Shown here one piece after another: positions 1-43,044 of a DNA stretch of 43,044 bases. The DNA comes from a virus. The position numbers and the translations under genes were made by a program. The DNA lies in IMG/VR virus record IMGVR_UViG_3300029400_000005; one strand, 5' to 3'. How positions within the stretch are numbered: the stretch's first letter is position 1; every line of letters starts with the position of its first letter. Under the pieces are notes generated by a model, which made no database searches, was not told the origin of the DNA, and was given only the letters and a program-made list of their open reading frames with translations.

Positions 1-123
1 AGCCACCATCGGTGCTGCGCTCCAGAATGTAGCCGCTCAGGTTGCCATCGCTGTCACTGGCCGCAGTCCACGAGATCACCAGCGTGCTGCCGCCCTTGAC
101 ATCCTTCGGCACCGCGATGGACG
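1..123. repeat. Terminal overlap, copy A (identical to 42922..43044)
   Basis: Exact 123-nt identity read directly at both window ends and running to both edges. This implies a circular or permuted unit of 42921 bp. Confidence 0.95.
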
Positions 124-1108
124 GCGGCGCAGACGGGGCGTTGTTGTTGACCACCGTTACCTGCGAACTGGTTCGCCAGCCAGACTCCAGACCATCGGTG
201 TCGTATGCCTTGACGCGGTACATCACGGACGTGGTGCCGAAGGCGACGTTGGTCGTGGTGCTGGTGGCCGTACCCTGATAAATCAGACTCCACGACCAGC
301 CGCCGTTGGTCGAACGCTCTACCTTGTAGCCGGCGAGATTGCTCTCAGCATCAGAGCTTTTTGCCCACGAGATCGAGATGTTCGTGCCGCCCATGATGGA
401 CGAAGGAACGGAAATGTTCCACGGAGTCGAGGGCGCGGTGTTAGTCGAGACCGTGCCATCGTCAGACACCAAGAGAGTAGAGGGCAGTACAAAAGCGGGG
501 CGGATGCCGTACCCGCTGGAGCCGCCGTAGTCGTCCAAGCCGCCATCGGAGCTGACGTACAGGACGTAGGTGGAGTAGCCGCTGCAGCTCGGAGAGCGGA
601 GCCACCAGAAGTCGGCCCAGCGGCCGAAATTTGCGACACGCTTAGAATCTGAACTATCGTCCGCACAACCCTTGAAATAGGCCAGCTCTGTGCCTTCACC
701 GCTCGGCATATAGACGTGGTTGAAACTCGTTTCGGCCGCACTGAGCAGGAAAATCTTCGCAGACAGGCCGTTCGAGCCGCTGGTAACGGTCTTGGACGAG
801 CCGCTGCCTTTGCGGTACGGGAGTTTTACCTGCTTGATGGCGTTCTTGATGTTCGACTCGAGAAGGTTTAGGAATGTGCTGTTCAGGTAGGAGTGGATGG
901 TGCTGTTGGCGTAGTCGTTAGTGTTCGAGCTATTCCACTGGCGTTTTTCGTAGATGTCCTTCATCAGCAGCCAAGTACCGTTGCAGCTATCGTCATAGAC
1001 GCTGGACGGCTTGCCCTGATGGATAATGATAAAGTCCTCGACCGTACCGTTCACTTTGATTTTAACGGTGCTGCCAACGGCCTTTGCGCCTAATCTTACA
1101 TTTGCCAT
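1..1108 (-). CDS. Tail fibre / receptor-binding protein, 5' part (369 codons; continues in frame at 42921..42170 across the junction, 619 aa in total)
   Basis: ATG at 1108 with GGAGGTG 8 nt upstream. My translation is MANVRLGAKAVGSTVKIKVNGTVEDFIIIHQGKPSS...GIRPAFVLPS, followed by an FN3-like repeat (NISISWAKSSDAESNLAGYKVERS...MYRVKAYDTDGLESGW). It is absent from the ORF track because there is no stop on this side of the window. Confidence 0.8.
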   Translation of the reverse strand, partial: MANVRLGAKAVGSTVKIKVNGTVEDFIIIHQGKPSSVYDDSCNGTWLLMKDIYEKRQWNSSNTNDYANSTIHSYLNSTFLNLLESNIKNAIKQVKLPYRKGSGSSKTVTSGSNGLSAKIFLLSAAETSFNHVYMPSGEGTELAYFKGCADDSSDSKRVANFGRWADFWWLRSPSCSGYSTYVLYVSSDGGLDDYGGSSGYGIRPAFVLPSTLLVSDDGTVSTNTAPSTPWNISVPSSIMGGTNISISWAKSSDAESNLAGYKVERSTNGGWSWSLIYQGTATSTTTNVAFGTTSVMYRVKAYDTDGLESGWRTSSQVTVVNNNAPSAPPSIAVPKDVKGGSTLVISWTAASDSDGNLSGYILERSTDGG

Positions 1109-1126
1109 AAAAATTCACCTCCTTAC

Positions 1127-1801
1127 TCAAAATTCAATCCTTGCCAGATCGGCGTTCCAAACGCCGGCAACGGTCAAGCCGTCCAGCGACTCAAAGGTGA
1201 CGGAGAACGGATTTGCCGTTACGTTGGTCGCGATCTTCAATTGAAGGATATCGATATCCGCCTGCATCTTTGCAGCGGCGATGCGCAAGTCTTTGTGAGA
1301 CTCCGGGGACAGGTCGTGCTCCTGAATCCGCTCTTCGACAAACAGCTGCAAGCTCTGCATCTCAGCGCTCAGATTGAGCGAGATCTCCGCATCCCGGGAA
1401 ATCGCGATCACCACAGTGAAAACGAACTCAAACTCCTGATCGGTGGAAGCCGCCGGGATCTCGACACCGCGGTCATCCTGCACGAGGAGCAGGAGCGTAT
1501 CTTCTGCCGCCCCGGTCTGCCGCCCGAAGAGGGCAATCTGATGCAGGGTGTAGGTATCCTCCGCGCCGGTAATGCGAATCTTCACGCGGCGGGCAGCGCT
1601 GCCGTTTTCTTCAACAGACTTGATGCCCAGCAGCTCAAGCGCATGCCGCTCGCCGGTGACGTCGGTCTGCGCGTGGAGCACAGCGGCATTTGCAAGACCG
1701 CTTCCTCCGACAGCCTGCGTAATCGTGAGCTGCTTGCCCGATACGGCATCCATCAGCAGCTCAATGCCGGCATCGGTATAAGCCAGCGTTTCCCAACTCA
1801 T
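1127..1801 (-). CDS. Tail fibre protein (tail-collar fibre N-terminal, DUF3751-like)
   Basis: 224 aa, MSWETLAYTDAGIELLMDAVSGKQLTITQAVGGSG...YTLHQIALFGR. The pattern is that of a P2 gpH-type N-terminus. It follows the baseplate genes with a 4-nt overlap. Confidence 0.65.
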   Translation of the reverse strand: MSWETLAYTDAGIELLMDAVSGKQLTITQAVGGSGLANAAVLHAQTDVTGERHALELLGIKSVEENGSAARRVKIRITGAEDTYTLHQIALFGRQTGAAEDTLLLLVQDDRGVEIPAASTDQEFEFVFTVVIAISRDAEISLNLSAEMQSLQLFVEERIQEHDLSPESHKDLRIAAAKMQADIDILQLKIATNVTANPFSVTFESLDGLTVAGVWNADLARIEF

Positions 1802-2370
1802 TGCGTGTCCTCCTTTTTGATTTCAGGCATCCGCACCGATGCAAGGATGCTTGTGCCGCAGGGTGCGGCGGCAATGTAGGCATATGCTTCTACGGGGTCA
1901 CAGAACAGATACATTCCGAACACGATATGCGCAGGCTTGATCTGGTTTACCATGTGGATCAGTTCTTCGCGGTGAAGCTTATCTTCAACGTGAGTGCCGA
2001 TGGTCAGCAGGTAAGCCGGATAATCCACGCGGCATGTCCACCGGCCAACGCCCAGTAACGTGTCGAGCTGTTGGTACAGAAATGCAAGTGTAAAGGGTGG
2101 GCGGGTGCACAAACGCGACAGAATGCGCTGCCGTCGAAAACTCAGCGTTTCGGTCAAAGGCTTTGCCCGGATATGCAGGACTTGTTCCCATTTCTGCACA
2201 GAATCCACATCCATGGTCTGGACAAAAAAGTTCTTCCCGATGACCCGTACACTATCAGCTGTCCGGGAAAATTGTGCTTTTTCAGCGTCACAGACCTGCT
2301 GGTATTCCGCAATTTCCCGGTAAAAAGGCGGCAAAAGGGAATGCAGGTCATGGTTCAGGTCAAGTTCCAT
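1798..2370 (-). CDS. Baseplate/tail protein, DUF2313 (XkdU / P2 gpI-like)
   Basis: LLPPFYREIAEYQQVCDAEKAQF...SFRRQRILSRL motif pattern. I prefer the internal ATG at 2370, which overlaps the stop of the upstream gene, to the track start at 2448. Confidence 0.7.
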   Translation of the reverse strand: MELDLNHDLHSLLPPFYREIAEYQQVCDAEKAQFSRTADSVRVIGKNFFVQTMDVDSVQKWEQVLHIRAKPLTETLSFRRQRILSRLCTRPPFTLAFLYQQLDTLLGVGRWTCRVDYPAYLLTIGTHVEDKLHREELIHMVNQIKPAHIVFGMYLFCDPVEAYAYIAAAPCGTSILASVRMPEIKKEDTQ

Positions 2371-3478
2371 GTAGTTCCACCTTCCCCAGCACCGGAACCT
2401 GCTGCAAAGCACCGGTCTGCTGCAGCGCCATGTCCGCAGCAATCCCATTGAGCGTCAGAGCCGAAACATTGACGACCCCATCAAGAGAGATGAGCGCGGC
2501 AAGGACACGAGCAAGATACACCTCTGCCGAGTAGGCAATGGCCGTACTGCTGATATTGACATCCCAGTTTTTACGAATCTGCAGCAGGTAGTCACTGACA
2601 GCGTCCTGCGCAGGCTGCTGTACGGTTTCAAGTTCGTGTCCGGATGCAAGGGTCAGCGTGGCAGAAATGTCTACAGGCACTGTCTTCGGCGCTGTGACGG
2701 TCACCTGCGCACCGATGGGCGCAAGCCCAAGGCCAAGCCCCTGACCGGGCGGGGGATCGATGGCATTCTGTACCATCTGCACAAGATCACTGGACGCAGG
2801 AAGAAAGTCGGCTCCCAAGATGGAGCAGCACACCGTGCCGCCACCATCCCACACGGGGTAGACCTGCACAGCGCCCACGCCGTCTATCGCTTCGATCTCC
2901 TCAACGTACTGTGCCACGTTTCCACCAAAGCTGCGGCTGTTCAGACGTTCAATGATTCTCGCGCGGAAAGGCTCATCCTCTTCGGTGTTTTCGCCGGGAA
3001 TCAGAAGATCCGTCAACTGAGCGCTGTTCAATCCTTCAATGGAATCAATCGGCAGAATGGGGCCGGAGTATCGGTTGCCGATATCACCGGCAGTCTCAGC
3101 CTGCAGACGGTAGGCGCTTCCCTCCGTAATGGTGGAGATGACCACAAAATTGATACTCTCAGTGCCATTGATCGTTGAAAATCGCGCACCGATCGGAACT
3201 TCACAGTCAAAGATGCCGACCTTTACAGCGGCGGAAGCCTGCTTGCGGGTGATACCGGCCAGCACTGCCAGAAGATCCAGCGAATCGCCGGAGGCTGTCT
3301 GGACGAACGCCTGTTTCTGCACAAGGTCGAGGCTCAGATAAAAGCCCTCAAGCACGTAGGCTGCCGGGCCTACCGCGGTCTGGATAGGGCTGGTATCACG
3401 CTTGTCGTAGGTGTCGGGCACAAGGGAAAGCATGTGATCGAGAATGTTTTTATAGGTTGCAGCTGAAAAATCCTGCAT
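2360..3478 (-). CDS. Baseplate J-like protein (XkdT / gp47 family)
   Basis: 372 aa in the conserved position between the XkdS-like and DUF2313 genes. The start and stop overlap the neighbouring genes. Confidence 0.8.
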   Translation of the reverse strand: MQDFSAATYKNILDHMLSLVPDTYDKRDTSPIQTAVGPAAYVLEGFYLSLDLVQKQAFVQTASGDSLDLLAVLAGITRKQASAAVKVGIFDCEVPIGARFSTINGTESINFVVISTITEGSAYRLQAETAGDIGNRYSGPILPIDSIEGLNSAQLTDLLIPGENTEEDEPFRARIIERLNSRSFGGNVAQYVEEIEAIDGVGAVQVYPVWDGGGTVCCSILGADFLPASSDLVQMVQNAIDPPPGQGLGLGLAPIGAQVTVTAPKTVPVDISATLTLASGHELETVQQPAQDAVSDYLLQIRKNWDVNISSTAIAYSAEVYLARVLAALISLDGVVNVSALTLNGIAADMALQQTGALQQVPVLGKVELHGT

Positions 3479-3885
3479 CAGAATTTCACCTCCGTTCCGG
3501 TCTCAACATCGCCATAGACTGTTTCGACGGTAAAACTTACCGTCAGGTTTTGCCCATTGATGCTGTATTCGTAGTTTTTTAGGCCAATAATGCGGTCGTC
3601 TGCCAGCAGCGCATCCTGCAGACGGCGCTGCAGTTCTGTGGCAACATAACCGGCATCCTGTCCGACCAGCCCTTCCCATTGCATACCGCTTGCCGGCTGG
3701 TAGATCTGCCAACGATAGCGCTCTACGTTCAGGATGATCTCCACTGCCTGCTTTACGGCATCATAGCCGTCGCATGTTCCGGCGATACGTCCAGCTGCAC
3801 GGTCGATCTTCCATGTCAGGGAAGGCTGAGCGACAAACTCAACGCCGCCCGATAAATCGATGCTGTTTTCCGGCAATACGGCCAT
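3478..3885 (-). CDS. Baseplate protein DUF2634 (XkdS, gpW/gp25-like)
   Basis: 135 aa, SLTWKIDRAAGRIAGTCDGYDAVKQAVEIILNVERYRWQIY, typical of the XkdS family. Confidence 0.7.
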   Translation of the reverse strand: MAVLPENSIDLSGGVEFVAQPSLTWKIDRAAGRIAGTCDGYDAVKQAVEIILNVERYRWQIYQPASGMQWEGLVGQDAGYVATELQRRLQDALLADDRIIGLKNYEYSINGQNLTVSFTVETVYGDVETGTEVKF

Positions 3886-4377
3886 TTAATCACCACCTTC
3901 ATATACACGAGATAACACGACGAACTTCTGGCCACGCTGCACACGCAGAAGAAGCACCTTGTCACCGGCTTTCAGGGCAGGGTTGAGGATGATATATTTC
4001 TTATCCTTGCTCAGTGAAAGGACTTTTCCATTCTCCCAGCCTTTGATGTCCTCGCTCTGTACAGAGCTATCTGCGCCCCCTGAGAGCAGGGAATAACCAG
4101 TGTAAGGCTCCGATGGGCCGCCTGTGCTGCCGTGAACACCAGCGTGTATATGGGGCATGGCGTGCCGGTGTTTCAGCAGCGGGATCTTCTTTTCAATGAC
4201 CGGCTCTGCAAGGTAGAGAATATCCTGCCGCAGTGTAGCCATTTCCGTGTTGATGGAGATTTCCAGCACATCATCATCGGGCGGGGCCTTTACCACGGTG
4301 CCGATCTGCAGATCGGTGGGCTGGTCAACGTCTCCGGCAACCCGGTTCAGCTGCAAAAGTGCTTCCACGATGTCCAA
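3886..4377 (-). CDS. Baseplate protein DUF2577 (XkdR-like)
   Basis: ORF 3886..4440. The likely start is TTG at 4377, with GGAGGG 7 nt upstream and just after the stop of the upstream gene at 4392. Confidence 0.6.
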   Translation of the reverse strand: MDIVEALLQLNRVAGDVDQPTDLQIGTVVKAPPDDDVLEISINTEMATLRQDILYLAEPVIEKKIPLLKHRHAMPHIHAGVHGSTGGPSEPYTGYSLLSGGADSSVQSEDIKGWENGKVLSLSKDKKYIILNPALKAGDKVLLLRVQRGQKFVVLSRVYEGGD

Positions 4378-4391
4378 AAGATTTCCCTCCC

Positions 4392-5360
4392 TTACAGAGC
4401 TTTTGCTTCCAGTTCCATGGTGTGCAGATCGTTTTCCCACGTATGAGAGACCTTTTCCAGCATGACATACTTGCGGAACGGGTCGCCGTCAAGATCATTG
4501 ATATTGACCAGAAGAAGCTGTCCCGCCCGCAGGCTATTGACACCCAGCGAGGTGAATTTGAGTTGCTGCAGAACGCGATTGTAATACTCCAGACTGACCT
4601 TTGCCTGCTCCTTGACCTGTGCGTCTGTGGCCGCTTCGTCCACCTTTTGATAGAGCTGCAGCAAGCCCCAGCGGGCAATGGTGTCCGAATCCTTTCGGAT
4701 AAAAACATCGGACTTGCCGGTCTCCTTGTTCGGACGCACCAGCTTGATGCTGTTGTAGGTCTGGGAGTCAATGGACGTGTTGTAGCTGTAGTTGGTCATC
4801 AGGCTCTTTTCGCCGATGATGTAGTCGCTCTTCATATCAGCTGCAGAGCGCAGAGCAACACCATCTCCAGAATCGTAAAAAACAAAGACCGTGCCGGTAT
4901 TCAGCAAGGTCTTCTGGATGGCAGTATTGATGATGTCGATGCAGCTTTTATCCTGCATCACGAGGGAGGGGAGTTTGTAGCCGGTATCGGCCAGCGTGCC
5001 CACATCTACCTGCAGGTCTTCACAGATCTGCTTGATAATGTCGGCGGCGCTCTGGGCATAAAATGTGTAGCTGTTATTTGCTTTCAGGTAGCGCAGCCGG
5101 TCATAGCAGACCACATCCACAGGCCCCCAACGGTCCTGCCCGCGGCTGAATACCCATCCATAAAACTGCAGTTCTCCATCTGCGGAAAACCGTACAACGT
5201 CGCCCTCTTCGATTTTGGATTGCGGCGTGCGAAGATAGGTGAAGGTAAGCTTGCCGGGATTCCCGGTGCGCTGGGTGATCCAGCTTGCGGTTGTTACGCT
5301 GTTAGTGAGGTTTAGCAGGTCTCCGGGCGTTTTGCGGCCCACGATCAGTTCATAGCTCAC
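4392..5360 (-). CDS. Baseplate hub / late control D-like protein (XkdQ/YqbQ family)
   Basis: 322 aa, MSYELIVGRKTPGDLLNLTNSVTTASWITQRTGNPGKLTFTY, in the position after the XkdP-like gene. Confidence 0.7.
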   Translation of the reverse strand: MSYELIVGRKTPGDLLNLTNSVTTASWITQRTGNPGKLTFTYLRTPQSKIEEGDVVRFSADGELQFYGWVFSRGQDRWGPVDVVCYDRLRYLKANNSYTFYAQSAADIIKQICEDLQVDVGTLADTGYKLPSLVMQDKSCIDIINTAIQKTLLNTGTVFVFYDSGDGVALRSAADMKSDYIIGEKSLMTNYSYNTSIDSQTYNSIKLVRPNKETGKSDVFIRKDSDTIARWGLLQLYQKVDEAATDAQVKEQAKVSLEYYNRVLQQLKFTSLGVNSLRAGQLLLVNINDLDGDPFRKYVMLEKVSHTWENDLHTMELEAKAL

Positions 5361-6178
5361 CGGTTCACCTCCGTGAGGTCAGAAGCGGACATCCAGCCGA
5401 ATACCACCCCGGAAAGATCCTGCACGCAATACGGATGCGGGTTTGTGCGGGATACGATGCGCCGTACCTGCACCTGCTGGCCGCTGAGCGTGCCGGCAGG
5501 TGTTGGTGCAGTGCTGGTGCTGTAATATTTCCCGTTTGCCTTACGCTGGGCACCCACATAGAGTTTGCTGCTTTGGATGCTGCGTGCTGGAGTAAGGATC
5601 ACTTTTACAGCACTGACAGTAGACGTTGCGACAGCAGCGGCAGAAAGCGCCCGCGTGACAGTGTTCAGCGCAGAGGATGCCGTAGTGGCTGCAGGCGAGA
5701 AGTTTCCGCTGCTGCCCTGCAGAACAGCCTTCTGCGGTGAAAAGTCCTTGTATTCAGTAATGGTCAGGTCAAAGTAAAAGTCGCCGGTCTCGCCGCCGCG
5801 CTCCTCGGTCTTGAAACTGGTAACAAGGCACTCAAAACCCATGCCGCCACCCAGAAACGGGGTGCCGTTCTCATAATAGCGCACCGGCGTATAGACGATG
5901 GGCCTTTTCTGATCCATTGCGCTCTTGAAAAACGTAATGTACACCGATGGCGGTAAAAACACGGCCGCGCTCATCCATGGGAGCCTGCGTCCGGGAAACA
6001 GACCGGAGATCGTTACCTTGCGCAGCTTTGGCGTGCGCGGCTGCATGACAGGGCCAAGGCCAAGCACATTATACTCGCCATTGTCGGATTCTTTGGTCTC
6101 CGGAAGCTTTTCCGGGTTGATGGGCAGGGACAGCACGGTGCTGTCCCGTGAAAAATAAATGCGGTAAAGGCTCGGCAT
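5357..6178 (-). CDS. Tail protein in the XkdP position (no LysM motif recognised)
   Basis: 273 aa, immediately downstream of the tape measure gene with a 4-nt overlap to the next gene. Confidence 0.55.
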   Translation of the reverse strand: MPSLYRIYFSRDSTVLSLPINPEKLPETKESDNGEYNVLGLGPVMQPRTPKLRKVTISGLFPGRRLPWMSAAVFLPPSVYITFFKSAMDQKRPIVYTPVRYYENGTPFLGGGMGFECLVTSFKTEERGGETGDFYFDLTITEYKDFSPQKAVLQGSSGNFSPAATTASSALNTVTRALSAAAVATSTVSAVKVILTPARSIQSSKLYVGAQRKANGKYYSTSTAPTPAGTLSGQQVQVRRIVSRTNPHPYCVQDLSGVVFGWMSASDLTEVNR

Positions 6179-6187
6179 ACATTCTCC

Positions 6188-8278
6188 TTAATTGACCGAA
6201 ACGACACTGCCACTCTGCACGCGCTCCATAATGAGGTCGCCCAGAAGATCGGCAAGGCTCTGGCGGTCGGCTTCAGTGTTTCCGGTGTTCTGGCCTTGAA
6301 CAGTAATGACCGGGGCCTGCGAGGTGAGGTTGATGTTGTTCACGAATTTACGTTCCGCAATATCAACCATCATCTTGAGCTGCTCATCTGAAAGATCAAC
6401 CGTTTTTGCGATCTTACCGGTGTTGTTCTTAATTGCGCCAACATTATTCAGCAGGGAATTGACATCTGCTGCCTGAGGAACGCCCAGATCGCCAAGACCG
6501 CCCGGCCCGAACAGGTTGCCAAGGCTGAGGTTTGAACCCCAATCATATCCTCTGGTGTAGGCGCTTCCGAGATCCATGTTCTCCCACGGCTTCACATACT
6601 CGGTATAGCCGCTGTTCTGGATCTCATCGCTCCGTTTTTTGGCAAGATCGGTGATCCAGCCGCCCAGGCCGCTGGTCAGATCGACCGTCACGCCGGGGAT
6701 CATGTTGATAAGCCCCTCAACAGCGGACGCAATATTCTGCATATACTGCAAAACGGTGATTGCCATATCATAGAACAGAACTTTCACAGCTGCGACCGGG
6801 TTCGTGAACACATTGCCCACAAAGTTTGCAAACATGGCAAATCCATTCTGCAGGGGAACCAGAACACTGTTGAACACGAATGCACCCATCACAGCAAATG
6901 CGCCCGTAATGATACCTGTAGCGGAAACGCTTGTGCCTGCAAAGTGGTTCATCACAGCAACACCTGCATACAGGGCAGCTACCAGCACCAGAACGGCGGC
7001 AGCGGCCAGTGCGGCCGGGTTTGCGGCCATGACGGCATTGAGAAATGCCTGTGCGGCAGCGGCTTTCTCAGAAGCAAATGCCAGAATGTTCGTCCAGTTG
7101 GCGGCAATCAGCAGCACACCAAAAGCGGTTCCCAGAGAAATCACAATGGGGACAACCGTCTGGATGTTGTTCGCTACCCAGTTGATGGCTGACAGCAGCG
7201 GGTCAAGGACACGGATTGCAGCGTTGGAAGCCACCGTCCAAACCTGCGCCCAAGTCATGGGGGTTTTTGCAAATTCAGCGTTGGTCTCTGCTGCGGCTGC
7301 AAACATGGCGTTTTTTACAATGGCGGCGGTGATCTGCCCCTGTGCACCCATTTCGCGCAGCTTGCCCATATCCACCTGCAGATAGTCCGCAATGGATCTT
7401 GCAATGGCCGGTGCCTGTTCCATGACGCTGTTCAGTTCATCGCCGCGCAGCACGCCGGACGCAAGGCCCTGTTCCATCTGAAGAATTGCAGCCTGCGCAG
7501 CTTGCCCGGATGCGCCAGAGAGCGCAAGCTGTTTGTTCAGCTGTTCTGCAAACTGCACGATCTCCTTCGTGTTGTCAAATGCGCTGCCCGCCATAGTACC
7601 CAACTGTGAAACCAGCCCCATGGTGTCCATAAAATTGCCGCGGGAACGCTGCGCGGACTGGTAGATCATCGTTTCCAACTGCTGCGTGGTCTGCAGGCCA
7701 TCGTTCATACGGTCAAGCCGGGCGCGGGTAGAAACCAAGCTGTCTGAAAGGTCTACGGCTCTTTTCAGCCCCTGAATACTGAGGTAAGAAGCAGCAAGCC
7801 GTTTCACAGCGCTTGCCAGAGCATCAGCGGAAGACGTGGCCGCTTTCTGATTGTCCGAAAGTTCTTTGGTGCTTTTGGATGCTTTTTCAGCGGCATCGGC
7901 CTGTTCTCGGATAGCGGCGGCTTCTTTTTCCACCGCAGCCTGCGTTTCACGGGCTTTTCCGGTAAGGATGCCGGTTTGTGTACCCAGCGCTTCCACCTTC
8001 AAACGCAGGCGTTCGTTCTGGGTCTCAAGCTGTTTGTACGCAGCGGTGCCCGCTTCACCGGCAGCGCGCATGGCATCCAGCTGCTGAGCACTGGCTTCAA
8101 AGGCCGCAGTTGCCTTAGCAGAAGCAAGCTCTGTGCTCCGCAGTGCGGATTCATAGCTTTTCAGCTGGCGCTGTGCAGCGGTGGTTGCAGAAGCCGCATT
8201 CTTCGCGACTGTGATATACCCGGCCAGCGGATTGGAAGCCTGATCGTCCAGAATGAACCTTGAATGGATATCAGCCAC
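6188..8278 (-). CDS. Tail tape measure protein
   Basis: 696 aa with an Ala/Gln-rich coiled-coil N-terminus and a central hydrophobic block. GTG start at 8278 with GAAGGAGG upstream. It follows the chaperone pair. Confidence 0.9.
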   Translation of the reverse strand: MADIHSRFILDDQASNPLAGYITVAKNAASATTAAQRQLKSYESALRSTELASAKATAAFEASAQQLDAMRAAGEAGTAAYKQLETQNERLRLKVEALGTQTGILTGKARETQAAVEKEAAAIREQADAAEKASKSTKELSDNQKAATSSADALASAVKRLAASYLSIQGLKRAVDLSDSLVSTRARLDRMNDGLQTTQQLETMIYQSAQRSRGNFMDTMGLVSQLGTMAGSAFDNTKEIVQFAEQLNKQLALSGASGQAAQAAILQMEQGLASGVLRGDELNSVMEQAPAIARSIADYLQVDMGKLREMGAQGQITAAIVKNAMFAAAAETNAEFAKTPMTWAQVWTVASNAAIRVLDPLLSAINWVANNIQTVVPIVISLGTAFGVLLIAANWTNILAFASEKAAAAQAFLNAVMAANPAALAAAAVLVLVAALYAGVAVMNHFAGTSVSATGIITGAFAVMGAFVFNSVLVPLQNGFAMFANFVGNVFTNPVAAVKVLFYDMAITVLQYMQNIASAVEGLINMIPGVTVDLTSGLGGWITDLAKKRSDEIQNSGYTEYVKPWENMDLGSAYTRGYDWGSNLSLGNLFGPGGLGDLGVPQAADVNSLLNNVGAIKNNTGKIAKTVDLSDEQLKMMVDIAERKFVNNINLTSQAPVITVQGQNTGNTEADRQSLADLLGDLIMERVQSGSVVSVN

Positions 8279-8471
8279 TGTGTCCAGCCTCCTTCATCTG
8301 TCGGGATTCTTTTAAGCGCTTTTCCATTGTACGCAAAGCAAATGCCCGGACCAGAGCCTTTTCACGCTCCGGCAGGGCATCGTATTGACCGGGGGACCAG
8401 CCGAGATTGTCAAAACAGTAGTAAGCTGTCAGAACATCAATATCCCAGAGGTCCCCGGCGATCAGTTTTTT
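8271..8471 (-). CDS. Tail assembly chaperone -1 frameshift extension (64 codons; fused product 8271..8869 about 199 aa)
   Basis: After A_AAA_AAC the -1 frame stays open: LIAGDLWDIDVLTAYYCFDNLGWSPGQYDALPEREKALVRAFALRTMEKRLKESRQMKEAGHSG*. It fills the otherwise empty 183-nt gap, and its TGA overlaps the tape measure GTG. Confidence 0.7.
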   Translation of the reverse strand, partial: KKLIAGDLWDIDVLTAYYCFDNLGWSPGQYDALPEREKALVRAFALRTMEKRLKESRQMKEAGHSG

Positions 8472-8869
8472 GCTTCTTCGTCCGGGCCTTCATCCAATCC
8501 GGACAGTTCGTTGATGGCGGTGATGAGTTTGAGAAACTCACCGGCCAGCAGCATCTTGCCGGGGACCTGGACAGGATCTTTGGTGTTATAGTTTTCGCAC
8601 AGCTCAGCGCTGTGAAAGTCGGGGAATACCGTTGCAGCCACGATCATGCGGCTGGAATATTCGTTGGCATCCATCTCGTCCTGCCACTGCTGGCCTACCT
8701 TTTTCTTGCGGGTGGATGCCTTGAGCAGGGAAGAATTTTCTTCCTGGGTCAGGGCGCGGATCTTAAACGGAACAGGTTTGCCATCTGCGCCGAGAAAGCG
8801 CTTGGAAATGACAAGCTCCTTTTCTTCCGTAGGAACAGCGGGATGCAGAAATGCGGAAAGTGCGCTCAT
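8462..8869 (-). CDS. Tail assembly chaperone (XkdN-like)
   Basis: 135 aa between the tube and tape measure genes. It ends ...DEEAKN* on the slippery run. Confidence 0.8.
   Translation of the reverse strand: MSALSAFLHPAVPTEEKELVISKRFLGADGKPVPFKIRALTQEENSSLLKASTRKKKVGQQWQDEMDANEYSSRMIVAATVFPDFHSAELCENYNTKDPVQVPGKMLLAGEFLKLITAINELSGLDEGPDEEAKN
8465..8471 (-). other. Slippery heptamer A_AAA_AAC (programmed -1 frameshift site)
   Basis: The minus strand reads GAA GCA AAA AAC TGA. The heptamer is in X_XXY_YYZ register directly before the stop codon. Confidence 0.7.
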
Positions 8870-8884
8870 AAAGAATACCTCCTA

Positions 8885-9364
8885 TCAGTTGCCCAGATTG
8901 ACCGGGTCGGAAAATGCTTTCAGACGGTTTACCTTGGTGTAGCTGAAATTGAAGTCATAGTTCAGCATTGCTTCGTCGTCGTTCAGGATGGACAGCGGAA
9001 TCTCACCGGTCAGCATACAGCCATAATAGCCCATGACCTGATCGCCCACGCTGGCCGTGGGGTCGTTGTTGGTGATGGTGATATCAAAGGTTTCCATTAC
9101 ACCAGTGTTGATATACTGCAGCAGCATATCGGTGAACAGGTTGCTGCCGTTGGAACCAAAGTAGACATTGCCGGTGCCGGTCTGCGTGACACCATTGGCC
9201 TTTTTCTGCACCGTGCGGGTGCCGATGGTCTTCATGTCCGAGGTCTGAATGCCAGCCACAGTCTTGATGTTTTTCATGCCGCAGATCTCTGTGATGCGGC
9301 CATCACGAGTGACGGTGATTTTGCCTTCGGCACCGTTCAGGGTGTCCTGTGCAAGCAAATACAT
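8885..9364 (-). CDS. Tail tube protein (XkdM-like)
   Basis: 159 aa, directly after the sheath gene. Confidence 0.8.
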   Translation of the reverse strand: MYLLAQDTLNGAEGKITVTRDGRITEICGMKNIKTVAGIQTSDMKTIGTRTVQKKANGVTQTGTGNVYFGSNGSNLFTDMLLQYINTGVMETFDITITNNDPTASVGDQVMGYYGCMLTGEIPLSILNDDEAMLNYDFNFSYTKVNRLKAFSDPVNLGN

Positions 9365-9376
9365 TAAAATCCCTCC

Positions 9377-10720
9377 TTACGACACATCCAGCGTGATGTA
9401 GATCTTGTTGGTGCTGCCCACGGCTTCGATCGCCAGCGTGATAAGCACCGCGTCCTTGGCATCGCCCTTCTCAACGGTGACATCGGTTTCGCCATCAAAG
9501 TTCTGGATGCCACCGGATGCCTGCAGCTGGGTCAGGTACTTCACGACGGCGCTCTTGTACTCCATGCGGCCCGCATCGGTGTTGTCCACAATGCCCACAT
9601 AGTTCTTGGAGAACTGAGAATACAGGTCGTTGGCGATGGTGTTGCACAGCCGCATGGTACGGTTGTAGCGGTACACCTCGCCGATCTCCGAAGTGTAGGT
9701 GACCAGAGAATTGATATCATACTCCACGCGGACTGTACCATCATCGGCATTCAGGACGAACTTGCCGGAATTGATGGCATCAACGTACTGGCTGTGGGTC
9801 AGCCGGGGAGAGATGTCCACAGCATTGGGATAGACGGCGTTGGTCAGATCCTGTCCGTAGGTGGCGGCAGCCAGTGCGCCGCCTGCCCACCAGCACACCT
9901 GCTGCGGGGTCAGGGTTGTGCCATCGTCCAGCACAACGCCGGTGTCCACGTTGACGATATAGCGGGTGTCAGGATTGGTGCTGCCGGATTCCACCAGCTG
10001 AGAATAGCGGCCCGTCTCGGTATTGACCCGCTTGATGAAGCTTTCCATCGCGGTACGCGCCGTGTTGTCCGCGCCATCGTAGATCAGCACATCGAACTTG
10101 TAGGGCTCAATGGCGGTCAGGAATGCGCTGTAAGCCGAAGCTGCTACCACGCCGTCCTCTCCGCCGGTCAGGGCAGTTCCGACATTGGCAGTCAGAGCGC
10201 CGGTGCCGCTCCAGTCCACCCAGCTGTTTGCAGCCAGTTCTTCCACCGTCTTGGCGGTCTGCTGGTCTTTGATCTCACCATCCACTACAGTTGAGACCTC
10301 AAAGCTGCCTTCCGGCGAGGAAAGCGCCGTCACAACGACGGAGATATCGTTCCCGCGTACGCCCACATACTTTGCGGTAGCGGTCAGCGGCGCGATCTCC
10401 ATGGTGGCTTTTACGGCACCACTGGCCGTGGGACGGTACAGCAGTACCTTGCGGGGCGCTGCCGTGCGGTTGGTGCCCTTGAAGATCTCGGTCAGAAACC
10501 GGTTTTCCGGCGCAGTAATATCATAACCGGTGTACACGGTCATGTCGGCACCGGCATCGATCTCAATCACTTTGGCCGTCGGACCCCAATGCAGAGGTTC
10601 ACAGAGCGCAGCAATGCCGCGGTCGCCGACGGTCAGATCCTGTTTGTTCTTCGACCGGAAGCGAAAGTAAACGCCCGGCCGGACTTTGTTTTGTACGGTA
10701 AAGGTTCCACCTGCTGCCAT
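9377..10720 (-). CDS. Contractile tail sheath protein (XkdK-like)
   Basis: 447 aa, MAAGGTFTVQNKVRPGVYFRFRS..., a typical sheath N-terminus. Confidence 0.85.
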   Translation of the reverse strand: MAAGGTFTVQNKVRPGVYFRFRSKNKQDLTVGDRGIAALCEPLHWGPTAKVIEIDAGADMTVYTGYDITAPENRFLTEIFKGTNRTAAPRKVLLYRPTASGAVKATMEIAPLTATAKYVGVRGNDISVVVTALSSPEGSFEVSTVVDGEIKDQQTAKTVEELAANSWVDWSGTGALTANVGTALTGGEDGVVAASAYSAFLTAIEPYKFDVLIYDGADNTARTAMESFIKRVNTETGRYSQLVESGSTNPDTRYIVNVDTGVVLDDGTTLTPQQVCWWAGGALAAATYGQDLTNAVYPNAVDISPRLTHSQYVDAINSGKFVLNADDGTVRVEYDINSLVTYTSEIGEVYRYNRTMRLCNTIANDLYSQFSKNYVGIVDNTDAGRMEYKSAVVKYLTQLQASGGIQNFDGETDVTVEKGDAKDAVLITLAIEAVGSTNKIYITLDVS

Positions 10721-10726
10721 AGCGGG

Positions 10727-10882
10727 TCACTCCTTCCAAAAATCTTTCACAGCGGCCTGCGCCTCTGCGAGGGTGTAATACGGTTTGTTCAGTACCGCAG
10801 CCAGAAAGTCCGGCTGATATCTCGCAAAACGCGGGTCCTTCAGCAGAACTTCACGGCGATACTGGGTTTCTTTTTCTTTCAT
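10727..10882 (-). CDS. Small hypothetical protein (51 aa, below the ORF-track cutoff)
   Basis: My translation is MKEKETQYRREVLLKDPRFARYQPDFLAAVLNKPYYTLAEAQAAVKDFWKE*. It has an ATGA overlap with the upstream stop and fills the gap before the sheath gene. Confidence 0.5.
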   Translation of the reverse strand: MKEKETQYRREVLLKDPRFARYQPDFLAAVLNKPYYTLAEAQAAVKDFWKE

Positions 10883-11325
10883 TTATCCACCTTCTGATCG
10901 ATGCTCAGGGTCTGCATCTTTACAGCATCTTCGGGCTTTTCCACAAAAATACGCAGCTCGAATTTGTAATGCAAACCGTCGGAATCAATGTCTGTCTTGC
11001 GGTCATAGGCCCGCAGCAGGGCGGTGTCTGTACCATCGGTATAGGGAAACACCTCAATGCAGAGGTCTAAGGTTTCTGCGGCGGCACTGTACTGCTGCTG
11101 CAGGTCGGGCAGGTTGTAATCCAGCAGATAGGTCAGGTCTACGCCGATGGTGCGCAGCCAGCGCCCACCCGGGTGCGGTTTGATGTTGGAATACCGCTGC
11201 TGCAGGAACATGCAGGGCGGTTCCACACCCTGCTGGGCAGGGTCTTCCAGCATCTGTACGCCGGGCAGGACAGGCGCGAGATGTGCCGCCAGCGAACGTG
11301 CAATGGTGGTAACGGTAAAGTTCAT
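10879..11325 (-). CDS. Tail completion / terminator-like protein
   Basis: 148 aa. The call rests on position only (between the gp10-like gene and the sheath gene). Confidence 0.45.
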   Translation of the reverse strand: MNFTVTTIARSLAAHLAPVLPGVQMLEDPAQQGVEPPCMFLQQRYSNIKPHPGGRWLRTIGVDLTYLLDYNLPDLQQQYSAAAETLDLCIEVFPYTDGTDTALLRAYDRKTDIDSDGLHYKFELRIFVEKPEDAVKMQTLSIDQKVDK

Positions 11326-11825
11326 CTCAGAATCCTTTCCAGCTCTCTGCCGGTTCTTTCCAGTTCCGCCTGCAGCGTTTCTTCGTAAGCCTGCTGGGCA
11401 GCATCGGTCATGTGCAAGCCTTCCACGTACTGCGTTTGGGTGCCCACCATGATGCCCACCTCATCTTTCCGGCTGGGGTCATATTCCAGCAGGCCGGAAG
11501 CAGGGTTCACATACAGGCCGGGCACAAAATGTTTGTCCATCCGGTGGCCGTCATTCACAAAAGAAGCATATTCTTTGTTATTATTCAGCTCGGTGACATA
11601 CTGCCCAGCCTGCTGCTCCGGGATGATCTTGCTGTCCGTGGCCCAATGCTGCTTCAGTTCACCGGTGCGGGTGTTGATGCCGCTCAGGCTGTCTGCTGTG
11701 GGCGGGGTCTTTTCCTGTGCGGCTTCCACTGCGCGGATGGTGGCGTTCTTCGCGGCAACAGAAATCATATCCGGCAGAACTTTTTGAGCTGCTTCCAGTT
11801 TTTGAATGTATTCATCCAGCGTCAT
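11322..11825 (-). CDS. HK97 gp10-family neck/tail-component protein
   Basis: 167 aa, ...NNKEYASFVNDGHRMDKHFVPG..., with overlapping start and stop codons. Confidence 0.6.
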   Translation of the reverse strand: MTLDEYIQKLEAAQKVLPDMISVAAKNATIRAVEAAQEKTPPTADSLSGINTRTGELKQHWATDSKIIPEQQAGQYVTELNNNKEYASFVNDGHRMDKHFVPGLYVNPASGLLEYDPSRKDEVGIMVGTQTQYVEGLHMTDAAQQAYEETLQAELERTGRELERILR

Positions 11826-12205
11826 TTCACACGCTCCTGCTTCAACAGTGTGATCTCCTGATGGGCCAGCCCCGGCATGACCGCACCGAAGGGTTCATAA
11901 TAGCGCTCCGGTGTGTCTGCAAAATAGCGCTCGTCCGGCGCAGTATAACCCAGCTTTGCACCTCTGTGGATCACCAGCTCATCTCCGGGCTTGATATCCA
12001 CTTCGATGCCGCAGGCCAGCTTATCGGTCTGGGTGATGCTGGCAGCAGTCTGGTTCATCTGCAGCCCGCTGGTCTTTGTCTGATAGACCCGGCAGGCAAC
12101 ACCGGAAAGCACCTTCCTGCGTTCCATGTGGGTCAGGCTGTTCTCGGTCACTTTCTCATTGCGGAACACATCTGCCGTGTCGGTGTACCAGTCCGTCCAG
12201 TCCAT
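11822..12205 (-). CDS. Head closure / head-tail joining protein
   Basis: 127 aa; called from position and size. Confidence 0.5.
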   Translation of the reverse strand: MDWTDWYTDTADVFRNEKVTENSLTHMERRKVLSGVACRVYQTKTSGLQMNQTAASITQTDKLACGIEVDIKPGDELVIHRGAKLGYTAPDERYFADTPERYYEPFGAVMPGLAHQEITLLKQERVK

Positions 12206-12216
12206 CCTTCATCACC

Positions 12217-12699
12217 TCAGATCACATAACTGCCCGCAAGCCCGATGAACCGGGCGCGGTTGGCCAGCATCTGGCCGTAAGTGGTAGCATTCAGGTCGCC
12301 CCAGTCCTCAGTGCCTGCGGTCAGGGCGGAGGTGTCGTAGGTCACAGAACTGTCGCCCAGTGTGGCGGATTTCACCACGCCCACCAGTGCACCGGAAGCT
12401 GCAGCCTGCGCAGGCGTTGCGCTGCTTTCAGCAAAGGTGCGCAGCTGCAGGGTCACGTAATGTGCCACATACAGCCCCACGGCGTAGTGCCAGCTGTACA
12501 GCCATTTGTCCGGCTGTACGCTGACATTGGCCATGCGCACGATCTCATTCAGCAGAGCATCCGGCAGGTGACACTTGCCGTCGGCATTGCAGAACTGCGG
12601 ATATTCTTCCTTGAACTGCTCAGCGGTGTAATTTCCGACGCTGCCGCCGAGGTTCGCCGCCTGCTGGCGGACTCCACCAAACTGTGCACCGTAGATCAT
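12217..12699 (-). CDS. DUF4054 head-tail connector protein
   Basis: YTAEQFKEEYPQFCN...LYVAHYVTLQL pattern. Confidence 0.65.
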   Translation of the reverse strand: MIYGAQFGGVRQQAANLGGSVGNYTAEQFKEEYPQFCNADGKCHLPDALLNEIVRMANVSVQPDKWLYSWHYAVGLYVAHYVTLQLRTFAESSATPAQAAASGALVGVVKSATLGDSSVTYDTSALTAGTEDWGDLNATTYGQMLANRARFIGLAGSYVI

Positions 12700-12709
12700 G
12701 CCGTTCTCC

Positions 12710-12970
12710 TTACTCTGCCGCAGCAGGCTCTGCGGGCTTCTCCTCAGCCTTGGCCCTGCGGGTCTTTACCGGCTTTTCAGCTGCAGCCTGAATGTCCTTA
12801 TCGCGGTGTTCGGTGGCAACGATCTTACCATCGGCCGCCAGTGCCTTAAAATAGGCCGTCTCCGCGGCCCAGTCGGGGACGGTGGCAAAACCATCCTTTT
12901 TCAGCACGACCGGTGCAACACCGGGTGCAGGGCTGGGAATGATGATGTTGCGCTTTGCGAGGATGAACAT
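12710..12970 (-). CDS. Hypothetical head-module protein
   Basis: 86 aa with a Lys/Ala/Glu-rich tail, downstream of the capsid gene. Confidence 0.5.
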   Translation of the reverse strand: MFILAKRNIIIPSPAPGVAPVVLKKDGFATVPDWAAETAYFKALAADGKIVATEHRDKDIQAAAEKPVKTRRAKAEEKPAEPAAAE

Positions 12971-12985
12971 GATGCTTCTCCTTTC

Positions 12986-14032
12986 TCAGATGCCGTCCAC
13001 GTACAGAATGGAGGTGGGGTAGAACAGCTGCACCTCGGAAATGTTTGCCATGTATGCAGTATCATAGCAGACATTGGTCACGTTAGGAGCAGTCATGATG
13101 CGGCTCATAGGCACCAGTTCGTCCATCTTGATGTAACGGGGCTTGTTCACGTAACCCACCATGCGGTCGGTCTTGCCGGTACCTGCGCCCTTACACCAGC
13201 GGCAGCCGCCGATGAACAACTCACCACCATTCTTGACAGCGGCGTTGTTCTTCATCAGGAAGTCGTAGATGGTCTCGGATGCCAGATCGGACACCATGGT
13301 GGTCAGGATGTAGTTGTACTGCTCATAAGGCAGCAGGATGTGGTTGGGGATGGCATCGGTGTCATACTCGCAGGAAGCCCACACAGCGCTCAGCAGGTCG
13401 TTCACGTCCTTCAGGATCTGCTGCGGGGTCTTATCCTTCCACTTGGTAGAGGAGGAGTCCGCACCATTGCTGGCAGCAGTGGTCTCGGTGACATTGGGGT
13501 TGTTCATCAGGCCGGTGGTGCCGTAGTCCTCGAAGCCGGTGTAGACGTTGGCATCCATGTGCTTGTCGTAGGTCAGGCGGATGCCGTCCTGCAGCAGCTG
13601 ATCAAGGCTGCGGCCGATGAGGTTGGAGCGCTGCATGTCCACGAAGTTCACGCGCAGAGCCGCGCTGAACAGGTGCGCCTTGTATGCGCCCTTGGCAACG
13701 TTGGCCTGAATGATGGGCGTGCCGTTGGCACCGCCTGCACCCACAGCACCGGAGCCGGAGCCGCCGGTGATGCCGTAGGCCACGTTCATGGCGGTGACGT
13801 AGTCCACCCAGCCGCCGCCGGTCTGGATGGGGATATCGCGGGCATAGGTGACGCTGGTGAGGGGCTTGCGGATCAGCGGGTCACGCTTTTCCAGCTCACT
13901 GGTCAGGAATGCGCCACCAGACGCAATGCCTGCTGCGTCCATGGTAAAAGAAGAGCCGGACGGCGCAACACCGCCCAGCTTCGGGGTAAACACACCGGCA
14001 TCGAAATTGCCGACATTCTGGAAATCTGCCAT
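12986..14032 (-). CDS. Major capsid protein (DUF2184 family)
   Basis: 348 aa, MADFQNVGNFDAGVFTPKLGG...LTSELEKRDPLIRKPLTSVTYARDIPI. Confidence 0.8.
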   Translation of the reverse strand: MADFQNVGNFDAGVFTPKLGGVAPSGSSFTMDAAGIASGGAFLTSELEKRDPLIRKPLTSVTYARDIPIQTGGGWVDYVTAMNVAYGITGGSGSGAVGAGGANGTPIIQANVAKGAYKAHLFSAALRVNFVDMQRSNLIGRSLDQLLQDGIRLTYDKHMDANVYTGFEDYGTTGLMNNPNVTETTAASNGADSSSTKWKDKTPQQILKDVNDLLSAVWASCEYDTDAIPNHILLPYEQYNYILTTMVSDLASETIYDFLMKNNAAVKNGGELFIGGCRWCKGAGTGKTDRMVGYVNKPRYIKMDELVPMSRIMTAPNVTNVCYDTAYMANISEVQLFYPTSILYVDGI

Positions 14033-14047
14033 ATTCTGTTCCTCCTG

Positions 14048-14581
14048 TTACACGTTCTGACGGGTGAGAATGACCAGCTCGGCCACGCCGTTTGCGTCTG
14101 CAGAGCCGCCCCACTGGCAACCGGTCAGCTTTACGGTGTTGGCGCTGGTGCTGTCTGCCTCGGCCTCAAAGCCGCCCACGACAGCATTGGGGAGCGAAGT
14201 GTTCTTGATGATGCGCACGTACACTGCGCCGCCGCGCTTCGGGGTGCCCTTCTGGCACAGCACGTTGATGCTGCCGCGCTGGAACACGCTGCCAGCATCG
14301 CCGGTGGTGTATGCGCCGGTGTTCTGGTCAGTGTAAGACAGGGCAGAGCGCATCTCGCGGCCTGCAACGCCCGCAAACCTGTCTGCGGTAACGCCGGAGC
14401 CCTGCATCAGGACAACGGCACCATTTGCATCATACATCAGAGCCATGCCGAAGGGCAGGGGCTCTTTTTCGCCCACAGGGCGAGTTACAACGATCATGTC
14501 GGGCTGGCGTGCGTAGGAACCGGCAAAGCCGTGCTCCATCTCCGCGCCGATGATCTGCGGATTGAGCTGAGAAAGTGCCAT
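14048..14581 (-). CDS. Head cement/decoration-like protein
   Basis: I prefer the internal ATG at 14581 (MALSQLNPQIIGAEMEHGFAGSY), which has GGAGG 8 nt upstream and lies just after the stop of the upstream gene. The track start at 14746 would overlap that gene by 160 nt. Confidence 0.6.
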   Translation of the reverse strand: MALSQLNPQIIGAEMEHGFAGSYARQPDMIVVTRPVGEKEPLPFGMALMYDANGAVVLMQGSGVTADRFAGVAGREMRSALSYTDQNTGAYTTGDAGSVFQRGSINVLCQKGTPKRGGAVYVRIIKNTSLPNAVVGGFEAEADSTSANTVKLTGCQWGGSADANGVAELVILTRQNV

Positions 14582-14585
14582 ACGA

Positions 14586-15575
14586 TCAAGCCTCCTTATG
14601 CTTGTGCGGGTTGAATGCGTCATACGCGGCCTGCGATTCTTCACAGACTGCTTCGTAGCTGGTGCGGCCGGAACGGTGGGCAGCCTGTGCTGCGCTGTCC
14701 TGTGCGGCCTTGGTGATGCCTGCCAGCAGGCCGTCCACGCCGTCATCCTTGCCGGGGTCAGCGTCGGCGGGCGGCTGTACAGGCTCCTGTGCCTTCTGCG
14801 ACAGCGCCTTTACCAGCGTGGTCACGGCGTTCAGGATAGCATCCAGCTGGGCATCAATACTGTTGCCTGCGGGCTTTTCTGCCGGTGCAGGCGGGACACT
14901 GTCCTCTGCGGGGGCAGTTTCGGCCACAGGGGGCTGTGCGTCTTTTGCGGGTTCAGCTTCCGGCGCAGATGCGGGTGCGGCTTCCGGCGCGGCAGTCACA
15001 ACAGCGGCGGGGTTCTTTTCGGATTCGTTCATTGCAGTTCCTTTCTCCGCCGGTGCGGCGGCACTGTCCTGAATGGCAACCAGATGCCCTGCGCGCCCTC
15101 TGGGCACGATCGCAACATGGTTTCCTCGGATATTAGTCTGGCGGTATCCCGTGCCATCCGGCGTGTAGCAGCACCGGTAGCCGCAGGACACCTCCCGCGT
15201 CACGCCGTTTTCCACATCAGAGATCAGGCCGGGATCCTTCAGGTGAAGGTCAGCGACAAGATAATCGCCCTCCCGGTGAACATTCTCTGCGTGGCCCTTG
15301 GCGTAAAGGGCGTGATTTTCCGGCATCAGGCGTTCAGGAGGATGATTCTGGGTTACATCCTTACCCTCGAAACTGGCAACTGCTGCCGGGTCGAACACAT
15401 CTTCAGGGCGGCGCTGCACCTGCACAAGGCGGTCAGGATCGCCGTCAAGGCCCAGTTCCCCGGCAAAGTATTCCTGCTGGCCGATGCGCGCAATGGGCAC
15501 GTCATGGCAGATGAGGAAGCCCTCCGGGGTCTTGGTCATGTGTTCGCTGATTTTACTGCCGTAATAGGCAATCAA
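14586..15575 (-). CDS. DUF2213 prohead protease/scaffold-like protein
   Basis: TTG start, MIAYYGSKISEHMTKTPEGFLICHDVPIARIGQQEY, with an Ala/Pro/Glu-rich low-complexity C-terminal half. Confidence 0.7.
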   Translation of the reverse strand: MIAYYGSKISEHMTKTPEGFLICHDVPIARIGQQEYFAGELGLDGDPDRLVQVQRRPEDVFDPAAVASFEGKDVTQNHPPERLMPENHALYAKGHAENVHREGDYLVADLHLKDPGLISDVENGVTREVSCGYRCCYTPDGTGYRQTNIRGNHVAIVPRGRAGHLVAIQDSAAAPAEKGTAMNESEKNPAAVVTAAPEAAPASAPEAEPAKDAQPPVAETAPAEDSVPPAPAEKPAGNSIDAQLDAILNAVTTLVKALSQKAQEPVQPPADADPGKDDGVDGLLAGITKAAQDSAAQAAHRSGRTSYEAVCEESQAAYDAFNPHKHKEA

Positions 15576-15601
15576 GGGGCATCACCTCCGAAAAATGGGT
15601 A

Positions 15602-15633
15602 TAAAAAAACACGGTGCTGTCTGCATCGTGTTT
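15602..15633 (-). terminator. Intrinsic terminator after the HNH gene
   Basis: 11-bp hairpin (aaacacggtgc/gcatcgtgttt) followed on the minus strand by U7. Confidence 0.55.
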
Positions 15634-15650
15634 TAGGGAAACATAAGAAA

Positions 15651-16343
15651 TTATTTGCGACGGTATTCTCCGAAATAAGTTGTTTCAGCTTGTTTTCTTG
15701 CATTGACCGCTTCTTCAAGAGTATCAAACATTCCGAGACTTACGTGTTTTTGGTTTACATAAATATGTGCTCTCCAGCGGTTCCCGTAGCGACAAACTCC
15801 TGCAACACCGCTCTCTGTACGGGTAAGCTCATGATTCCAAGAGTTTTGTTGCGCTGTTACGAATCGGAGATTGCTTGCTTTATTATTAAGACGGTTTCCA
15901 TCGATATGGTCACGGCATTTTTCTTTCGGGCAGTTTGGAAATAAAAGCACATGACATAATATTAATTTTCCATCTTTCCAAGTGGCAGCATATCCGCAAT
16001 GATAACGCCAGCAATGGTGTTGAGCAATCTTCTCCCAATTGGATAAATCCACTTCCATCCATTTGTCAGAATTTGAAAGCTTGACCCGAACAACATCTCC
16101 ATCGATAGTAAAAATATTCTGCTTTCGACTTCGAATTCCAATATTGCTTCTGTTGCAACCGCAACTTTTGGTTTTTCCATTGCGAAGGTAACAACCACGA
16201 ACAGAAACGATATTACCACAATCGCATACACAAGAATACATAATTACCGTATCGCCATTAGGATTTATGTGGTCAGGATTTCGGGCTAAGACGGTGAGTT
16301 TTCCAAATCGCTGACCAGTTAAATCAGTATGTTTTCTTCCCAT
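15651..16343 (-). CDS. HNH homing endonuclease with C-terminal AP2 DNA-binding domain
   Basis: LTGQRFGKLTVL...SCGC; CRDHIDGNRLNNKASNLRFVTAQQN; GVCRYGNRWRAHIYVNQKHVSLGMFDTLEEAVNARK. The sequence is clearly AT-richer than its neighbours. Confidence 0.8.
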   Translation of the reverse strand: MGRKHTDLTGQRFGKLTVLARNPDHINPNGDTVIMYSCVCDCGNIVSVRGCYLRNGKTKSCGCNRSNIGIRSRKQNIFTIDGDVVRVKLSNSDKWMEVDLSNWEKIAQHHCWRYHCGYAATWKDGKLILCHVLLFPNCPKEKCRDHIDGNRLNNKASNLRFVTAQQNSWNHELTRTESGVAGVCRYGNRWRAHIYVNQKHVSLGMFDTLEEAVNARKQAETTYFGEYRRK

Positions 16344-16564
16344 CAGCGAGCACCGCCTTTCCGACGGGCACGTTCCTCGCGCACTCCACTGATGCGTCCA
16401 GCCATGAAAATATCAGCAAGGAAAGTGTAAAATTGAGCGGCATCGCTTTTCAAAGGTCGGGCACAATACATATCAGCTATATCCTTAGCCCATGCCAGCT
16501 CTTGTGTAGTGTGGGCCGCACGATACTTCACAGCCTCGCTCGGAGTGCAGAAAATTGCATTCAT
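16343..16564 (-). CDS. Hypothetical protein (73 aa)
   Basis: AAGAGG RBS, and an ATGA overlap with the HNH gene start. Confidence 0.5.
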   Translation of the reverse strand: MNAIFCTPSEAVKYRAAHTTQELAWAKDIADMYCARPLKSDAAQFYTFLADIFMAGRISGVREERARRKGGAR

Positions 16565-16584
16565 AATTTTTGCCTCTTATTCTC

Positions 16585-16613
16585 TTGTAAGAGGTTACCC
16601 GATTTGATATAAT
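16585..16613 (+). promoter_or_regulatory. Orphan plus-strand promoter (TTGTAA-17-TGaTATAAT, extended -10)
   Basis: The -35 is at 16585..16590, TG at 16605..16606 and TATAAT at 16608..16613. It points antisense to the RHH gene. Confidence 0.45.
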
Positions 16614-16684
16614 AGATTTATCAAAGGGAAACCTCTGATGTCTTATAACGCTTTGCCCAAGATTTCCAGTCGCCGGGCAGGGCG

Positions 16685-16861
16685 TTATTCTTTTTTCAGA
16701 CCTTCATAGACTAGCTTTATACCTTGGCGAATCACGTCCGCTTTGGTCATTCCTGTTTCTTCACAGCAGACTTCAAGCATCTGTACATCGGTGTCAGACA
16801 TACGGATTCGTGTTTCGTGTGTTTTTGGCTCAGTTGTCGGTCTTCCGATTCTAGGCGACAT
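16685..16861 (-). CDS. Ribbon-helix-helix (CopG/Arc-like) protein
   Basis: The internal ATG at 16861 (MSPRIGRPTTEPKTHETRIRMSDTDVQMLEVCCEETGMTKADVIRQGIKL) has GAGGTG 5 nt upstream. Confidence 0.6.
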   Translation of the reverse strand: MSPRIGRPTTEPKTHETRIRMSDTDVQMLEVCCEETGMTKADVIRQGIKLVYEGLKKE

Positions 16862-16917
16862 CTTATCACCTCGCTTTTGTGTCACCATAATCATGATAAC
16901 ATGCGGTGACACAAAAG

Positions 16918-18096
16918 TCAATGACTATTTGATATTCTTAAATATTCTGCTTTCCATTTGTTGTATTGAGAATCATTTAGTTTTTTGTGCTTCATAAAGG
17001 TATCGAATCGCTTTGGAACACTATCACCTAGTGCAATTCGATATTTTTGCCAGATATGATACTGAGCAAGCCACTTGGCACGGCCCTGTTCTTTGTCGCG
17101 GTAGGCTTTGATCTGTGCTTCGGTGCGCGGGTCGCGGCTGTAGGGGTTCGTCTTGGGGCTGGAAAAGCGCCTGATACGCTCAAGCTCTTCCGGCGTTCGT
17201 CCTGCCGGTGTCCACGGGCGGAGACTGTGCAGGCAGTTGGGGTGGATGTTCAGCCAGCTGTTGGAAAGATCATCCGGCCCAGCGGGGTCCATCTTGCCGA
17301 AGGCGTCTGAAAGCGGCGGGAAGTCCGGGTCTTTTCCGCTGCGGCTGTACACCCGGCCCTCGTAGGGAGTGCACAGGGCACAGGTGGTGCCGTGGGCGCT
17401 GATCTGGTATAGATCCTGTTCCGGGTCAGCGGTTATCACAGACAGGATCTCTGCCTGCCGCGAGGTGGAGCGGGAGACCATTGTTGCATAGGTGTGCAGG
17501 CTCCAGTTCCGGCCTGCTTTGTCAGTGAAGGCTGTCACGCCTTCCCGGCGCAGAGCGTCCACAAAGGCGGGCACGCTCTGGTTGATGCCACGCCCTGCAG
17601 CCTGCTGTGCGGCTACCTGTTCCAGCCCAACGCGCCGGTAAATGTCCGGTTCCGTGCGGCCCAGCAGGGCACTCTGCAGGCCTGCCAGCACAGTGCTGTG
17701 GGCATCGGTCAGCTGGCCCATGAGGTTCATGGTCAGCCGCTGCACAATGTCCGTCTGGGTGCTGGTGAGGGTCTTAGCATTGAGATACCCGGCCCGATGC
17801 TTTTCCACCGTCTCGCCGGGCACAGCTCTGGCATCCGGGCGGCGCACATAGAACTGCGCTTCCACAAGGCGCGGTACATACTCCCAGTCCTGCGTTTCAA
17901 GCTGGCGGAGAATGGCCTGCACCCGTTCCAGAGCAGCCACAGCGTGATAATCCACAAGGCCTTGACTGCGCAGACGGCCGATCTCGTTGATGATATCTGT
18001 TTCGGCACGCAGGTACAGCCGGATGAGCCGTTCCAGTTCCCGGTCAGGGGATGCACGGGCAAGGGTGGGCATAGGCTTCCTCCTGAAAATGGGCAA
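16918..18096 (-). CDS. Head morphogenesis / minor capsid protein (Mu F / SPP1 gp7-like)
   Basis: 392 aa, ...CALCTPYEGRVYS...NIHPNCLHSLRPW. Confidence 0.75.
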   Translation of the reverse strand: MPIFRRKPMPTLARASPDRELERLIRLYLRAETDIINEIGRLRSQGLVDYHAVAALERVQAILRQLETQDWEYVPRLVEAQFYVRRPDARAVPGETVEKHRAGYLNAKTLTSTQTDIVQRLTMNLMGQLTDAHSTVLAGLQSALLGRTEPDIYRRVGLEQVAAQQAAGRGINQSVPAFVDALRREGVTAFTDKAGRNWSLHTYATMVSRSTSRQAEILSVITADPEQDLYQISAHGTTCALCTPYEGRVYSRSGKDPDFPPLSDAFGKMDPAGPDDLSNSWLNIHPNCLHSLRPWTPAGRTPEELERIRRFSSPKTNPYSRDPRTEAQIKAYRDKEQGRAKWLAQYHIWQKYRIALGDSVPKRFDTFMKHKKLNDSQYNKWKAEYLRISNSH

Positions 18097-18138
18097 AAGA
18101 AAAGCGCCGGACTTTCGTCTGACGCTTGTACTGTTAAA

Positions 18139-18471
18139 TTAAATGCAGGGCACTGTTTCCTTGATCGTTTTGAGGAAAGCAGCGGCCTTTTTCATCATGC
18201 TGTTTTCCTGCAAAAACTCAATGCCTTTCTGCGTAATGCGAAGGTCAATGACTTTGACGCTGACAGCGGAGCCGATCGACGCAGGGAAAACAAGCCCTAC
18301 AATATAGCCTTCTTCTGTCAGGCTGCGCATGATGTTGAACCAGTACCCCACGGGGATATGAAGAACATCCGCTGAAATGCAGTCCATATCAGGCTGTTCG
18401 CCAGCTTTGAAGCAGGCGTAGAGATATGAAAGAATGCGATATGCAAGAACAAAGTAATCATCCTTGGACAT
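18139..18471 (-). CDS. YjcQ-family winged-helix protein
   Basis: 110 aa, MSKDDYFVLAYRILSYLYACFKAGEQPD...ITQKGIEFLQENSMMKK. Confidence 0.6.
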   Translation of the reverse strand: MSKDDYFVLAYRILSYLYACFKAGEQPDMDCISADVLHIPVGYWFNIMRSLTEEGYIVGLVFPASIGSAVSVKVIDLRITQKGIEFLQENSMMKKAAAFLKTIKETVPCI

Positions 18472-18474
18472 AGG

Positions 18475-18738
18475 TCAATTCTCCTCAAGGTCTAGCCCAT
18501 CGTCGCCCGGAGTAAGCCCGTCCGGGGCAACTTCATCGAAGTATTCGATAAGTTCTTTCATGCTTGCATCCGGGTGCTTTTGTGCATACTCAAGCATCTC
18601 GTCCTCAACCTGATATCCTGCCGGTGCATTCAAAAGCCAAAGCAAATTATTTTCGTCCTCATAGGACATCTCGACATCAGAGGCAGGTTCATAGTGCTCA
18701 CGAACATACTGCACCCATACAGATTCCTGCTTGCTCAT
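18475..18738 (-). CDS. Highly acidic hypothetical protein (87 aa)
   Basis: AGGAGG RBS. By direct count it has 23 Asp/Glu against 4 Lys/Arg. Confidence 0.6.
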   Translation of the reverse strand: MSKQESVWVQYVREHYEPASDVEMSYEDENNLLWLLNAPAGYQVEDEMLEYAQKHPDASMKELIEYFDEVAPDGLTPGDDGLDLEEN

Positions 18739-20468
18739 TTTTTCCTCCTGTTCGTGATTGGAATGCGCCGTTCAACGCTCAGTCCACCAAAGCCATCTGC
18801 AGTAACGTGGTACTGATAATTGGCATCCCGAATAATGACCTTTTCACCAGCCAGAAGCCCCGGGTACTGCGTGTTCAACACACCGGTGAGCCTTGCATAG
18901 GTCTTGGGCTTGAGCTGAATTTTGCTCTCGCTCCTCTGCGGAGACGGTGCGTACTTGGTTTTCTCTATTTTACCGCTCCCGCCGCCGCTTGTAAAGCGTC
19001 CGTCGGAGGGGTCGTGGCGGGAGTTGAAATCGAATACCGAGGTGTCCGCAGTAGGAACCTCAATTCCGGTCAGATTTTCTGTCAGCCCCGCCAGCGGGTC
19101 GCGCATGGCGGTCACGTCCTGATAAGTCTTGCCCGCATTAGCGGCAATGGCTTCATCGGTGATACTGCCGAACATGCCGGTCTCATCGCTCAGGCGGCGC
19201 AGCTCCTGCTGTGCAGCGGGCACATCCAGCAAGCCGGACTGAAACGCACTAACGATGCTGTCAGCCTTGATTTTTGCAATGTCGGCGGTCTCTTTTGCGG
19301 TTGGTGTCCACAGCGGCGGGAAGCTGAGGTCTGCATCTTCCAGTTGGATGCCTGCGGAACGGGCCAGAACAGGCAGCAGCTTTTCCAGAACCGGGCGCAG
19401 TCTGCTTTCCCGCAGGGTATCCACATAGTCGTAGTAGTTCTTCAAATCGCTTTCGCCGGTGGCGTTCATGCCGGCAGGAGAGCGTCCGAACAGCTTCGTC
19501 ATAGGGTAGTGGGATGCGCCGCACAGGTTCAGGCACATGCTCTCGTACACTTCCTGCAGGCCGGTGAAGGTGTACTGTGTATTGTTGATCTTGTTGCCCT
19601 GTTCCACCAGCTGTACACCAAAGTTGGAGCGCAGCACACTCTGGGCCTGCATGGTGTTCCAGAAGCGCCGCTGCACATCCGGGCTGGAAAGGGAAAGCAG
19701 CTGTTCCAGACCCTTGACCTCCATGGTGTTGATGTTGGCCTGAAAGGTTAGCGCTGCCATGTTGGCCGAAACATTATCGTGGGCCACAACATCCTTGTAC
19801 AGGGCTTCCACCTCGGATTCGCCCCAGTAAAGCTCCGCCTGCCGTTCCAGTTCCGGCAGTTCTCTGCCAATGAACCGGACGACGCGGGAGTGATGCACCC
19901 GGGTGACGATATGCCCGGCGGCATCGTTGATGGAATAGAACGCAGGCACCACCTCGCCACCCTCAAAGGTCAGGCCCGGTTCCGGTGAGATACCCTGCCA
20001 GCGGTCAAGGATGTACAGGCCCCGGAAACTGCCGGGCTGGATGCTGTCGGGGTCCAGCGGTTGGGAAAGGTCGGTCTGCCCGGCGATCAGGATCAGCCCG
20101 GCGGCACCGCCATACAGGCGACCCCATTTCAGGCCGGTGGAAATACATCTGCGCAGACCGGCGCGCTGCTCAGCACGATGCAGAGCTTTCAGCTGATCGG
20201 GCGCAGCGTCCTTGAGTTCGTACCATTCCCGCAGCATATCGTCCACCATCAGGCCAACAACATTCTGCACGACCCAGTTTTCACGGTAGAGGCTGTTGAG
20301 CAGCGCATAGTTGCCGGTCATTCGGGTGAGCGGATAGCTGGTGGCTTCCAGCGGGCTCTGGCTGCCATAGCCCAGCCGGAACAGCGGGTTGGAGAAAGCA
20401 TCCAGTGTCAGGGTATTCGGTTGTGTGCCCCCGGCGGGGCGGTTCTTGTTACGCCTGGACATGCTCAA
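18735..20468 (-). CDS. Portal protein (DUF1073 family)
   Basis: 577 aa, directly after terL with a 20-nt overlap. Confidence 0.8.
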   Translation of the reverse strand: MSMSRRNKNRPAGGTQPNTLTLDAFSNPLFRLGYGSQSPLEATSYPLTRMTGNYALLNSLYRENWVVQNVVGLMVDDMLREWYELKDAAPDQLKALHRAEQRAGLRRCISTGLKWGRLYGGAAGLILIAGQTDLSQPLDPDSIQPGSFRGLYILDRWQGISPEPGLTFEGGEVVPAFYSINDAAGHIVTRVHHSRVVRFIGRELPELERQAELYWGESEVEALYKDVVAHDNVSANMAALTFQANINTMEVKGLEQLLSLSSPDVQRRFWNTMQAQSVLRSNFGVQLVEQGNKINNTQYTFTGLQEVYESMCLNLCGASHYPMTKLFGRSPAGMNATGESDLKNYYDYVDTLRESRLRPVLEKLLPVLARSAGIQLEDADLSFPPLWTPTAKETADIAKIKADSIVSAFQSGLLDVPAAQQELRRLSDETGMFGSITDEAIAANAGKTYQDVTAMRDPLAGLTENLTGIEVPTADTSVFDFNSRHDPSDGRFTSGGGSGKIEKTKYAPSPQRSESKIQLKPKTYARLTGVLNTQYPGLLAGEKVIIRDANYQYHVTADGFGGLSVERRIPITNRRKK

Positions 20469-21717
20469 ACCTCCAATCAGGCAGGGAATTTACAAAATAG
20501 CGCAGGGCATCCATTGCGTGGTCGTTCTCCTTTACGGGTTTCTCCACGCCCAGCAGTGCAGCCTTATCGTCCCAGCGGTAAAGGCCAAACTCGTCCAACA
20601 GACCGGTGCAGGCTTTGTTTACCAGAAGGCGGCGCTTGGAGATCAGGGTGCTGCACCGGCGGATGCCGTTCAGTACATCGTTGTTGGCTTCCATGACATA
20701 GACGCCGCGCTGGCGCAGTGCGGTGATGAAAGATGCCGCCGACGGGTCCACATAGGCCGCACAGGGGTTATCTCCCATAAAGGCCATGAAGTCGTCGGCA
20801 TATTCTTCATCGGTTTTCTGGCGGCGTTCCTTGCGGCCATCCCAGCGGTATTCCTGATCAACACGGACGGTCTCGCCGTCGTCAAAGATCGAGAGAAAAC
20901 AGGTTGGGTTCAAGGTTCCGTAGTCTACCGCAATGGTGCGGGTGGAAACGGCCTGCATTGCAGTGGGCGGAACCGTATAGACATTGGCCGTGAAGTCAAA
21001 CATATCGTAGATCAGGCCCTCGGCGGCTCTGCGCTGGCCCAGAATGTCGCGGGCGTACCAGATACTCTTGCGGTCATAGGTGGCAAGCACGGCCCGGAGC
21101 TGCTCGTCCGAGATGCTCATGTTGTCCGCAATGGTGAAGTGTCCATAGTTCAGGCCGTAGGCGGGATTTTCGCGCTGCTTTGCTTCGTGGAAGTCCAGCA
21201 CGGTCTTGTAGTACCAGTGCCCCTCCGCCTTGGGGTTCAGATCATGAAAGACCTTTCTGTCCGGGCTGGACAGGGTACGGTCGAATACTTCCTTGATGAA
21301 AGTTTCGCTGCATTCATTGGCTTCGGTGATGTACGCGGTGCCGTAGGTGTTGCCCTTGATCAGCTTTTCGTCACCGGCTTTGCCACCACCAGACACCAGC
21401 ACCACCTTTTCGCCGGTGGCAGTCTGGATGTACAGACAGTCGCGGTTCTGGTAGGTGCCCTCACGGCAGCGGCCCTCAAAATAGTTTTTCAGGCCGAAGC
21501 CGTCACAGTCCAGAATGTTCAGCCGGGCCGTCGCAGTGGATACGCCCGCGATCAAGTGGATGCGGCTCGGATGCTTTTCAAGAATGGTGCAATACGCCAT
21601 CGTGATAAGCACGTTCTTACCACCACGTTTACCGCCCTCTGCAACGTTGAACCAGTGGTCAAAGCAGCCCCAGAAGAACCGCATCTGGTTTTCAGAAAAT
21701 GGAGCCGGAATGTTCAT
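20449..21717 (-). CDS. terL: Terminase large subunit (PBSX family)
   Basis: 422 aa, ...NVAEGGKRGGKNVLI (Walker A-like), in the position after terS. Confidence 0.85.
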   Translation of the reverse strand: MNIPAPFSENQMRFFWGCFDHWFNVAEGGKRGGKNVLITMAYCTILEKHPSRIHLIAGVSTATARLNILDCDGFGLKNYFEGRCREGTYQNRDCLYIQTATGEKVVLVSGGGKAGDEKLIKGNTYGTAYITEANECSETFIKEVFDRTLSSPDRKVFHDLNPKAEGHWYYKTVLDFHEAKQRENPAYGLNYGHFTIADNMSISDEQLRAVLATYDRKSIWYARDILGQRRAAEGLIYDMFDFTANVYTVPPTAMQAVSTRTIAVDYGTLNPTCFLSIFDDGETVRVDQEYRWDGRKERRQKTDEEYADDFMAFMGDNPCAAYVDPSAASFITALRQRGVYVMEANNDVLNGIRRCSTLISKRRLLVNKACTGLLDEFGLYRWDDKAALLGVEKPVKENDHAMDALRYFVNSLPDWRFEHVQA

Positions 21718-22241
21718 TCTTCAAAGTCCTTGATATCGCGGTTTGGAACAGGCCGTTGCAGCAGATCCGCAAGGGTCTGTATGTCGTTATTTTGAGCAGC
21801 GGCATTTTCTTTTTCGGATGCGTCTTTGTACATACCCAGATGCTTGCCCAACAGGTCAAGGGCTCGGAGCTTATCTGCAAGTTTGACCTCGTGTTCCAAA
21901 CCGTCCTCGCCAAAGCTCTTGACCTTAATGGACTGGATTGCGGCCAGATCATCCCGGGAAGCATCCAGCTTCACGGAAGCTGTCTCCGGGTCGATCAGGT
22001 CGCTGGCGTTTGCAAAAGCAATCTTGGCAAGTTCCCGCACGACACGATCAGCAGATACGCCGGTCCGACGGCTTTGCTCGGCCTGCAGCTGGGCAAGACG
22101 ATTTTGAACCATAACATTTGATAACAGGCGAGCACTCTGCTCTTGGGCTGTTTTGGGGCTGTATCCGGCGCGGATGGCCGCCTGGGTCGCGTTCAGGTCG
22201 ATCATATACTCTTCACAGAACCGCGCCTGCTTGTCGGTCAT
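21714..22241 (-). CDS. terS: Terminase small subunit (Terminase_2 / P27 family)
   Basis: MTDKQARFCEEYMIDLNATQAAIRAGYSPKTAQEQSARLL. I prefer the ATG at 22241 (GAGGTG 6 nt upstream) to the track GTG at 22250. Confidence 0.85.
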   Translation of the reverse strand: MTDKQARFCEEYMIDLNATQAAIRAGYSPKTAQEQSARLLSNVMVQNRLAQLQAEQSRRTGVSADRVVRELAKIAFANASDLIDPETASVKLDASRDDLAAIQSIKVKSFGEDGLEHEVKLADKLRALDLLGKHLGMYKDASEKENAAAQNNDIQTLADLLQRPVPNRDIKDFEE

Positions 22242-22262
22242 CCTCACCACCTCTCTTGCCGT

Positions 22263-22296
22263 AAAATCAAAAAGCCGCCCGGAAGATCCGAACGGC
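22263..22296 (-). terminator. Intrinsic terminator immediately upstream of terS
   Basis: The minus-strand RNA GCCGUUCGGAucuUCCGGGCGGC forms 10 bp (2 G-U pairs) and is followed by UUUUUGAUUUU. It ends about 20 nt before the terS RBS. Confidence 0.6.
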
Positions 22297-22430
22297 AGGA
22301 TATAACAAAGAAACCCGGCTGGTACATTCAGGCTGTTGGTCGGGAAAGGTGATCCTCTGTGTCAGCCGGGCAGCACAAAGCCCGCAGGGATGAAGGGAGT
22401 AAGTCTTTCCTGCGGGCTTCGGCATTTTAA

Positions 22431-22459
22431 ATTTTAGCAGGGGTTGACAGTATTATCAA
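22431..22459 (-). promoter_or_regulatory. Late-leader promoter TTGATA-17-TAAAAT
   Basis: The -35 is at 22454..22459 and the -10 at 22431..22436 on the minus strand, 18 nt after the stop of the regulator gene. Confidence 0.55.
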
Positions 22460-22476
22460 GTCCGGTTCGCTCCGGT

Positions 22477-22896
22477 TCAGTCCGGACTTTTGATCTCCAG
22501 TCTTTTGATGGCCGCGCTGTGGCGCTGGAACATCTGACTGCGGGAAATGCGGACGATGACCGCGATGTCCGGCCAGTCCTCCAGCAGGATGTACCGCCGG
22601 AACAGGATCATGAAATCCACCTCATCGTCCAGCTGGCGGAACACCTCCATGATCTCGGCCCGGATGGCATCGCACACGGCAGACTGCGCCTCAGCGGCCC
22701 GGCGGGCCTCGTCGATGCGTTCCACACTGCGGGGCAGAGCCTGTCCGTCGCCGCTGCCGCCCGGCACAGGGGAAAAGCGCTGGGTGGTGTGGGTGGCATC
22801 GGTCTGCAGCGTGGCCAGCTCGTCAAGTTTGAGCAGCTCAAACCGCTTGGCCGTCCGGAACCGCCAGAGCCATGCCTTTTTTTCTTCGTAGGTCAT
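22477..22896 (-). CDS. Sigma-70 region-4-like HTH protein, putative late-gene regulator
   Basis: 139 aa, ...FMILFRRYILLEDWPDIAVIVRISRSQMFQRHSAAIKRL, in the position just before the terminase genes. Confidence 0.6.
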   Translation of the reverse strand: MTYEEKKAWLWRFRTAKRFELLKLDELATLQTDATHTTQRFSPVPGGSGDGQALPRSVERIDEARRAAEAQSAVCDAIRAEIMEVFRQLDDEVDFMILFRRYILLEDWPDIAVIVRISRSQMFQRHSAAIKRLEIKSPD

Positions 22897-23307
22897 TTAC
22901 AGTTCCTCCACCCGGACGAACACGCCGCAGGGGTCCGACCAGAATTTTTCTACGATCTCGCTGCACACCTGTGCGTCATCGGCCCAGAAGTGCAGGCGGG
23001 TCATTTCGTCCTTGAGGGCCTTTTCCAGATTGTCGGTGTCCGGCTTTGAGGTGCGCCACGCGCCGCTTTTGCGGCCCTCGGCAGGGAAGCACCACTTGAC
23101 CAGCAGACGCACCGGACGGCCTGCGGGGATGGGCTTTTCCGGCGCGTGGGGTGCCAGATGGGCGTGGAGCTTGGCACGGGTCTGTTTCAGCTCCGGGCTG
23201 TCGTGGAGCACCGCGTGCGGCTGCCCGCCCTTCATGTAAGCGTGCAGCTGCTTTGCGTTGTGGGTGGTGGTGGGCGGCTGCATGGGGAGAAAGAATTGCA
23301 TGTACAT
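22897..23307 (-). CDS. rusA: RusA-family Holliday junction resolvase
   Basis: ATG at 23307 with GAGGTG 6 nt upstream. Carries ...SKPDTDNLEKALKDEM..., the RusA catalytic Asp motif. Confidence 0.75.
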   Translation of the reverse strand: MYMQFFLPMQPPTTTHNAKQLHAYMKGGQPHAVLHDSPELKQTRAKLHAHLAPHAPEKPIPAGRPVRLLVKWCFPAEGRKSGAWRTSKPDTDNLEKALKDEMTRLHFWADDAQVCSEIVEKFWSDPCGVFVRVEEL

Positions 23308-23350
23308 GGGGTTCACCTCATTTTTTCTTTTTTTCGGGTTTAGCGCCAAC

Positions 23351-23416
23351 GTGATGGGGAGGGTCCCCGAATGGATGGGGGCTGTGGTCGCCCCATCCTT
23401 CGGGAGACCCCATCAC
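23351..23416 (-). other. Long imperfect GC-rich hairpin in the rusA 5' leader
   Basis: GTGATGGGG...GGATGGGG[loop]CCCCATCC...CCCCATCAC, with GATGGGG and CCCCATC each occurring twice. No U-tract follows on either strand. Confidence 0.6.
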
Positions 23417-23579
23417 AATTGCAGTTGCAGTTTTAGCTATTATATATAGGCTATTTTGCACTGCAAAATCTGCAGTCATAGCGGCTATAACTGCAAAATT
23501 GCAGTTTTTCGTGTCGTGCAAAATAGCGGCTATTTCTGCATTTTTACAACAGCTTGTAATTGAACTTATTACAGCTTGT
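23416..23579. repeat. AT-rich cluster of palindromes and direct repeats (TGCAAAAT family, ATAGCgGCTAT x2, ACAGCTTGT x2)
   Basis: Read directly: 23453..23469, 23491..23504, 23517..23524, 23478..23488, 23521..23535, 23544..23559, 23549..23557 and 23571..23579. Confidence 0.8.
23439..23467 (-). promoter_or_regulatory. Candidate promoter TTTGCA-17-TATAAT, overlapped by a palindrome
   Basis: On the minus strand the -10 is at 23439..23444 and the -35 at 23462..23467. The palindrome ATTTTGCAcTGCAAAAT (23453..23469) covers the -35 and spacer. Confidence 0.45.
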
Positions 23580-25826
23580 TTAGCCTGCGCTGCCGGGTTC
23601 CTTGCGACCGACTTTTTCGCCGTCGATCCAGAAACGTCCGTCATCTTTCAGCCGCGTCTTGATGGTGCGGGGCTTCAGATCCATGTATTCAGCCAGCGCA
23701 TAGACGGTAACTTCGCCATCCATCATGCAGGCTTCAAAGGCGGTGTCCAGTTCGGCCTTTTTGTCCTTGGTCACCTTGCCTTTATCGCCCCAGCGCTTGG
23801 CGGCACCGCGGCTGCCCAGCGTTTTGAAATCGCTGTCCGGCTGCAGGTCCTCCAGCAAGCCGCTGTCCTGCTTGTGCACGGGGTAGTCGAACCAGAGGTT
23901 CACCGGGTCGAAGCGGGCAAACTCGCGCAGGGTGCCTTCGATGCGCCATGCGGTCATGCCGTCGGCCTTTTTCTCAGCGGCCGCGACCTCAGCATCGATG
24001 GCCCGCAGATCTGCAAGGCCCAGTTTTTCCTTTGCGATGGTCAGCATCCGGTGACGGCTGAGGGTATCATCCAAGCCGTAGGCATCCGCATGACCGCGTT
24101 TGTCCAACATGGCCTTGATCACGCGGCAGGCGGCTTTGTTATGCAGCTGTTCCCGGATGGCATCGGTGGGCACCAGCTCGGTCATGTCCAGCATGGCATC
24201 CGGGTCGCGGGCGAACACGCCGGAGCCGGATGCGCGGTCCATGCTGCGCTTGCCGCCTTGGGCACCTTTTGAGTGGTGGTGGCAGTAGATCACGGCACAG
24301 TCCAGCGCGCGGCACACAAGGTCGAACTGGTTGCAGAACTTTGCCATCTGGTCGGCAGAGTTCTCGTCGCCGGTGATGACCTTATAAATGGGGTCGAGGA
24401 TCACGGCGGTGTAGCCTTTTTTCTGGGCCCGGCGGATGAGCTTTGGGGCCAGCTTGTCCATGGGCACGGACGCGCCGCGCAGATTCCAGATGTCGATGTT
24501 CCGCAGGTTCTGCGGGGGCAGGCCGAGGGCGGTGTACACGTCCTTGAAGCGGTGCAGGCAGGAGGCCCGGTCCAGCTCCAGATTGATGTACAGTACCTTG
24601 CCCTGTGCGCAGGAGAACCGGCCCAGCCACGGCCTGCCTTCGGCGATGGCGATGCACAGTTCGATGAGGGCAAAGCTCTTGCCCGCCTTGCTGGGGCCTG
24701 CCAGCAACATCTTGTGGCCCTTGCGCAGCACCCCGGTGATGAGGGCATCGGCCAGCGGGGGCAGGCTCTCCCAGTCGTCGGCCAGACTCTCGGTCTCGGG
24801 CAGTTCGTCGGTTTCCGCTTCCAGCCAGTCCCGCCACTCATCCCAGCAGGATTTCCCGATGTTCGTTTCCAGCAGCACCTGCCGTTTGTCACCGCGCAGG
24901 ATGCCGGGCATCCGGGAAAGGCGGGAAGGGTTGCGGTTCTGCTGGTCGATGGTCAGGCCGTTTTTCTGGCAGGCGGAATAGAGATAATCCACACGCCTGC
25001 GGTACTCGGCGTAGTCCGGGGCATCCACCTTCACGATGGCGTGGACGCTCTTGCCGCCAGAGTAGACCAGCGCCGCACAGGGCAGTTCCAGCTGCTTGAT
25101 GATAGCCTGCTGCTTGCCCAGCTCCATGTTGTCGCACTCTACGAGGGCATAGCGATAGGCAGTAATATTGGCATCCTTGCGTCCGGTGCCGTCCACAGGG
25201 TTGAAGCAGATCCATGCACCTACTTCAGGATCACAGTCGCCCACCACCTTGCCGAGGTCGCCGCCGCAGGCATCCAGCTCGGTGATGAGCTGCCCTGCGG
25301 TGCGGGTCCAGCTGCCTTTTGCAGGTCGGCGGCGGTCGGCGGCCATAAAACTTTCGGTCACATAGGCCACATATTCGTCCGGCTCAAACAGGGCTTGCAG
25401 GTAGCGCTTGAGCTGGTCGGCGGGGTGCCACTCTTCGGGCAGGGCCAGCTCGTGGGCTTCCACCCAGCGTGGATCTACCAGACGGCCCTCGGTTTGTGCG
25501 CCGGTGCCGGCAGAAATATCATCGTTCCAGTCCAGAGCGTGGCCTGCGGGGCCGCTCCATCCGTGGGAGTAGGCCAGCTGGAAGATGCTGCTTGCGGTGA
25601 CGGGGCTGGCCCCGCCGCCGTGAAAGCTTTCCCATTTCTTGACGCACTCGCCCTTGTGATAGCGGCCCGCATCGCGGGTGCTCCACTGTTCCCAGAGGGT
25701 AACGGGCAGGCCGGAATCCTTCAGGGCCATGCCCACCATGAGCCATTCGTCATAGGTCAGGGCGGACGGGGATACGAAGTCCAATGCTTCCTTGAGTTCA
25801 TTTTCATGTTCCATTCGCGTTACCAT
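23580..25826 (-). CDS. Primase-helicase (prim-pol-like domain plus AAA_25/RepA-like ATPase)
   Basis: 748 aa, ...YALVECDNMELGKQQ...SGGKSVHAIVKV...; LLAGPSKAGKSFALIELCIA (Walker A); VILDPIYKV. Confidence 0.75.
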   Translation of the reverse strand: MVTRMEHENELKEALDFVSPSALTYDEWLMVGMALKDSGLPVTLWEQWSTRDAGRYHKGECVKKWESFHGGGASPVTASSIFQLAYSHGWSGPAGHALDWNDDISAGTGAQTEGRLVDPRWVEAHELALPEEWHPADQLKRYLQALFEPDEYVAYVTESFMAADRRRPAKGSWTRTAGQLITELDACGGDLGKVVGDCDPEVGAWICFNPVDGTGRKDANITAYRYALVECDNMELGKQQAIIKQLELPCAALVYSGGKSVHAIVKVDAPDYAEYRRRVDYLYSACQKNGLTIDQQNRNPSRLSRMPGILRGDKRQVLLETNIGKSCWDEWRDWLEAETDELPETESLADDWESLPPLADALITGVLRKGHKMLLAGPSKAGKSFALIELCIAIAEGRPWLGRFSCAQGKVLYINLELDRASCLHRFKDVYTALGLPPQNLRNIDIWNLRGASVPMDKLAPKLIRRAQKKGYTAVILDPIYKVITGDENSADQMAKFCNQFDLVCRALDCAVIYCHHHSKGAQGGKRSMDRASGSGVFARDPDAMLDMTELVPTDAIREQLHNKAACRVIKAMLDKRGHADAYGLDDTLSRHRMLTIAKEKLGLADLRAIDAEVAAAEKKADGMTAWRIEGTLREFARFDPVNLWFDYPVHKQDSGLLEDLQPDSDFKTLGSRGAAKRWGDKGKVTKDKKAELDTAFEACMMDGEVTVYALAEYMDLKPRTIKTRLKDDGRFWIDGEKVGRKEPGSAG

Positions 25827-27451
25827 CCGAAGTCAATGTCTGATGTGGGCGGCTCCTGTGCAGGAGTGTAAGTCTTTGGGTTCACGCCCTTGGGCACGCC
25901 GCGCCAGCCCTGCACCGCAATGCGGTCGATCATGTGTTTGGCTGCATCGAAGCTCCACGTGCCCACGCTCTGGAAACCGTAACGTTCCAGCACGCGGATC
26001 TGCTTGGGCGTTGTCAGCCCTTCAGCGCGGCGCTTGTTCAACCGGTCCAGCAGCAGGGAAGCCTTGCCTGCGGATTCCACCGCGTCCGGCAGGATGCCCA
26101 TTTTCTCAAGAGCAGCAGTCTGTTCAGCGCTGGGCGGGCCTGCTTCCCAGCCAAAGGCCGGCACATATCCGGCAAGATCTTCAGCCTGAATACTCATTTC
26201 GTACTGCAGCGGGTCCACGAGACGGGCTTTTTTGCGGCGCTGTTCTTCCAGCTGTTTTGCAAGGGCTTCCTCCCGCTGGGCCACCACGTCCTCGCTGGCC
26301 TGCACGGCTGCTTCCTCGATGTCCTGCGGGCAGCCGCTCTCGGCCAGATTTTCGGTCATCTGGCGGGCCACGGCGCGGTCCTCGCAGACCAGATCCGCCG
26401 GGCGGCAGAGCTCGTGCTTGTCGGTCATCCACAAAAAGTCGAGGAGCAGCAGGTCGGTCTTGCCCGGGGAGAGCCGGGTGCCGCGTCCCACCATCTGGCT
26501 GTACAGGCTGCGCACCTTGGTGGGCCGCAGCACCACCACGCAGTCCACGGACGGGCAGTCCCAGCCCTCGGTGAGCAGCATGGAGTTGCACAGCACGTTG
26601 TACTTCCCGGCATCAAAGTCGGCCAAAACCTCGCGGCGGTCGGCGCTCTGGCCGTTGACCTCGGCGGCGCAAAAGCCCTTGGCGTTCAGCAGATCCCGGA
26701 ACTTCTGGCTGGTTTTGATGAGGGGCAGGAACACCACCGTTTTGCGGCCCTTGCAGCGCTGGGCCATCTCGGCGGCGATCTGTTCCAGATAGGGGTCAAG
26801 CGCAGTGCCGAGGTCTCCCACGGCGTAGTCCCCGCCGCTCATGGTGACAGAAGAAATGTCCAGCTTCAGGGGAATGGTCTGGGCCATGATGCGGCACAGA
26901 TAGCCCTCTTTGATGGCATCGGTCAGCTTATACTCAAAGGCAAGGCTGTCGAACACCTCGCCCAGATTGCGCATGTCGCCGCGATCCGGCGTGGCGGTCA
27001 CGCCCAGCACCTTGGCGTGGTCGAAGTAGTCGAGGATGCGGCGGTATCCGTCGGTAATGGCGTGGTGGGCCTCGTCGATGATGATAGTGCCAAAGTAATC
27101 ATGCGGAAAGCGTTCCAGCCGGGCGGTGCGCTGCAGGGTCTGCACGCTGCCCACCACCACACGGAACCATGTATTCAGACAGGTGGCATCTGCCTTTTCC
27201 ACCGCGCTGACAAGGCCGGTGGAGCGCTGCAGCTTGTCCGCTGCCTGTTCCAGCAGCTCACCGCGATGCGCCAGAATGAGCACCCGGTGGCCCGCCCGCA
27301 CCTGATCGGCAGCTACCGATGCAAACACGATGGTCTTGCCGGTGCCGGTAGGCAACACCAACAGGGTGCGGGTGTGGCCGTTCTCCCACTCGGCGTGGAT
27401 GCGTTCACGGGCCTGCTGCTGGTAGGGGCGCAGGGTTTGTGTCTCGGCCAT
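25820..27451 (-). CDS. SF2 DEAD/DEAH-box DNA helicase
   Basis: LRPYQQQA...LVLPTGTGKT...IIIDEAHH. Confidence 0.85.
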   Translation of the reverse strand: MAETQTLRPYQQQARERIHAEWENGHTRTLLVLPTGTGKTIVFASVAADQVRAGHRVLILAHRGELLEQAADKLQRSTGLVSAVEKADATCLNTWFRVVVGSVQTLQRTARLERFPHDYFGTIIIDEAHHAITDGYRRILDYFDHAKVLGVTATPDRGDMRNLGEVFDSLAFEYKLTDAIKEGYLCRIMAQTIPLKLDISSVTMSGGDYAVGDLGTALDPYLEQIAAEMAQRCKGRKTVVFLPLIKTSQKFRDLLNAKGFCAAEVNGQSADRREVLADFDAGKYNVLCNSMLLTEGWDCPSVDCVVVLRPTKVRSLYSQMVGRGTRLSPGKTDLLLLDFLWMTDKHELCRPADLVCEDRAVARQMTENLAESGCPQDIEEAAVQASEDVVAQREEALAKQLEEQRRKKARLVDPLQYEMSIQAEDLAGYVPAFGWEAGPPSAEQTAALEKMGILPDAVESAGKASLLLDRLNKRRAEGLTTPKQIRVLERYGFQSVGTWSFDAAKHMIDRIAVQGWRGVPKGVNPKTYTPAQEPPTSDIDFGW

Positions 27452-27940
27452 TTAGAACGCCCCCTGCGTCCAGCCCTGAGTGGGTGCGGCCTTGGGTTCC
27501 GGCGGCGGCAGGAAGCGCTGCACGTCGTTGCTCTGGCCGGTCTCGCCTGCATGAGGGCCGCTCTGCTTGGTGTACTCCCGGATGCCCAGACGGCACCAGC
27601 CCCGGGCACCCACCACTTCGTTCCAGCGGGGGCGGAAGGTCTCGCCGCGCTTGCACTGACCGATGCTCTCGAAGAAAGCGCCCAGCAGGCCCTGCGTTTT
27701 AGTGTGCAGGTACAGGCGGTGGGTGACGGTGGTGTCGCCCTTGGCCCCGCCGAAGATCTTCAGGGTCAGCTTTGCCATGGAGCAGGGCGGCAGCTTGGCG
27801 CTGCCCTCAAAGCGGGCACGCTCCATGCCGGTGACCTCAAAGGCATACTCGCCCTCGGGCAGGAGCACGAACTCCTGCTGCTCGTTGGTAAATTCGTCGT
27901 CCCAGCTCAGGGCGCGGTCGGTGGTGTTCATTTCGTTCAT
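27452..27940 (-). CDS. DUF669 protein (SSB-like partner of AAA_24 recombinases)
   Basis: 162 aa between the AAA_24 and helicase genes. It ends ...GWTQGAF*. Confidence 0.65.
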   Translation of the reverse strand: MNEMNTTDRALSWDDEFTNEQQEFVLLPEGEYAFEVTGMERARFEGSAKLPPCSMAKLTLKIFGGAKGDTTVTHRLYLHTKTQGLLGAFFESIGQCKRGETFRPRWNEVVGARGWCRLGIREYTKQSGPHAGETGQSNDVQRFLPPPEPKAAPTQGWTQGAF

Positions 27941-28014
27941 AAGTAATTACTCCTTTATTATAAAACTCCTTCAGTCACGCTTACACGTGCCAGCTCCCTC
28001 CGTGAGGGAGCCTG

Positions 28015-29100
28015 TTAAAACGGGATATCACGGTTATCCAGCACCATCTGGAACACCTGCGGCCATGCGGCGATCAGACAGCCCTCCACAAAGTCAGCGG
28101 GGTAGTCCTTGATGGGCATATCCTCCGGGAAATAGCCCCGTTTGCCCACAACGCCCTGCAGTTCTTCACAGCTGACCTTGTTGGCGCTCATCAGAGCGGC
28201 CAGCTTTTCGGGCACGCCCAGACTGAGCAGAACATTTTTCTCGGAGCTTTCCTGCAGCGGTGCGGGCTGCGGCTGAGCCACCGGCTTTGCTTCCTGCTGC
28301 GGGCTGGGCAGGATGTCGGCTTCCGGCTGGGAACGCGGCTGCGGTTCCGGTTTCGGTGCCTGTGCAGACATAGCGCCGGGGATGCAGGCGGCAATGCTGG
28401 CATAGTCAAAGGGTACTTCCTCCGGCAGGTCAAAGCGGTTTTTGGCATCCCAGCAGGGGTGATGCGCGGTGTACAGTACACGCCTGCCGCCGCTGGCCTT
28501 GCTTTTGGCGTTCTTGCCGTCGCCCACCTTTTCCACAACGGTCTTGTAGTTGGCAAACAGCAGCATATCGCACCACTCGCGCAGCAGCGGGGCCACCTGT
28601 TTGGAAGTTTTCATGCTCCAGCGGTCGTAGTTGCCCACGGCATCCGGCTGCTCAAATTTGGTAATAGCAGCATGGGCCAGCACCACCACGTTGTGCCCGG
28701 CCTGCAGCACCTCTTCCAAAGCGTCCAGCAGCTTGCCGAACTCTTCCTTAACATAGGTGTAGCCCTTGCCGTAGCCGAAATCTTCGATGCCGTTCACCTT
28801 GGCTTTGGCACACACGGCCTGAATGCACAGGCGTTCAGCCCAGTCGGCGGTATCAATGACCAGCGTGCCGCAGGGGACACTGCCCTTGCGTACCTCGGCC
28901 ACCTCATCCAGCAGCATGGCCCAGCTGGTGGGCTGGGGCAGGCGCTTGACGTTCAGCCGCTTGGTGCCGCCCTCGGTGTCGATGAATACGGGGTCCGGAA
29001 AGTAAGAGGCAAAGGTACTTTTGCCGATGCCCTCGGGCCCGTACAGCACGGTCTTGACCGGCGCATTCTGGATGCCGGTGGTAACTGCATATTTGCTCAT
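28015..29100 (-). CDS. AAA_24 (Sak4-like) RecA-fold ATPase
   Basis: VLYGPEGIGKSTFASYFPDPVFIDTEGG. It ends ...NRDIPF*. Confidence 0.8.
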   Translation of the reverse strand: MSKYAVTTGIQNAPVKTVLYGPEGIGKSTFASYFPDPVFIDTEGGTKRLNVKRLPQPTSWAMLLDEVAEVRKGSVPCGTLVIDTADWAERLCIQAVCAKAKVNGIEDFGYGKGYTYVKEEFGKLLDALEEVLQAGHNVVVLAHAAITKFEQPDAVGNYDRWSMKTSKQVAPLLREWCDMLLFANYKTVVEKVGDGKNAKSKASGGRRVLYTAHHPCWDAKNRFDLPEEVPFDYASIAACIPGAMSAQAPKPEPQPRSQPEADILPSPQQEAKPVAQPQPAPLQESSEKNVLLSLGVPEKLAALMSANKVSCEELQGVVGKRGYFPEDMPIKDYPADFVEGCLIAAWPQVFQMVLDNRDIPF

Positions 29101-30429
29101 TTAGAACGCTCCTTTCGTCCAGCTTTTCTGCTGGGGCTTTTCGGTGACGGGCGGCAGGGAGGTTTCGGTATCCTTCACCATGCCGTCCTCAATGATGATC
29201 TGGCACTCGCTGCCAGTGGAGACCCGGGTGGCAATGGCCTGCAGGTGTTCTGTTTCCAGCCATGCGGAAAACTTCTGCAGGGTGGTCATGTCCATCTGTT
29301 CCAGCTTGTCCAGCAGCACGAAACCGCAGTCCGGGTTCAGGCGGCGGACGATGGCGGCGGCCACCCGCAGCTGGTCGCTGCCAGACATGTCCCGCCAGTG
29401 CTTGCCTTTATAAGTAAGGGCACCGTCCTCCACGCTCAGCTCCGGCAGGGGCAGGTCGGCACCGTTCAGCAGGGCCATGCGGTCGGCCCGCTTCCGGGTG
29501 ATGGCTTCGGTGAGCTTGTCGTAATCGCTGGCATACCGGGCGGCTTCGTCCTCGGCCCGGGATTTTTCCAGATTGGCCCGCACCTTCTGGTTGATCTCCT
29601 CAATATCCCGGATGGATGCTTCCAGTTCGGCAGTGGATTCGTCCTGAAGCTGGGCGACGGTCTTTTGAGCGGTTTTCCGCTGATTGAACAGGCGGGTGTG
29701 CTTGGCGTCGAGCTCCTGATACTGTTGTTCCAGCTCGGCAATGCGTTCACGGGTGCGTTTCAGTTCGGCCACACACTGCTGCTCCTGACACTCAAGCTCT
29801 GTGTACTGTGCCCGCAGACGCTGATTCTCGCCGTTGCGGGCCAGAATTTCCTGCTGCTGGCGGATGAGGTCGGAGGCGCTGACCGGCTCCTCCGGCGCAT
29901 CCGGGTAGGAGATCAGCTCCTCGGAAAAGTGCTTTTTCTGCGCGGCCAGCTGGCCGGTGAAGGTGCGCTTGTCGTACAGGGCCTTGATCTCAAGATCCCG
30001 GGTGTGGAGTTCGGTGCCGATGCCGATGATCCGCAGCAGGATGTCGGCTTTCTCCTTGTCGGATGCTTCCATGAAGCGGGGCAGATCCAGCGCCAGCGGC
30101 TCGATGAAGGCGTTGAGCAGCTGCTGGCCGCTGCGTCGCCCGGTAGGATCGGTGACGGTCAGACTGGCATTCTTGCCCTTGCGTTCCACCACCACACCGT
30201 TGGAAAGCTTGACCTTCAGATGCGCCGGAGCCACTGCGCCGTCCCGCTGGGCAGCGTCCGGGCGGAAACGGTCGCCGCCCAGTGCCCATGCAAGAGCATC
30301 CAGAACACTGGTTTTGCCCTGATTGTTGTTGCCGCCCACGATGGTCAGGCCAGTGGGCGACGGCGTGAGTGCAACGGCCTTGATGCGTTTGACGTTTTCG
30401 GCCTCTAAGGCCATGATCTTTACAGACAT
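29101..30429 (-). CDS. SMC/SbcC-like AAA ATPase with coiled coil
   Basis: ENVKRIKAVALTP...IVGGNNNQGKTSVLDAL with a central coiled coil. It ends ...SWTKGAF*. Confidence 0.7.
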   Translation of the reverse strand: MSVKIMALEAENVKRIKAVALTPSPTGLTIVGGNNNQGKTSVLDALAWALGGDRFRPDAAQRDGAVAPAHLKVKLSNGVVVERKGKNASLTVTDPTGRRSGQQLLNAFIEPLALDLPRFMEASDKEKADILLRIIGIGTELHTRDLEIKALYDKRTFTGQLAAQKKHFSEELISYPDAPEEPVSASDLIRQQQEILARNGENQRLRAQYTELECQEQQCVAELKRTRERIAELEQQYQELDAKHTRLFNQRKTAQKTVAQLQDESTAELEASIRDIEEINQKVRANLEKSRAEDEAARYASDYDKLTEAITRKRADRMALLNGADLPLPELSVEDGALTYKGKHWRDMSGSDQLRVAAAIVRRLNPDCGFVLLDKLEQMDMTTLQKFSAWLETEHLQAIATRVSTGSECQIIIEDGMVKDTETSLPPVTEKPQQKSWTKGAF

Positions 30430-32231
30430 GCGGATACCTCCCCTTGAGCGGATGCGAGTGTGTGAACGAACTGGTTGATCGCGGTCTCCCGCTGGTCGTC
30501 CGGCAGCTTGCGGAACTGCATTTTGGCGGACTGAACGATGCTGGTAATGGAGCGCCCGGCCAGAATGATGCTGTCGTAGGCATCGCGGGCATCCTGTTCC
30601 TGCTGTGCCTTATAGTCCGCAGTCATTCCGGCCGCAATCTCGTAAGCTTTTTCGCCTGCCCGCCGGTCTACCTCTTCCTCATCCACCACGGCAGCGATGG
30701 GCTGCTTTTTCAGGGCCGCATTTTCTTCCTGCAGCTTATCCGCCCGGAGCTTTGCCGCTTCGGCCACCTGCCGGGAGCCGGAAAGCTGGTTCTCTGCGTT
30801 CTTGGCCCGGGCTTCGGCCTTGTCGGCACGGTCTTTTTCCTGTGAGGCCTTCAGACCCAGCCGGTTGCAATCCTTGGCGGTGCTCAGCTGGTCAGCACGG
30901 GCCTTGTCCCGTTCGGATTCGGCCCGGTCGGCACGGGCTCGTTCCCGGTCTGCCTGGTTCATGGCCTCCACCCGGTCGGTGCGGAGCTGCTGGTTTTCCT
31001 TGAGCAGATCCTGATAGGCTTTGTTCGTGGTGACCTCACCGTTCTTGACCTTCTCCACCAGCTCCGGCGGGGCGCTGGGTTTTGCCACGGCGTACAGCAG
31101 GGTGGGCGGCAAGCTTTCCAGAATGGCCTGCTGCCGGGGGCTGCTGTCAGCCAGCAGTGCGGAGACTTGCAGCAGCCGGTAGGCGCTGTCTTTGGTGATG
31201 CCAATGTGCAGGCACCATGCACGGAAACTGTCCTCTCCACGGTTGCCGTGCTTCGAGTTGTCGCATTGTGCGACAACTCCGCACAGCTCATCGTGTGCCA
31301 GTGCAATGTTGTCACCCATGTAAACAAGACCCTTTTCGGCCAGTTTCTTGCCGTGAAGATATCCGTTTTCTGCAAGATGCAGGGTCGCCACGGTCTGTTC
31401 AGGCAGGCCGGAATAATCAAACTCCGGGCACTTGTCCTTCCGAATGAAAGTCAGGGGCTTCTCCTGCGGGGCACCACCAGTCATTGAGAGAAGTGGTGCA
31501 GAAGAACCGCCCGCCGATGCGGCAGGGACCGATTCGCAGTTCTGCAGGGATGTCGCGGGGGTCGATGCGCTTGCATCCGCCCCGCTCTCCGAGGTGGTCG
31601 GCGTTGCCGCTGTGGCAGTCGGGACAGCATTCTCTGCCGTAGTCACAGCAGTATCCGCATTCTGGGCAGGTGCACATGCGAAAACCTCCTTTGCTTTTTT
31701 AATGTCGGCAAGAATCTTTTCCATTTCCTGCTGCGGTGTCATGTCCTTGCGGCTGCCATTCGGAGTAAAAAACTGACCAAGCAGCTCTCTTTTTGCGGCA
31801 ACACCTTTCAGATTCTGAGCGCAGGTGATAGTCAGGCAGTAACGGCCATCAGATCCATAGTCCGATGCACGAATATCTTTGGAAAACGAGCCAAAAATCT
31901 CTCTGTCTGGATAAGTATCTTTGATCCATGCGGAGACCTGAGACAAAAAGTCGAAGTCCAAACTGTGCACTCGACAGGTGCATTTATCCTTGATAGAGCC
32001 AGCGAACTCTGACGCATAAGTGAGGGTCTTGCTCATCCGGCACTCGTAGCCCCGAGTCTCCCGGCTGACAGTTCTAGCACTTTCATCCCATTGAAAGTCT
32101 CCGTATGGCATGGCGTAGGGGCATCCCCAGCACTCATGGCCGGGTGCATAGCCAGACAGACGGTTGCCAGTGGTACTGGTATCGGTGGATTTCTTCACTC
32201 GCCGTCCGCATTTGCAGATATAGGTAGTCAT
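30420..32231 (-). CDS. Hypothetical 603-aa protein (Cys-rich N-terminus, low-complexity linker, DUF3102-like HTH, coiled coil)
   Basis: Starts MTTYICKCGRRV...ECWGCPY, followed by an Ala/Thr/Ser-rich stretch. Then comes ...FRAWCLHIGITKDSAYRLLQVSALL and an R/A/D/E-rich coiled coil. Confidence 0.6.
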   Translation of the reverse strand: MTTYICKCGRRVKKSTDTSTTGNRLSGYAPGHECWGCPYAMPYGDFQWDESARTVSRETRGYECRMSKTLTYASEFAGSIKDKCTCRVHSLDFDFLSQVSAWIKDTYPDREIFGSFSKDIRASDYGSDGRYCLTITCAQNLKGVAAKRELLGQFFTPNGSRKDMTPQQEMEKILADIKKAKEVFACAPAQNADTAVTTAENAVPTATAATPTTSESGADASASTPATSLQNCESVPAASAGGSSAPLLSMTGGAPQEKPLTFIRKDKCPEFDYSGLPEQTVATLHLAENGYLHGKKLAEKGLVYMGDNIALAHDELCGVVAQCDNSKHGNRGEDSFRAWCLHIGITKDSAYRLLQVSALLADSSPRQQAILESLPPTLLYAVAKPSAPPELVEKVKNGEVTTNKAYQDLLKENQQLRTDRVEAMNQADRERARADRAESERDKARADQLSTAKDCNRLGLKASQEKDRADKAEARAKNAENQLSGSRQVAEAAKLRADKLQEENAALKKQPIAAVVDEEEVDRRAGEKAYEIAAGMTADYKAQQEQDARDAYDSIILAGRSITSIVQSAKMQFRKLPDDQRETAINQFVHTLASAQGEVSACL

Positions 32232-32524
32232 ACCCTTACCTCCGTGTCCTTGAGGCGGTCCAGCATCTCGGCCTGCACATCCTTGCTCATGGGCTGGATG
32301 TCGTTGCCCTTCCAGCCATAGCAGAGGATAGGGCCGTAGATATGCTGGCCGCGATAGATACGGTTCAGGTCTCTGCCCATGATGCCGTACACCAGCACTG
32401 CCGGGGTGCGTGGCAGGACTTTCTGCTCACAGGGGCACCGCAGCAGTGCTTCGATGCCCTGCAGCGTGTCCGGCAGGGTGGTGACTACCGGCTCTTTGCC
32501 CGGTTCAATCAAAATTCCTTTCAT
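32228..32524 (-). CDS. DUF3846 protein
   Basis: 98 aa, MKGILIEPGKEPVVTTLPDTLQGIEALL. Confidence 0.55.
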   Translation of the reverse strand: MKGILIEPGKEPVVTTLPDTLQGIEALLRCPCEQKVLPRTPAVLVYGIMGRDLNRIYRGQHIYGPILCYGWKGNDIQPMSKDVQAEMLDRLKDTEVRV

Positions 32525-32578
32525 TGTAAAACCTCCGATTTTGTGATATCATCGGGGTGATGAAGTCGTTCAAACTCA

Positions 32579-33001
32579 TCATCCCTTGCAGCTCGTCGGT
32601 GTTGGCGCACCGGCGGGCTTTTTTCGTATAGTGCGTACCGGCGGCAGGCTGTCCACCTTGCTGCGGTCGATACGTTCCCGCGCAAATGTGTACTTGTAAG
32701 TTCGATGGCTGCCGCTGAGCCCATGGCTGACGGCAGACGCAAAGCTGTTCGCGCTCTTGTAGCCCAGCCGCCGGGCACACATCTCAGACGTGCCGGATGC
32801 CAGTAGATCGCCGGTCTTTGCGTCCCAGACGGTGTGCCACATGACGCGGGCAGGGTTTTCATTACGCGCCCTGTAATCCCTGCAATATTGGTTGTGGTGC
32901 TCTCTGCGGCAGGAAGCGCAAAAGCGCAGGTTGCCAGCAACATTTTCCATCACCTTGCCGCAGTCCAAACAAACGCGGGTAAAGTGCTTTCCTTTATTCA
33001 T
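32579..33001 (-). CDS. Hypothetical zinc-ribbon protein
   Basis: 140 aa, CLDCGK...FCASCRREH. Confidence 0.5.
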   Translation of the reverse strand: MNKGKHFTRVCLDCGKVMENVAGNLRFCASCRREHHNQYCRDYRARNENPARVMWHTVWDAKTGDLLASGTSEMCARRLGYKSANSFASAVSHGLSGSHRTYKYTFARERIDRSKVDSLPPVRTIRKKPAGAPTPTSCKG

Positions 33002-33009
33002 GGGTGGTG

Positions 33010-33270
33010 TCAGCCCGCCTTCCTGCCGCTCTTCACGGTGTTGCGGGGCTGCTGATGCACCTTGCGGCGGCGTTTCTCACGTGCTTCGGCGGCAAAGCCC
33101 AGCCGCATGAAGAAGATCGCCAGCAGGATCAGCACCATGGCCGTGATGAACGCGCCGTCCGAGACGGTGCCCAGTGTCTGGGCAGTGCCCTCAACGCCTA
33201 TGCCGTACAGCAGGCCTACCACAAAGCAGGCCATTGCCAGCCAGTACCATACGCCGGATTTGATTCTCAT
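33010..33270 (-). CDS. Small membrane protein (two predicted TM helices)
   Basis: 86 aa with hydrophobic runs WYWLAMACFVVGLLYGIGV and FITAMVLILLAIFFM. Confidence 0.5.
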   Translation of the reverse strand: MRIKSGVWYWLAMACFVVGLLYGIGVEGTAQTLGTVSDGAFITAMVLILLAIFFMRLGFAAEAREKRRRKVHQQPRNTVKSGRKAG

Positions 33271-33533
33271 GCGGTTTCATCCTCCTTGCCCACTTCCGGG
33301 AAGAAAAGCTCCCCGATCTCGTCCTGCCGGATGTCCAACAGTTCACAAATTGCTGCGATCTCTTTACTTGTCCACGGCTGGTGCCCGTTCATCCGGGCGC
33401 TCATAGTGTACCGGCCAATGCCGCTATGTTCAGCGACTTCCTGATCGCGGTAGCCGCAGCTGTGGAACCGGCCCCGCAGCTTCCAGTATGGGATCTGCTT
33501 GAAAGTGCCGCGAATAGTTGATGTGTTCAACAT
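33267..33533 (-). CDS. DUF739-like HTH protein
   Basis: ATG at 33533 with GGAGG 6 nt upstream. Carries ...DQEVAEHSGIGRYTMSARMNGHQPWTSKEIAAICELLDI. Confidence 0.55.
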   Translation of the reverse strand: MLNTSTIRGTFKQIPYWKLRGRFHSCGYRDQEVAEHSGIGRYTMSARMNGHQPWTSKEIAAICELLDIRQDEIGELFFPEVGKEDETA

Positions 33534-33534
33534 T

Positions 33535-34212
33535 TTATTCCTCCTTCTTTTTGGCGGGCAGCCCATCCAGCAGGCTGTCCATCAGGGCAGCGTAGAACGG
33601 GTAGCCTTTGGCGACGATGGTCAGGCTGTCAATGGCGCTGGTGAGGTAGCTCTGGGAGCCGCGCACCACGTTCTCCATGGTGCGCACCGTGTCGCAATGC
33701 TGGCCGTAAATGGCCTTGAACTCACCGCACAGGGCCTTGACCTGCATATACTTGGCCTTGCTGTCCTCGCGGTTCTTGCGGCACTCATCCAGAAAAGCGG
33801 TGTTCTCGTCCAGTTTCTTCCGGGCTTCGATCACCCGGTCGATGGCGCTCTGGATGTTGGCGTCCTGCACGGCCTGCTGCTCTTTGTGCTGCGCGGCCAG
33901 CTGCTTCTCCATCTGGTTGAAGGCCTCGATGTACTTGAGCTTCCACTGCACGGCTTCCTTGCCCGTGAAGCCCATGGCCAGCAGGGAAAAGCCGTCACGG
34001 TTCATCAGGTACATGGGGTACTTCTGGTGGTTCTGCGGGTGGGTGTACTCAGACTTGAAGAACATGGGGGTCTGTCCATTTTTGGACACCCCTTCTTCGA
34101 GAGCTTTGATGTCTCTCAAAACATGGTTGTGTTCCTTGCCAAAGCGCTTGGCAACGTCCCGGCTGGATGCCACCGGTTCGCCGTTCTGGGTGGATAAGAT
34201 GATGTCGTTCAT
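33535..34212 (-). CDS. Rha-family phage regulatory protein (antirepressor-like)
   Basis: ATG at 34212, MNDIILSTQNGEPVASSRDVAKRFGKEHNHVLRDIKAL...MNRDGFSLLAMGFTGKEAVQWKLKYIEAFNQME. Confidence 0.85.
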   Translation of the reverse strand: MNDIILSTQNGEPVASSRDVAKRFGKEHNHVLRDIKALEEGVSKNGQTPMFFKSEYTHPQNHQKYPMYLMNRDGFSLLAMGFTGKEAVQWKLKYIEAFNQMEKQLAAQHKEQQAVQDANIQSAIDRVIEARKKLDENTAFLDECRKNREDSKAKYMQVKALCGEFKAIYGQHCDTVRTMENVVRGSQSYLTSAIDSLTIVAKGYPFYAALMDSLLDGLPAKKKEE

Positions 34213-34229
34213 GGTGAATATGTACCTCC

Positions 34230-34258
34230 TTGTGGGTGGCTCCCTTCTGCGGTAGAAT
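34230..34258 (+). promoter_or_regulatory. Candidate promoter of moron A (TTGTGG-17-TAGAAT)
   Basis: The -35 is at 34230..34235 and the -10 at 34253..34258. The 9-bp inverted repeat CCCTTCTGC/GCAGAAGGG (34242..34250 and 34262..34270) brackets the -10. Confidence 0.4.
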
Positions 34259-34280
34259 AGGGCAGAAGGGAGGTGATAAA

Positions 34281-35255
34281 ATGCAAAATTTTTACGAGTT
34301 GAGCTCTGCAGCTCAGACGGCAGCATACCAGCTGTCAGAACTCAGCAATTATGTGTCCGAAGCAGCGAAAATGGCGGATTCTGTTCGCATGGTGAGCAAC
34401 CAGATGAAATCGATTTACCAAACCGCAGAATGGAACAACATGGCGTACCGCTTAGCGAAAGATGCCAGATTATGTGTGCCAGAGTATCAACTATCCAATC
34501 TCGCCAAGAATCTGGCTGGTCAGGCCAGAGCAGATCTCAATTTCACCAATCAGATTTCGGCGCTCTACGGATCGGCAATGGAAAGTCCCGCTTTCCGGTT
34601 ATCGACAGAAATGCTGAATTCCAATGTGCTAAATCTCACCACCGCACTCCGAACAAGCAACATTACAAATCTTTACTCAAATGCTGCGGCTTTTGCGGAT
34701 CAGTTAGACTCGATATGGAGCGAAAGTACTTACAGCGAAAAAGAATCCGAAACCGTGCCGCTGGCAAGTACTCAAGCTGTTCTGGATGAAGTCGAACCAC
34801 TTCTACCTACAGAGGCGGTTGAAACTATCAACGCCAAAATCGCCGAAGTAAAAACTCCGGATAATGCAATCCCCCAAAAAGACTGGGTTGGAATTATCAG
34901 CATCATCGTTACAATTCTTCTGTTTTTGGCAGGTCAGGCATTGTCCAGCGAACATGACAAAAAGGAAGAATCTTCATGGTCTGCAACGGCAGAATATCAA
35001 CAGGAAATGCTCGAAATACAGCGAGAGGAAGCAGAAAGGTCAGAAAACTTCAGACAGCGCACGGAGGAGCATTTCAAAATCGTTGAGGATACGAATGAGC
35101 GAATCGCCGAGGCTTTGGAGATGCTCGCCAACCAGAGCGTTGAATTGGATGATCGAGGTCAAAGTGTCCTCGATTCGGATGATTCTCAAGATGATGCAGA
35201 GGATCAAGATTCCATACAGGCCGCTCAGCAGGAACAAGCCGATGCTGAGGATTGA
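34281..35255 (+). CDS. Moron A: single-pass membrane protein with an acidic coiled-coil C-terminus (324 aa)
   Basis: ATG at 34281 with GGGAGGTG upstream. The TM helix is WVGIISIIVTILLFLAGQAL. No family was recognised. Confidence 0.75.
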   Translation: MQNFYELSSAAQTAAYQLSELSNYVSEAAKMADSVRMVSNQMKSIYQTAEWNNMAYRLAKDARLCVPEYQLSNLAKNLAGQARADLNFTNQISALYGSAMESPAFRLSTEMLNSNVLNLTTALRTSNITNLYSNAAAFADQLDSIWSESTYSEKESETVPLASTQAVLDEVEPLLPTEAVETINAKIAEVKTPDNAIPQKDWVGIISIIVTILLFLAGQALSSEHDKKEESSWSATAEYQQEMLEIQREEAERSENFRQRTEEHFKIVEDTNERIAEALEMLANQSVELDDRGQSVLDSDDSQDDAEDQDSIQAAQQEQADAED

Positions 35256-35345
35256 CCTGCTCCGTTTAAGCTCCTGAACTTCCTTTTCTATCTTCACCCA
35301 GCGTTCCTCTTCCACAGGTTCGCTGGGCTTTTTGCTGTTGTTCAT
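35040..35345 (-). CDS. Doubtful minus-strand ORF (only the first ~30 codons are plausible)
   Basis: GGAGG RBS plus ATG at 35345. The remainder is antisense to the acidic tail of moron A and may be a shadow ORF. Confidence 0.25.
   Translation of the reverse strand: MNNSKKPSEPVEEERWVKIEKEVQELKRSRSILSIGLFLLSGLYGILILCIILRIIRIEDTLTSIIQFNALVGEHLQSLGDSLIRILNDFEMLLRALSEVF
35297..35342 (+). terminator. Intrinsic terminator of moron A
   Basis: CCCAGCG/CGCTGGG stem followed by CTTTTTGCTGTTGTT. Confidence 0.5.
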
Positions 35346-35361
35346 GTGGATTTGTACCTCC

Positions 35362-35390
35362 TTGTATTCACTTCACTTTCGCTGTAAAAT
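35362..35390 (+). promoter_or_regulatory. Candidate promoter of moron B (TTGTAT-17-TAAAAT)
   Basis: The -35 is at 35362..35367 and the -10 at 35385..35390. Confidence 0.4.
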
Positions 35391-35419
35391 AAAAAGACGG
35401 AAAGGAGGTGAATGGAAAA

Positions 35420-36013
35420 ATGATTTTTGAAAATTTTTTAAGAATGCATGGTCTGAATATGCAAATTGAGCGAGATGGTGAAATTATTGCAACCGTTCCA
35501 GGTTTGCCAAACCGAGAAACGGCAACGAACCGTCAGTACGTTGGATTTCGCCCAAAAACCGATATTAAAATAGACGATGTTATTATCACTCCGGCCAATG
35601 AACGGCTTTATGTAACGGAAACGCAGGCATCGTTCTTCCAAAAGCAGCAGGAAGAAATAAAAGCGTTCTATATGACCGAAGTCGAGAAAAAGCGAAAAGA
35701 AACCGAACAGCGTCAGAGTAATATTTATAATATCGGTACAGCTTACGGTTCTGTAATTGGAACAGCCAATACAGCGACCATCAACTACCAGACGAATTTT
35801 CAGGAACTGCGGGAAAGGGCAGAAGCTGAAGATGCACCGGACAAAGAGCAAGTCCAGAAGTTAGTTGATCTTGTTGAGATGATCGTAAATGACCAGATTC
35901 CTCCGCAGAAGGGATTGTTGTCCAAGTTTTCCGAAACGATGGAACGTCACTCGTGGATTACAAGTGCTGTTGCATCTGCGCTTGTATCGTGGTTGACACA
36001 ACTTCCGCACTGA
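35420..36013 (+). CDS. Moron B: hypothetical protein (197 aa)
   Basis: ATG at 35420, 11 nt after GGAGG. MIFENFLRMHGLNMQIERDGE...NIGTAYGSVIGTANTATINYQ...HSWITSAVASALVSWL. No family was recognised. Confidence 0.7.
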   Translation: MIFENFLRMHGLNMQIERDGEIIATVPGLPNRETATNRQYVGFRPKTDIKIDDVIITPANERLYVTETQASFFQKQQEEIKAFYMTEVEKKRKETEQRQSNIYNIGTAYGSVIGTANTATINYQTNFQELRERAEAEDAPDKEQVQKLVDLVEMIVNDQIPPQKGLLSKFSETMERHSWITSAVASALVSWLTQLPH

Positions 36014-36197
36014 TCTCGATGGTCAAGTTTAACAATGCTTTTCCATTGCTGGACTGAACCAACGAATAATCCTTCACGTTCTGGATAACCGTTCCGTCTA
36101 TCTGGCAGCTAAAACGATTGTCCAAGTGCGACAGCTGAATCTCTTGCGCCCCGCGCTTCTCTTCCTTAGGAGCGTGGGGCCTTTTGCTGTTGCTCAT
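35958..36197 (-). CDS. Small early protein (79 aa)
   Basis: ATG at 36197 with GGAGG 8 nt upstream, MSNSKRPHAPKEEKRGAQEIQLSHLDNRFSCQIDGTVIQNVKDYSLVQSSNGKALLNLTIEISAE. Its 3' end overlaps moron B by 56 nt. Confidence 0.45.
   Translation of the reverse strand: MSNSKRPHAPKEEKRGAQEIQLSHLDNRFSCQIDGTVIQNVKDYSLVQSSNGKALLNLTIEISAEVVSTTIQAQMQQHL
36148..36192 (+). terminator. Intrinsic terminator of moron B
   Basis: GCCCCGCGC/GCGTGGGGC (9 bp, one G-U) followed by CTTTTGCTGTTG. Confidence 0.5.
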
Positions 36198-36249
36198 CTT
36201 CTTCACCTCCTTTGGATGGCGGGCAAGTATGTATTTTTCACTATGGATG

Positions 36250-36258
36250 TGCTATCAT
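36250..36258 (+). promoter_or_regulatory. Extended -10 element TGcTATCAT upstream of moron C
   Basis: Read directly; the -35 is poor. Confidence 0.35.
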
Positions 36259-36292
36259 AAAGACACCCCAAAACGGAAGGAGGTGAAAAAAC

Positions 36293-36667
36293 ATGAGCTT
36301 GTCATTGACTAAAATGGCTGTTCTTACTGGATATGCAAATACCATTTCCCTCAAAGAATTTGCAAAGAACCGTTTATTTCTGGTGACACCTGCTGGCATG
36401 ATCAGCGGTATCCCCGTATTTGATGAGGAAAATAGCAATCCGAACATTGCCGTTGCGCAGACAGTTAACTCCTCAGCTCTCAAGGCCGTTTCCAAAGCTG
36501 CTTCTGCTGAAGAAGAAAGTCCGCAGACGGGTGAAAGCTGTGAGTTTATTCTGCTAAAGGATGCTCGTCTGGAAACCACAAGTCCCGTTGTGAATTTCCC
36601 TGTTCTGACTGTCTTTTGTGACCAGATCATTGCTGTGACCCTTGGCACTGATCTCACCAATGGCTAA
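36293..36667 (+). CDS. Moron C: hypothetical protein (124 aa)
   Basis: GGAAGGAGGTG RBS, MSLSLTKMAVLTGYANTISLKEFAKNRLFLVTPAGMISGIPVF... No family was recognised. Confidence 0.7.
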   Translation: MSLSLTKMAVLTGYANTISLKEFAKNRLFLVTPAGMISGIPVFDEENSNPNIAVAQTVNSSALKAVSKAASAEEESPQTGESCEFILLKDARLETTSPVVNFPVLTVFCDQIIAVTLGTDLTNG

Positions 36668-36748
36668 CACCTCGCGATTTTGCCGCCCTTGTACCGCTAA
36701 TACAAGGGCGGCAATTTCTTTGGGTTCACCAATGATTTTGATTTTCAT
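36554..36748 (-). CDS. Doubtful small ORF after the cro-like gene
   Basis: GGAGG 8 nt upstream of the ATG at 36748 (MKIKIIGEPKEIAALVLAVQGRQ...). However, it runs through the moron C terminator hairpin and antisense to moron C. Confidence 0.3.
   Translation of the reverse strand: MKIKIIGEPKEIAALVLAVQGRQNREVLAIGEISAKGHSNDLVTKDSQNREIHNGTCGFQTSIL
36680..36721 (+). terminator. Intrinsic terminator of moron C
   Basis: Perfect 14-bp stem TTGCCGCCCTTGTA/TACAAGGGCGGCAA with a 7-nt loop, followed by TTTCTTT. Confidence 0.7.
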
Positions 36749-36780
36749 GTTTTTCACCTCCTTTTGGATGAATTAAATAA

Positions 36781-36795
36781 TCTACTTTAAGTAGA
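36781..36795. promoter_or_regulatory. Distal operator, perfect palindrome TCTACTTtAAGTAGA
   Basis: Overlaps the stop codon of the cro-like gene. Confidence 0.55.
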
Positions 36796-36987
36796 TGCAC
36801 TGGCGAAAAAAATTTGGTCGATGGGAATGCCGACGACCTCACTGATTCTTTTCGCGGTGGCGACGGTAGCGTCTTCGGGCGATTGCTCGATTTTGCGGTA
36901 TGTATCGCGCGAAATTCCGAGCTTTTCTGCCATTTCACGCTGTGTGAAACCGGCGTACTGGCGGGCTTGTTTAACGGTGAATCCCAA
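36787..36987 (-). CDS. Cro-like XRE-family HTH protein
   Basis: GFTVKQARQYAGFTQREMAEKLGISRDTYRKIEQ. The likely start is TTG at 36987, 7 nt after GGAGG (the track GTG is at 36993). Confidence 0.8.
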   Translation of the reverse strand: MGFTVKQARQYAGFTQREMAEKLGISRDTYRKIEQSPEDATVATAKRISEVVGIPIDQIFFASAST

Positions 36988-37019
36988 GTTCACACCTCCT
37001 TTCGTCTGGGTTCGAGAAT

Positions 37020-37048
37020 ACTATACTCCACTTTTAGTAGAATGTCAA
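37020..37048 (-). promoter_or_regulatory. Early lytic promoter (PR-like) TTGACA-17-TATAGT
   Basis: The -35 is at 37043..37048 and the -10 at 37020..37025 on the minus strand. Confidence 0.7.
37027..37041. promoter_or_regulatory. Operator copy TCCACTTTTAGTAGA (13/15 match to the distal palindrome)
   Basis: Lies inside the spacer of the PR-like promoter. Confidence 0.55.
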
Positions 37049-37062
37049 GAACTTAAAGTAGA
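37048..37062. promoter_or_regulatory. Operator copy AGAACTTAAAGTAGA (12/15)
   Basis: Abuts the -35 of the PR-like promoter, 21 bp centre-to-centre from the previous copy. Confidence 0.45.
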
Positions 37063-37079
37063 AAATTTTAAAATAAATG

Positions 37080-37108
37080 TTGACATAGCTCTACTTTTGG
37101 TGTAATCT
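37080..37108 (+). promoter_or_regulatory. Candidate repressor promoter (PRM-like), TTGACA with a weak -10
   Basis: TTGACA at 37080..37085. The -10 is either TAATCT (17-nt spacer) or TGTAAT (15-nt spacer). Confidence 0.4.
37090..37104. promoter_or_regulatory. Operator copy TCTACTTTTGGTGTA (11/15)
   Basis: Lies inside the spacer of the PRM-like promoter, 42 bp from the previous copy. Confidence 0.4.
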
Positions 37109-37130
37109 CTACATATAAGGAGTGATTCAA

Positions 37131-37760
37131 TTGAGCATCGCTGAAAATATTAAAAAAATCCGATTGGAACACGAGCTATCACAGGCTGACCTTGGCAAGA
37201 TTGCAGGTGTCAGCGACAAAGCGGTGTCCACTTGGGAACTCGGGATAAAAATACCTCGCATGGGCGCAGTGGAGAAAATGGCAAATTACTTTGGTATCCC
37301 CAAAAGTGCAATTTTGGATGATGCCCAGCCCGCTCCTGCATCCCGTCCCATCCCCCCGGGCTTTGAGCCGATGCCGAAGATGAAGAAGATCCCGCTGATC
37401 GGCAGCATTGCCTGTGGGGAACCCATCACGGCAGAGCAGAACATTGAAAAAATGGTGGACGTGCCGGAGAACATCCGGTGCGATTTTTCCCTGACCTGCC
37501 ACGGTGACAGCATGGTGGATGCCGGCATTCACGATAAAGACGTGGTGTATATCCGCATCCAGCCGGAGGTGGAGAACGGCGAGATCGCAGCGGTGCGCAT
37601 TGATGGTGAAGCCACCCTCAAGCGGGTATATTACAACCCCGGCACGCTGACCCTGATGCCCGCAAACCCGGCTTATGCGCCCATGATCTATACCGGCTCC
37701 CAGCTGGAAGAGGTGCACATTGAGGGCAAGGCCGTAGGCTGGACGCACTGGGTGGGGTGA
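37131..37760 (+). CDS. CI-type repressor: XRE HTH plus S24 (LexA-like) self-cleaving peptidase domain
   Basis: LSQADLGKIAGVSDKAVSTWELG; ...HGDSMVDAGI...ATLKRVY (Ser/Lys dyad). I prefer TTG at 37131 (AAGGAG 8 nt upstream) to the track GTG at 37122. Confidence 0.85.
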   Translation: MSIAENIKKIRLEHELSQADLGKIAGVSDKAVSTWELGIKIPRMGAVEKMANYFGIPKSAILDDAQPAPASRPIPPGFEPMPKMKKIPLIGSIACGEPITAEQNIEKMVDVPENIRCDFSLTCHGDSMVDAGIHDKDVVYIRIQPEVENGEIAAVRIDGEATLKRVYYNPGTLTLMPANPAYAPMIYTGSQLEEVHIEGKAVGWTHWVG

Positions 37761-37807
37761 AAAGCGATATTTCACTAAAATTTGCGAAAAATAACCAATA
37801 ATTGATT

Positions 37808-37819
37808 ATTTTGCAAAAT
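37808..37819. promoter_or_regulatory. Perfect 12-bp palindrome ATTTTGCAAAAT upstream of the NYN promoter
   Basis: Read directly; it ends 3 nt before the -35. Confidence 0.6.
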
Positions 37820-37822
37820 GAG

Positions 37823-37851
37823 TTGACAAAATCAACAAAAACGCATATAAT
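37823..37851 (+). promoter_or_regulatory. Consensus sigma-70 promoter TTGACA-17-TATAAT
   Basis: The -35 is at 37823..37828, the spacer is 17 nt, and the -10 is at 37846..37851. Confidence 0.75.
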
Positions 37852-37857
37852 GGGGGT

Positions 37858-37969
37858 GCATCTTTACAGGATGCCATCAGAAACATGATGTTTCAAAATG
37901 CTTAACAGACCCCTGGTAGTAAGCCCCCCGCCGATATGGGGAAGGCTGAATCCTGGGGTCTTATTTTTT
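37858..37969 (+). promoter_or_regulatory. Structured 5' leader: two abutting mini-hairpins plus a long terminator hairpin with U-tract
   Basis: GCATC-N7-GATGC at 37858..37874 and CATCA-N6-TGATG at 37875..37890. AGACCCCTGG...CCTGGGGTCT (37907..37961) has an inner GCC-CCCC/GGGG-GGC stem and is followed by TTATTTTTT. Confidence 0.6.
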
Positions 37970-37990
37970 ACCAAAGGAAGTGTAACACAA

Positions 37991-38671
37991 ATGGCAAAGA
38001 CAGCAATTCTGGTTGATGGCGGCTTTTACCGCAAACGTGCAGCCCACTTGTGGGGCAAAAAGACCGCCGAGGAACGTGCGAAGGAACTGAATGCTTACTG
38101 TATGGCTCACCTTCACGATAAGGACGGCAACGAGGAGCGTCAGCTGTACCGCATTTTCTATTACGATTGTGAGCCAGTAGGCCGCCGCAGCGTGTACCAC
38201 CCGCTGACAAAGAAGAATGTGGATTTGGACAAATCTGATACTTATACATGGACGCAGACCTTTTTGGAAGAATTGCGGAAGCGCAGAAAATTTGCACTCC
38301 GCCTTGGTACATTGTCCAACCAAATAGCCTACAATCTGCGCCCGGATGTGACCCGCAAGCTTCTTGCTGGCACAAAGCAGCTGGAAGAGCTGACCGAGGA
38401 CGATTTCGTTTTTGTGGCTCAGCAAAAGGGCGTGGACATGCGTGTTGGTGTTGATATTGCGTCACTCGCGTATAAGAAGCAGGTTGATCAGATCATTCTG
38501 ATTGCCGGTGACAGTGATTTTGTCCCCGCTGCCAAGCTTGCCCGACGGGAGGGCGTGGACTTTATCCTTGACCCGATGTGGGCTGATATCAAGCCTGATC
38601 TGTTTGAGCATATTGACGGCCTGAAGAGCCAGTGGCGTAAGCGCAGCGAAAAAGCTGAAGCGAAGAAGTAA
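37991..38671 (+). CDS. NYN-domain (LabA/DUF88-type PIN-like) putative ribonuclease
   Basis: 226 aa from the ATG at 37991 (AAAGGAAG RBS): MAKTAILVDGGFYRKR...QQKGVDMRVGVDIASLA...IILIAGDSDFVPAAKLARREGV. Confidence 0.75.
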   Translation: MAKTAILVDGGFYRKRAAHLWGKKTAEERAKELNAYCMAHLHDKDGNEERQLYRIFYYDCEPVGRRSVYHPLTKKNVDLDKSDTYTWTQTFLEELRKRRKFALRLGTLSNQIAYNLRPDVTRKLLAGTKQLEELTEDDFVFVAQQKGVDMRVGVDIASLAYKKQVDQIILIAGDSDFVPAAKLARREGVDFILDPMWADIKPDLFEHIDGLKSQWRKRSEKAEAKK

Positions 38672-38679
38672 GGCCAAAC

Positions 38680-38727
38680 AATGTGCAAATTTTGCACATT
38701 GCTTCCAGCCGTTGCAAAATCTGCAAC
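38680..38727. repeat. Two palindromes: AATGTGCAAAtTTTGCACATT and GTTGCAaaatcTGCAAC
   Basis: At 38680..38700 (10-bp arms) and 38711..38727. The 13-mer TGCAAAATCTGCA (38713..38725) is identical to 23462..23474. Confidence 0.8.
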
Positions 38728-38735
38728 AGCTCAAT

Positions 38736-38819
38736 AAAAACAAAAAACGCCCCCGGTGCTACCAACACCGAGAGCGTTTGCAGAGTGGCTTGCCCCAGAG
38801 GGTACAATCCAACATGAAC
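38736..38819 (-). ncRNA. Predicted small RNA (~85 nt) between the NYN gene and int
   Basis: It is bounded by a strong promoter and a strand-specific terminator. The terminator is a 13-bp stem at 38746..38778, fully paired only in the minus-strand RNA via two G-U pairs, followed by U6GU5. Confidence 0.5.
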
Positions 38820-38825
38820 ACTTGT

Positions 38826-38854
38826 ATTGTACCACCTCCGGGCAGGCTTGTCAA
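38826..38854 (-). promoter_or_regulatory. Strong minus-strand promoter TTGACA-17-(TGg)TACAAT
   Basis: The -35 is at 38849..38854 and the -10 at 38826..38831, with an extended -10 TG. Confidence 0.65.
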
Positions 38855-38884
38855 AGTGTACCCTTGTGTATGGAGGTGGATTTT

Positions 38885-40021
38885 ATGAAAAAGAGAACCA
38901 ACACGGCATTTTGGGTCGAGAAGGAAAGCCGCTGGTGCATCGCGGTGCAGAAGAACGGTACCCGCAAGCGCTTTTACAGCAGCACGCCGGGCCGCACCGG
39001 CCAGCGGGAAGCAAACGCAAAAGCGGATGCATGGCTCGACGACAGCATCCGGGACGGCAAGAAGAAGGTAGCTGCCCTCTATGCCCAGTGGGTAGAAGAA
39101 CTGAAGCTCACCTGCGGCACATCCTATGTTGAGCAGTGCAAGAAATACGGAGATTACTATATTCTGCCTGTCTGTGGGGACATCCGCATTGACGAGCTGA
39201 CCGAAGGCGATCTGCAAAAAGCCATCAATCTGTCTTTCAAAAAGCGATGCCTTAAAAAGGAGCGTCAGCGTAGGTCAAGCGACAAGCCTTTGAGCCGCAA
39301 GACCCTTATGACGATCCGCTCAACGGAGATCAGCTTTTTGAAATGGTGCCGCCGGAACAGGTACAGTACGATGTTCCCTGAGCTGTCTATCCCGAAGAAT
39401 GCCCGCATGGGGAAGAAAAAGATTTTACAGCCGACCGCTTTGAAAGTCCTGTTTGATGTGGACACCCGCCTTTACTATGGCAAGCTGGTCTTTGACGAGT
39501 ATATCTATGCCTACCGGTTTGCAGTTGCTACAGGTGTACGCCCCGGTGAACTTGTGGGGCTCTGGTATGGTGACGTCAAAGGGAACACCGTCAATCTGCG
39601 CCGCAGCATCAACCGGATGGATGAAGAAACCACCGGAAAGAATGAAAACGCTATTCGTTCATTTGACATGGGCGAGGAAGCCCATGAGGCCTACGAAGCG
39701 CAGGTAGCCTTGCTGAAGGCTTCCGATATCCCGCTGAACTATACCACCCCTTTGTTCCAGATCCCGAACCAGAGAGCTTTATTCAAGCGCTGGAAGAAGT
39801 ACCAGCGTGACAATGGCATTGAGCCTCAGGTCACGCTGTATGAGATGCGGCACACTTTCGTCAGCATTGAATCCGGCGTATTGACCGACAGCCAGCTGAA
39901 GATGCTGGTCGGTCACAGCAAGAACATGGATACTGCCGGAGTGTATCGGCACGAGCTTGATGGTCAGAGGGAAGATCTTGCTGCCGCTACCACCGCGGCA
40001 TTCAAAAAGGCACAGGCCTGA
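38885..40021 (+). CDS. int: Tyrosine recombinase / phage integrase
   Basis: ATG at 38885 with GGAGGTG upstream. Carries ...ATGVRPGELVGL...MRHTFVSI...LVGHSKNMDTAGVYRH. Confidence 0.9.
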   Translation: MKKRTNTAFWVEKESRWCIAVQKNGTRKRFYSSTPGRTGQREANAKADAWLDDSIRDGKKKVAALYAQWVEELKLTCGTSYVEQCKKYGDYYILPVCGDIRIDELTEGDLQKAINLSFKKRCLKKERQRRSSDKPLSRKTLMTIRSTEISFLKWCRRNRYSTMFPELSIPKNARMGKKKILQPTALKVLFDVDTRLYYGKLVFDEYIYAYRFAVATGVRPGELVGLWYGDVKGNTVNLRRSINRMDEETTGKNENAIRSFDMGEEAHEAYEAQVALLKASDIPLNYTTPLFQIPNQRALFKRWKKYQRDNGIEPQVTLYEMRHTFVSIESGVLTDSQLKMLVGHSKNMDTAGVYRHELDGQREDLAAATTAAFKKAQA

Positions 40022-40024
40022 ATC

Positions 40025-40045
40025 TGGTAACAGTTTTGGTAACAC
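40025..40045 (+). repeat. attP arm-type repeat TGGTAACAGTTTTGGTAACAC
   Basis: 19/21 identical to 40234..40254. It contains two TGGTAAC units 13 bp apart. Confidence 0.7.
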
Positions 40046-40160
40046 TCTTTTTTGTAAATGTAGCAAAATACATGGGCTACAAACCAACCGCACTACCTTT
40101 TTAGCAAGTGTTTAGGCGCGTTGCAGATACGTTTTTGACGTCGCTCAATCATTTTTTGTT

Positions 40161-40181
40161 GTTCGACCCCCACTACCCGCA
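40161..40181 (+). other. attP core candidate: tRNA 3'-end mimic (T-loop, T-stem 3' strand, acceptor 3' strand, discriminator)
   Basis: G-TTCGACC-CCCAC-TACCCGC-A. The sequence upstream lacks the complementary GTGGG, so this is a fragment and not a gene. Confidence 0.55.
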
Positions 40182-40193
40182 TACAAAGAAAAG

Positions 40194-40226
40194 CGCGTTG
40201 GTTCGTACAGAACCAGCGTGTTTTTT
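40194..40226 (+). terminator. Intrinsic terminator following the tRNA-like core
   Basis: 11-bp stem (CGCGTTGGTTC/GAACCAGCGTG, with G-U pairs), a 5-nt loop and T6. Confidence 0.6.
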
Positions 40227-40233
40227 CTTATCG

Positions 40234-40254
40234 TGGTAACACTTTTGGTAACGC
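40234..40254 (+). repeat. attP arm-type repeat TGGTAACACTTTTGGTAACGC
   Basis: Direct repeat of 40025..40045. Confidence 0.7.
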
Positions 40255-40264
40255 TATTAAGTTT

Positions 40265-40606
40265 TCAGACTGCTCTCACCAGCGCATTATACAACATTTC
40301 AATGAACTGCACCGCGCTTGGGCATCCGGTCAGCGGATAGCCTGCCAGCTGCTGCACATACTCCGGGTTTGTGAGCCATGCACCTTTAGCTGCCCGGCGT
40401 ACAGCGCTTTGAATCGCTTTTGGCTCACATCTTCTGCGGTCGGCGATAGGGGTATAGATATCTTTCTCCACGGCCTGCAGGCGGTCTTCCTGCTCACAGA
40501 CCAGCTCAAGACACTGGCACAGGATACTGTAGGCGCTCAGATTGCGTGTGATGCCCATCGGGCGCAGCAAATCATTGACCTGAGTGGACAATTCGGAAAC
40601 GATCAT
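40265..40606 (-). CDS. Spo0A C-terminal (DNA-binding) domain-like protein
   Basis: 113 aa from the ATG at 40606. MGITRNLSAYSILCQCLELV...IYTPIADRR...AIQSAVRRAAKGAW...LAGY...PSAVQFIEML aligns by eye with the B. subtilis Spo0A effector domain. Confidence 0.7.
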   Translation of the reverse strand: MIVSELSTQVNDLLRPMGITRNLSAYSILCQCLELVCEQEDRLQAVEKDIYTPIADRRRCEPKAIQSAVRRAAKGAWLTNPEYVQQLAGYPLTGCPSAVQFIEMLYNALVRAV

Positions 40607-40666
40607 AGTTGACACATCCTTTCTATGCGTCAACTCTAACCGAAAAATACTTAAAATTTACCAATT

Positions 40667-40693
40667 ACGTCGATATACGTCGTAAAGCGTCGA
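40667..40693. promoter_or_regulatory. Three CGTCG repeats phased at exactly 10 bp (0A-box-like)
   Basis: ACGTCGA at 40667, ACGTCGT at 40677 and GCGTCGAAA at 40687. The last contains GTCGAAA of the 0A-box TGTCGAA. Confidence 0.5.
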
Positions 40694-40701
40694 AACACGC
40701 C

Positions 40702-40744
40702 AAACAAAAACAGCCCCGAGGAACCGTCAGGCTCCCCGGGGCTG
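40702..40744 (-). terminator. Intrinsic terminator of the lysis operon
   Basis: CAGCCCCG...CGGGGCTG hairpin followed on the minus strand by TTTTTGTTT. Confidence 0.65.
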
Positions 40745-40776
40745 CTGCTATGTATGGCTATTTTGGGCAGGGCGGC

Positions 40777-41043
40777 TTACTTCCCCTGTGCCTTCAGCTT
40801 GTCGTAGGTCTGGTCTGCCTGAAGGGCTGCAGGGGTGAAGCTGTTGTTCTTCCACCACGCGACCAGCGCGGCCACGGTGGTGATACCGGCGGTGACCAGC
40901 TGCTCCACGGTCTGGCTCTCGATGGGCAGCACGGGCTTGCCCAGTGCAGACAGCACCTGATTGGTCAGGGCCAGCAGCAGGCAGGCGGTGCGGGCAATGG
41001 TACCTGCGGAGATGGTGGGTGCGTTGTAGGTGTGTGCGTTCAT
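40777..41043 (-). CDS. Holin (phi LC3 / LL-H-like)
   Basis: 88 aa with two hydrophobic segments and ...ALVAWWKNNSFTPAA, the last gene of the lysis cassette. Confidence 0.7.
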   Translation of the reverse strand: MNAHTYNAPTISAGTIARTACLLLALTNQVLSALGKPVLPIESQTVEQLVTAGITTVAALVAWWKNNSFTPAALQADQTYDKLKAQGK

Positions 41044-41045
41044 AG

Positions 41046-41288
41046 TCAGTTCCTTTCTCTTTCGTGTTCGTCTGCTTCTAAATCAGCGATGCGGTGGTTG
41101 GCCACCTTCATCTGCTCTTCCAAAATGGGGACGCGGCGGGCAAAATTGTTGTGTTCCCGCACCTCGCGGGTCAGCTCTTCCAGCTTGGTGTCGGTCACGG
41201 CCTGACTGCGGCTGTTGGCGATCAGCACGCCGATCAGGGTCACCGCACCGGCAAGGATGGCTGAGATGATGCTTTCCACTGGTCTCAC
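41046..41288 (-). CDS. XhlA-like membrane/coiled-coil lysis-associated protein
   Basis: 80 aa with an N-terminal TM segment and ...HNNFARRVPILEEQMKVANHRIADLE. The start may instead be the second GTG at 41279. Confidence 0.5.
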   Translation of the reverse strand: MRPVESIISAILAGAVTLIGVLIANSRSQAVTDTKLEELTREVREHNNFARRVPILEEQMKVANHRIADLEADEHERERN

Positions 41289-41292
41289 CCCC

Positions 41293-41706
41293 TCACAGTG
41301 TCCACCGGCTCTTGTTCGGGCGGGTGTCTACGTGCACCCAGCCCTTTGCCCGGCCTGCCTTGACCGGGTAGCGGCCCACGCCGCCCCAGCCGGGCATCAG
41401 GCTTTCGGCGTAGGCGGCCACAGCCAGCGGGTCGGTGTCCTGCACCTGAATGTCAGCGGCCCGGCCCAGCAGGTGCTGGCTGGATTTAGAGCCGCCCACC
41501 TTTGTGTTGTGGCTGGCCGTGCGGTAGCCGCTGGTGATGGTCACCGGCTTGCCGAAGTGCTCCCGGATGCACTGCAGCAGCACCACAAGGCCCTCGTCAA
41601 TGAGGATGGTGTCGGTGCCGTCGCGGCAGCGGAACTCCCGCACACGGAATGCGGGAGAGAGCTGCTTTGCACCGTCTGCTTTCAGGCTGTACTGTTTGAT
41701 TGCCAT
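41293..41706 (-). CDS. Endolysin, peptidase M15A (YcbK/DUF882-like)
   Basis: ...VTITSGYRTASHNTKVGGSKSSQHLLGRAADIQV...GWVHVDTR. Confidence 0.8.
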   Translation of the reverse strand: MAIKQYSLKADGAKQLSPAFRVREFRCRDGTDTILIDEGLVVLLQCIREHFGKPVTITSGYRTASHNTKVGGSKSSQHLLGRAADIQVQDTDPLAVAAYAESLMPGWGGVGRYPVKAGRAKGWVHVDTRPNKSRWTL

Positions 41707-41787
41707 ATGTATCACGTCCTTTCACGGGGTCAGGCCCCGATTTTCACGTTCTCTTCCAGCTCCTGATCTGCCTTGTCCTCAGCGTCC

Positions 41788-41934
41788 TTACTGCGTGATC
41801 TCCTCAAAGCCGCTCTTGATAAGAATTGCCTTGACCTTCTCCTTCAGCAGGCGGGGGCAGCGCTCATACAGAGCCTTTGCATCCTCCATAGTCTCAGCAT
41901 ACATGATTTCCTGTGCCCACAGCTTCGCCATCAT
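41788..41934 (-). CDS. Small XkdX-like protein (48 aa)
   Basis: ATG at 41934 with AAAGGA 8 nt upstream, in the position between the fibre and lysis genes. Confidence 0.4.
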   Translation of the reverse strand: MMAKLWAQEIMYAETMEDAKALYERCPRLLKEKVKAILIKSGFEEITQ

Positions 41935-41968
41935 ACGTACAATCCTTTCTAATTTTTGTGTGATTCGT

Positions 41969-42157
41969 TTAAGCATACACAATCTCCGACATTTCCATCA
42001 GACATTGCTTAAGCATCTTATTTTCTTCTTTCAGTGTCTTGTTATCTTCCTGCAGTGCCGCCACCGTCTCCGGCAGCTTCTCCTGCTCCTGCTGCTTCTT
42101 GGCTGCAGCTTCTTTTTCTGCCCGGGTGGGCAGGCTGCATTTTTTCCAGATAATCAT
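41969..42157 (-). CDS. Small coiled-coil protein (62 aa)
   Basis: AAGGAGGG RBS, ...LQEDNKTLKEENKMLKQCL. Confidence 0.5.
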   Translation of the reverse strand: MIIWKKCSLPTRAEKEAAAKKQQEQEKLPETVAALQEDNKTLKEENKMLKQCLMEMSEIVYA

Positions 42158-42169
42158 GTGAATCCCTCC

Positions 42170-43044
42170 TTACTGGAATGCACCGGAAACAGAATCGATA
42201 TAGCCGCCCTCGCCGCTTGCGCCGCGCTCCACGCTGATGCGGAAATTGAACGCCGCTCCGGCAGAAGCGGTTTGATTTTCAAAGACGATGTTCATGCCCT
42301 TGCGGACTTCTGCCGTCACGTCCTGCCAGACCGGAGAATCATCCAGCGCGTTGTTGGTTGCTTCCGCCTTGAACGCGGCATCATTCGGGATGGATCCGGA
42401 CACCTGCAAGATCGCCACAGTAATGTCACCATCCACGGCCAGCGGGGTGGTCAGGGTCACACTTGCACTGGTAACGCTCTTGGTGAACGTTGCGTTCAGG
42501 CTGGTGCTCTCCTTGCCATCGTTCGCGGTGATCTTAATGGTATGGGAGCCGTTCAGGATGCGCAGGAAGCCGTCGGCGGTGCTGGCCTGTTCAAAGGTCA
42601 GCGCAGTACCGCTTGCAAGGCCGGTGCGGGTGGCAGTGGTCTTTCCGTCCAGCTTTTCGGTGACAGTCAGCGTGTCGCCGTCGGCATCGGTAACGGTATA
42701 GGCGAAGCTGAAGGGTGCGTTCTTCTCTCCCAAACTCGTGGAGCTGGCGTTGATGGCCGGGGCCACATTGTATCTGACCGTGCGTATAGCGGACGTGGTG
42801 TAGCCAGACTCCAGGCCCTCGGTGTCGTATGCCTTGACCCGATACATCACGGTGGACCAGCCGTTGGTGATGGTGTCGGTGTAGGTCAGCGCGTTGCCCT
42901 TGTACACCTGCGTGTAGGCGGAGCCACCATCGGTGCTGCGCTCCAGAATGTAGCCGCTCAGGTTGCCATCGCTGTCACTGGCCGCAGTCCACGAGATCAC
43001 CAGCGTGCTGCCGCCCTTGACATCCTTCGGCACCGCGATGGACG
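42170..43044 (-). CDS. Tail fibre / receptor-binding protein, 3' part (second FN3-like repeat plus C-terminal beta-rich domain)
   Basis: Its frame is continuous with 1..1108 through the 123-nt overlap: window position 112 equals 43033, and 1108-112 = 996, which is a multiple of 3. Sequence PKDVKGGSTLVISWTAASDSDGNLSGYILERS...MYRVKAYDTEGLESGY. Confidence 0.8.
   Translation of the reverse strand, partial: SIAVPKDVKGGSTLVISWTAASDSDGNLSGYILERSTDGGSAYTQVYKGNALTYTDTITNGWSTVMYRVKAYDTEGLESGYTTSAIRTVRYNVAPAINASSTSLGEKNAPFSFAYTVTDADGDTLTVTEKLDGKTTATRTGLASGTALTFEQASTADGFLRILNGSHTIKITANDGKESTSLNATFTKSVTSASVTLTTPLAVDGDITVAILQVSGSIPNDAAFKAEATNNALDDSPVWQDVTAEVRKGMNIVFENQTASAGAAFNFRISVERGASGEGGYIDSVSGAFQ
42922..43044. 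repeat. Terminal overlap, copy B (identical to 1..123)
   Basis: Same 123-nt string as nt 1..123 (agccaccatcggtgctgcgctccagaatgtagccgctcagg...). Confidence 0.95.

Follow-up and report, generated by a model that had tools for sequence, protein, structure and literature searches.

The concept of the moron was reportedly defined by Juhala, Hendrix and colleagues for phages HK97 and HK022; lambdoid examples are lambda bor, lambda lom and HK97 gp15. Prophage defence genes lying by the immunity region are known from lambda (rexAB), P22 (sieA/sieB), the central variable region of the Cluster N mycobacteriophages and BstA, the last of which has a built-in self-immunity element, aba. The type I toxin-antitoxin loci txpA/RatA and bsrG/SR4 of Bacillus subtilis prophages consist of convergent units with overlapping 3' ends, one of which encodes a small hydrophobic protein. 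Integron arrays are built of exchangeable single-gene cassettes separated by short conserved imperfect-palindrome junctions. In Pseudomonas phage Fc02, exclusion phenotypes have been reported for both overlapping partners, olg1/olg2 and gene 10, and the repressor-strand genes are transcribed in the lysogen (PMC9936078).

How does the locus described here compare? The window, a 43,044-nt stretch of viral DNA (IMG/VR record IMGVR_UViG_3300029400_000005), comes from a temperate phage of Faecalibacterium, a relative of phages Aster and Lugh. Between its cro-like and Rha-family genes lie three cargo genes, A, B and C, each met by a small convergent ORF (m3, m2 and m1, respectively). Like the lambdoid morons, these are self-contained promoter/terminator units placed between two operon genes, deviant in composition and absent from close relatives, and like lambda bor they are antisense to the surrounding operon. 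Unlike the lambdoid morons, several units are arrayed at one slot beside the genetic switch, each is paired with a convergent operon-strand ORF whose SD and start region doubles as the terminator, and the same two junction modules surround many cargo genes. As with rexAB, sieA/sieB, the Cluster N region and BstA, the accessory genes sit next to the repressor, share its orientation and vary between relatives; in a search with known defence-family profiles, no cargo protein matched any profile or showed homology to these four. The likeness to Fc02 consists in repressor-strand genes by the switch, overlapped antisense by an early lytic-strand gene downstream of a cro/ner-type gene (PMC9936078). 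The two loci are unrelated in sequence, Fc02 is Mu-like, infects a Gram-negative host and has one fixed locus in place of a swappable array, and its phenotypes were measured whereas the present cassettes are known from sequence alone. Convergent prophage units with overlapping 3' ends, together with the hydrophobic segment of m3, also recall txpA/RatA and bsrG/SR4, but in the present cassettes each partner encodes a protein, the longer being a conserved one of 197-324 aa rather than a small RNA. Integron arrays are likened here by array layout alone, exchangeable cassettes between short palindromic junctions; unlike integron cassettes, ours each come with a promoter and a terminator of their own, meet at terminator/SD modules and are presumably exchanged by homologous recombination.

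Organization of the cro-Rha interval

The preliminary description of this DNA placed three plus-strand ORFs of 324, 197 and 124 aa between the minus-strand cro-like and Rha genes, and both coordinates and profile matches agree. The features of the interval are as follows.

33535..34212, minus: Rha-family gene (Phage_pRha, 2.5e-32)
34204..34233, minus: left junction repeat, one copy of a ~30-nt direct repeat, with the SD and ATG of Rha
34230..34258, plus: candidate promoter of A, TTGTGG-17-TAGAAT, from direct reading
34240..34272, no strand assigned: 11-bp inverted repeat/hairpin CTCCCTTCTGC-N11-GCAGAAGGGAG covering the -10 hexamer and SD of A (-21.6 kcal/mol, z = -3.8)
34281..35255, plus: cargo gene A, 324 aa, an ORF with homologues and coding-type substitutions
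35040..35345, minus: m3, 101 aa, SD AAGGAGGT, an ORF kept in diverged lineages
35297..35345, plus: intrinsic terminator of A (hairpin 35297-35327 and U-rich tail), an m2/m3-type junction module
35362..35390, plus: candidate promoter of B, TTGTAT-17-TAAAAT, from direct reading
35420..36013, plus: cargo gene B, 197 aa, an ORF with homologues (phrog_21028, 4.9e-17)
35958..36197, minus: m2, 79 aa, small and beta-rich, with a strong SD, on the lytic strand and converging on B
36148..36197, plus: intrinsic terminator of B (hairpin 36148-36180 and U-rich tail)
36250..36258, plus: candidate extended -10 promoter of C, TGcTATCAT, from direct reading
36293..36667, plus: cargo gene C, 124 aa (phrog_3773, 2.1e-9; 39 homologues)
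36554..36748, minus: m1, 64 aa, SD AAAGGAGGTG, the first ORF after cro
36680..36725, plus: intrinsic terminator of C (perfect 14-bp stem 36680-36714 and tail), an m1-type junction module
36787..36993, minus: cro-like HTH gene opening the lytic operon (HTH_3, 3.6e-12)
37020..37048, minus: PR-like lytic promoter TTGACA-17-TATAGT, matching the consensus at 11/12 positions in the promoter scan

A, B and C share the orientation of cI, the NYN-domain gene and int, opposite to that of the lytic operon, in which Rha is the conserved early gene that comes first after the cassette slot. The block has a G+C content of 45.7% against 56-59% elsewhere, which bears out the earlier reading of an AT-richer insert, and the two spot counts given for it, 27 and 38, were reproduced exactly. 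That reading had also treated the block as some 2.5 kb of plain antisense DNA, which is refuted: the minus strand carries three strong-SD ORFs, m1, m2 and m3, overlooked earlier, interleaved with the cargo genes and convergent on them, and at least m2 has the marks of a selected protein gene. In a terminator scan, the minus strand from cro to Rha showed no strong terminator. The promoter scan gave candidate minus-strand promoters inside the antisense of B (35510..35483, 10/12 matches, with TG) and of A (34497..34469, 9/12 matches), and therefore Rha and later genes may not depend on PR read-through alone.

Cargo genes A, B and C

A, B and C are real, conserved genes, since homologues exist, down to 39-43% identity, and substitutions concentrate at codon position 3. 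Counts at positions 1/2/3 are 57/37/104 for A (upstream of the m3 overlap), 22/10/84 for B and 25/17/54 for C, and the three cargo proteins are under clear purifying selection. None matched Pfam, PADLOC, NCBIfam or PDB sequences. The only profile matches were to function-unknown PHROGs, for B and C, in keeping with the initial statement that no family could be recognised.

A is a single-pass membrane protein, B a stopper-like beta-barrel joined to a widely shuffled helical module, and C a small soluble protein, whose structure model (pLDDT 46) was unusable. Helical in its N-terminal part, A carries a single transmembrane segment (WVGIISIIVTILLFLAGQAL), the conserved motif LSSEHDKKEE and an acidic tail. 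Of its 13 homologues, those sharing 43-60% identity retain both transmembrane segment and tail.

In B, an N-terminal beta-barrel (residues 1-98) is joined by a conserved NIGTAYGSVIGT linker to a helical C-terminal module, which finishes in an amphipathic helix. We detected 81 homologues, and the family comprises at least 577 clusters at 50% identity. With the B model (pLDDT 78.5), Foldseek returned phage head-tail connector/stopper proteins at E = 2e-4 to 1e-2, and the modelled N-terminal domain weakly resembles head-tail stoppers. The C-terminal module recurs in gp51 of CDMH1 and in proteins with other N-terminal domains. In one of these, P0244, it is fused to a Cro/C1-type HTH, so that a regulatory role would fit B as well as defence would. 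Gp51 of Clostridioides difficile phage CDMH1 (NC_024144), annotated only as hypothetical, is homologous to B in its C-terminal half (27% identity, E = 5e-6) and likewise lies antisense in the early region, flanked by the gene for an HTH regulator and by anti-repressor genes; CDMH1 gp47 and gp51 share with the window the layout of a cargo gene antisense in the early region. Unlike B, gp51 has a winged-helix-like N-terminal domain in place of the beta-barrel, and its convergent neighbour gp50 is not m2-like.

Terminators, promoters and junction modules

Each ORF had originally been credited with an SD-type ribosome-binding site, a promoter and a plus-strand terminator. The SDs of A, B and C are confirmed. 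So are the terminators, which fold at -17.7 (A, z = -4.1), -26.2 (B) and -28.1 kcal/mol (C, z = -5.5), all z-scores being from -4.1 to -5.5, and carry U-rich tails; the consensus scan flags those of B and C, not that of A. The named promoters fared unevenly. Those of A and B match the -35 consensus at only 3/6 positions and are unreported by the scan, whereas an extended -10 motif (TGnTATACT-like) is conserved at equal upstream distance in most diverged B homologues, and the C homologue of L012 has TTGCCC-17-TACAAT with TG at the equivalent position, reported by the scan. The A promoter region is 79-88% conserved ahead of other cargo genes in L031 and L047.

Read on the opposite strand, each cargo terminator also supplies the SD, ATG and initial codons of the ORF that faces it, and it lies within the first ~18-20 codons of m1, m2 or m3. 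The complements of the A and B terminators supply the ATG and first codons of m3 and m2, respectively, and that of the C terminator encodes KEIAALVLAVQGRQ of m1. The stems show paired, pairing-preserving changes across loci. The B hairpin is more stable on the plus strand (-26.2 kcal/mol) than on the minus strand (-19.4), where a plus-strand G-U pair becomes an A-C mismatch. The A terminator is a paralogue of the B terminator (repeat D1, 78% identical), and the C-terminator module recurs behind different cargo genes in L047 and phage Aster.

Comparison of loci shows two conserved types of junction module, m1-type and m2/m3-type, which flank many cargo genes and coincide with presence/absence breakpoints. 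One or two copies of the module pattern AAGGAGGT-N7-ATGRACAACARCAAAARGCCC occur in 55/225 fetched loci, and the cultured phage Aster has the same modules with other cargo genes. The A cassette is bounded by a ~30-nt direct repeat (D4 aligns 34214-34233 with 35346-35365 at 90% identity). In the B-only locus L044 a single copy (5917-5946) aligns to both window copies, placing the A-cassette breakpoints at this repeat. Across the B cassette (35337-36212), identity is 96-99.7% between phages in which the flanking DNA matches at 70-90% or is unrelated.

Cassette combinations among relatives

We surveyed loci retrieved with B (80), with A (25) and with C (24), and a separate, unbiased sample taken with Rha. 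All seven combinations occur (A-only, B-only, C-only, A+B, A+C, B+C and A+B+C), every subset being seen in near-identical prophage backbones. A, B and C are found together in L027, L030, L033, L035, L150, L177, L179 and L186, and their order is kept when they are co-present; diverged homologues occur singly in other phage types. Slots sampled through Rha hold from 0 to at least 3 recognised cassettes, and unrelated cargo in the same slot includes D79, G77m, an A-like 277-aa gene and an Aster orf33-like gene. The slot is empty in L210-L212 (in L210 the Rha ATG lies 22 nt past the cro stop), which makes the A/B/C units dispensable insertions. Position and orientation are kept whatever the cargo in Faecalibacterium phages, in Ruminococcus-type elements (L012-L016) and in CDMH1.

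The survey shows A, B and C behaving as three independent cassettes, not as one system. The moron reading first offered for them is supported, resting on independent promoter-ORF-terminator units, deviant composition, presence or absence among near-identical prophages and the empty slot.

The opposing open reading frames

What are m1, m2 and m3 for? The cassettes may be paired effector/partner modules, with the cargo protein made in the lysogen harming the phage's own lytic cycle or the host and m2 (for B), m3 (for A) or antisense RNA neutralising it on induction. Such self-immunity or toxin-antitoxin-like pairs would refine the explanation that we prefer below; we regard them as possible, though not probable.

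The properties of m2 suit such a pairing. It overlaps B by 56 nt, and outside the overlap, in codons 19-61, the substitution counts at positions 1/2/3 are 6/5/19, 13/6/24 and 1/0/6, with no codon-position bias in codons 1-18; on this pattern m2 is a genuine protein gene under purifying selection at the protein level. tblastn found m2 alongside B at every locus where it found m2 and nowhere in loci without B, and behind most B homologues, to as low as ~42% B identity, lies an m2-like ORF, always convergent with B and overlapping it by 29-77 nt. From this we infer that m2 is the cognate partner of B.

Also in favour of pairing, m3 retains its ORF, SD, length and C-terminal motif across five diverged lineages, and L031 has m3 without a full A gene. 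The m3 product has charged residues at its N-terminus, a hydrophobic segment and a helix at its C-terminus; its frame runs antisense to the last 71 codons of A and is codon-aligned with them. Within the overlap, changes at position 1 are about as frequent as at position 3 (26/20/29 and 25/12/23), and m3 and the acidic tail of A probably share dual-coding DNA. Other convergent pairs occupy the slot elsewhere (D79/mD63 and a 111-aa/73-aa pair in L164), and the antisense-overlapping partner gene of Fc02 also gave an exclusion phenotype (PMC9936078).

The behaviour of m1 argues the other way. It overlaps the last 37 codons of C, and between the window and L012 its N-terminal 24 residues, which correspond to the hairpin, are conserved, but beyond them the C frame and not the m1 frame is conserved; m1 is probably a leader-type ORF rather than a selected protein. 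L012 has a perfect lytic promoter, TTGACA-17-TATAAT, and m1 is the first ORF downstream of it. Moreover, the Aster ORF behind a junction module is merely the antisense of another cargo gene's transmembrane segment, and A and m3, like C and m1, physically overlap, which by itself forces them to co-occur. Both m1 and m3 are read in the codon-aligned antisense frame, where stop codons are naturally scarce; from codon counts in the window alone, the chance of m3 staying open is estimated at ~0.16.

Discussion

We consider it probable that the region is a hypervariable accessory-cassette (moron) slot between cro and Rha, in which cassettes are swapped and the cargo is predicted to be expressed in the lysogen. 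Across the loci compared, a cassette has two parts. The cargo gene, which shares the strand of the repressor and integrase genes, brings an SD, a candidate extended -10 promoter and a one-directional intrinsic terminator of its own; opposite it, a small SD-led lytic-strand ORF converges on the cargo gene and overlaps its 3' end. To judge from the breakpoints, cassettes would be exchanged by recombination between the short conserved junction modules. In the lysogen, PR would be repressed and the cargo promoters active, with the terminators keeping transcripts out of neighbouring units. After induction, PR transcripts would cross the hairpins, which lack a U-tract when read that way; m1, m2 and m3 would be translated and antisense RNA would run through the cargo genes. 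This antisense passage may lower cargo expression while the lytic-strand partners are made.

Could the proteins matter less than the transcription units that carry them? Constitutive plus-strand promoters facing PR might damp leaky lytic transcription and silence the Rha/antirepressor-type gene in the lysogen. Such a regulatory device would account for position and orientation being kept across many phage lineages regardless of cargo, for the L012 cargo gene immediately behind a perfect PR-like promoter, and for the first conserved downstream gene belonging to the Rha/anti-repressor family. It is nevertheless improbable, given relatives in which Rha directly follows cro, an occupancy of the slot too variable for a tuned regulatory element, and the purifying selection on cargo proteins, coupled with the size of the B family. 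It is quite improbable, too, that A, B and C are ordinary early or lytic-cycle genes that happen to sit on the opposite strand: their neighbours are early genes, and PHROGs assigns B and C to phage families, but they are dispensable and variably present, deviate in base composition, each have their own terminator and follow the orientation of cI, the NYN-domain gene and int. The earlier suggestion of a set possibly working together, as one cooperative three-component exclusion or abortive-infection system, draws on the adjacency, constant order and occasional co-occurrence of the genes and is hardly credible, since relatives carry all combinations, other cargo or an empty slot, diverged homologues stand alone in other phage types and each gene has a separate terminator.

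Within the accessory-cassette slot that we favour, the likeliest targets of the cargo proteins would be the host cell or superinfecting phages. Independent gain and loss, together with the pairing of a repressor-strand gene with a convergent lytic-strand ORF, make the A, B and C cassettes good candidates for prophage-encoded phage defence.

Surroundings of the slot

The window is a temperate phage genome that reads mostly on the minus strand, and its closest named kin by DNA similarity are the Faecalibacterium phages Aster (87% over 42% of the query) and FP_Lugh. Three plus-strand cargo genes, A, B and C, occupy the slot between the cro-like gene and the Rha gene, just as the preliminary description had placed them. 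From the integrase leftward, the features of this region are the following.

38756-40021, plus strand: integrase, at the right end of the window
37898-38671, plus strand: NYN-domain gene, at the right end of the window
37122-37760, plus strand: S24/HTH repressor
37048..37020, minus strand: PR-like promoter TTGACA-17-TATAGT, from the promoter scan
36993-36787, minus strand: cro-like HTH gene, divergent from the repressor
36293-36667, plus strand: cargo gene C
35420-36013, plus strand: cargo gene B
35510..35483, minus strand: candidate internal promoter, from the scan
34281-35255, plus strand: cargo gene A
34497..34469, minus strand: candidate internal promoter, from the scan
start at 34212, minus strand: Rha-family gene, with early and replication genes downstream

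No strong minus-strand terminator came up between cro and Rha in the scan. A 13-bp palindrome, CTACTTTAAGTAG, is present in three copies (36782-36794, 37028-37040 and 37049-37061; chance expectation 0.17), which are probably repressor or Cro operators. One copy lies outside the cI-cro intergenic region, at the cro stop codon and just upstream of the small minus-strand ORF m1, where it could have a looping or roadblock role.

The interval between repressor and integrase, which is the classical moron position, is variable too. It encodes the NYN-domain protein in the window (weak PADLOC NYN match, 1.3e-5) and a Fic, Abi_2, zinc-ribbon or DUF4236 protein in relatives (L001, L004 and L098, the last being Aster orf29; L010-L011). 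Also there, downstream of a perfect TTGACA-17-TATAAT promoter (37823-37851), an element of 62 nt (37904-37965) matches TEG147, an Rfam family of cis-regulatory RNA from Staphylococcus aureus, with 37.9 bits (E = 4.8e-5), under the gathering score of 56.1. The NYN-domain gene probably starts after this element, at 37988 (MAKTAILVDGG). A second low-G+C island, at 15500-16900 within the structural gene region (43.5% vs about 57%), contains a 230-aa ORF (15651-16343, minus strand) in which HNH-like CRDHIDGNRLNN and AP2-like GVCRYGNRWRAHIYVNQKHVSLG motifs were recognized by eye; from its sequence, the island looks like a homing-endonuclease insertion.

Cargo genes with their own signals

Are A, B and C genuine genes? 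Database relatives number 13 for A, 81 for B and 39 for C, with lowest identities of 39-43%, and pairwise codon comparisons distribute the substitutions over codon positions 1/2/3 as 57/37/104, 22/10/84 and 25/17/54, respectively. These homologues, together with the third-position excess expected of coding frames, identify all three as genuine genes, and the same evidence rules out that they are antisense shadows of minus-strand genes. A GGAGG-type SD precedes each of them, as had been claimed.

The intrinsic terminator assigned to each gene is borne out by folding: the hairpins of A, B and C reach -17.7, -26.2 and -28.1 kcal/mol (z = -4.1 to -5.5), and a terminator scan picked up two of the three. 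U-rich tails lie 3' of the hairpins on the plus strand only; bidirectional termination was rejected because the U-tract is absent in the minus direction. The promoters fared less evenly. The candidates named for A and B exist, but their -35 hexamers match at only three of six positions and the scan did not report them. An extended -10 of the TGnTATACT type recurs at the same distance upstream of most diverged B homologues. Diverged C homologues likewise have a conserved extended -10, and the scan reported a promoter for one C homologue (L012).

That the block is AT-rich was correct down to the spot counts of 27 and 38, which were reproduced exactly. G+C is 45.7% in the block and 43.9-47.5% in individual cassettes, against 56-59% elsewhere, while GC3 is 0.42-0.47 in the cargo genes and 0.84 in Rha. 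With a terminator each, deviant composition and variable presence, the units qualify as morons at the level of sequence.

The absence of a recognizable family for A, B and C also held, as Pfam, PADLOC and NCBIfam gave no significant match; the same scans of m1 and of the two further small minus-strand ORFs, m2 and m3, returned nothing significant. None of the six proteins matched PADLOC-DB at E <= 0.01, and the sole match up to E 0.1 was that of A to a Cas6 model (E = 0.069); the adjacent NYN-domain protein alone matched a defense model (1.3e-5). Sequence searches of the PDB, run with A itself and with B, C and m2 profiles, yielded nothing below E = 0.04, and an Rfam scan of 33000-38000 matched no family within the block.

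Independent cassettes in one slot

The preliminary description had proposed that A, B and C form a set working together. Among related loci (80 fetched via B, 25 via A and 24 via C), B occurs alone in close relatives (e.g. L019, L044), A alone of the three in L109-L118 and C alone of the three in L125, L126 and L131. Combinations of A and B (L022, L025 and others), A and C (L113, L121), B and C (L052) and all three genes (L027, L030, L033, L035) are found as well. The same slot accommodates unrelated cargo, namely D79 with its partner mD63, G77m, a 277-aa A-like gene and genes like Aster orf33, or is empty, the cro stop then lying 22 nt before the Rha ATG (L210-L212). In an unbiased sample collected through Rha, occupancy ranges from zero to at least three recognized cassettes. 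The occurrence of all subsets, of other cargo and of the empty slot in related backbones argues against a set working together. A single operon was rejected too, since each gene has a terminator and every cassette stands alone elsewhere.

In other phage types, diverged homologues of the three genes are found one at a time, always beside the switch and in the repressor orientation. An A homologue at 43-60% identity adjoins Bro-N-type or other early genes, a B homologue at 48% identity stands alone after cro, and a C homologue at 72% identity follows directly behind a perfect PR-like promoter in Ruminococcus-type elements. Every cassette inspected consists of a convergent pair: a cargo gene on the repressor strand and a small ORF on the lytic strand.

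Convergent minus-strand ORFs

The preliminary description treats the block as antisense DNA that lytic transcription has to cross. Its minus strand carries three strong-SD ORFs that were missed in the first reading.

start at 36748, minus strand: m1, runs into the 3' end of C
start at 36197, minus strand: m2, runs into the 3' end of B
start at 35345, minus strand: m3, runs into the 3' end of A

Their SDs are very strong (AAGGAGGTG) and lie 7-8 nt before the ATG, and the terminators of A, B and C sit within the first ~20 codons of m3, m2 and m1, respectively.

What do these ORFs encode? For m2, substitutions in the non-overlapping codons 19-61 fall on positions 1/2/3 as 6/5/19, 13/6/24 and 1/0/6 in three comparisons, while codons 1-18, which contain the hairpin, have no position bias (6/6/5 and 7/9/6). 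By this contrast, m2 evolves as an RNA or DNA element at its 5' end and as a protein over its body, and the substitution patterns mark it as a real protein gene. Nearly all B homologues examined, down to 42% B identity, face a convergent m2-like ORF (consensus ..IxVKDYKIxSSxxGxTELxL..) that overlaps them by 29-77 nt. No match to m2 was found in any locus lacking B among the 233 loci, all of which had been fetched for other reasons, and tblastn with an m2-like protein against GenBank phages gave no match. The strict pairing suggests that m2 is a cognate partner of B.

The case of m3 is more complex. It shares DNA with the last 71 codons of A, which it reads in the codon-aligned antisense frame. 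This frame is naturally poor in stop codons, and from codon counts we estimate a chance of about 0.16 that m3 stays open in the window; m3 might be a mere shadow of the acidic tail of A. Set against this explanation are five diverged lineages in which the ORF persists with its SD, at 84-101 aa and with a similar C-terminal motif, and one locus (L031) that has a copy of m3 without a full A gene. Changes in the A/m3 overlap are distributed over codon positions as 26/20/29 and 25/12/23, the first position being about equal to the third, and one pair shows higher conservation of the antisense protein than of A. The converse, in which the acidic tail is purely a shadow of m3, was rejected because the tail is conserved in the A frame. 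Taken together, these patterns point to dual coding of the A/m3 overlap, short of proof. In m1, which looks like a leader ORF, conservation is limited to the first 24 residues, which span the hairpin; past them it is the frame of C that is kept.

Junction modules at the cassette borders

At the cassette borders, a terminator and the SD, ATG and first codons of the convergent ORF are carried by the same DNA, which we term a junction module. A direct repeat of 49 nt (78% identical) is made up of the terminators of A and B and the start regions of m3 and m2, and the SD regions flanking each cassette are likewise repeated. In relatives that have only B, the A cassette is absent exactly between the copies of a ~30-nt repeat, which comprises the minus-strand gene's SD and ATG. 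Across phages with unrelated flanks or flanks of 70-90% identity, the B cassette (35337-36212) retains 96-99.7% identity.

Two module types were distinguished. Type 1, SD-ATG-(G/A)ACAACA(A/G)CAAAA(A/G)GCCC-hairpin, encodes M(D/N)NNKKPS and is present once or twice in 55 of the 225 fetched loci. Type 2, SD-ATGAAAAT..hairpin, encodes MKI(K/E)I.G..KEIAALVLAVQ. Both recur with different cargo genes, and the cultured phage Aster has both around its own cargo, orf33 and orf34. Hairpin changes across loci keep pairing while the encoded residues differ. In the B hairpin, one G-U pair of the plus strand corresponds to an A-C mismatch in the complement, which makes the plus-strand fold the stabler one. 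In view of these features, we regard the module mainly as a plus-strand terminator, whose complement has been recruited as a translation start, and infer that it also provides short homology for cassette exchange.

In Aster (L098, PP479941; host HTF-238), a phage that had been obtained following treatment at 40 °C (PMC11792537), the 3' end of orf34 faces a 49-aa minus-strand ORF (12373-12522 in locus coordinates) that the GenBank annotation lacks. It has a perfect junction module, SD CACAAGGAGGTGAACCAC and then MENNKKPS.... As with m2 and m3, gene callers overlook genes in such overlaps.

Proteins encoded by the cassettes

In the structure model of B (pLDDT 78.5), residues 1-98 form an N-terminal beta-barrel with a helix and the C-terminal part has four helices; a conserved NIGTAYGSVIGT stretch between them is poorly modelled. 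Foldseek searches of PDB and BFVD returned mainly phage head-tail connector, stopper and head-closure proteins with weak scores; for the N-terminal domain, the best PDB match has E = 7.6e-3 at a target-normalized TM-score of about 0.5 and the best BFVD match E = 2.2e-4 at 0.45-0.6, both weak. The PDB search found no sequence-level match of B to head-tail connector proteins. The gene lies outside the head-tail morphogenesis module: its place is next to the genetic switch, on the strand of the repressor, and its presence varies between genomes.

B matches phrog_21028 (4.9e-17), a PHROG without assigned function, through its C-terminal half alone (residues 89-189), and this half is homologous to gp51 of the C. 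difficile phage CDMH1. A library-wide profile search places at least 577 clusters in the B family (E <= 1e-3; clusters at 50% identity), with Clostridia as hosts. The C-terminal module is also joined to Cro/C1-type HTH, winged-helix-like or unknown N-terminal domains (shuffled relatives P0244, P0183, P0201, P0255, P0260 and P0261). In P0279 (400 aa), it is instead the N-terminal barrel of B that lies inside a larger protein with another small beta domain. A variable domain on a conserved module is a pattern typical of conflict systems. The architecture of B would suit such a system; the HTH fusion equally allows a regulatory role.

The N-terminal ~220 residues of A form a helical part; the protein also has a single transmembrane segment, the conserved motif LSSEHDKKEE and an acidic tail. 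The PHROGs 'holin' match to the transmembrane segment (E = 0.0075) is weak and was dismissed as meaningless. Frameshifts at or near a C5A5 tract (34872-34881) affect several versions of A in the database (P0003, P0006, P0008, P0010), which run on in a second plus-strand frame that is open for 137 codons through the acidic tail (ORF 34864-35277, plus strand); this could reflect assembly error, pseudogenization or slippage. An 11-bp inverted repeat with an 11-nt spacer (34240-34272; -21.6 kcal/mol as RNA) spans the -10 hexamer and SD of A just upstream of the opposite-strand Rha SD. The surrounding region is conserved before other cargo genes (L031, L047), and the repeat could be a protein-binding site or an RNA element.

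C matches phrog_3773 (2.1e-9), also without assigned function. Its structure model (pLDDT 46) is unusable, and the Sm-like fold guessed from its sequence pattern was dropped as unsupported.

Proposed working and relation to known systems

How might such an array operate? Judging from the sequence, the cargo promoters would be active in the lysogen, with the terminators insulating each unit. On induction, PR transcripts would read through the hairpins, which have no U-tract in that direction, so that m1, m2 and m3 would be translated and the antisense run across the cargo genes would lower cargo expression. The cargo proteins may plausibly act on the host envelope or on superinfecting phages.

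A more far-reaching reading, which we consider improbable as a whole, is a recombinase-free array at the immunity region of two-gene conflict modules with triple-use junctions, B being a new effector family. Each module would comprise a lysogen-expressed effector (A, B, C or others) and a convergent lytic-strand partner that shuts it off on induction via protein, antisense transcription or both. If so, the prophage would stay immune to its own defense. The junction module would serve as effector terminator, partner translation start and portable recombination site, and B would use its head-tail-stopper-like domain to recognize head completion in superinfecting phages or to interfere with it.

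For the antisense-overlap geometry, the closest parallel described is that of Pseudomonas phage Fc02, where an early lytic-strand gene overlaps repressor-strand exclusion genes and also excludes (PMC9936078). Like B, CDMH1 gp51 is antisense in the early region. In this phage (L097), gp47 (6567-6878) and gp51 (4725-5351) lie antisense between Arc-like, anti-repressor and HTH genes, and the interleaved layout is therefore not confined to Faecalibacterium phages. The likeness to type I toxin-antitoxin systems extends only to the convergent geometry with 3' overlap and the hydrophobic segment of m3. No description of a swappable array of convergent two-gene cassettes, of dual-use terminator/start junction modules or of the B and m2 families was found in the literature searched.

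Faecalibacterium is among the most abundant human gut commensals, and to our knowledge almost nothing is known of the role of its prophages for the host. Near-identical prophages that differ only in the cassettes of one slot constitute a natural experiment, offering candidate accessory or defense genes (the A, B/m2, C, D79/mD63, G77m and Aster orf33 and orf34 types) with matched controls. Dual-use DNA at the cassette borders would provide a concrete, testable mechanism for phage mosaicism at short conserved linkers and may also couple the shut-off of accessory genes to induction.

Follow-up and report, generated by a model that had tools for sequence, protein, structure and literature searches.

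A temperate gut phage carries, between its repressor and integrase genes, a compact cassette in which a promoter and a conserved structured RNA precede a predicted NYN-domain RNase; we think it likely to be an RNA-controlled toxin or defence module that has not been described before. The cassette occupies positions 37808..38671 of the window, a 43,044-nucleotide stretch of viral DNA (IMG/VR record IMGVR_UViG_3300029400_000005) that was analysed here together with homologous loci. The hairpin in front of the nuclease gene, which a preliminary description had taken for a terminator, is, as its pattern of substitutions indicates, a conserved, covarying RNA motif, and the best reading of the sequences is a type III-like or autoregulatory pairing of this RNA with the nuclease. 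If the pairing is functional, NYN would be a new toxin fold for RNA-controlled toxin systems, and one structured hairpin, as opposed to a repeat array, a new RNA design. The large phage family phrog_5783 would gain a candidate function and the Staphylococcus aureus small RNA (sRNA) Teg147, catalogued since 2010 without one, a role, and prophage biology would be linked to the antiviral NYN RNases of animals. Even if the RNA is a mere leader, it is a well-supported, widespread structured motif.

The 226-amino-acid open reading frame (ORF) does lie between a CI-type repressor and an integrase gene, as previously proposed, and both neighbours were identified by Pfam (Table 1). The promoter described as perfect is the sole 12/12 site within 36700..39000, and the 12-bp palindrome reported with it is also present. 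Transcription is predicted to start near 37858. The gap of about 20 nt placed earlier between the U-tract and the ribosome-binding site (RBS) was an error, as the RBS starts 4 nt after the U-tract and the ATG follows 21 nt after its end. The space ahead of the RBS is too short for a further promoter. Three other readings of this region were rejected. A 257-amino-acid ORF from an ATG at 37898, present in a program-made ORF list, is an artefact, as homologues begin at MxKTAILVDG. A leader peptide (a 6-codon ORF, ATGATGTTTCAAAATGCTTAA, ending in the UAA of the conserved flank) loses its frame in relatives such as locus L024, by inspection. The palindrome ATTTTGCAAAAT does not qualify as a CI operator, because the repeats between cI and cro differ from it (CTACTTTT(A/G)GTAG-type) and because, when homologous leaders were compared, it was not conserved beyond close relatives; its possible roles are those of an A/T-rich UP-like element and of a binding site for another regulator.

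Table 1 Features of the NYN cassette and its neighbours in the window
Feature	Position	Strand	Basis and details
CI-type repressor (HTH_3 + Peptidase_S24)	37122..37760	+	Pfam PF00717 E=5.7e-27, PF01381 E=8e-11; upstream neighbour, outside the cassette
12-bp palindrome ATTTTGCAAAAT	37808..37819	.	Exact match; just 5' of the -35 element
Sigma-70 promoter TTGACA-17-TATAAT	37823..37851	+	12/12 match; -35 TTGACA 37823..37828, 17-nt spacer, -10 TATAAT 37846..37851
Mini-hairpin GCATC-N7-GATGC	37858..37874	+	In minimum-energy fold
Mini-hairpin CATCA-N6-TGATG	37875..37890	+	In minimum-energy fold
Teg147-like RNA motif	37899..37972	+	Full match, covariance model R1
Bulged hairpin	37908..37960	+	P1, 37908..37916 with 37952..37960; internal loop UAGUA (37917..37921) facing GAAU (37948..37951); P2, 37922..37925 with 37944..37947; P3, 37926..37929 with 37938..37941; apical loop 37930..37937; then U-tract TTATTTTTT 37961..37969
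RBS AAAGGAAG of NYN gene	37973..37980	+	Read from sequence
NYN (LabA/DUF88-like, PIN-like fold) predicted RNase, 226 aa	37991..38671	+	Pfam PF01936; ATG at 37991, stop codon ends 38671
Tyrosine integrase	38885..40021	+	Pfam PF00589 E=1.1e-7, PF14659 E=5.8e-6; downstream neighbour, outside the cassette

The hairpin bears the marks of selection on its structure. A covariance model built only from the NYN leaders of homologues (R1) matches the window motif with 84 bits (E=1.6e-19). Across 40 distinct sequences, 16 of the 17 base pairs show compensatory double changes, and 88.3% of cells are paired compared with 76.0% in shuffles, with none of 500 shuffles reaching the observed values; sliding the pairing partners, as a control, made the covariation signal collapse. 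The G–U pairs fit the + strand, and the window leader folds better than its shuffles (z=-2.55). The motif includes a single-stranded flank, UUAACAG, and its conserved internal loop is loop-E/sarcin–ricin-like. Unpaired nucleotides of the hairpin are also conserved across homologous leaders; a plain terminator does not need them, and they were therefore counted for structural selection on the RNA. The long bulged hairpin of the preliminary description thus keeps the shape and U-tract of a terminator but is not a plain one. The two abutting mini-hairpins upstream are present, but they are not the same-design repeats that they had seemed: they form no tandem repeat and their sequences are clade-specific. 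Homologous leaders have one or two 5' hairpins of unrelated sequence (5' segment median -6.5 kcal/mol): a 5' hairpin of one kind or another is kept, but not its sequence. The two in the window are probably 5'-end stabilizers. What is conserved and informative in the leader is the long hairpin.

The signals for transcription recur across loci. Sigma-70 sites matching at 10 or more of 12 positions were found upstream of 67 of 85 distinct leaders compared with 6 of 330 control segments, with a median distance of 35 nt from the -10 element to the start of the model, which bears out the claim that the gene has its own promoter. Among homologous leaders, the 12 nt that follow the stem contain a median of 8 T, and in most homologous loci printed the RBS follows the U-tract by a few to about 20 nt. 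Hairpin and U-tract together are predicted to form an intrinsic terminator between the RNA and the NYN ORF, and the short RNA of about 110 nt proposed earlier is upheld as a prediction. The hairpin is part of the minimum-energy fold of all 38 leaders that were folded, and forbidding its outer stem, P1, costs a median of 13.3 kcal/mol; the 5' segment pairs within itself and leaves the linker unpaired. When the same leaders were folded once with the outer stem allowed and once with it blocked, no competing structure emerged, and no Rfam riboswitch matched in the window. An antiterminator, a riboswitch and a classical attenuator were rejected on these grounds, in agreement with the earlier failure to find an alternative antiterminator pairing. 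As no competing fold exists, any control must come from a factor and not from a riboswitch-type rearrangement.

A catalogued relative of the hairpin had been overlooked. The Rfam family TEG147 (RF03535; 'Cis-reg', function unknown) matches the window with 37.9 bits (E=1.2e-5) in an alignment that spans model positions 1–60 with the same helices, although this is below the gathering score of 56.1. None of 20 diverse loci reaches that score. Among cultured phages, Javan85 scores 52.6, Bacchus 38.2 and DO134P1 36.2, compared with 87.9 for the S. aureus copy. In the other direction, model R1 matches S. aureus Teg147 with 56.1 bits (E=3e-13). Both RNAs have a three-helix hairpin, an AGUA/GAA internal loop and a U-tract, and on the strength of these matches the cassette RNA is homologous to Teg147. 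Teg147 differs in being an orphan without 5' hairpins: there is no NYN gene in S. aureus beside it, and what follows downstream is only a possible NYN remnant of 14 codons, so that it looks like a copy that has lost its partner gene. Published work describes Teg147 as a bona fide 60-nt sRNA, the ends of which match hairpin plus U-tract (PMC5826253), and lists its expression from a genomic island (PMC3053349), which suggests that the hairpin terminates transcription and accumulates in vivo. JAR3D assigns a sarcin–ricin motif to the TEG147 family (PMC13085918). Our search of the Teg147 literature found no link to NYN genes. Rfam currently captures the motif only as orphan staphylococcal copies.

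The encoded protein is a predicted RNase of the NYN family with conserved acidic residues, as judged from profiles, alignment and a structural model. Pfam PF01936 scores 39.1 bits against a gathering cut-off of 24.2 (E=1.4e-9; residues 140–190), and the same domain is precomputed on all 120 closest homologues. D9, D59, D155 and D209 never vary in an alignment of 58 homologues of 37–57% identity, in which D149, D174 and D176 each reach at least 90% conservation; the conserved aspartates cover all three motifs that had been quoted as the NYN signature. The protein belongs with the function-unknown phage family phrog_5783 (E=1.7e-89). Its AlphaFold2 model has an alternating beta/alpha fold (pLDDT 94.6, pTM 0.89), and its best matches in a library of predicted viral structures are NYN/LabA-like proteins (probability 1.00, TM about 0.40–0.46). 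A Foldseek search of the PDB returned nothing at E≤0.001, and a profile search of PDB sequences returned only 2qip (E=0.95). Matches in NCBIfam are weak and partial, as are those in PADLOC-DB v2 (generic NYN model, E=1e-5; HEC-09, E=4.7e-4), each of which covers about 44 residues. Literature searches found nothing on 'Cpp15' as a phage protein and no tested phage-defence role for this NYN phage family.

Relatives of the protein are numerous. At least 525 IMG/VR stretches encode one, and the representatives of 50%-identity clusters include 2,027 proteins at E≤0.001. An alignment search of viral contigs for more distant homologues covered its best 80 matches, all of at least 58% identity and thus above the 35–55% range. 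Wherever the locus could be tested, the RNA accompanies the gene: in all 109 testable viral loci (76/76 viral loci and 33/33 further testable loci), which span 57–100% protein identity, model R1 places the motif immediately before NYN. The motif itself does occur without NYN, and as NYN without the RNA was not seen in these 109 loci, the distribution has the asymmetry that is typical of toxin and antidote pairs. In a gene-blind pattern search, which finds intact cores only, 59 of 81 motif matches (73%) have NYN behind them at a short and constant spacing and about 27% are without it; among genomic matches, 12 of 39 lack NYN, several of them with promoters of at least 10/12. The orphan copies that are retained could be undecayed remnants. 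Cultured phages with the cassette are Dorea phage DO134P1, Streptococcus phage Javan85, Lactococcus phage Bacchus and Burkholderia phage phiE202, which makes the pairing directly testable, and the hosts range from Bacillota to Burkholderia. The cassette is found with tyrosine or serine integrases and with differing repressors, and an identical NYN cassette follows CI alleles that share either 72% or 100% identity with that of the window.

Its place in the genome is always within the lysogeny module. In Bacillota phages, the NYN gene lies between a helix-turn-helix repressor gene, upstream on the same strand in 10 of 10 loci, and an integrase gene, downstream in 10 of 10. In enterobacterial lambdoid/P22-like phages, the cassette directly follows a LexA-type repressor gene, as in Proteus phage Brookers, and in Escherichia coli phage ev099 the NYN gene is between cI and N. 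Related contigs that lack NYN have toxIN or Abi_2 in the same place after the RNA. The cassette is an accessory module within the lysogeny module, in a slot that is used by exclusion and toxin modules; the position in the lysogeny module that had been noted for the window therefore holds across these phages. The rexAB genes of lambda, sieB of P22 and stk of 933W are exclusion genes that are expressed in lysogens from a position after the repressor gene. The NYN gene shares their position and orientation, but they belong to unrelated protein families and either share the transcript of the repressor or are driven by simple promoters, and we know of none among genes of this type with a conserved structured leader RNA.

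On balance, we lean towards a self-contained cassette of RNA and nuclease, in which the RNA restrains the NYN RNase until the enzyme is freed for exclusion or abortive infection. The strong constitutive promoter would drive a structured RNA of about 110 nt, composed of the 5' stabilizing hairpins and the conserved loop-E hairpin of about 55 nt. Because hairpin and U-tract would act as the RNA's own intrinsic terminator, most transcripts would end as free small RNA and only those that read through would carry the RNase ORF. We propose that the NYN protein itself recognizes the nucleotides that are conserved although unpaired, namely the UAAYAR flank, the AGUA/GAA loop and the apical AUA. Abundant RNA would then hold scarce nuclease in check, either in trans as a type III-like antitoxin or in cis as an autoregulatory operator, and an upset of the balance, by phage infection or transcription shut-off, would free the nuclease to bring about exclusion or abortive infection for the lysogen. 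We infer the efficiency of termination in this phage, the binding of the RNA by the NYN protein, RNase activity, toxicity and a phage phenotype. Counting against this reading are the gene-blind motif copies that lack NYN, the enterobacterial hairpins that model R1 does not match, the weakness of the PADLOC matches, the negative Foldseek search of the PDB and the failure of HEC-09, described below, to protect.

One specific form of this proposal, which we put forward tentatively, is a new class of type III-like toxin–antitoxin or abortive-infection system in which a single non-repeated loop-E hairpin, made in excess through being its own terminator, directly neutralizes the NYN RNase; the system would have spread in the lysogeny modules of prophages from Clostridia and Bacilli to Burkholderia, and Teg147 would be an antitoxin whose toxin gene has been lost. 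The cassette shares with ToxIN, CptIN and TenpIN a constitutive promoter, a structured RNA, a Rho-independent terminator and an endoribonuclease ORF reached by read-through, as well as an expected excess of RNA over protein and carriage on mobile elements. It departs from them in having a single hairpin of about 55 nt with no tandem repeats and a NYN/PIN-like protein, in which only PF01936 was found, in place of the ToxN/AbiQ, CptN and TenpN families. Tandem Repeats Finder returned nothing on 37760..38000, although the same tool found the array of three 36-nt repeats in the toxIN of locus L137, and the leader contains only one imperfect two-copy repeat of 16 nt. The type III-like architecture proposed in the preliminary description therefore survives in its promoter and terminator-shaped hairpin but not in a repeat array or a ToxN, CptN or TenpN toxin. 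With no tandem repeats, no antiterminator and no conservation of the mini-hairpins, the cassette is not a canonical type III system; as a single hairpin with its own terminator, its RNA would not require processing. Our literature search found no paper that links NYN to type III toxin–antitoxin systems.

Other proteins with NYN domains offer looser parallels. Regnase-1, N4BP1, KHNYN and MARF1 share the NYN-type catalytic fold and its clustered aspartates; Regnase-1 recognizes stem-loops and regulates its own mRNA through one, and KHNYN and N4BP1 act against viruses. The eukaryotic enzymes have no sequence kinship with the phage protein beyond the domain, their RNA elements are unrelated and the Foldseek search of the PDB brought up none of them as a significant match. 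HEC-09 (PADLOC, Hma-embedded) is a NYN-domain protein from a defence context with a different architecture, which includes an N-terminal helix-turn-helix-like domain, and no leader RNA has been described for it. It is the one distantly related NYN defence candidate to have been tested, and in the published screen it gave no protection from any phage used (bioRxiv 10.1101/2024.01.29.577857).

The rival that survives best, although we regard it as rather unlikely, is that the RNA is a portable expression leader: a promoter and strong terminator placed before dangerous lysogen genes, with NYN as the commonest cargo and with a trans-acting host or phage protein other than NYN, such as an antiterminator, an RNase, or a ribosomal or other RNA-binding protein, binding the hairpin and setting read-through or mRNA stability. 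One contig has two copies of the promoter–leader unit before unrelated genes, the first an ORF of 288 amino acids and the second a 125-amino-acid ORF with Abi_2, a duplication that fits a portable leader as well as it fits a specific partner, and some orphan units directly precede integrases. Loop-E/sarcin–ricin motifs, such as that assigned to the TEG147 family, are classic protein-binding modules, and because the terminator folds constitutively, regulated read-through would need a factor. That the RNA is also orphaned, or beside toxIN or Abi_2, weakens the reading of it as a strictly NYN-specific antitoxin. Against a portable leader stand the fixed short distance to NYN in most gene-blind matches and the host range, as a host-specific factor is unlikely to be common to phages from Bacillota to Burkholderia. 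The toxIN of L137 argues in the same direction: it is a genuine system (three 36-nt repeats, terminator, ToxN PF13958 E=1e-49) that follows an orphan motif copy and makes no use of the leader, as it is equipped with a separate promoter and terminator. The 288-amino-acid ORF was considered as a hidden NYN/PIN protein and rejected (hhalign probability 0.4%; no Pfam or PADLOC match). One further ORF beside a motif copy without NYN looks HicB-like by eye.

We consider it improbable that the RNA is an independent trans-acting sRNA of the Teg147 family with a target or partner of its own (acting, for example, as a decoy or sponge), from which a NYN gene in the cargo slot borrows read-through for low expression. 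The unit would be equipped for such a life by its complete promoter and terminator; Teg147 is classed as a bona fide sRNA, and the RNA persists without NYN in S. aureus, in the genomic orphans counted above and, as two tandem copies, in a Sutterella genome bin. An independent RNA would leave unexplained that NYN never occurs without it in the testable loci, that NYN lacks a separate promoter and has its RBS hard against the U-tract, which points to linkage at the level of the cassette and not of the phage backbone, and that the cassette moves among phages with differing repressors and integrases.

Still harder to sustain is that NYN is a housekeeping RNase of the phage, one that processes, for example, transcripts of the lysogeny module, with the hairpin as its autoregulatory cleavage site. 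RNase III, RNase E and Regnase-1 do regulate their own mRNAs through stem-loops in the leader or untranslated region, the gene is widespread and seems to be well tolerated (one cluster at 90% is on at least 1,000 contigs), and it matches no known defence-system model strongly; but it is dispensable, with toxIN, Abi_2 or nothing in its place in related phages, and in enterobacterial phages its position behind the repressor gene is an accessory one. A GC-rich stem and U-tract downstream of cI would also fit an ordinary intrinsic terminator behind a moron promoter, with the likeness among loci due to recent common descent; at the level of sequence analysis this is refuted by the compensatory changes, the conserved unpaired nucleotides and the matches in different phyla and to Teg147, and we give it almost no credence.

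The RNA also has variant forms. One clade, loci L067–L072, lacks the AGUA/GAA loop, and enterobacterial phages have another form. Leaders of enterobacterial homologues with 43–45% protein identity gave no match to model R1, even with filters off, and have a hairpin of similar topology without the loop-E motif; E. coli and Proteus phages of the lambdoid/P22-like type carry the cassette with this variant hairpin.

Reading the window from 37500 to 38900 confirmed the layout of the NYN nuclease cassette given in the preliminary description (see table), with one correction: the end of the U-tract lies 4 nt upstream of the ribosome-binding site (RBS) and 21 nt upstream of the ATG, and not 20 nt upstream of the RBS. 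The leader also folds as drawn (z = −2.55 versus shuffled sequences). A 257-amino-acid open reading frame (ORF) from a mechanical ORF list overlaps the hairpin, is unsupported by homologues and was rejected.

Positions of cassette features in the window and of sites in the comparison loci
Feature	Position	Strand	Remark
12-bp palindrome ATTTTGCAAAAT	37808..37819		upstream of NYN promoter
Sigma-70 promoter, TTGACA-17-TATAAT	TTGACA 37823..37828, TATAAT 37846..37851		12/12 match
Two small hairpins	37858..37874 and 37875..37890		5′ part of leader
Teg147-like RNA motif	37899..37972		R1 match
Long bulged hairpin	37908..37960		followed by U-tract
U-tract TTATTTTTT	37961..37969
RBS of NYN gene AAAGGAAG	37973..37980
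NYN ORF	ATG 37991 to 38671		226 aa
Palindromes AATGTGCAAATTTTGCACATT (21 bp, perfect) and GTTGCAAAATCTGCAAC	38681..38731		just 3′ of NYN stop
Promoter TTGACA-17-TACAAT	38854..38826	minus	TG extension, 11/12; between NYN stop and integrase start
16-pair hairpin and T-run	38779..38745	minus	~45 nt downstream of the 11/12 promoter
Three similar sequences ACTTTTAGTAG, ACTTAAAGTAG, CTACTTTTGG	37020..37110		cI–cro intergenic region
Divergent promoter TTGACA-17-TATAGT	37048..37020	minus	surrounded by the three sequences
E. coli phage ev099 leader	L079 2874..3000		NYN homologue, 43–45% identity
Proteus phage Brookers leader	L229 2352..2500		NYN homologue, 43–45% identity
Variant leader	L019 3909..3982
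Orphan motif unit and toxIN	L137 2720..3143	minus	upstream of integrase
Tandem motif copies	L178 2342..2415 and 2436..2509		21 nt apart
Second, diverged motif copy	L060 4996..5067	minus	between NYN and integrase
Kayvirus Teg147-like sequence	L078 2501..2541
Site in contig ‘Staphylococcus phage SA 1306 Kay’	L077 860..957	minus

On comparative sequence evidence, the hairpin originally described as a terminator is a conserved structured RNA. In an Rfam scan with an E-value threshold it matches RF03535 (TEG147), the family of the Staphylococcus aureus small RNA Teg147, at 37.9 bits (E = 1.2 × 10−5), without reaching the gathering score of 56.1. We inspected the 200 nt upstream of NYN homologues (57–100% identity) in 76 viral loci; the hairpin is common to all of them and its outer stem shows obvious compensatory changes. 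A covariance model built from these leaders (R1; 34 distinct training sequences) finds the motif directly upstream of the NYN gene in all 76 loci and in 33 of 33 additional testable loci, and gives a single strong match in the window (84 bits). Among 40 distinct sequences, 16 of 17 base pairs have changes on both sides, and 88.3% of cells are paired, compared with 76.0% after shuffling; in 500 shuffles no observed measure was attained even once, and the signal collapses when partners are offset by 1–3 columns either way. Conserved unpaired nucleotides comprise UAAYAR in the 5′ flank, AUA within the apical loop and an internal loop, (U)AGUA opposite GAA(U/C). The last is a loop-E/sarcin–ricin signature, which JAR3D also gives for TEG147 (PMC13085918). 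In one locus (L019, IMGVR_UViG_3300008620_000092) a 100% identical NYN gene follows a leader with a substitution cluster, TGGTAGTAAG to TCGCCGCAAG, that destroys the AGUA loop together with the outer stem's 5′ strand. The R1 score drops from 84 to 56.9 bits; this leader may be a natural mutant or an assembly artefact.

The flanking signals are conserved as well. A sigma-70 match of at least 10/12 occurs within the 140 nt scanned upstream in 67 of 85 distinct leaders, versus 6 of 330 control segments, with a median of 35 nt from the −10 element to the start of the R1 model. The 12 nt following the motif stem contain a median of 8 T, and the RBS lies a few to about 20 nt 3′ in most of the loci listed. 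Folding of 38 leaders, beginning at the predicted start site, gave a minimum-energy structure with the motif hairpin in every case, and forbidding its outer stem cost a median of 13.3 kcal/mol, which bears out the reported absence of an antiterminator. The 5′ segment forms its own hairpin, with a sequence unrelated between clades, and the linker is single-stranded. The two mini-hairpins of the window are therefore real but clade-specific, and are probably 5′-end stabilisers. No tandem repeats were found in the window leader.

The assignment of the ORF to the NYN family holds (Pfam PF01936, 39.1 bits versus a cut-off of 24.2). The protein falls in phage family phrog_5783 (E = 1.7 × 10−89), and has weak partial matches in PADLOC and NCBIfam. 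The family is large: a word-indexed search scored at least 8,000 candidates, all at E ≤ 0.001, and a search of 50%-identity cluster representatives returned 2,027 proteins at E ≤ 0.001. Among the matches listed, the nearest bear names from Subdoligranulum and Pygmaiobacter genome bins. Across 58 homologues (37–57% identity), D9, Y58, D59, P62, R104, D155, P179, A184 and D209 are invariant, and D149, D174 and D176 nearly so. The AlphaFold2 model is confident (pLDDT 94.6, pTM 0.89); Foldseek found no significant match to it in the PDB, and a viral predicted-structure library gave 3 matches at E ≤ 0.001, two of them named as NYN and LabA-like proteins, with modest TM.

All 10 diverse Bacillota-type loci examined share one arrangement: upstream of the gene, on its strand, is an HTH_3 repressor, and downstream is a tyrosine or serine recombinase. 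The identical cassette occurs downstream of CI alleles with 72% or 100% identity to that of the window, and it therefore behaves as a mobile module. Searches of cultured phages (tblastn) revealed NYN homologues in Dorea phage DO134P1, Streptococcus phage Javan85, Lactococcus phage Bacchus and Burkholderia phage phiE202, the leaders of which R1 matches, and in Escherichia lambdoid phages, 48 Stx2a-converting phages, and Proteus and Moraxella phages. In E. coli phage ev099, cI and N flank the gene, at the place occupied by rexAB in lambda; in Proteus phage Brookers it directly follows a LexA-type repressor gene. R1 does not match the enterobacterial leaders. Those of ev099 and Brookers combine a promoter-like site and a similar UUAAAC flank with a three-helix hairpin and a T-run; their outer stem is GCCCAG/CUGGGC, and the interior differs, without the loop-E motif. 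One compensatory pair (GCAGA/UCUGC versus GUAGA/UCUAC) separates the E. coli and Proteus leaders. The ev099 leader and gene DNA is matched in 275 of 5,426 complete E. coli genomes, over at least 80% of its length in 74 of the 275, and the annotation of the twelve E. coli RefSeq matches listed shows no RNA gene there.

Scored with R1, the real S. aureus Teg147 reaches 56.1 bits (E = 3 × 10−13). Teg147 is listed as a bona fide 60-nt sRNA (NCTC8325 386294..386353; PMC5826253) and is expressed from a genomic island (PMC3053349). The copy matched by R1, in a staphylococcal contig, scores 87.9 bits with the Rfam model; its neighbours, as judged by eye from translations, are an IS3-type transposase fragment and an exotoxin-like ORF of Ssl type, and no NYN gene lies downstream. 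On this evidence, Teg147 appears to be an orphan version of the NYN leader. On its 3′ side are an RBS, ATG-CAA-TAG and then IDKVAILIYGVFIS and a stop, which resembles the NYN N terminus (query residues 3–21, 37% identity); at an E-value of 0.9, this resemblance is, taken alone, only suggestive. The NYN-linked copies of Javan85 (52.6 bits), Bacchus (38.2) and DO134P1 (36.2) fall below the Rfam gathering threshold, as do all 20 diverse NYN-linked loci scored, and the curated family thus currently captures only orphans. Lytic Kayvirus phages, including Staphylococcus phage phiIPLA-RODI, carry a Teg147-like sequence (UUAUAAUGAGAGUAGGAGCC...GAAAUCAUUAUA; 78–80% identity over 41 nt, weak blastn E-values of 0.1 to 5). 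It lies in a gap that has no annotation and is preceded by a promoter-like site; R1 with default filters gave no match there. The 183-kb S. aureus contig deposited as ‘Staphylococcus phage SA 1306 Kay’ (UNVERIFIED_ORG) carries the S. aureus sRNA sau-63 (128 bits), Teg147 and an exotoxin-like (Ssl-type) ORF; with this content it looks like a piece of bacterial chromosome, not a phage.

Scans for the motif-core pattern with R1 confirmation, made without reference to genes, showed that NYN follows the motif in 32 of 42 confirmed matches in viral contigs and in 27 of 39 with one genome per species (59 of 81 combined, 73%). The NYN gene is always accompanied by the RNA (109/109 loci) and RNA copies occur without it; NYN therefore implies the RNA, and the RNA does not imply NYN. 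The hosts include Oscillospiraceae, a Marvinbryantia genome bin, Negativicutes, Peptoniphilaceae, Acetobacterium and bins labelled Proteobacteria. In L137/L127 (L137 is IMGVR_UViG_3300029547_000018), a complete promoter–RNA–terminator unit precedes a canonical toxIN, which consists of a promoter of its own, three 36-nt repeats, a terminator and ToxN (PF13958, E = 1 × 10−49). A further locus, L122, has two promoter–leader units, one before a 125-amino-acid ORF and Abi_2 (PF07751, E = 2 × 10−35), the other directly before a 288-amino-acid ORF that hhalign showed is not NYN-like. This locus favours a reading in which the unit is a portable leader that could be read by a factor other than NYN. Other copies precede integrases directly (L198, L206, L177 and L114) or an ORF that is HicB-like by eye, at +462, with no PADLOC match (L210). 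A Sutterella sp. genome bin has two tandem copies (52.2 and 60.7 bits); the 1.6 kb downstream of them contain no NYN gene. Such orphans favour a second alternative, in which the RNA would be an independent sRNA and NYN its passenger cargo.

The most economical candidate partner of the RNA is NYN itself, because unpaired nucleotides are conserved, the linkage crosses phyla, NYN depends one-way on the RNA, and toxIN and Abi_2 keep company in the same slot. The observations agree with a cassette that would make the RNA in excess, with the hairpin of this RNA limiting NYN synthesis to read-through. The RNA could then work in trans, as a type III-like antitoxin, or in cis, as an autoregulatory operator; the cassette could serve in lysogen-expressed exclusion or abortive infection. 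In a third alternative, NYN could be a non-toxic processing enzyme. Known type III families have a repeat array and a ToxN, CptN or TenpN toxin; the cassette has neither and so lies outside them. The interpretation offered earlier is supported in part. In the literature we found no connection between NYN proteins of this family and a leader RNA or type III systems, and no tested phage-defence role for them; HEC-09, a distantly related candidate, gave no protection in a published screen (bioRxiv 10.1101/2024.01.29.577857). The element is best filed as a putative RNA-controlled nuclease cassette built around an expanded Teg147 RNA family.

Several smaller features surround the cassette. The palindromes 3′ of the NYN stop share a TTGCAAA core with the one at the NYN promoter, and may be regulator-binding sites flanking the cassette. 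The minus-strand promoter and hairpin would yield a convergent RNA of ~75 nt opposite the integrase upstream region; R1 scores this hairpin at only 17.7 bits (E = 0.6). The equivalent place in L060 holds an opposite-strand motif copy (40.4 bits, E = 2.6 × 10−7). The three cI–cro sequences are probably repressor operators, and are unrelated to the NYN-promoter palindrome.

Follow-up and report, generated by a model that had tools for sequence, protein, structure and literature searches.

In IS10/Tn10, a strong outward promoter in the 5′ region of the recombinase gene drives a stable stem-loop RNA of approximately 70 nt, RNA-OUT, which limits transposase translation; RNA-OUT overlaps the start codon and Shine-Dalgarno (SD) sequence of RNA-IN. 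Plasmid leaders are controlled by countertranscripts through attenuation in pT181, pIP501, and pAMbeta1, and at the translational level in ColE2 and IncB/IncI-alpha. For phage lambda, sib acts on int from downstream through RNase III, and the OOP antisense RNA targets cII. To our knowledge, next to nothing has been established about the means by which temperate phages infecting the dominant Firmicutes of the gut silence their integrase in lysogens and yet have it available at infection and induction.

In IS200, tnpA is controlled by a cis-antisense RNA, art200, and by a stem-loop of the 5′ UTR that sequesters the SD sequence (Ellis, Trussler and Haniford 2015, PMC4513863). According to the abstract of that paper, art200 base-pairs across the ribosome-binding region, by which 30S binding is directly blocked, and the hairpin acts independently of art200 (PMC4513863). 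In staphylococcal prophages, a conserved 40-bp sigma-H promoter is located upstream of the int genes (PMC2869324). In Streptococcus pyogenes, sRNAs were found beside prophage integrase genes (Spy_sRNA779816, 1222613, 1774740, and 1775122; PMC4829319).

We analyzed a 43,044-nt stretch of viral DNA, IMG/VR record IMGVR_UViG_3300029400_000005, referred to below as the window. On balance, we consider it probable that the approximately 150 bp ahead of its integrase gene, int, form a two-strand cassette, in which a minus-strand sRNA would shift the leader of the int mRNA to a fold termed state B and thereby turn Int translation off. The cassette is filed here as a presumptive case of cis-antisense control, nearest to art200 of IS200 and to the plasmid countertranscripts. 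The cassette and the IS200 system appear alike in that the 5′ UTR of a recombinase gene encodes an opposite-strand sRNA (about 90 nt in IS200), in that a UTR hairpin buries the SD sequence with translation as the level of control, and in the likely purpose of keeping a DNA-rearranging enzyme very low. Unlike art200, the sRNA of the cassette stops short of the SD sequence by about 53 nt, on its upstream side, and is predicted to choose between two leader folds; the two have no sequence or Rfam relationship, and the host of the cassette is a Firmicute phage. Of the features that mark antisense RNAs of the art200 and RNA-OUT type, an antisense gene in the recombinase 5′ UTR and, as in IS200, an SD-sequestering hairpin were found, and overlap with the SD sequence and start codon was not. 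RNA-OUT and RNA-IN resemble the predicted RNAs of the cassette in that a strong promoter within the recombinase 5′ region gives a stable stem-loop RNA limiting translation and in that pairing of a 5′ end with a loop would be the nucleation step, although the cassette sRNA, unlike RNA-OUT, does not overlap the SD sequence.

The staphylococcal block is, like the cassette, conserved, non-coding, immediately upstream of int, and common to many prophages, but it serves an alternative sigma factor as a promoter on the sense strand, in contrast to the antisense gene and riboswitch-like leader of the cassette. What lambda sib/OOP, the staphylococcal block, and the cassette would share is a control dedicated to int, either post-transcriptional or of a special transcriptional kind. 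The S. pyogenes sRNAs, likened here by position and not by sequence, likewise have a promoter and a terminator of their own and, in Firmicute prophages, map to the int-repressor interval; RNA-seq and northern blot detected them, and the available excerpt reports no mechanism or target for them (PMC4829319).

The predicted sRNA and its genomic setting

The features predicted on the minus strand, together with the integrase gene, are as follows.

38849..38854, minus strand: -35 hexamer TTGACA of the sRNA promoter (from sequence and conservation)
38826..38834, minus strand: extended -10, TGgTACAAT (hexamer TACAAT at 38831-38826, TG at 38834-38833)
38819, minus strand: predicted sRNA start, a G that is the seventh base past the -10 (from promoter geometry)
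38780..38819, minus strand: body of the sRNA, an extended imperfect hairpin that carries the conserved motif GGGGCAAGCC and, at its apex, a CCC/GGG(G) stem
38734..38779, minus strand: intrinsic terminator, stem 38779-38745 followed by a U tract (from sequence, fold, and covariation)
38885..40021, plus strand: int, tyrosine integrase of 378 amino acid residues (Pfam Phage_integrase and Phage_int_SAM_3)

The promoter is of the sigma-70 type, with a 17-nt spacer and an 11/12 match with extended -10. Five promoter-like sites were observed in the region versus 4.1 expected, so that a lone match is not above chance; the reality of the promoter was settled by its conservation across 118 elements, not by its single-site score. 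A promoter with at least 8 of 12 matches was kept in 117 of 118 distinct homologous elements, in agreement with the near-consensus promoter (TTGACA-17-TACAAT, extended -10) that an earlier note, made by a model from the sequence of the window, had proposed. The -35 was TTGACA in 105 of 117 distinct elements, the remaining variants retaining TTG or ACA. Variants of the -10 were TATAAT, TACAAT, TATCAT, or TAAAAT, all within the consensus, and G occupied the seventh base past the -10 in 92 of 117 elements.

Counting two G-U pairs and an A-U extension, the terminator stem comprises 16 pairs; T6GT5 comes directly after it. Its two strands covary, both sides changing in 12 of 13 pairs. In the plus-strand reading, three stem positions turn into C-A mismatches, and the minus-sense fold was better than the plus-sense fold in 55 of 56 distinct sRNAs, which bears out the minus-strand terminator (hairpin and U6GU5) of the earlier note. 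Judged from these sequences, the terminator is that of the minus strand, in whose sense alone the G-U pairs and the U tract occur. Conserved hexamers, conserved spacing, a conserved start base, and a covarying hairpin with a U tract, as expected of an sRNA gene running from its own promoter to an intrinsic terminator, were thus all found. The comparison supports a discrete minus-strand sRNA gene, whose predicted product would be a perfect antisense match of any RNA that runs into int, as had been suggested.

The predicted sRNA extends from about 38819 to about 38738. Its length of about 82 nt here, with a family median of 76 nt counting four U (range, 71–102), replaces the earlier estimate of about 85 nt, the discreteness of the RNA being upheld. 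The stretch of about 45 nt between promoter and terminator had been taken as unstructured; instead, it is predicted to form a long imperfect hairpin (-33.2 kcal/mol; z = -2.9), which is followed by the terminator. The sRNA body folded better than its reverse complement in all 56 distinct sRNAs (-12.9 versus -8.1 kcal/mol). Partner-specific covariation of the outer stem was not found in an alignment-free partner swap on crude segments (own, -8.07; swapped, -8.51). Because the partner swap showed no discrimination, it is strand asymmetry that backs the outer stem, and this asymmetry could partly stem from a G+U-rich composition.

Several other identities were considered for the RNA. A search of the whole window against Rfam release 15 at gathering thresholds returned no matches, and a permissive scan of 38600-38950 gave FsrA as the top match, on the plus strand at 38690-38777, with 22.6 bits against a cut-off of 80 bits. 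A small protein gene was rejected: the frame of 18–21 codons (GTG or ATG at 38821/38812) is not conserved, carries a stop in Roos and indel shifts in Lugh, and has no SD sequence at a proper distance. A c4-type immunity RNA as in P1/P7 was rejected on the basis of the lack of an Rfam match, the presence of an own promoter, and, in a crude test, no standout target at a ribosome-binding site in the window. A tRNA, tmRNA, or attP fragment was likewise set aside, there being no tRNA in the window. In the Lugh record, int (325-1482) lies near one end of the record, and the element is on the other, internal side of int.

The element was found in at least 118 distinct versions in phages and prophages of Faecalibacterium, Gemmiger, and Subdoligranulum, always just upstream of an integrase gene; conservation next to integrases, which the earlier note had proposed as a check, was thus observed. 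An SD sequence and an ORF followed the element in 110 of 111 loci. Many lineages of tyrosine integrase are represented, together with one large serine recombinase: in a Pfam scan of ten representative downstream ORFs, nine were tyrosine integrases that differ in their N-terminal type, and the tenth was the serine enzyme. The genes upstream of the cassette vary between loci. That the sRNA belongs with int is supported by these sequences, in which it accompanies integrase genes regardless of what lies upstream. Downstream of the NYN stop codon, no plus-strand terminator was found in the window, as noted before; this does not extend to the relatives L043 and L096, which have a plus-strand terminator 35 nt upstream of the element. 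A search by eye for a conserved plus-strand promoter for int within the cassette gave none that was convincing. Across these otherwise mosaic phages, a block of 24 bp is extremely conserved.

Alternative folds of the int leader

On the plus strand, the RNA entering int is predicted to contain the following elements.

38787..38795, plus strand: 5′ strand of P1, GGCUUGCCC, state A; pairs with 38840-38848 and lies inside the sRNA-complementary region
38797..38802, plus strand: SD mimic (anti-anti-SD) AGAGGG; partner of the anti-SD in state A, located within the stretch complementary to the sRNA
38801..38833, plus strand: hairpin H1, arms 38801-38812 and 38822-38833, loop 38813-38821
38832..38842, plus strand: anti-SD CCACCUCC plus GGG, the strand common to states A and B
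38840..38848, plus strand: 3′ strand of P1, GGGCAGGCU, adjoining the complement of the -35
38861..38879, plus strand: 3′ strand of state B, with CCC at 38861-38863, an 8-nt bulge, and the SD sequence GGAGGUGG at 38872-38879

Three elements make up state A, namely P1, the apical hairpin H1, and a helix between the SD mimic and the anti-SD (38797-802 with 38832-39). In state B, the anti-SD and GGG (38832-42) are paired with CCC...GGAGGUGG (38861-79), and the SD sequence is buried. Sequence and covariation show these four leader helices and their mutual exclusivity. The state B duplex amounted to -16.5 kcal/mol in the window and, in almost every member, fell between -11 and -18 kcal/mol; the helix between the SD mimic and the anti-SD was weak in some classes (-2 to -5 kcal/mol). 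Mean energies of states A and B were -35.8 and -33.3 kcal/mol, respectively, with state A more stable in 45 of 61 leaders, and the SD core was unpaired at 0.37 in state A versus 0.04 in state B. The free leader thermodynamically preferred state B in some representatives, and did so in 14 of the 61 leaders of the energy comparison.

The 5′ strand of P1, the SD mimic, and the 5′ arm of H1 lie inside 38738-38819, the region complementary to the sRNA, and every strand of state B lies outside it. The H1 loop is complementary to the 5′ end of the sRNA. When the sRNA-complementary part of the leader was masked, state B resulted in 10 of 10 representatives. The distance from the 5′ end of the sRNA (38819) to the SD sequence of int (38872-38879) is about 52–53 nt, and the sRNA overlaps neither the SD sequence nor the start codon. 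Since the sRNA reaches neither site, any effect that it has from this distance depends on the folding model.

This arrangement resembles that of the countertranscript plasmids, in which a constitutive antisense RNA is directed against the part of the leader that pre-empts an inhibitory hairpin and its binding lets the hairpin form, and in which contact with a hairpin loop is the likely first step. As in pT181 and pIP501, the cassette has exclusive folds sharing a strand and an antisense RNA complementary to the pre-empting strand only; a terminator as the output was not found. State B was examined as an intrinsic terminator and rejected, as the U tract is not conserved: what follows the SD sequence, though U-rich in many members, is A-rich in others, e.g., GGAGGTGAAAACAATG. 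Since the U tract is not consistent, the output of state B is better read as SD occlusion. Unlike the plasmid systems, the state B hairpin of the cassette is not consistently followed by a U tract, and its predicted output is SD sequestration before an integrase gene, not a terminator or pseudoknot before rep.

The near iso-energetic character of the two folds without a ligand would also fit a leader switch that is real but set by another factor, the sRNA having a separate job in trans on early phage genes or host mRNAs. Int, Xis, the repressor, a host protein, ribosomes finishing the upstream gene, and temperature are candidates for such a factor. The sRNA does carry a CCUCU-type stretch resembling an anti-SD, which is in line with a trans function, but the strand to which it is complementary is precisely the one that sets state A apart from state B, an odd coincidence if the sRNA did not set the switch, and we regard this explanation as unlikely. 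A trans-acting phage sRNA, also suggested in the earlier note, found no backing in a crude scan by duplex energy, which took in 94 candidate starts of translation across the window and in which no target exceeded shuffled sRNAs (best duplex energy, -40.3; shuffled mean, -34.9; sd, 3.4; 10% of shuffles as good).

A perfect duplex of about 80 bp, as in cis-antisense pairs, would be a substrate for RNase III, and the duplex of sRNA and leader would be of this kind. The sign of the regulation would be reversed if cleavage of this duplex freed int from the upstream mRNA and the processed form were translated or stabilized; an activator of this type could be useful in the 14 of 61 leaders in which state B is already more stable. 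The processed 5′ end would begin near the 3′ arm of H1. Such activation seems very unlikely to us: without its sRNA-complementary part, the leader adopted state B with the SD sequence buried in all ten representatives, and processing alone should not open the SD sequence because the remaining leader folds into state B.

Covariation of the leader helices

The MAFFT alignments A2 and A3 were structurally inconsistent in H1 and the SD-mimic region, with register shifts between classes. Because of this inconsistency, a covariance model, R1, was built and its alignments were used. The first set was a model-fitted alignment of 71 distinct sequences, and the second, independent set consisted of 25 more divergent copies obtained by a covariance-model search of 151 species genomes. 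For state A, 82.1% of cells paired in the first set versus 71.1% in shuffles, and 82.1% versus 62.7% in the second; in the slid controls, 33–50% and 39–48% of cells paired, respectively. The covariation scores of state A were 0.301 versus 0.125 in the first set and 0.488 versus 0.177 in the second, and 0 of 500 shuffles scored as high in either; the sequences are related and mosaic, and the shuffle tests therefore overstate independence.

No single consensus register exists at columns 57-67 of the model-fitted alignment for the pairing of the SD mimic with the anti-SD or of the anti-SD with the SD sequence, and these helices were therefore tested by duplex energy with permuted partners. In the first set, permuted partners were as good as the own partner in 0 of 2000 cases each for state B, P1, and H1, and in 18 of 2000 for the SD mimic and anti-SD. 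In the independent set, the count was 0 of 5000 for all four helices.

The fourth pair of P1 is a U-G wobble in 68 of 71 sequences, and this wobble implies that P1 exists in the plus sense only. Compensatory changes in P1 were observed in L006, L151, L159, and Roos. In H1, 87.6% of cells were paired and both sides changed in four of six pairs; a first alignment-free partner swap on crude segments had shown modest discrimination (own, -6.75; swapped, -4.63 kcal/mol). Pairs of SD mimic and anti-SD include AAGATGG/CCATCTT, AAATGG/CCATTT, and GATGG/CCATC. Three-way covariation was also seen: in L006, GGG has become GGA, and its partners in P1 and in state B have each changed to match; in L159, GUA pairs with UAC in both folds; and in L102, where the anti-SD is CCAUC, the SD region and the SD mimic each contain the complementary GAUGG.

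The H1 inverted repeat extends over the -10 of the sRNA promoter and over its start site, a position that would suit a DNA operator at which a repressor controls the sRNA or int promoter, with no RNA helix involved. We find this scarcely credible for the inverted repeats of the cassette, as their arms vary freely with complementarity kept (CGCA/TGCG, AAGC/GCTT, ACCAA/TTGGT, and ACAG/CTGT), the H1 loops range from 8 to 17 nt so that the spacing of the arms is not fixed, and P1 contains U-G wobbles. The CI operators of the phage, ACTTTnAGTAG-type repeats at 36780-37100, are unrelated to H1. H1 was also rejected as a CI operator in its own right; the CI repeats differ from it, and the octamer of the H1 arm is not enriched elsewhere in the window.

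The covariation also bears on the possibility that the promoter matters and the RNA is a by-product, a very strong convergent promoter in the int leader blocking read-through into int, by collision of RNA polymerases or as a sitting-duck roadblock, and so insulating int from the lysogenic operon. This near-consensus promoter is directed toward an upstream gene that is co-directional in 72 of the 99 distinct contexts, and the terminator ends antisense transcription at the upstream stop codon (median gap, 8 nt), both as such insulation would have it. It leaves unexplained, however, the covarying plus-sense helices P1, H1, and SD mimic with anti-SD, which lie in or beside the sRNA-complementary region, as well as the better fold of the sRNA body than of its complement (56/56). 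As the whole explanation, we deem it improbable; it is compatible with the leader switch, and both could operate. Of the effects on int proposed in the earlier note, int as the partner was retained, and the covarying two-state leader favors a translational mechanism over mere insulation or mRNA decay.

Proposed regulation of int

In the mechanism that we favor, control of Int translation by an sRNA-driven change of leader fold, both RNAs are presumably synthesized from the same DNA. On the minus strand, the near-consensus sigma-70 promoter would give a stable RNA of about 80 nt with a 5′ hairpin and a terminator; on the plus strand, the leader of the int mRNA would adopt one of the two exclusive folds. 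We infer that the int transcript starts upstream, by read-through from the cI/NYN side. In state A, the ON state, the anti-SD would be tied up and the SD sequence of int more accessible; in state B, the OFF state, the anti-SD and GGG would bury it. The sRNA, predicted to have perfect complementarity with the 5′ half of state A and none with anything in state B, would probably make first contact through its 5′ end with the H1 loop. Its pairing would remove the competitor of the anti-SD, lead to state B, and stop Int translation, the sign of the effect being presumably negative. As to timing, Int might be made after infection before the sRNA accumulates and be silenced in the established lysogen.

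The cassette may further serve as an RNA-based system of integration immunity, or incompatibility, in which the variable 5′ half of the sRNA sets specificity classes and the abundant sRNA of a resident prophage silences translation of Int of the same class; we offer this as a tentative and rather doubtful extension. The parts that determine specificity would be the H1 loop, the SD mimic, and the apical hairpin. If such immunity were real, an incoming or co-resident phage of the same class would be silenced regardless of its type of integrase, and the shuffling of classes around the invariant -35 block would reflect selection to escape or impose cross-silencing. The cassette would then also be a timer, with Int made only in the first minutes post infection, before sRNA accumulation.

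As a candidate, the cassette offers a concrete RNA mechanism common to hundreds of phages of the Faecalibacterium group and appears portable between tyrosine and serine integrases. It is a good candidate for a new Rfam family, comprising an sRNA and a cis-regulatory leader, and could serve as a ready-made orthogonal riboregulator scaffold for the genetics of anaerobes.

The two strands of the cassette share their coding to an unusually compact degree. The complement of the -35 on the plus-sense RNA is located in the apical loop of the SD-sequestering state B hairpin, and the anti-SD region is, on the DNA, the spacer of the sRNA promoter. The 3′ arm of H1 is the complement of the discriminator and -10 of this promoter, the 3′ half of the -10 hexamer also being part of that arm. 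Unlike in the countertranscript plasmids, the -35, spacer, and -10 of the antisense promoter thus double as loop, anti-SD, and hairpin arm, respectively, of the predicted mRNA switch, and this two-strand coding explains the extreme conservation of the 24-bp block.

A predicted sRNA gene on the minus strand

The 213-bp gap between the NYN-domain gene and int contains a promoter on its minus strand, and the features of this region are as follows.

37898-38671, NYN-domain gene
38885-40021, int
38854-38849, minus strand, -35 element TTGACA of the sRNA promoter
38831-38826, minus strand, hexamer of the extended -10 element TGgTACAAT
~38819 to ~38738, minus strand, predicted sRNA
38779-38745, minus strand, terminator hairpin with two G-U pairs, followed by T6GT5

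The spacer between TTGACA and TGgTACAAT is 17 nt. Five promoter-like sites were observed in the region versus 4.1 expected; a lone consensus match is not above chance, so conservation carries the argument. Of 118 distinct elements, 117 retained a promoter matching at 8 or more of 12 positions, in agreement with the near-consensus promoter described in the earlier note. The -35 element was TTGACA in 105 of these 117 and otherwise TTGCCA, TTGAAA, TTGCAA, or similar, the -10 variants were TATAAT, TACAAT, TATCAT, and TAAAAT, and the seventh base after the -10 was G in 92 of 117 elements.

The terminator stem covaried in A5, an alignment of 71 distinct rows fitted to R1, the covariance model built in this analysis. 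Three stem positions were mismatched in the plus-strand reading in 21, 28, and 57 of the 71 sequences, respectively; these mismatches were C-A, corresponding to G-U in the minus sense, which also upholds the terminator proposed previously. The terminator was more stable than its reverse complement in 55 of 56 distinct sRNAs. On the other hand, the approximately 45 nt after the promoter, previously regarded as unstructured, were predicted to form, from the start to the terminator, a long hairpin with imperfect pairing. In each of the 56 distinct sRNAs, this body folded more stably than its reverse complement (-12.9 vs -8.1 kcal/mol), with the caveat that a G+U-rich strand folds better anyway, and a partner-swap test did not find partner-specific covariation in the outer stem. 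The predicted sRNA length in the family was 71–102 nt, with a median of 76 nt. A short reading frame in the sRNA was rejected as coding because the frame was not conserved. No tRNA was found in the window, and Rfam gave no match, whether in the window at gathering thresholds or in 38600-38950 when scanned permissively.

Distribution and association with integrase genes

The earlier note had proposed looking for the element next to related integrases, and in relatives it does lie directly upstream of int: segment 38736-38884, the cassette comprising the sRNA gene and the int leader, occupies this position in Faecalibacterium phages Aster, Lugh, and Roos and in human-gut contigs (blastn, phage records). 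The gene on the far side varies among relatives (a 403-aa protein, a 302-aa protein, or a metallopeptidase). The exact 19-mer around the -35 element, GGGTACACTTTGACAAGCC, occurred in more than 105 IMG/VR contigs and in 30 genome contigs, 28 of which contained the full element according to the covariance model and were assigned to Faecalibacterium, Gemmiger, Subdoligranulum, Ruthenibacterium, and some MAGs labelled otherwise. Matches in Vibrio and Granulosicoccus were rejected as chance 19-mers. Because an exact-word search is biased, R1 was also applied to the family to which F. prausnitzii UT1 belongs (151 species-representative genomes); 20 genomes had matches, with up to 4 copies each, many without the 19-mer. 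Full cassettes were also present on MAG contigs labelled Bacteroides sp. CAG:545, Oxalobacter, Barnesiella, Lachnospiraceae, and Acetatifactor (loci L123, L125, L141, L121, and L122); mis-binning of phage contigs is a likelier explanation than a true host range.

A Shine-Dalgarno sequence (SD) and an ORF followed the element in 110 of 111 loci. Pfam scanning of ten representative downstream ORFs revealed nine tyrosine integrases with differing N-terminal types and one large serine recombinase (617 aa; Resolvase, Recombinase, and Zn_ribbon_recom domains). A single integrase type (MASFKEKLD...) was paired with three different sRNA classes, and the cassette is therefore mosaic around an invariant -35 block. 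A second, orphan copy (L075, 116-255 of IMGVR_UViG_3300029543_000207) lies on the same contig as L067 and has the same sRNA class, with neither SD nor integrase ORF after it. In an ORF downstream of int in the window (40265-40633, minus strand), only the Spo0A C-terminal DNA-binding domain was matched (Pfam Spo0A_C, E = 1.5e-18).

Inspection of the cassette by eye did not reveal a conserved promoter on the plus strand. The upstream gene was co-directional in 72 of 99 distinct contexts, with a median distance of 8 nt between its stop codon and the element, which is consistent with read-through from the repressor side. The absence of a plus-strand terminator after the NYN stop codon, stated in the earlier note, holds for the window but does not extend to loci L043 and L096. 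There, a strong intrinsic terminator on the plus strand, AGAGGGCTGGTGCATGCACCAGCCCTTATTTTTT, separates the upstream gene from the cassette and lies about 35–70 nt upstream of the latter; int in these phages thus cannot simply be read through from upstream. The interval from the NYN stop codon to the sRNA terminator contains two palindromes, CAATGTGCAAATTTTGCACATTG (38679-38701, perfect 11-bp arms) and GTTGCAAAATCTGCAAC (38711-38727). No T tract follows either of them, and relatives in which the upstream stop codon directly adjoins the cassette lack both; possible roles are protein binding or stabilisation of the mRNA 3' end.

Alternative folds of the int leader

The inverted repeat H1 covaried strongly (CGCA/TGCG, CACA/TGTG, AAGC/GCTT, ACCAA/TTGGT, ACAG/CTGT, and ACGA/TCGT). 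Its minus-sense 5' arm consists of the discriminator and the 3' half of the -10 element; an RNA starting at +1 cannot contain this arm, and H1 therefore belongs to the plus-sense int leader. H1 could alternatively be read as a DNA operator, but its arm sequences vary while their complementarity is kept, making this unlikely. The cI-cro intergenic region (36780-37100), used as a negative control for the H1 arms, contains repeated ACTTTnAGTAG-type operators, unrelated to the H1 arms, between divergent consensus promoters, one on the minus strand (37048-37020) and a plus promoter ahead of cI.

As part of the leader, H1 would contribute to state A, the proposed ON fold, together with helix P1 and a helix between the anti-SD and an SD mimic. 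In P1, the conserved plus-strand GGCUUGCCC (38787-95), which corresponds to the sRNA motif GGGCAAGCC, pairs with GGGCAGGCU (38840-48), adjoining the -35 element. Of 71 sequences, 68 had a U-G wobble as the fourth pair, and some classes had more U-G pairs; these wobbles would be mismatches in the minus sense. The spacer of the sRNA promoter was always an anti-SD (CCACCUCC, CCUCUUUU, CUCCAAAA, CCACCAUC, and others). The SD mimic, a purine-rich stretch between P1 and H1, is complementary to it, as in the mimic/anti-SD pairs AGAAGAGG/CCUCUUUU, AGGUGG/CCACCU, GAUGG/CCAUC, AAGAUGG/CCAUCUU, and AAAUGG/CCAUUU. In state B, the proposed OFF fold, the anti-SD and the next GGG are complementary to CCC...GGAGG, the SD of int, forming duplexes of -11 to -18 kcal/mol with the -35 complement in the loop. 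Since the anti-SD and GGG are shared by states A and B, the two folds are mutually exclusive. In the serine-recombinase version, the SD directly follows CCC, giving a perfect state B stem (-18 kcal/mol). Longer sRNAs of about 100 nt, found with this version (L007, L045, L092, and L107) and in the TATCAT class (L012, L055, and L093), have an extra hairpin between H1 and the apical stem.

State A and the terminator were evaluated in A5 and in A8, a more divergent R1-fitted alignment of 25 rows from the R1 genome search. In column shuffles, which ignore relatedness and fit to the model and hence overstate independence, 71.1% and 62.7% of cells paired in A5 and A8, respectively, versus 82.1% in both actual alignments, and the covariation scores were 0.301 vs 0.125 in A5 and 0.488 vs 0.177 in A8, with 0 of 500 shuffles as high in either. 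When partners were slid (by 1–3 columns in A5), 33–50% and 39–48% of cells paired, respectively. Since SD-related helices shift register between classes, they were tested by duplex energy of own versus permuted partners. With independence overstated in the same way, permuted partners were as good in 0 of 2000 cases each for state B, P1, and H1 and in 18 of 2000 for the SD mimic:anti-SD helix in A5, and in 0 of 5000 for all four in A8.

The most telling evidence is qualitative and comes from the strand that both folds share, which shows three-way covariation. In L006, its GGG is changed to GGA, and both the P1 partner and the state B partner are changed from C to U, leaving P1 (AGCGUGUCC/GGACACGCU) entirely Watson-Crick. 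In L159, AGCCUAUAC/GUAUAGGCU make up P1, and GUA pairs with UAC in state B. In L102, whose anti-SD is CCAUC, the matching GAUGG occurs in the SD region as well as in the SD mimic.

A proposed antisense switch

Complementarity to the sRNA covers the 5' strand of P1, the SD mimic, and both the 5' arm and the loop of H1; none of it falls in a state B strand. With the P1 or GGG:CCC stem enforced, mean leader energies were -35.8 kcal/mol for state A and -33.3 kcal/mol for state B, state A was more stable in 45 of 61 leaders, and the SD core was unpaired at 0.37 and 0.04, respectively. When the sRNA-complementary part was made unavailable, state B was predicted in 10 of 10 representatives. In the simplest reading of these fold predictions, the free leader would be ON and translatable, and the sRNA-bound leader would be OFF and not translatable. 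The antisense system of IS10 starts with a loop-to-5'-end contact, and the complementarity of the H1 loop to the sRNA 5' end suggests, by analogy, a similar first contact here. The RNA effect may be supplemented by transcriptional interference from the strong convergent promoter. Trans targets of the sRNA were sought at ribosome sites in the window by a crude search, which found none.

In plasmid countertranscript systems, antisense binding selects an inhibitory leader fold. IS200 has the antisense art200 and an SD-sequestering UTR hairpin (PMC4513863). By analogy, the cassette logic would resemble that of IS200 combined with plasmid countertranscript systems, although the direct antisense overlap with the SD in IS200/IS10 and the terminator output of pT181 are absent here. 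Lambda sib is a known int control. The staphylococcal sigma-H promoter block is another (PMC2869324); both differ in kind from the cassette. In S. pyogenes prophages, sRNAs were detected beside int, with no mechanism given in the available part of the report (PMC4829319). Full-text literature searches found no description of the cassette. In L174 (G101:C8:19442-19581), whose genome contains four cassette copies, the sRNA promoter has been lost through deletions in the -35 and -10 regions, and P1, the anti-SD, the SD, and the int start are retained; this natural promoter-less variant could be informative.

Follow-up and report, generated by a model that had tools for sequence, protein, structure and literature searches.

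The analyzed window, a 43,044-nt stretch of viral DNA taken as a whole, represents a temperate phage from the gut genus Faecalibacterium, in its circular (attP) form; the circle closes through a 660-aa open reading frame (ORF) that runs across both ends. Besides integrase, holin, endolysin and structural genes, it encodes on the minus strand a 113-aa protein (40265..40606, TGA stop codon at 40267-40265) that Pfam PF08769, AlphaFold and Foldseek identify as a receiver-less Spo0A effector domain, here termed mini-Spo0A. A longer, TTG-initiated frame reaching 40633 finds no support in the N-termini of relatives. Upstream lies the lysis cassette (40777..41715, minus strand), in which Pfam and PHROGs recognize an M15 endolysin (41293-41715), a small phrog_1863 protein (41046-41288) and an SPP1-type holin (40777-41043), all on the minus strand. 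A terminator scan placed the intrinsic terminator of this cassette (40709..40746, minus strand), with a 17-bp stem containing 11 G-C pairs and a T-run, directly 3′ of the holin gene. On the other side, a tyrosine integrase gene (38756..40021, plus strand; Pfam Phage_integrase and Phage_int_SAM_3) converges on the mini-Spo0A gene, with attP between the two. The order in the cassette is lysis-operon terminator, promoter with phased boxes, short leader and coding sequence, and attP. An initial sequence-only reading had proposed that the gene is transcribed as a separate unit, with the lysis terminator on one side and attP on the other; both boundaries were confirmed, and the proposal is supported.

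The attP core spans 40161..40196 on the plus strand. Its first part, 40161-40182, is identical to the host's tRNA-Leu(UAG) 3′ end (GTTCGACCCCCACTACCCGCAT), and identity to an empty host site continues up to 40196. From window position 40161 on, many Faecalibacterium genomes match, one of them at 36 of 36 bases. Host context was taken from the genomes of relatives, with the tRNA located by ARAGORN and the integrated junction read in one relative, G092. In Faecalibacterium, tRNA-Leu(UAG) lies just upstream of the spoIVB-spo0A operon, and mini-Spo0A is the final gene ahead of the tRNA in integrated copies. A repeat search found two direct repeats of TGGTAACAnTTTTGGTAAC with 88% identity (40025-40049 and 40234-40258, plus strand), which flank the core and are candidate arm-type sites of the integrase. 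Between the core and the mini-Spo0A stop codon, sequence reading revealed an imperfect hairpin (40190..40228) in which each strand has a T-run. It is a possible bidirectional terminator and is kept in the integrated copy of G092; its fold scored no better than shuffles (z -0.65). The attB of one other prophage also adjoins a sporulation locus (tRNA-Ala by spoIIGA-sigE). A general rule that Spo0A_C prophages integrate by sporulation loci was rejected: the neighbors in three further cases are a transglycosylase, smpB-ssrA and PhoH.

A phage-encoded Spo0A effector domain

Mini-Spo0A matched PF08769 (Spo0A_C) over the entire profile (positions 1-104 of 104; E = 1.2e-18, 67.5 bits against a cut-off of 25), which bears out the original proposal that the product is Spo0A's C-terminal effector domain only and belongs to this family. 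Against TIGR02875, the full Spo0A model, it reached 38.5 bits (cut-off 200) and aligned only to positions 147-253. At a length of 113 aa, it has no space for a receiver domain; the N-terminal receiver with a phospho-acceptor Asp that defines bona fide Spo0A is missing, as had been claimed. PDB entries 1fc3 and 1lq1 were matched by sequence, with the alignment spanning residues 6-106 of mini-Spo0A. The AF2 model (pLDDT 88) contains six helices and was matched by Foldseek to 1FC3 and 1LQ1 with TM values of 0.78-0.81 and an rmsd of 2.3 Å, while all remaining PDB matches had TM <0.4. The protein shares with the Bacillus and Geobacillus Spo0A effector domains (1LQ1 DNA complex and 1FC3) the six-helix fold (TM ~0.8), the R217-equivalent Arg and an A-W motif, but differs from them in its 20-25% sequence identity and the lack of a receiver. 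Of the motifs aligned by eye in the sequence-only reading, A[IV]R.A...AW, L.GY and P...FI.M were recovered, whereas GY.YL was missing. Since identity to the C-domain of host Spo0A is only 25%, the gene was not captured recently.

Homologues form 169 clusters at 90% identity, with invariant helix-turn-helix (HTH) residues. With dN/dS values of 0.06-0.20 (median 0.13), the gene is under purifying selection. A match to phrog_24603, annotated as ‘unknown function’, was also obtained (E = 1e-11). The gene sits between lysis cassette and attP, not downstream of spoIVB as bona fide spo0A does; it encodes the effector domain alone and is carried by a phage, which places it among truncated, phage-borne spo0A genes. 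Such receiver-less homologues have been described in human-gut phages (Schwartz et al. 2023, mBio, PMC10294663), where phage spo0A homologues were enriched in phages of spore-formers, and PF08769 is enriched on mobile elements of gut Firmicutes (Jiang et al. 2019, PMC6907783). Genes of this class have thus been published before; what is new here is the mechanism-level anatomy, not gene discovery. Like the genes reported by Schwartz et al., ours is an effector-domain-only Spo0A on a gut phage, for which phosphorylation-independent interference with the Spo0A network was proposed. In contrast to these two studies, which are gene inventories without promoter analysis, the present locus features a conserved array of phased 0A-type boxes as predicted promoter, and it further differs by a host genus described as non-spore-forming, a derived Q-S..R-R helix and an attP at a tRNA adjoining host spo0A.

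Phased 0A-type boxes and the predicted promoter region

Upstream of the gene, the repeats ACGTCGA, ACGTCGT and GCGTCGAAA begin at 40667, 40677 and 40687, precisely at the positions and in the helical phase first described. On the gene strand, they correspond to three strong 0A-type boxes, GTTTCGACGC, TTTACGACGT and ATATCGACGT, with a 10-bp period (40667..40696, minus strand), an array that is unique in the window and conserved in relatives. Behind them, at 40666-40647, come two degenerate units, likewise phased. A 10-bp direct-repeat spacing is also reported for the tandem abrB promoter boxes used in 1LQ1 (Zhao et al. 2002). The pattern CGTCG-N5-CGTCG-N5-CGTCG occurs a single time in 43 kb at 0 mismatches, against a chance expectation of ~0.05-0.09 (0.09 if ≤2 mismatches are allowed), and 0 of 100 shuffles attained the observed count at ≤2 mismatches. 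Relative to the 0A box TGTCGAA, all three window boxes (cGTCGAA, cGTCGTa and cGTCGAt) preserve G2, C4 and G5, the bases contacted specifically by Spo0A (PMC3485338). An exact TGNCGAA is absent from the three, as position 1 is C in every one.

At the equivalent position, 22 nonredundant relatives carry three to six phased boxes with the consensus ATTTCGACAC, the reverse complement of TGTCGAA. This consensus includes an exact TTCGACA, as do many single boxes. The original notion that the repeats are 0A-box-like and helically phased is supported. The 22 relatives together contain 94 boxes, as compared with 4.8 sites and 0.015 phased spacings in shuffles; the position weight matrix used for counting had been trained on these very sequences, so that only spacing and exclusivity count as independent evidence. 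Spacing was 9-11 bp in 60 of 72 cases and exactly 10 in 56 of 80. Conservation is highest at the equivalents of G2 and C4 of TGTCGAA. It peaks at C and G within the CGAC core and not in the T-tract. Across 540 kb of loci and the whole window, every array was found directly upstream of a mini-Spo0A gene on the same strand. The array accompanies the gene over several att sites (tRNA-Leu, tRNA-Ala, tRNA-Tyr and tmRNA); the integrated relative G092 has no box array and a small upstream ORF in its place. We consider the boxes to be predicted Spo0A-type sites in helical phase.

Between array and gene, a ribosome-binding site (RBS), AAAGGA (40617..40622, minus strand), was read 10 nt 5′ of the ATG and follows an A[AG]GGA pattern conserved in relatives. 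A predicted -10 element, TAGAGT, lies 26 nt before the ATG (40633..40638, minus strand). It conforms to a family pattern TAnAnT, represented by TAGAGT, TAAAGT, TAGAAT, TAAATT or TACACT at the equivalent spot in all representative relatives. The promoter lacks a correctly spaced -35 element, with TTGGTA located 20 nt upstream, and no promoter emerged when 39900-41100 was scanned for the sigma-70 consensus. A repeat search additionally detected an inverted repeat, GTTGACGCAT-agaaagg-ATGTGTCAAC, over the RBS (40600..40642, minus strand) that may act as a 5′-untranslated region hairpin or a DNA dyad. The corresponding RNA hairpin (-10 to -13.7 kcal/mol) was present in five close relatives and missing in more distant groups, and a role as conserved translational control was discarded.

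In most relatives, too, a GGGGCTG-TTTTT hairpin precedes the array. The mini-Spo0A gene was seen with differing int/att modules. With its own predicted -10 and box array, an upstream terminator, a location at the prophage end and gain and loss independent of neighboring modules, it is a candidate moron or lysogenic-conversion cassette.

Recognition helix and host Spo0A

The recognition helix of mini-Spo0A reads AIQSAVRRAA, as compared with SRVERAIRHAIE in Spo0A. The signature SRVERAIRHAIEVAW, common to Spo0A from B. subtilis, G. stearothermophilus and the Faecalibacterium host, is replaced by KAIQSAVRRAAKGAW in the phage protein, which carries Q, S and R at the equivalents of E213, R214 and H218; these residues are invariant in the clade. 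Because the helix differs, the DNA specificity of Spo0A cannot simply be assumed for mini-Spo0A, which may recognize sequences other than the 0A box. Among ~100 stand-alone relatives, an Arg at the R214 position and an Arg at the H218 position are nearly mutually exclusive: one protein has both, 55 and 27 have one (Fisher p = 7e-11, uncorrected for phylogeny). This distribution suggests a re-engineered DNA contact at positions that we take to be the DNA-contacting residues of the Spo0A HTH.

A second difference concerns the activation surface. The phage family has an invariant QLAGY where B. subtilis and host Spo0A have SLFGY and RYFGY, respectively, and mini-Spo0A is without the conserved Phe of the sigma-A-activating region, a residue whose role in sigma-A activation we take from B. 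subtilis suv mutants and genetics. The existence of this region in Spo0A is cited in PMC4690370. With the Phe missing, we favor a putative role as competitor or repressor of Spo0A-dependent promoters over one as activator, an argument from one residue class.

Host Spo0A in Faecalibacterium is full length (157 bits), adjoins spoIVB and carries the helix of B. subtilis, and a Spo0A with this canonical helix is encoded by nearly all genomes of the genus. A check for 0A boxes ahead of host spo0A and spoIIGA found TGGCGAA and TTCGACA upstream of spo0A in one metagenome-assembled genome (MAG) and none in another. Arrays comparable to that of the phage were not seen at the host loci examined. A strict CGRCR-N5-CGRCR-N5-CGRCR search of five host genomes gave three matches, fewer than the reversed-pattern control; it missed even the prophage arrays and is too insensitive for host targets. 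At least one mini-Spo0A gene occurs in 25 of 91 species-level Faecalibacterium genomes, about a quarter. The host genus retains spo0A, spoIVB, spoIIGA and spoIIP. SASP was not found in five Faecalibacterium MAGs. The sequence-only reading had suggested that the gene could rewire sporulation or dormancy decisions of the host, of which the rewiring of sporulation proved too specific: since Faecalibacterium is described as a genus that does not form spores (PMC6295017), the probable target is a Spo0A regulon that operates in a non-spore-former. While the observation underlying that reading was confirmed, its interpretation was partly supported.

Proposed regulation and relation to known systems

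We lean, with moderate confidence, towards a promoter that is read by host Spo0A~P and a phage protein that feeds back on it and alters the host Spo0A regulon. Seated on the phased boxes, Spo0A-type HTH domains would align on one DNA face and govern RNA polymerase at an activator-dependent promoter in which the boxes replace the -35 element. Host Spo0A~P would be the most likely reader, because the box consensus is canonical 0A and the host helix is canonical as well. Mini-Spo0A would then occupy the boxes of its own promoter as feedback and, presumably with no need for phosphorylation, bind 0A-type sites on the host chromosome, changing the host regulon. The introduction of PMC3485338 states that the isolated DNA-binding domain of Spo0A binds legitimate targets without phosphorylation. 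What binds the boxes, which way regulation runs and which host sites are targeted are all inferred.

One more specific version, which we regard as doubtful, is that the cassette serves as an anti-Spo0A induced by Spo0A~P: mini-Spo0A would occupy 0A boxes without recruiting sigma-A polymerase and damp the host program. In that event, the residual Spo0A program of a ‘non-sporulating’ commensal would be damped, leaving the lysogen vegetative and inducible, and integration at tRNA-Leu upstream of spoIVB-spo0A would put the antagonist beside its target, reinforcing the effect.

Alternatively, and in our view just as doubtful, mini-Spo0A alone would bind the array and control only its own gene, with a few phage sites as possible additions; it would have no cross-talk to host Spo0A or its regulon, and only the fold in common with Spo0A. 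The exclusive co-occurrence of array and gene agrees with such private autoregulation, as do the clade-invariant helix unlike that of Spo0A, the near exclusivity of the two Arg positions with its suggested change of DNA contact, the low identity to the host C-domain with no recent capture and the failure to find arrays at the host loci examined. Against it stand a consensus that equals the canonical 0A box with conservation highest at Spo0A-contacted bases (PMC3485338) and the presence of a canonical-helix host Spo0A in nearly all Faecalibacterium genomes; moreover, a regulator acting on nothing but its own gene would hardly persist at dN/dS ~0.13 in one in four of the species-level genomes.

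Less probable still is a constitutive mimic of Spo0A~P that binds 0A boxes, activates and represses, turns on the host program regardless of signals and feeds back positively on itself. Schwartz et al. (PMC10294663) gave this reading for phage spo0A truncations, and, according to the introduction of PMC3485338, the effector domain of B. subtilis Spo0A on its own is active when unphosphorylated. Boxes upstream of and overlapping the -35 region of a promoter without a -35 element also have the geometry of an activated promoter. The invariant QLAGY in place of SLFGY or RYFGY argues against a mimic, and a constant stationary-phase program would be costly to the lysogen. Very improbable, lastly, is that the repeats serve no Spo0A-type domain but are arm sites for integrase or excisionase, form intrinsically bent T-phased DNA or arose by chance: although they are T-rich and phased like curved DNA and attP is <500 bp away, a change of the integrase/att module leaves array and gene together, the core is flanked by separate arm-type repeats, conservation peaks in the CGAC core and not the T-tract, and pattern counts and shuffles exclude chance.

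If host Spo0A~P reads the promoter, as we prefer, the phages phi29 and Nf provide a precedent with host Spo0A sites in their genomes (PMC2731898): 0A boxes on a phage genome couple phage expression to the Spo0A state of the host, a coupling that is predicted here. The phi29 boxes act to repress early lytic promoters as well as replication, and that phage encodes no Spo0A homologue, whereas the present phage has one array before one accessory gene whose own product is a Spo0A-type domain. Phage homologues of sporulation sigma factors (Schwartz et al. 2022, mSphere, PMC9429907) are similar in that a copy of a host regulator perturbs a dormancy program, as shown or proposed; those are sigma factors with B. 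subtilis experiments, while ours is a response-regulator output domain known from sequence. The autoregulated spo0A promoter of B. subtilis (10.1101/2025.01.21.634141) likewise has several 0A boxes 5′ of a Spo0A-type gene; the feedback that they give there is proposed for the phage. It differs in that its three boxes are dispersed and that it has two promoters (sigma-A and sigma-H), as opposed to three to six contiguous boxes at a strict 10 bp and one -10 in the phage; the gene itself, with Q, S and R for E213, R214 and H218, resides on a phage and not at a spoIVB-spo0A locus. Together, mini-Spo0A and its box promoter offer a testable handle on how gut phages might manipulate dormancy or stationary-phase decisions of their hosts, on the Spo0A regulon in non-spore-formers and on a change of HTH contact residues (an Arg214 to Arg218 swap) while the sites look unchanged.

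The receiver-less Spo0A protein of a temperate phage

The 113-aa mini-Spo0A protein is encoded on the minus strand (window 40606..40265), with an ATG start preceded by AAAGGA. A longer, TTG-initiated frame was ruled out because relatives share the same N-terminus, MIVSELS. The sequence-only reading had identified the product as a Spo0A effector domain and proposed a search against Pfam Spo0A_C (PF08769), which bore this out with a significant match to the whole profile (E 1.2e-18, 67.5 bits with a cut-off of 25, profile positions 1–104 of 104). From the full-length Spo0A model TIGR02875, positions 147–253 alone aligned, at 38.5 bits and far under the cut-off of 200; phrog_24603, a phage family of unknown function, was also matched. 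Sequence relatives in the PDB were solely the Spo0A effector domains 1FC3 and 1LQ1. An AlphaFold2 model based on 22 homologues (six helices, pLDDT 88) aligned with these two structures in Foldseek at TM 0.78–0.81 and an rmsd of 2.3 Å, with no other match above TM 0.4. Homologues in public data formed 169 clusters at 90% identity, nearly all of 112–116 aa, and dN/dS was 0.06–0.20 against nine relatives (median 0.13 over 45 pairs). On these sequence comparisons, we regard the gene as real and under selection. Being only 25% identical to the host C-domain, the protein is not a recent capture.

Phages similar to the window included the Faecalibacterium phages FP_Lugh, FP_Brigit and Aster, the last carrying a mini-Spo0A homologue at the same location, adjoining the integrase. 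The window ends (1–1108 and 42170–43044) join in frame into one uninterrupted 660-aa ORF, and the window therefore represents a circularly permuted complete phage genome in its attP form. This ORF contains repeated SDSDGNLSGYILERSTDGG modules and encodes a tail- or head-fibre-like protein. Upstream of the mini-Spo0A gene lie genes for an M15 endolysin, a small protein and an SPP1-type holin, followed by a terminator with a 17-bp stem (40746–40709); downstream, beyond attP, is a convergent tyrosine integrase gene.

Receiver-less spo0A genes in human-gut phages were previously described from 29 virome sequences (Schwartz et al. 2023, PMC10294663), and PF08769 is enriched on mobile elements of gut Firmicutes (Jiang et al. 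2019, PMC6907783); no functional study of such phage genes was found in the literature. New here are a prevalence of mini-Spo0A genes of 25 in 91 Faecalibacterium species genomes, an exclusivity test for the upstream box array, a TAnAnT element, an Arg-swap pattern and an attB adjoining host spo0A.

The 0A-type box array and its predicted promoter

Upstream of the gene are three repeats, ACGTCGA (from window 40667), ACGTCGT (40677) and GCGTCGAAA (40687), exactly as the sequence-only reading had claimed. The window has a single instance of three CGTCG motifs in exact 10-bp phase; with up to two mismatches, the expectation was 0.09, and the observed count was reached in 0 of 100 shuffles. The decisive evidence came from the upstream regions of relatives with proteins 60–100% identical to that of the window. 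Each of the 22 non-redundant regions compared contained three to six ten-base units in a row, on the gene strand and at a matching location. Iterative refinement of a weight matrix gave the unit A-T-T-t-C-G-A-C-a/g-c/t, whose reverse complement contains the canonical 0A box, TGTCGAA. Of 80 spacings between neighboring units, 56 were exactly 10 bp and 14 more were 9 or 11 bp. A stricter threshold left 94 units, and 60 of their 72 spacings measured 9–11 bp, compared to 4.8 units and 0.015 phased spacings in shuffled sequences; because the matrix was trained on the same sequences, the site count is circular but the spacing is not. Conservation is highest at a C (0.97) and a G (0.79), equivalent to G2 and C4 of TGTCGAA, and Spo0A specifically contacts G2, C4 and G5 (PMC3485338). 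All three window boxes keep these bases, with C instead of T at position 1.

Both strands of all fetched loci (540 kb), together with the entire window, were scanned for runs of at least three phased units. The approximately 95 arrays detected were all on the gene strand, 60–110 nt upstream of a mini-Spo0A gene, and none occurred elsewhere in this dataset.

Between array and ribosome-binding site (RBS), all groups keep a TAnAnT hexamer (TAGAGT, TAAAGT, TAGAAT, TAAATT or TACACT), located in the window at 40638–40633, ~26 nt before the ATG. A consensus scan of window 39900–41100 detected no sigma-70 promoter, and a properly spaced −35 element was absent, the nearest −35-like hexamer being TTGGTA, 20 nt from TAnAnT. 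The three strong boxes would lie at about −71 to −42, with degenerate phased units crossing the −35 region, if transcription starts ~7 nt past the hexamer. This layout points to an activator-dependent promoter.

Two further features were observed. An inverted repeat, GTTGACGCAT/ATGTGTCAAC, surrounds the RBS (window 40600–40642); the hairpin (−10 to −13.7 kcal/mol) is present in five close relatives of the window, with one G-C to G-U change, and absent from more distant groups. Separately, window 33400–35200, near the lysogeny switch, contains seven single box-matrix matches (score ≥8), among them the two highest-scoring ones of the window, 33698 (−) and 34554 (+). The expectation from local shuffling is 2.05, and seven was reached in 3 of 300 shuffles, for a region picked post hoc. 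As a weak lead, Spo0A-type proteins may also touch this switch.

Host Spo0A and the proposed mechanism

About 75 of 91 species-representative Faecalibacterium genomes encode a full-length Spo0A (~157 bits), the remainder being mostly fragmentary assemblies. The gene lies downstream of spoIVB, as in Bacillus. Its C-domain matches 1LQ1 (E 1e-43) and its recognition helix, SRVERAIRHAIEVAW, is identical to that of B. subtilis; the host is therefore predicted to possess a protein that can recognize canonical 0A boxes. This protein retains the phospho-acceptor Asp, Thr and Lys, but Ser replaces the first acidic-pocket Asp: the receiver domains at three fetched loci (L100 1468–2277, L103 1069–1842 and L119 373–1182) have Ser-Asp at the Asp10-Asp11 pocket of Bacillus and C. 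difficile. The role of this pocket has been described, and D10 mutants of C. difficile have a severe sporulation defect (10.1101/2022.02.07.479450). The host contains spoIIGA and spoIIP; SASP genes were not found in five host MAGs. Non-spore-forming Clostridia commonly have Spo0A (10.1101/2022.02.25.481979), and Faecalibacterium is described as non-spore-forming (PMC6295017). Sporulation is not an established phenotype in this genus, and the earlier suggestion that host sporulation is rewired is therefore too specific.

A two-step mechanism is the best-supported reading. The phased boxes would act as operators to which Spo0A-type domains bind in tandem along one DNA face. Host Spo0A~P would probably switch the mini-Spo0A gene on, since the box consensus is the site of the host protein and the promoter lacks a −35 element, and the phage protein would feed back onto its own array. 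The phosphorylation-independent mini-Spo0A would then act at host 0A boxes. [quoted passage not shown]

A rival reading, in which mini-Spo0A is a private autoregulator with altered specificity, concerns the recognition helix. In the phage helix, KAIQSAVRRAAKGAW, residues A64, Q66, S67, R70, R71 and A72 are invariant within the clade. Compared to B. subtilis Spo0A, with numbering checked by counting back from the C-terminus, E213 is replaced by Q, R214 by S and H218 by R, whereas R217 is kept. A whole-library profile search returned 2,201 clusters (50% identity), with stand-alone proteins of 100–130 aa making up most of the top 150. The majority of 101 aligned stand-alone Spo0A_C representatives kept V-E-R-N-I-R-T; judged from this alignment, the Q-S..R-R form of the window is a derived sub-clade. 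Arg residues at positions 214 and 218 were nearly mutually exclusive (both, 1; first only, 55; second only, 27; neither, 21; Fisher p 7e-11 with phylogeny ignored, and 17 of the 27 second-only cases from the query's own clade). This pattern suggests that several lineages have shifted a DNA-contacting Arg by one turn of the helix.

A second rival, that mini-Spo0A is a true constitutive activator, bears on a different region. At the position of the SLFGY motif of Spo0A (RYFGY in the host protein), members of the phage family invariably have QLAGY. In B. subtilis, genetics place F236 in the region that activates sigma-A. The existence of this region is cited in PMC4690370. Because its Phe is lost, a competitor is favored over an activator. 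Finally, non-protein or integrase-related repeats are essentially excluded: the array accompanies the gene across tRNA-Ala, tRNA-Tyr and tmRNA relatives with unrelated downstream sequence and, kept with the gene while the integration module changes, is not an integrase arm site.

Other Spo0A_C proteins were also encountered. Eight (P0132, P0134, P0139, P0152, P0256, P0257, P0176 and P0177; 242–849 aa) contain two to five tandem domains, several with canonical VERAI helices, an architecture that would fit arrays of phased 0A boxes. Most Faecalibacterium genomes additionally contain a third, weak Spo0A_C-like match (22–38 bits) within ~250–260-aa frames (for example, G090:C1:1259025-1259300, G092:C1:1955770-1956030 and G018:C11:215862-216107), which may represent a divergent regulator whose output domain is of the Spo0A type.

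Integration at tRNA-Leu beside host spo0A

A 381-bp probe over the gap between integrase and mini-Spo0A genes matched 26 of 91 Faecalibacterium genomes, with a sharp boundary at window 40161. The empty site in genome G005, the 3′ end of tRNA-Leu(UAG), is identical to window 40161–40196 at 36 of 36 bases. At the integrated junction in genome G092, the gene order is spo0A <- spoIVB <- tRNA-Leu -> <- mini-Spo0A, and phage and host diverge within GTTCGACCCCCACTACCCGCAT. The gene had correctly been placed next to attP; with the attP core, attB and the G092 junction mapped, this statement can be made precise, the core being the tRNA-Leu(UAG) 3′ end. Two direct repeats, TGGTAACAnTTTTGGTAAC, on either side of the core are candidate arm sites.

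In all five genomes with both features located (G005, G018, G078, G090 and G092), attB is located immediately upstream of spoIVB and ~2 kb from the part of host spo0A encoding the effector domain; in a sixth, G008, a mini-Spo0A match lies 2.1 kb from spo0A. In Faecalibacterium, the tRNA-Leu(UAG) gene is found ~150 bp upstream of the spoIVB–spo0A operon (loci L118 4446–4543 and L119 2647–2800). In a lysogen, spoIVB would follow ~300 bp downstream of the mini-Spo0A gene, which would share a strand with spoIVB–spo0A. Integrated copies beside this operon were seen in G092 and probably G008.

Integration near sporulation loci as a general rule was rejected, as other relatives reside at tRNA-Tyr, at tmRNA and beside phoH. 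One 80%-identical relative (locus L006 3001–6238) occupies tRNA-Ala directly upstream of the host spoIIGA–sigE operon. The G092 island between two core copies spans only ~4.4 kb and is therefore probably a prophage remnant retaining the mini-Spo0A gene. This copy adjoining host spo0A (L119 2801–3330; G092:C1 about 1335800–1336330) has no 0A-box array, and its mini-Spo0A start codon is overlapped (ATGA) by a 30-aa hydrophobic ORF (MVTTVLITLMILALLEIVLLNGARLFFMIA) that has a separate RBS.
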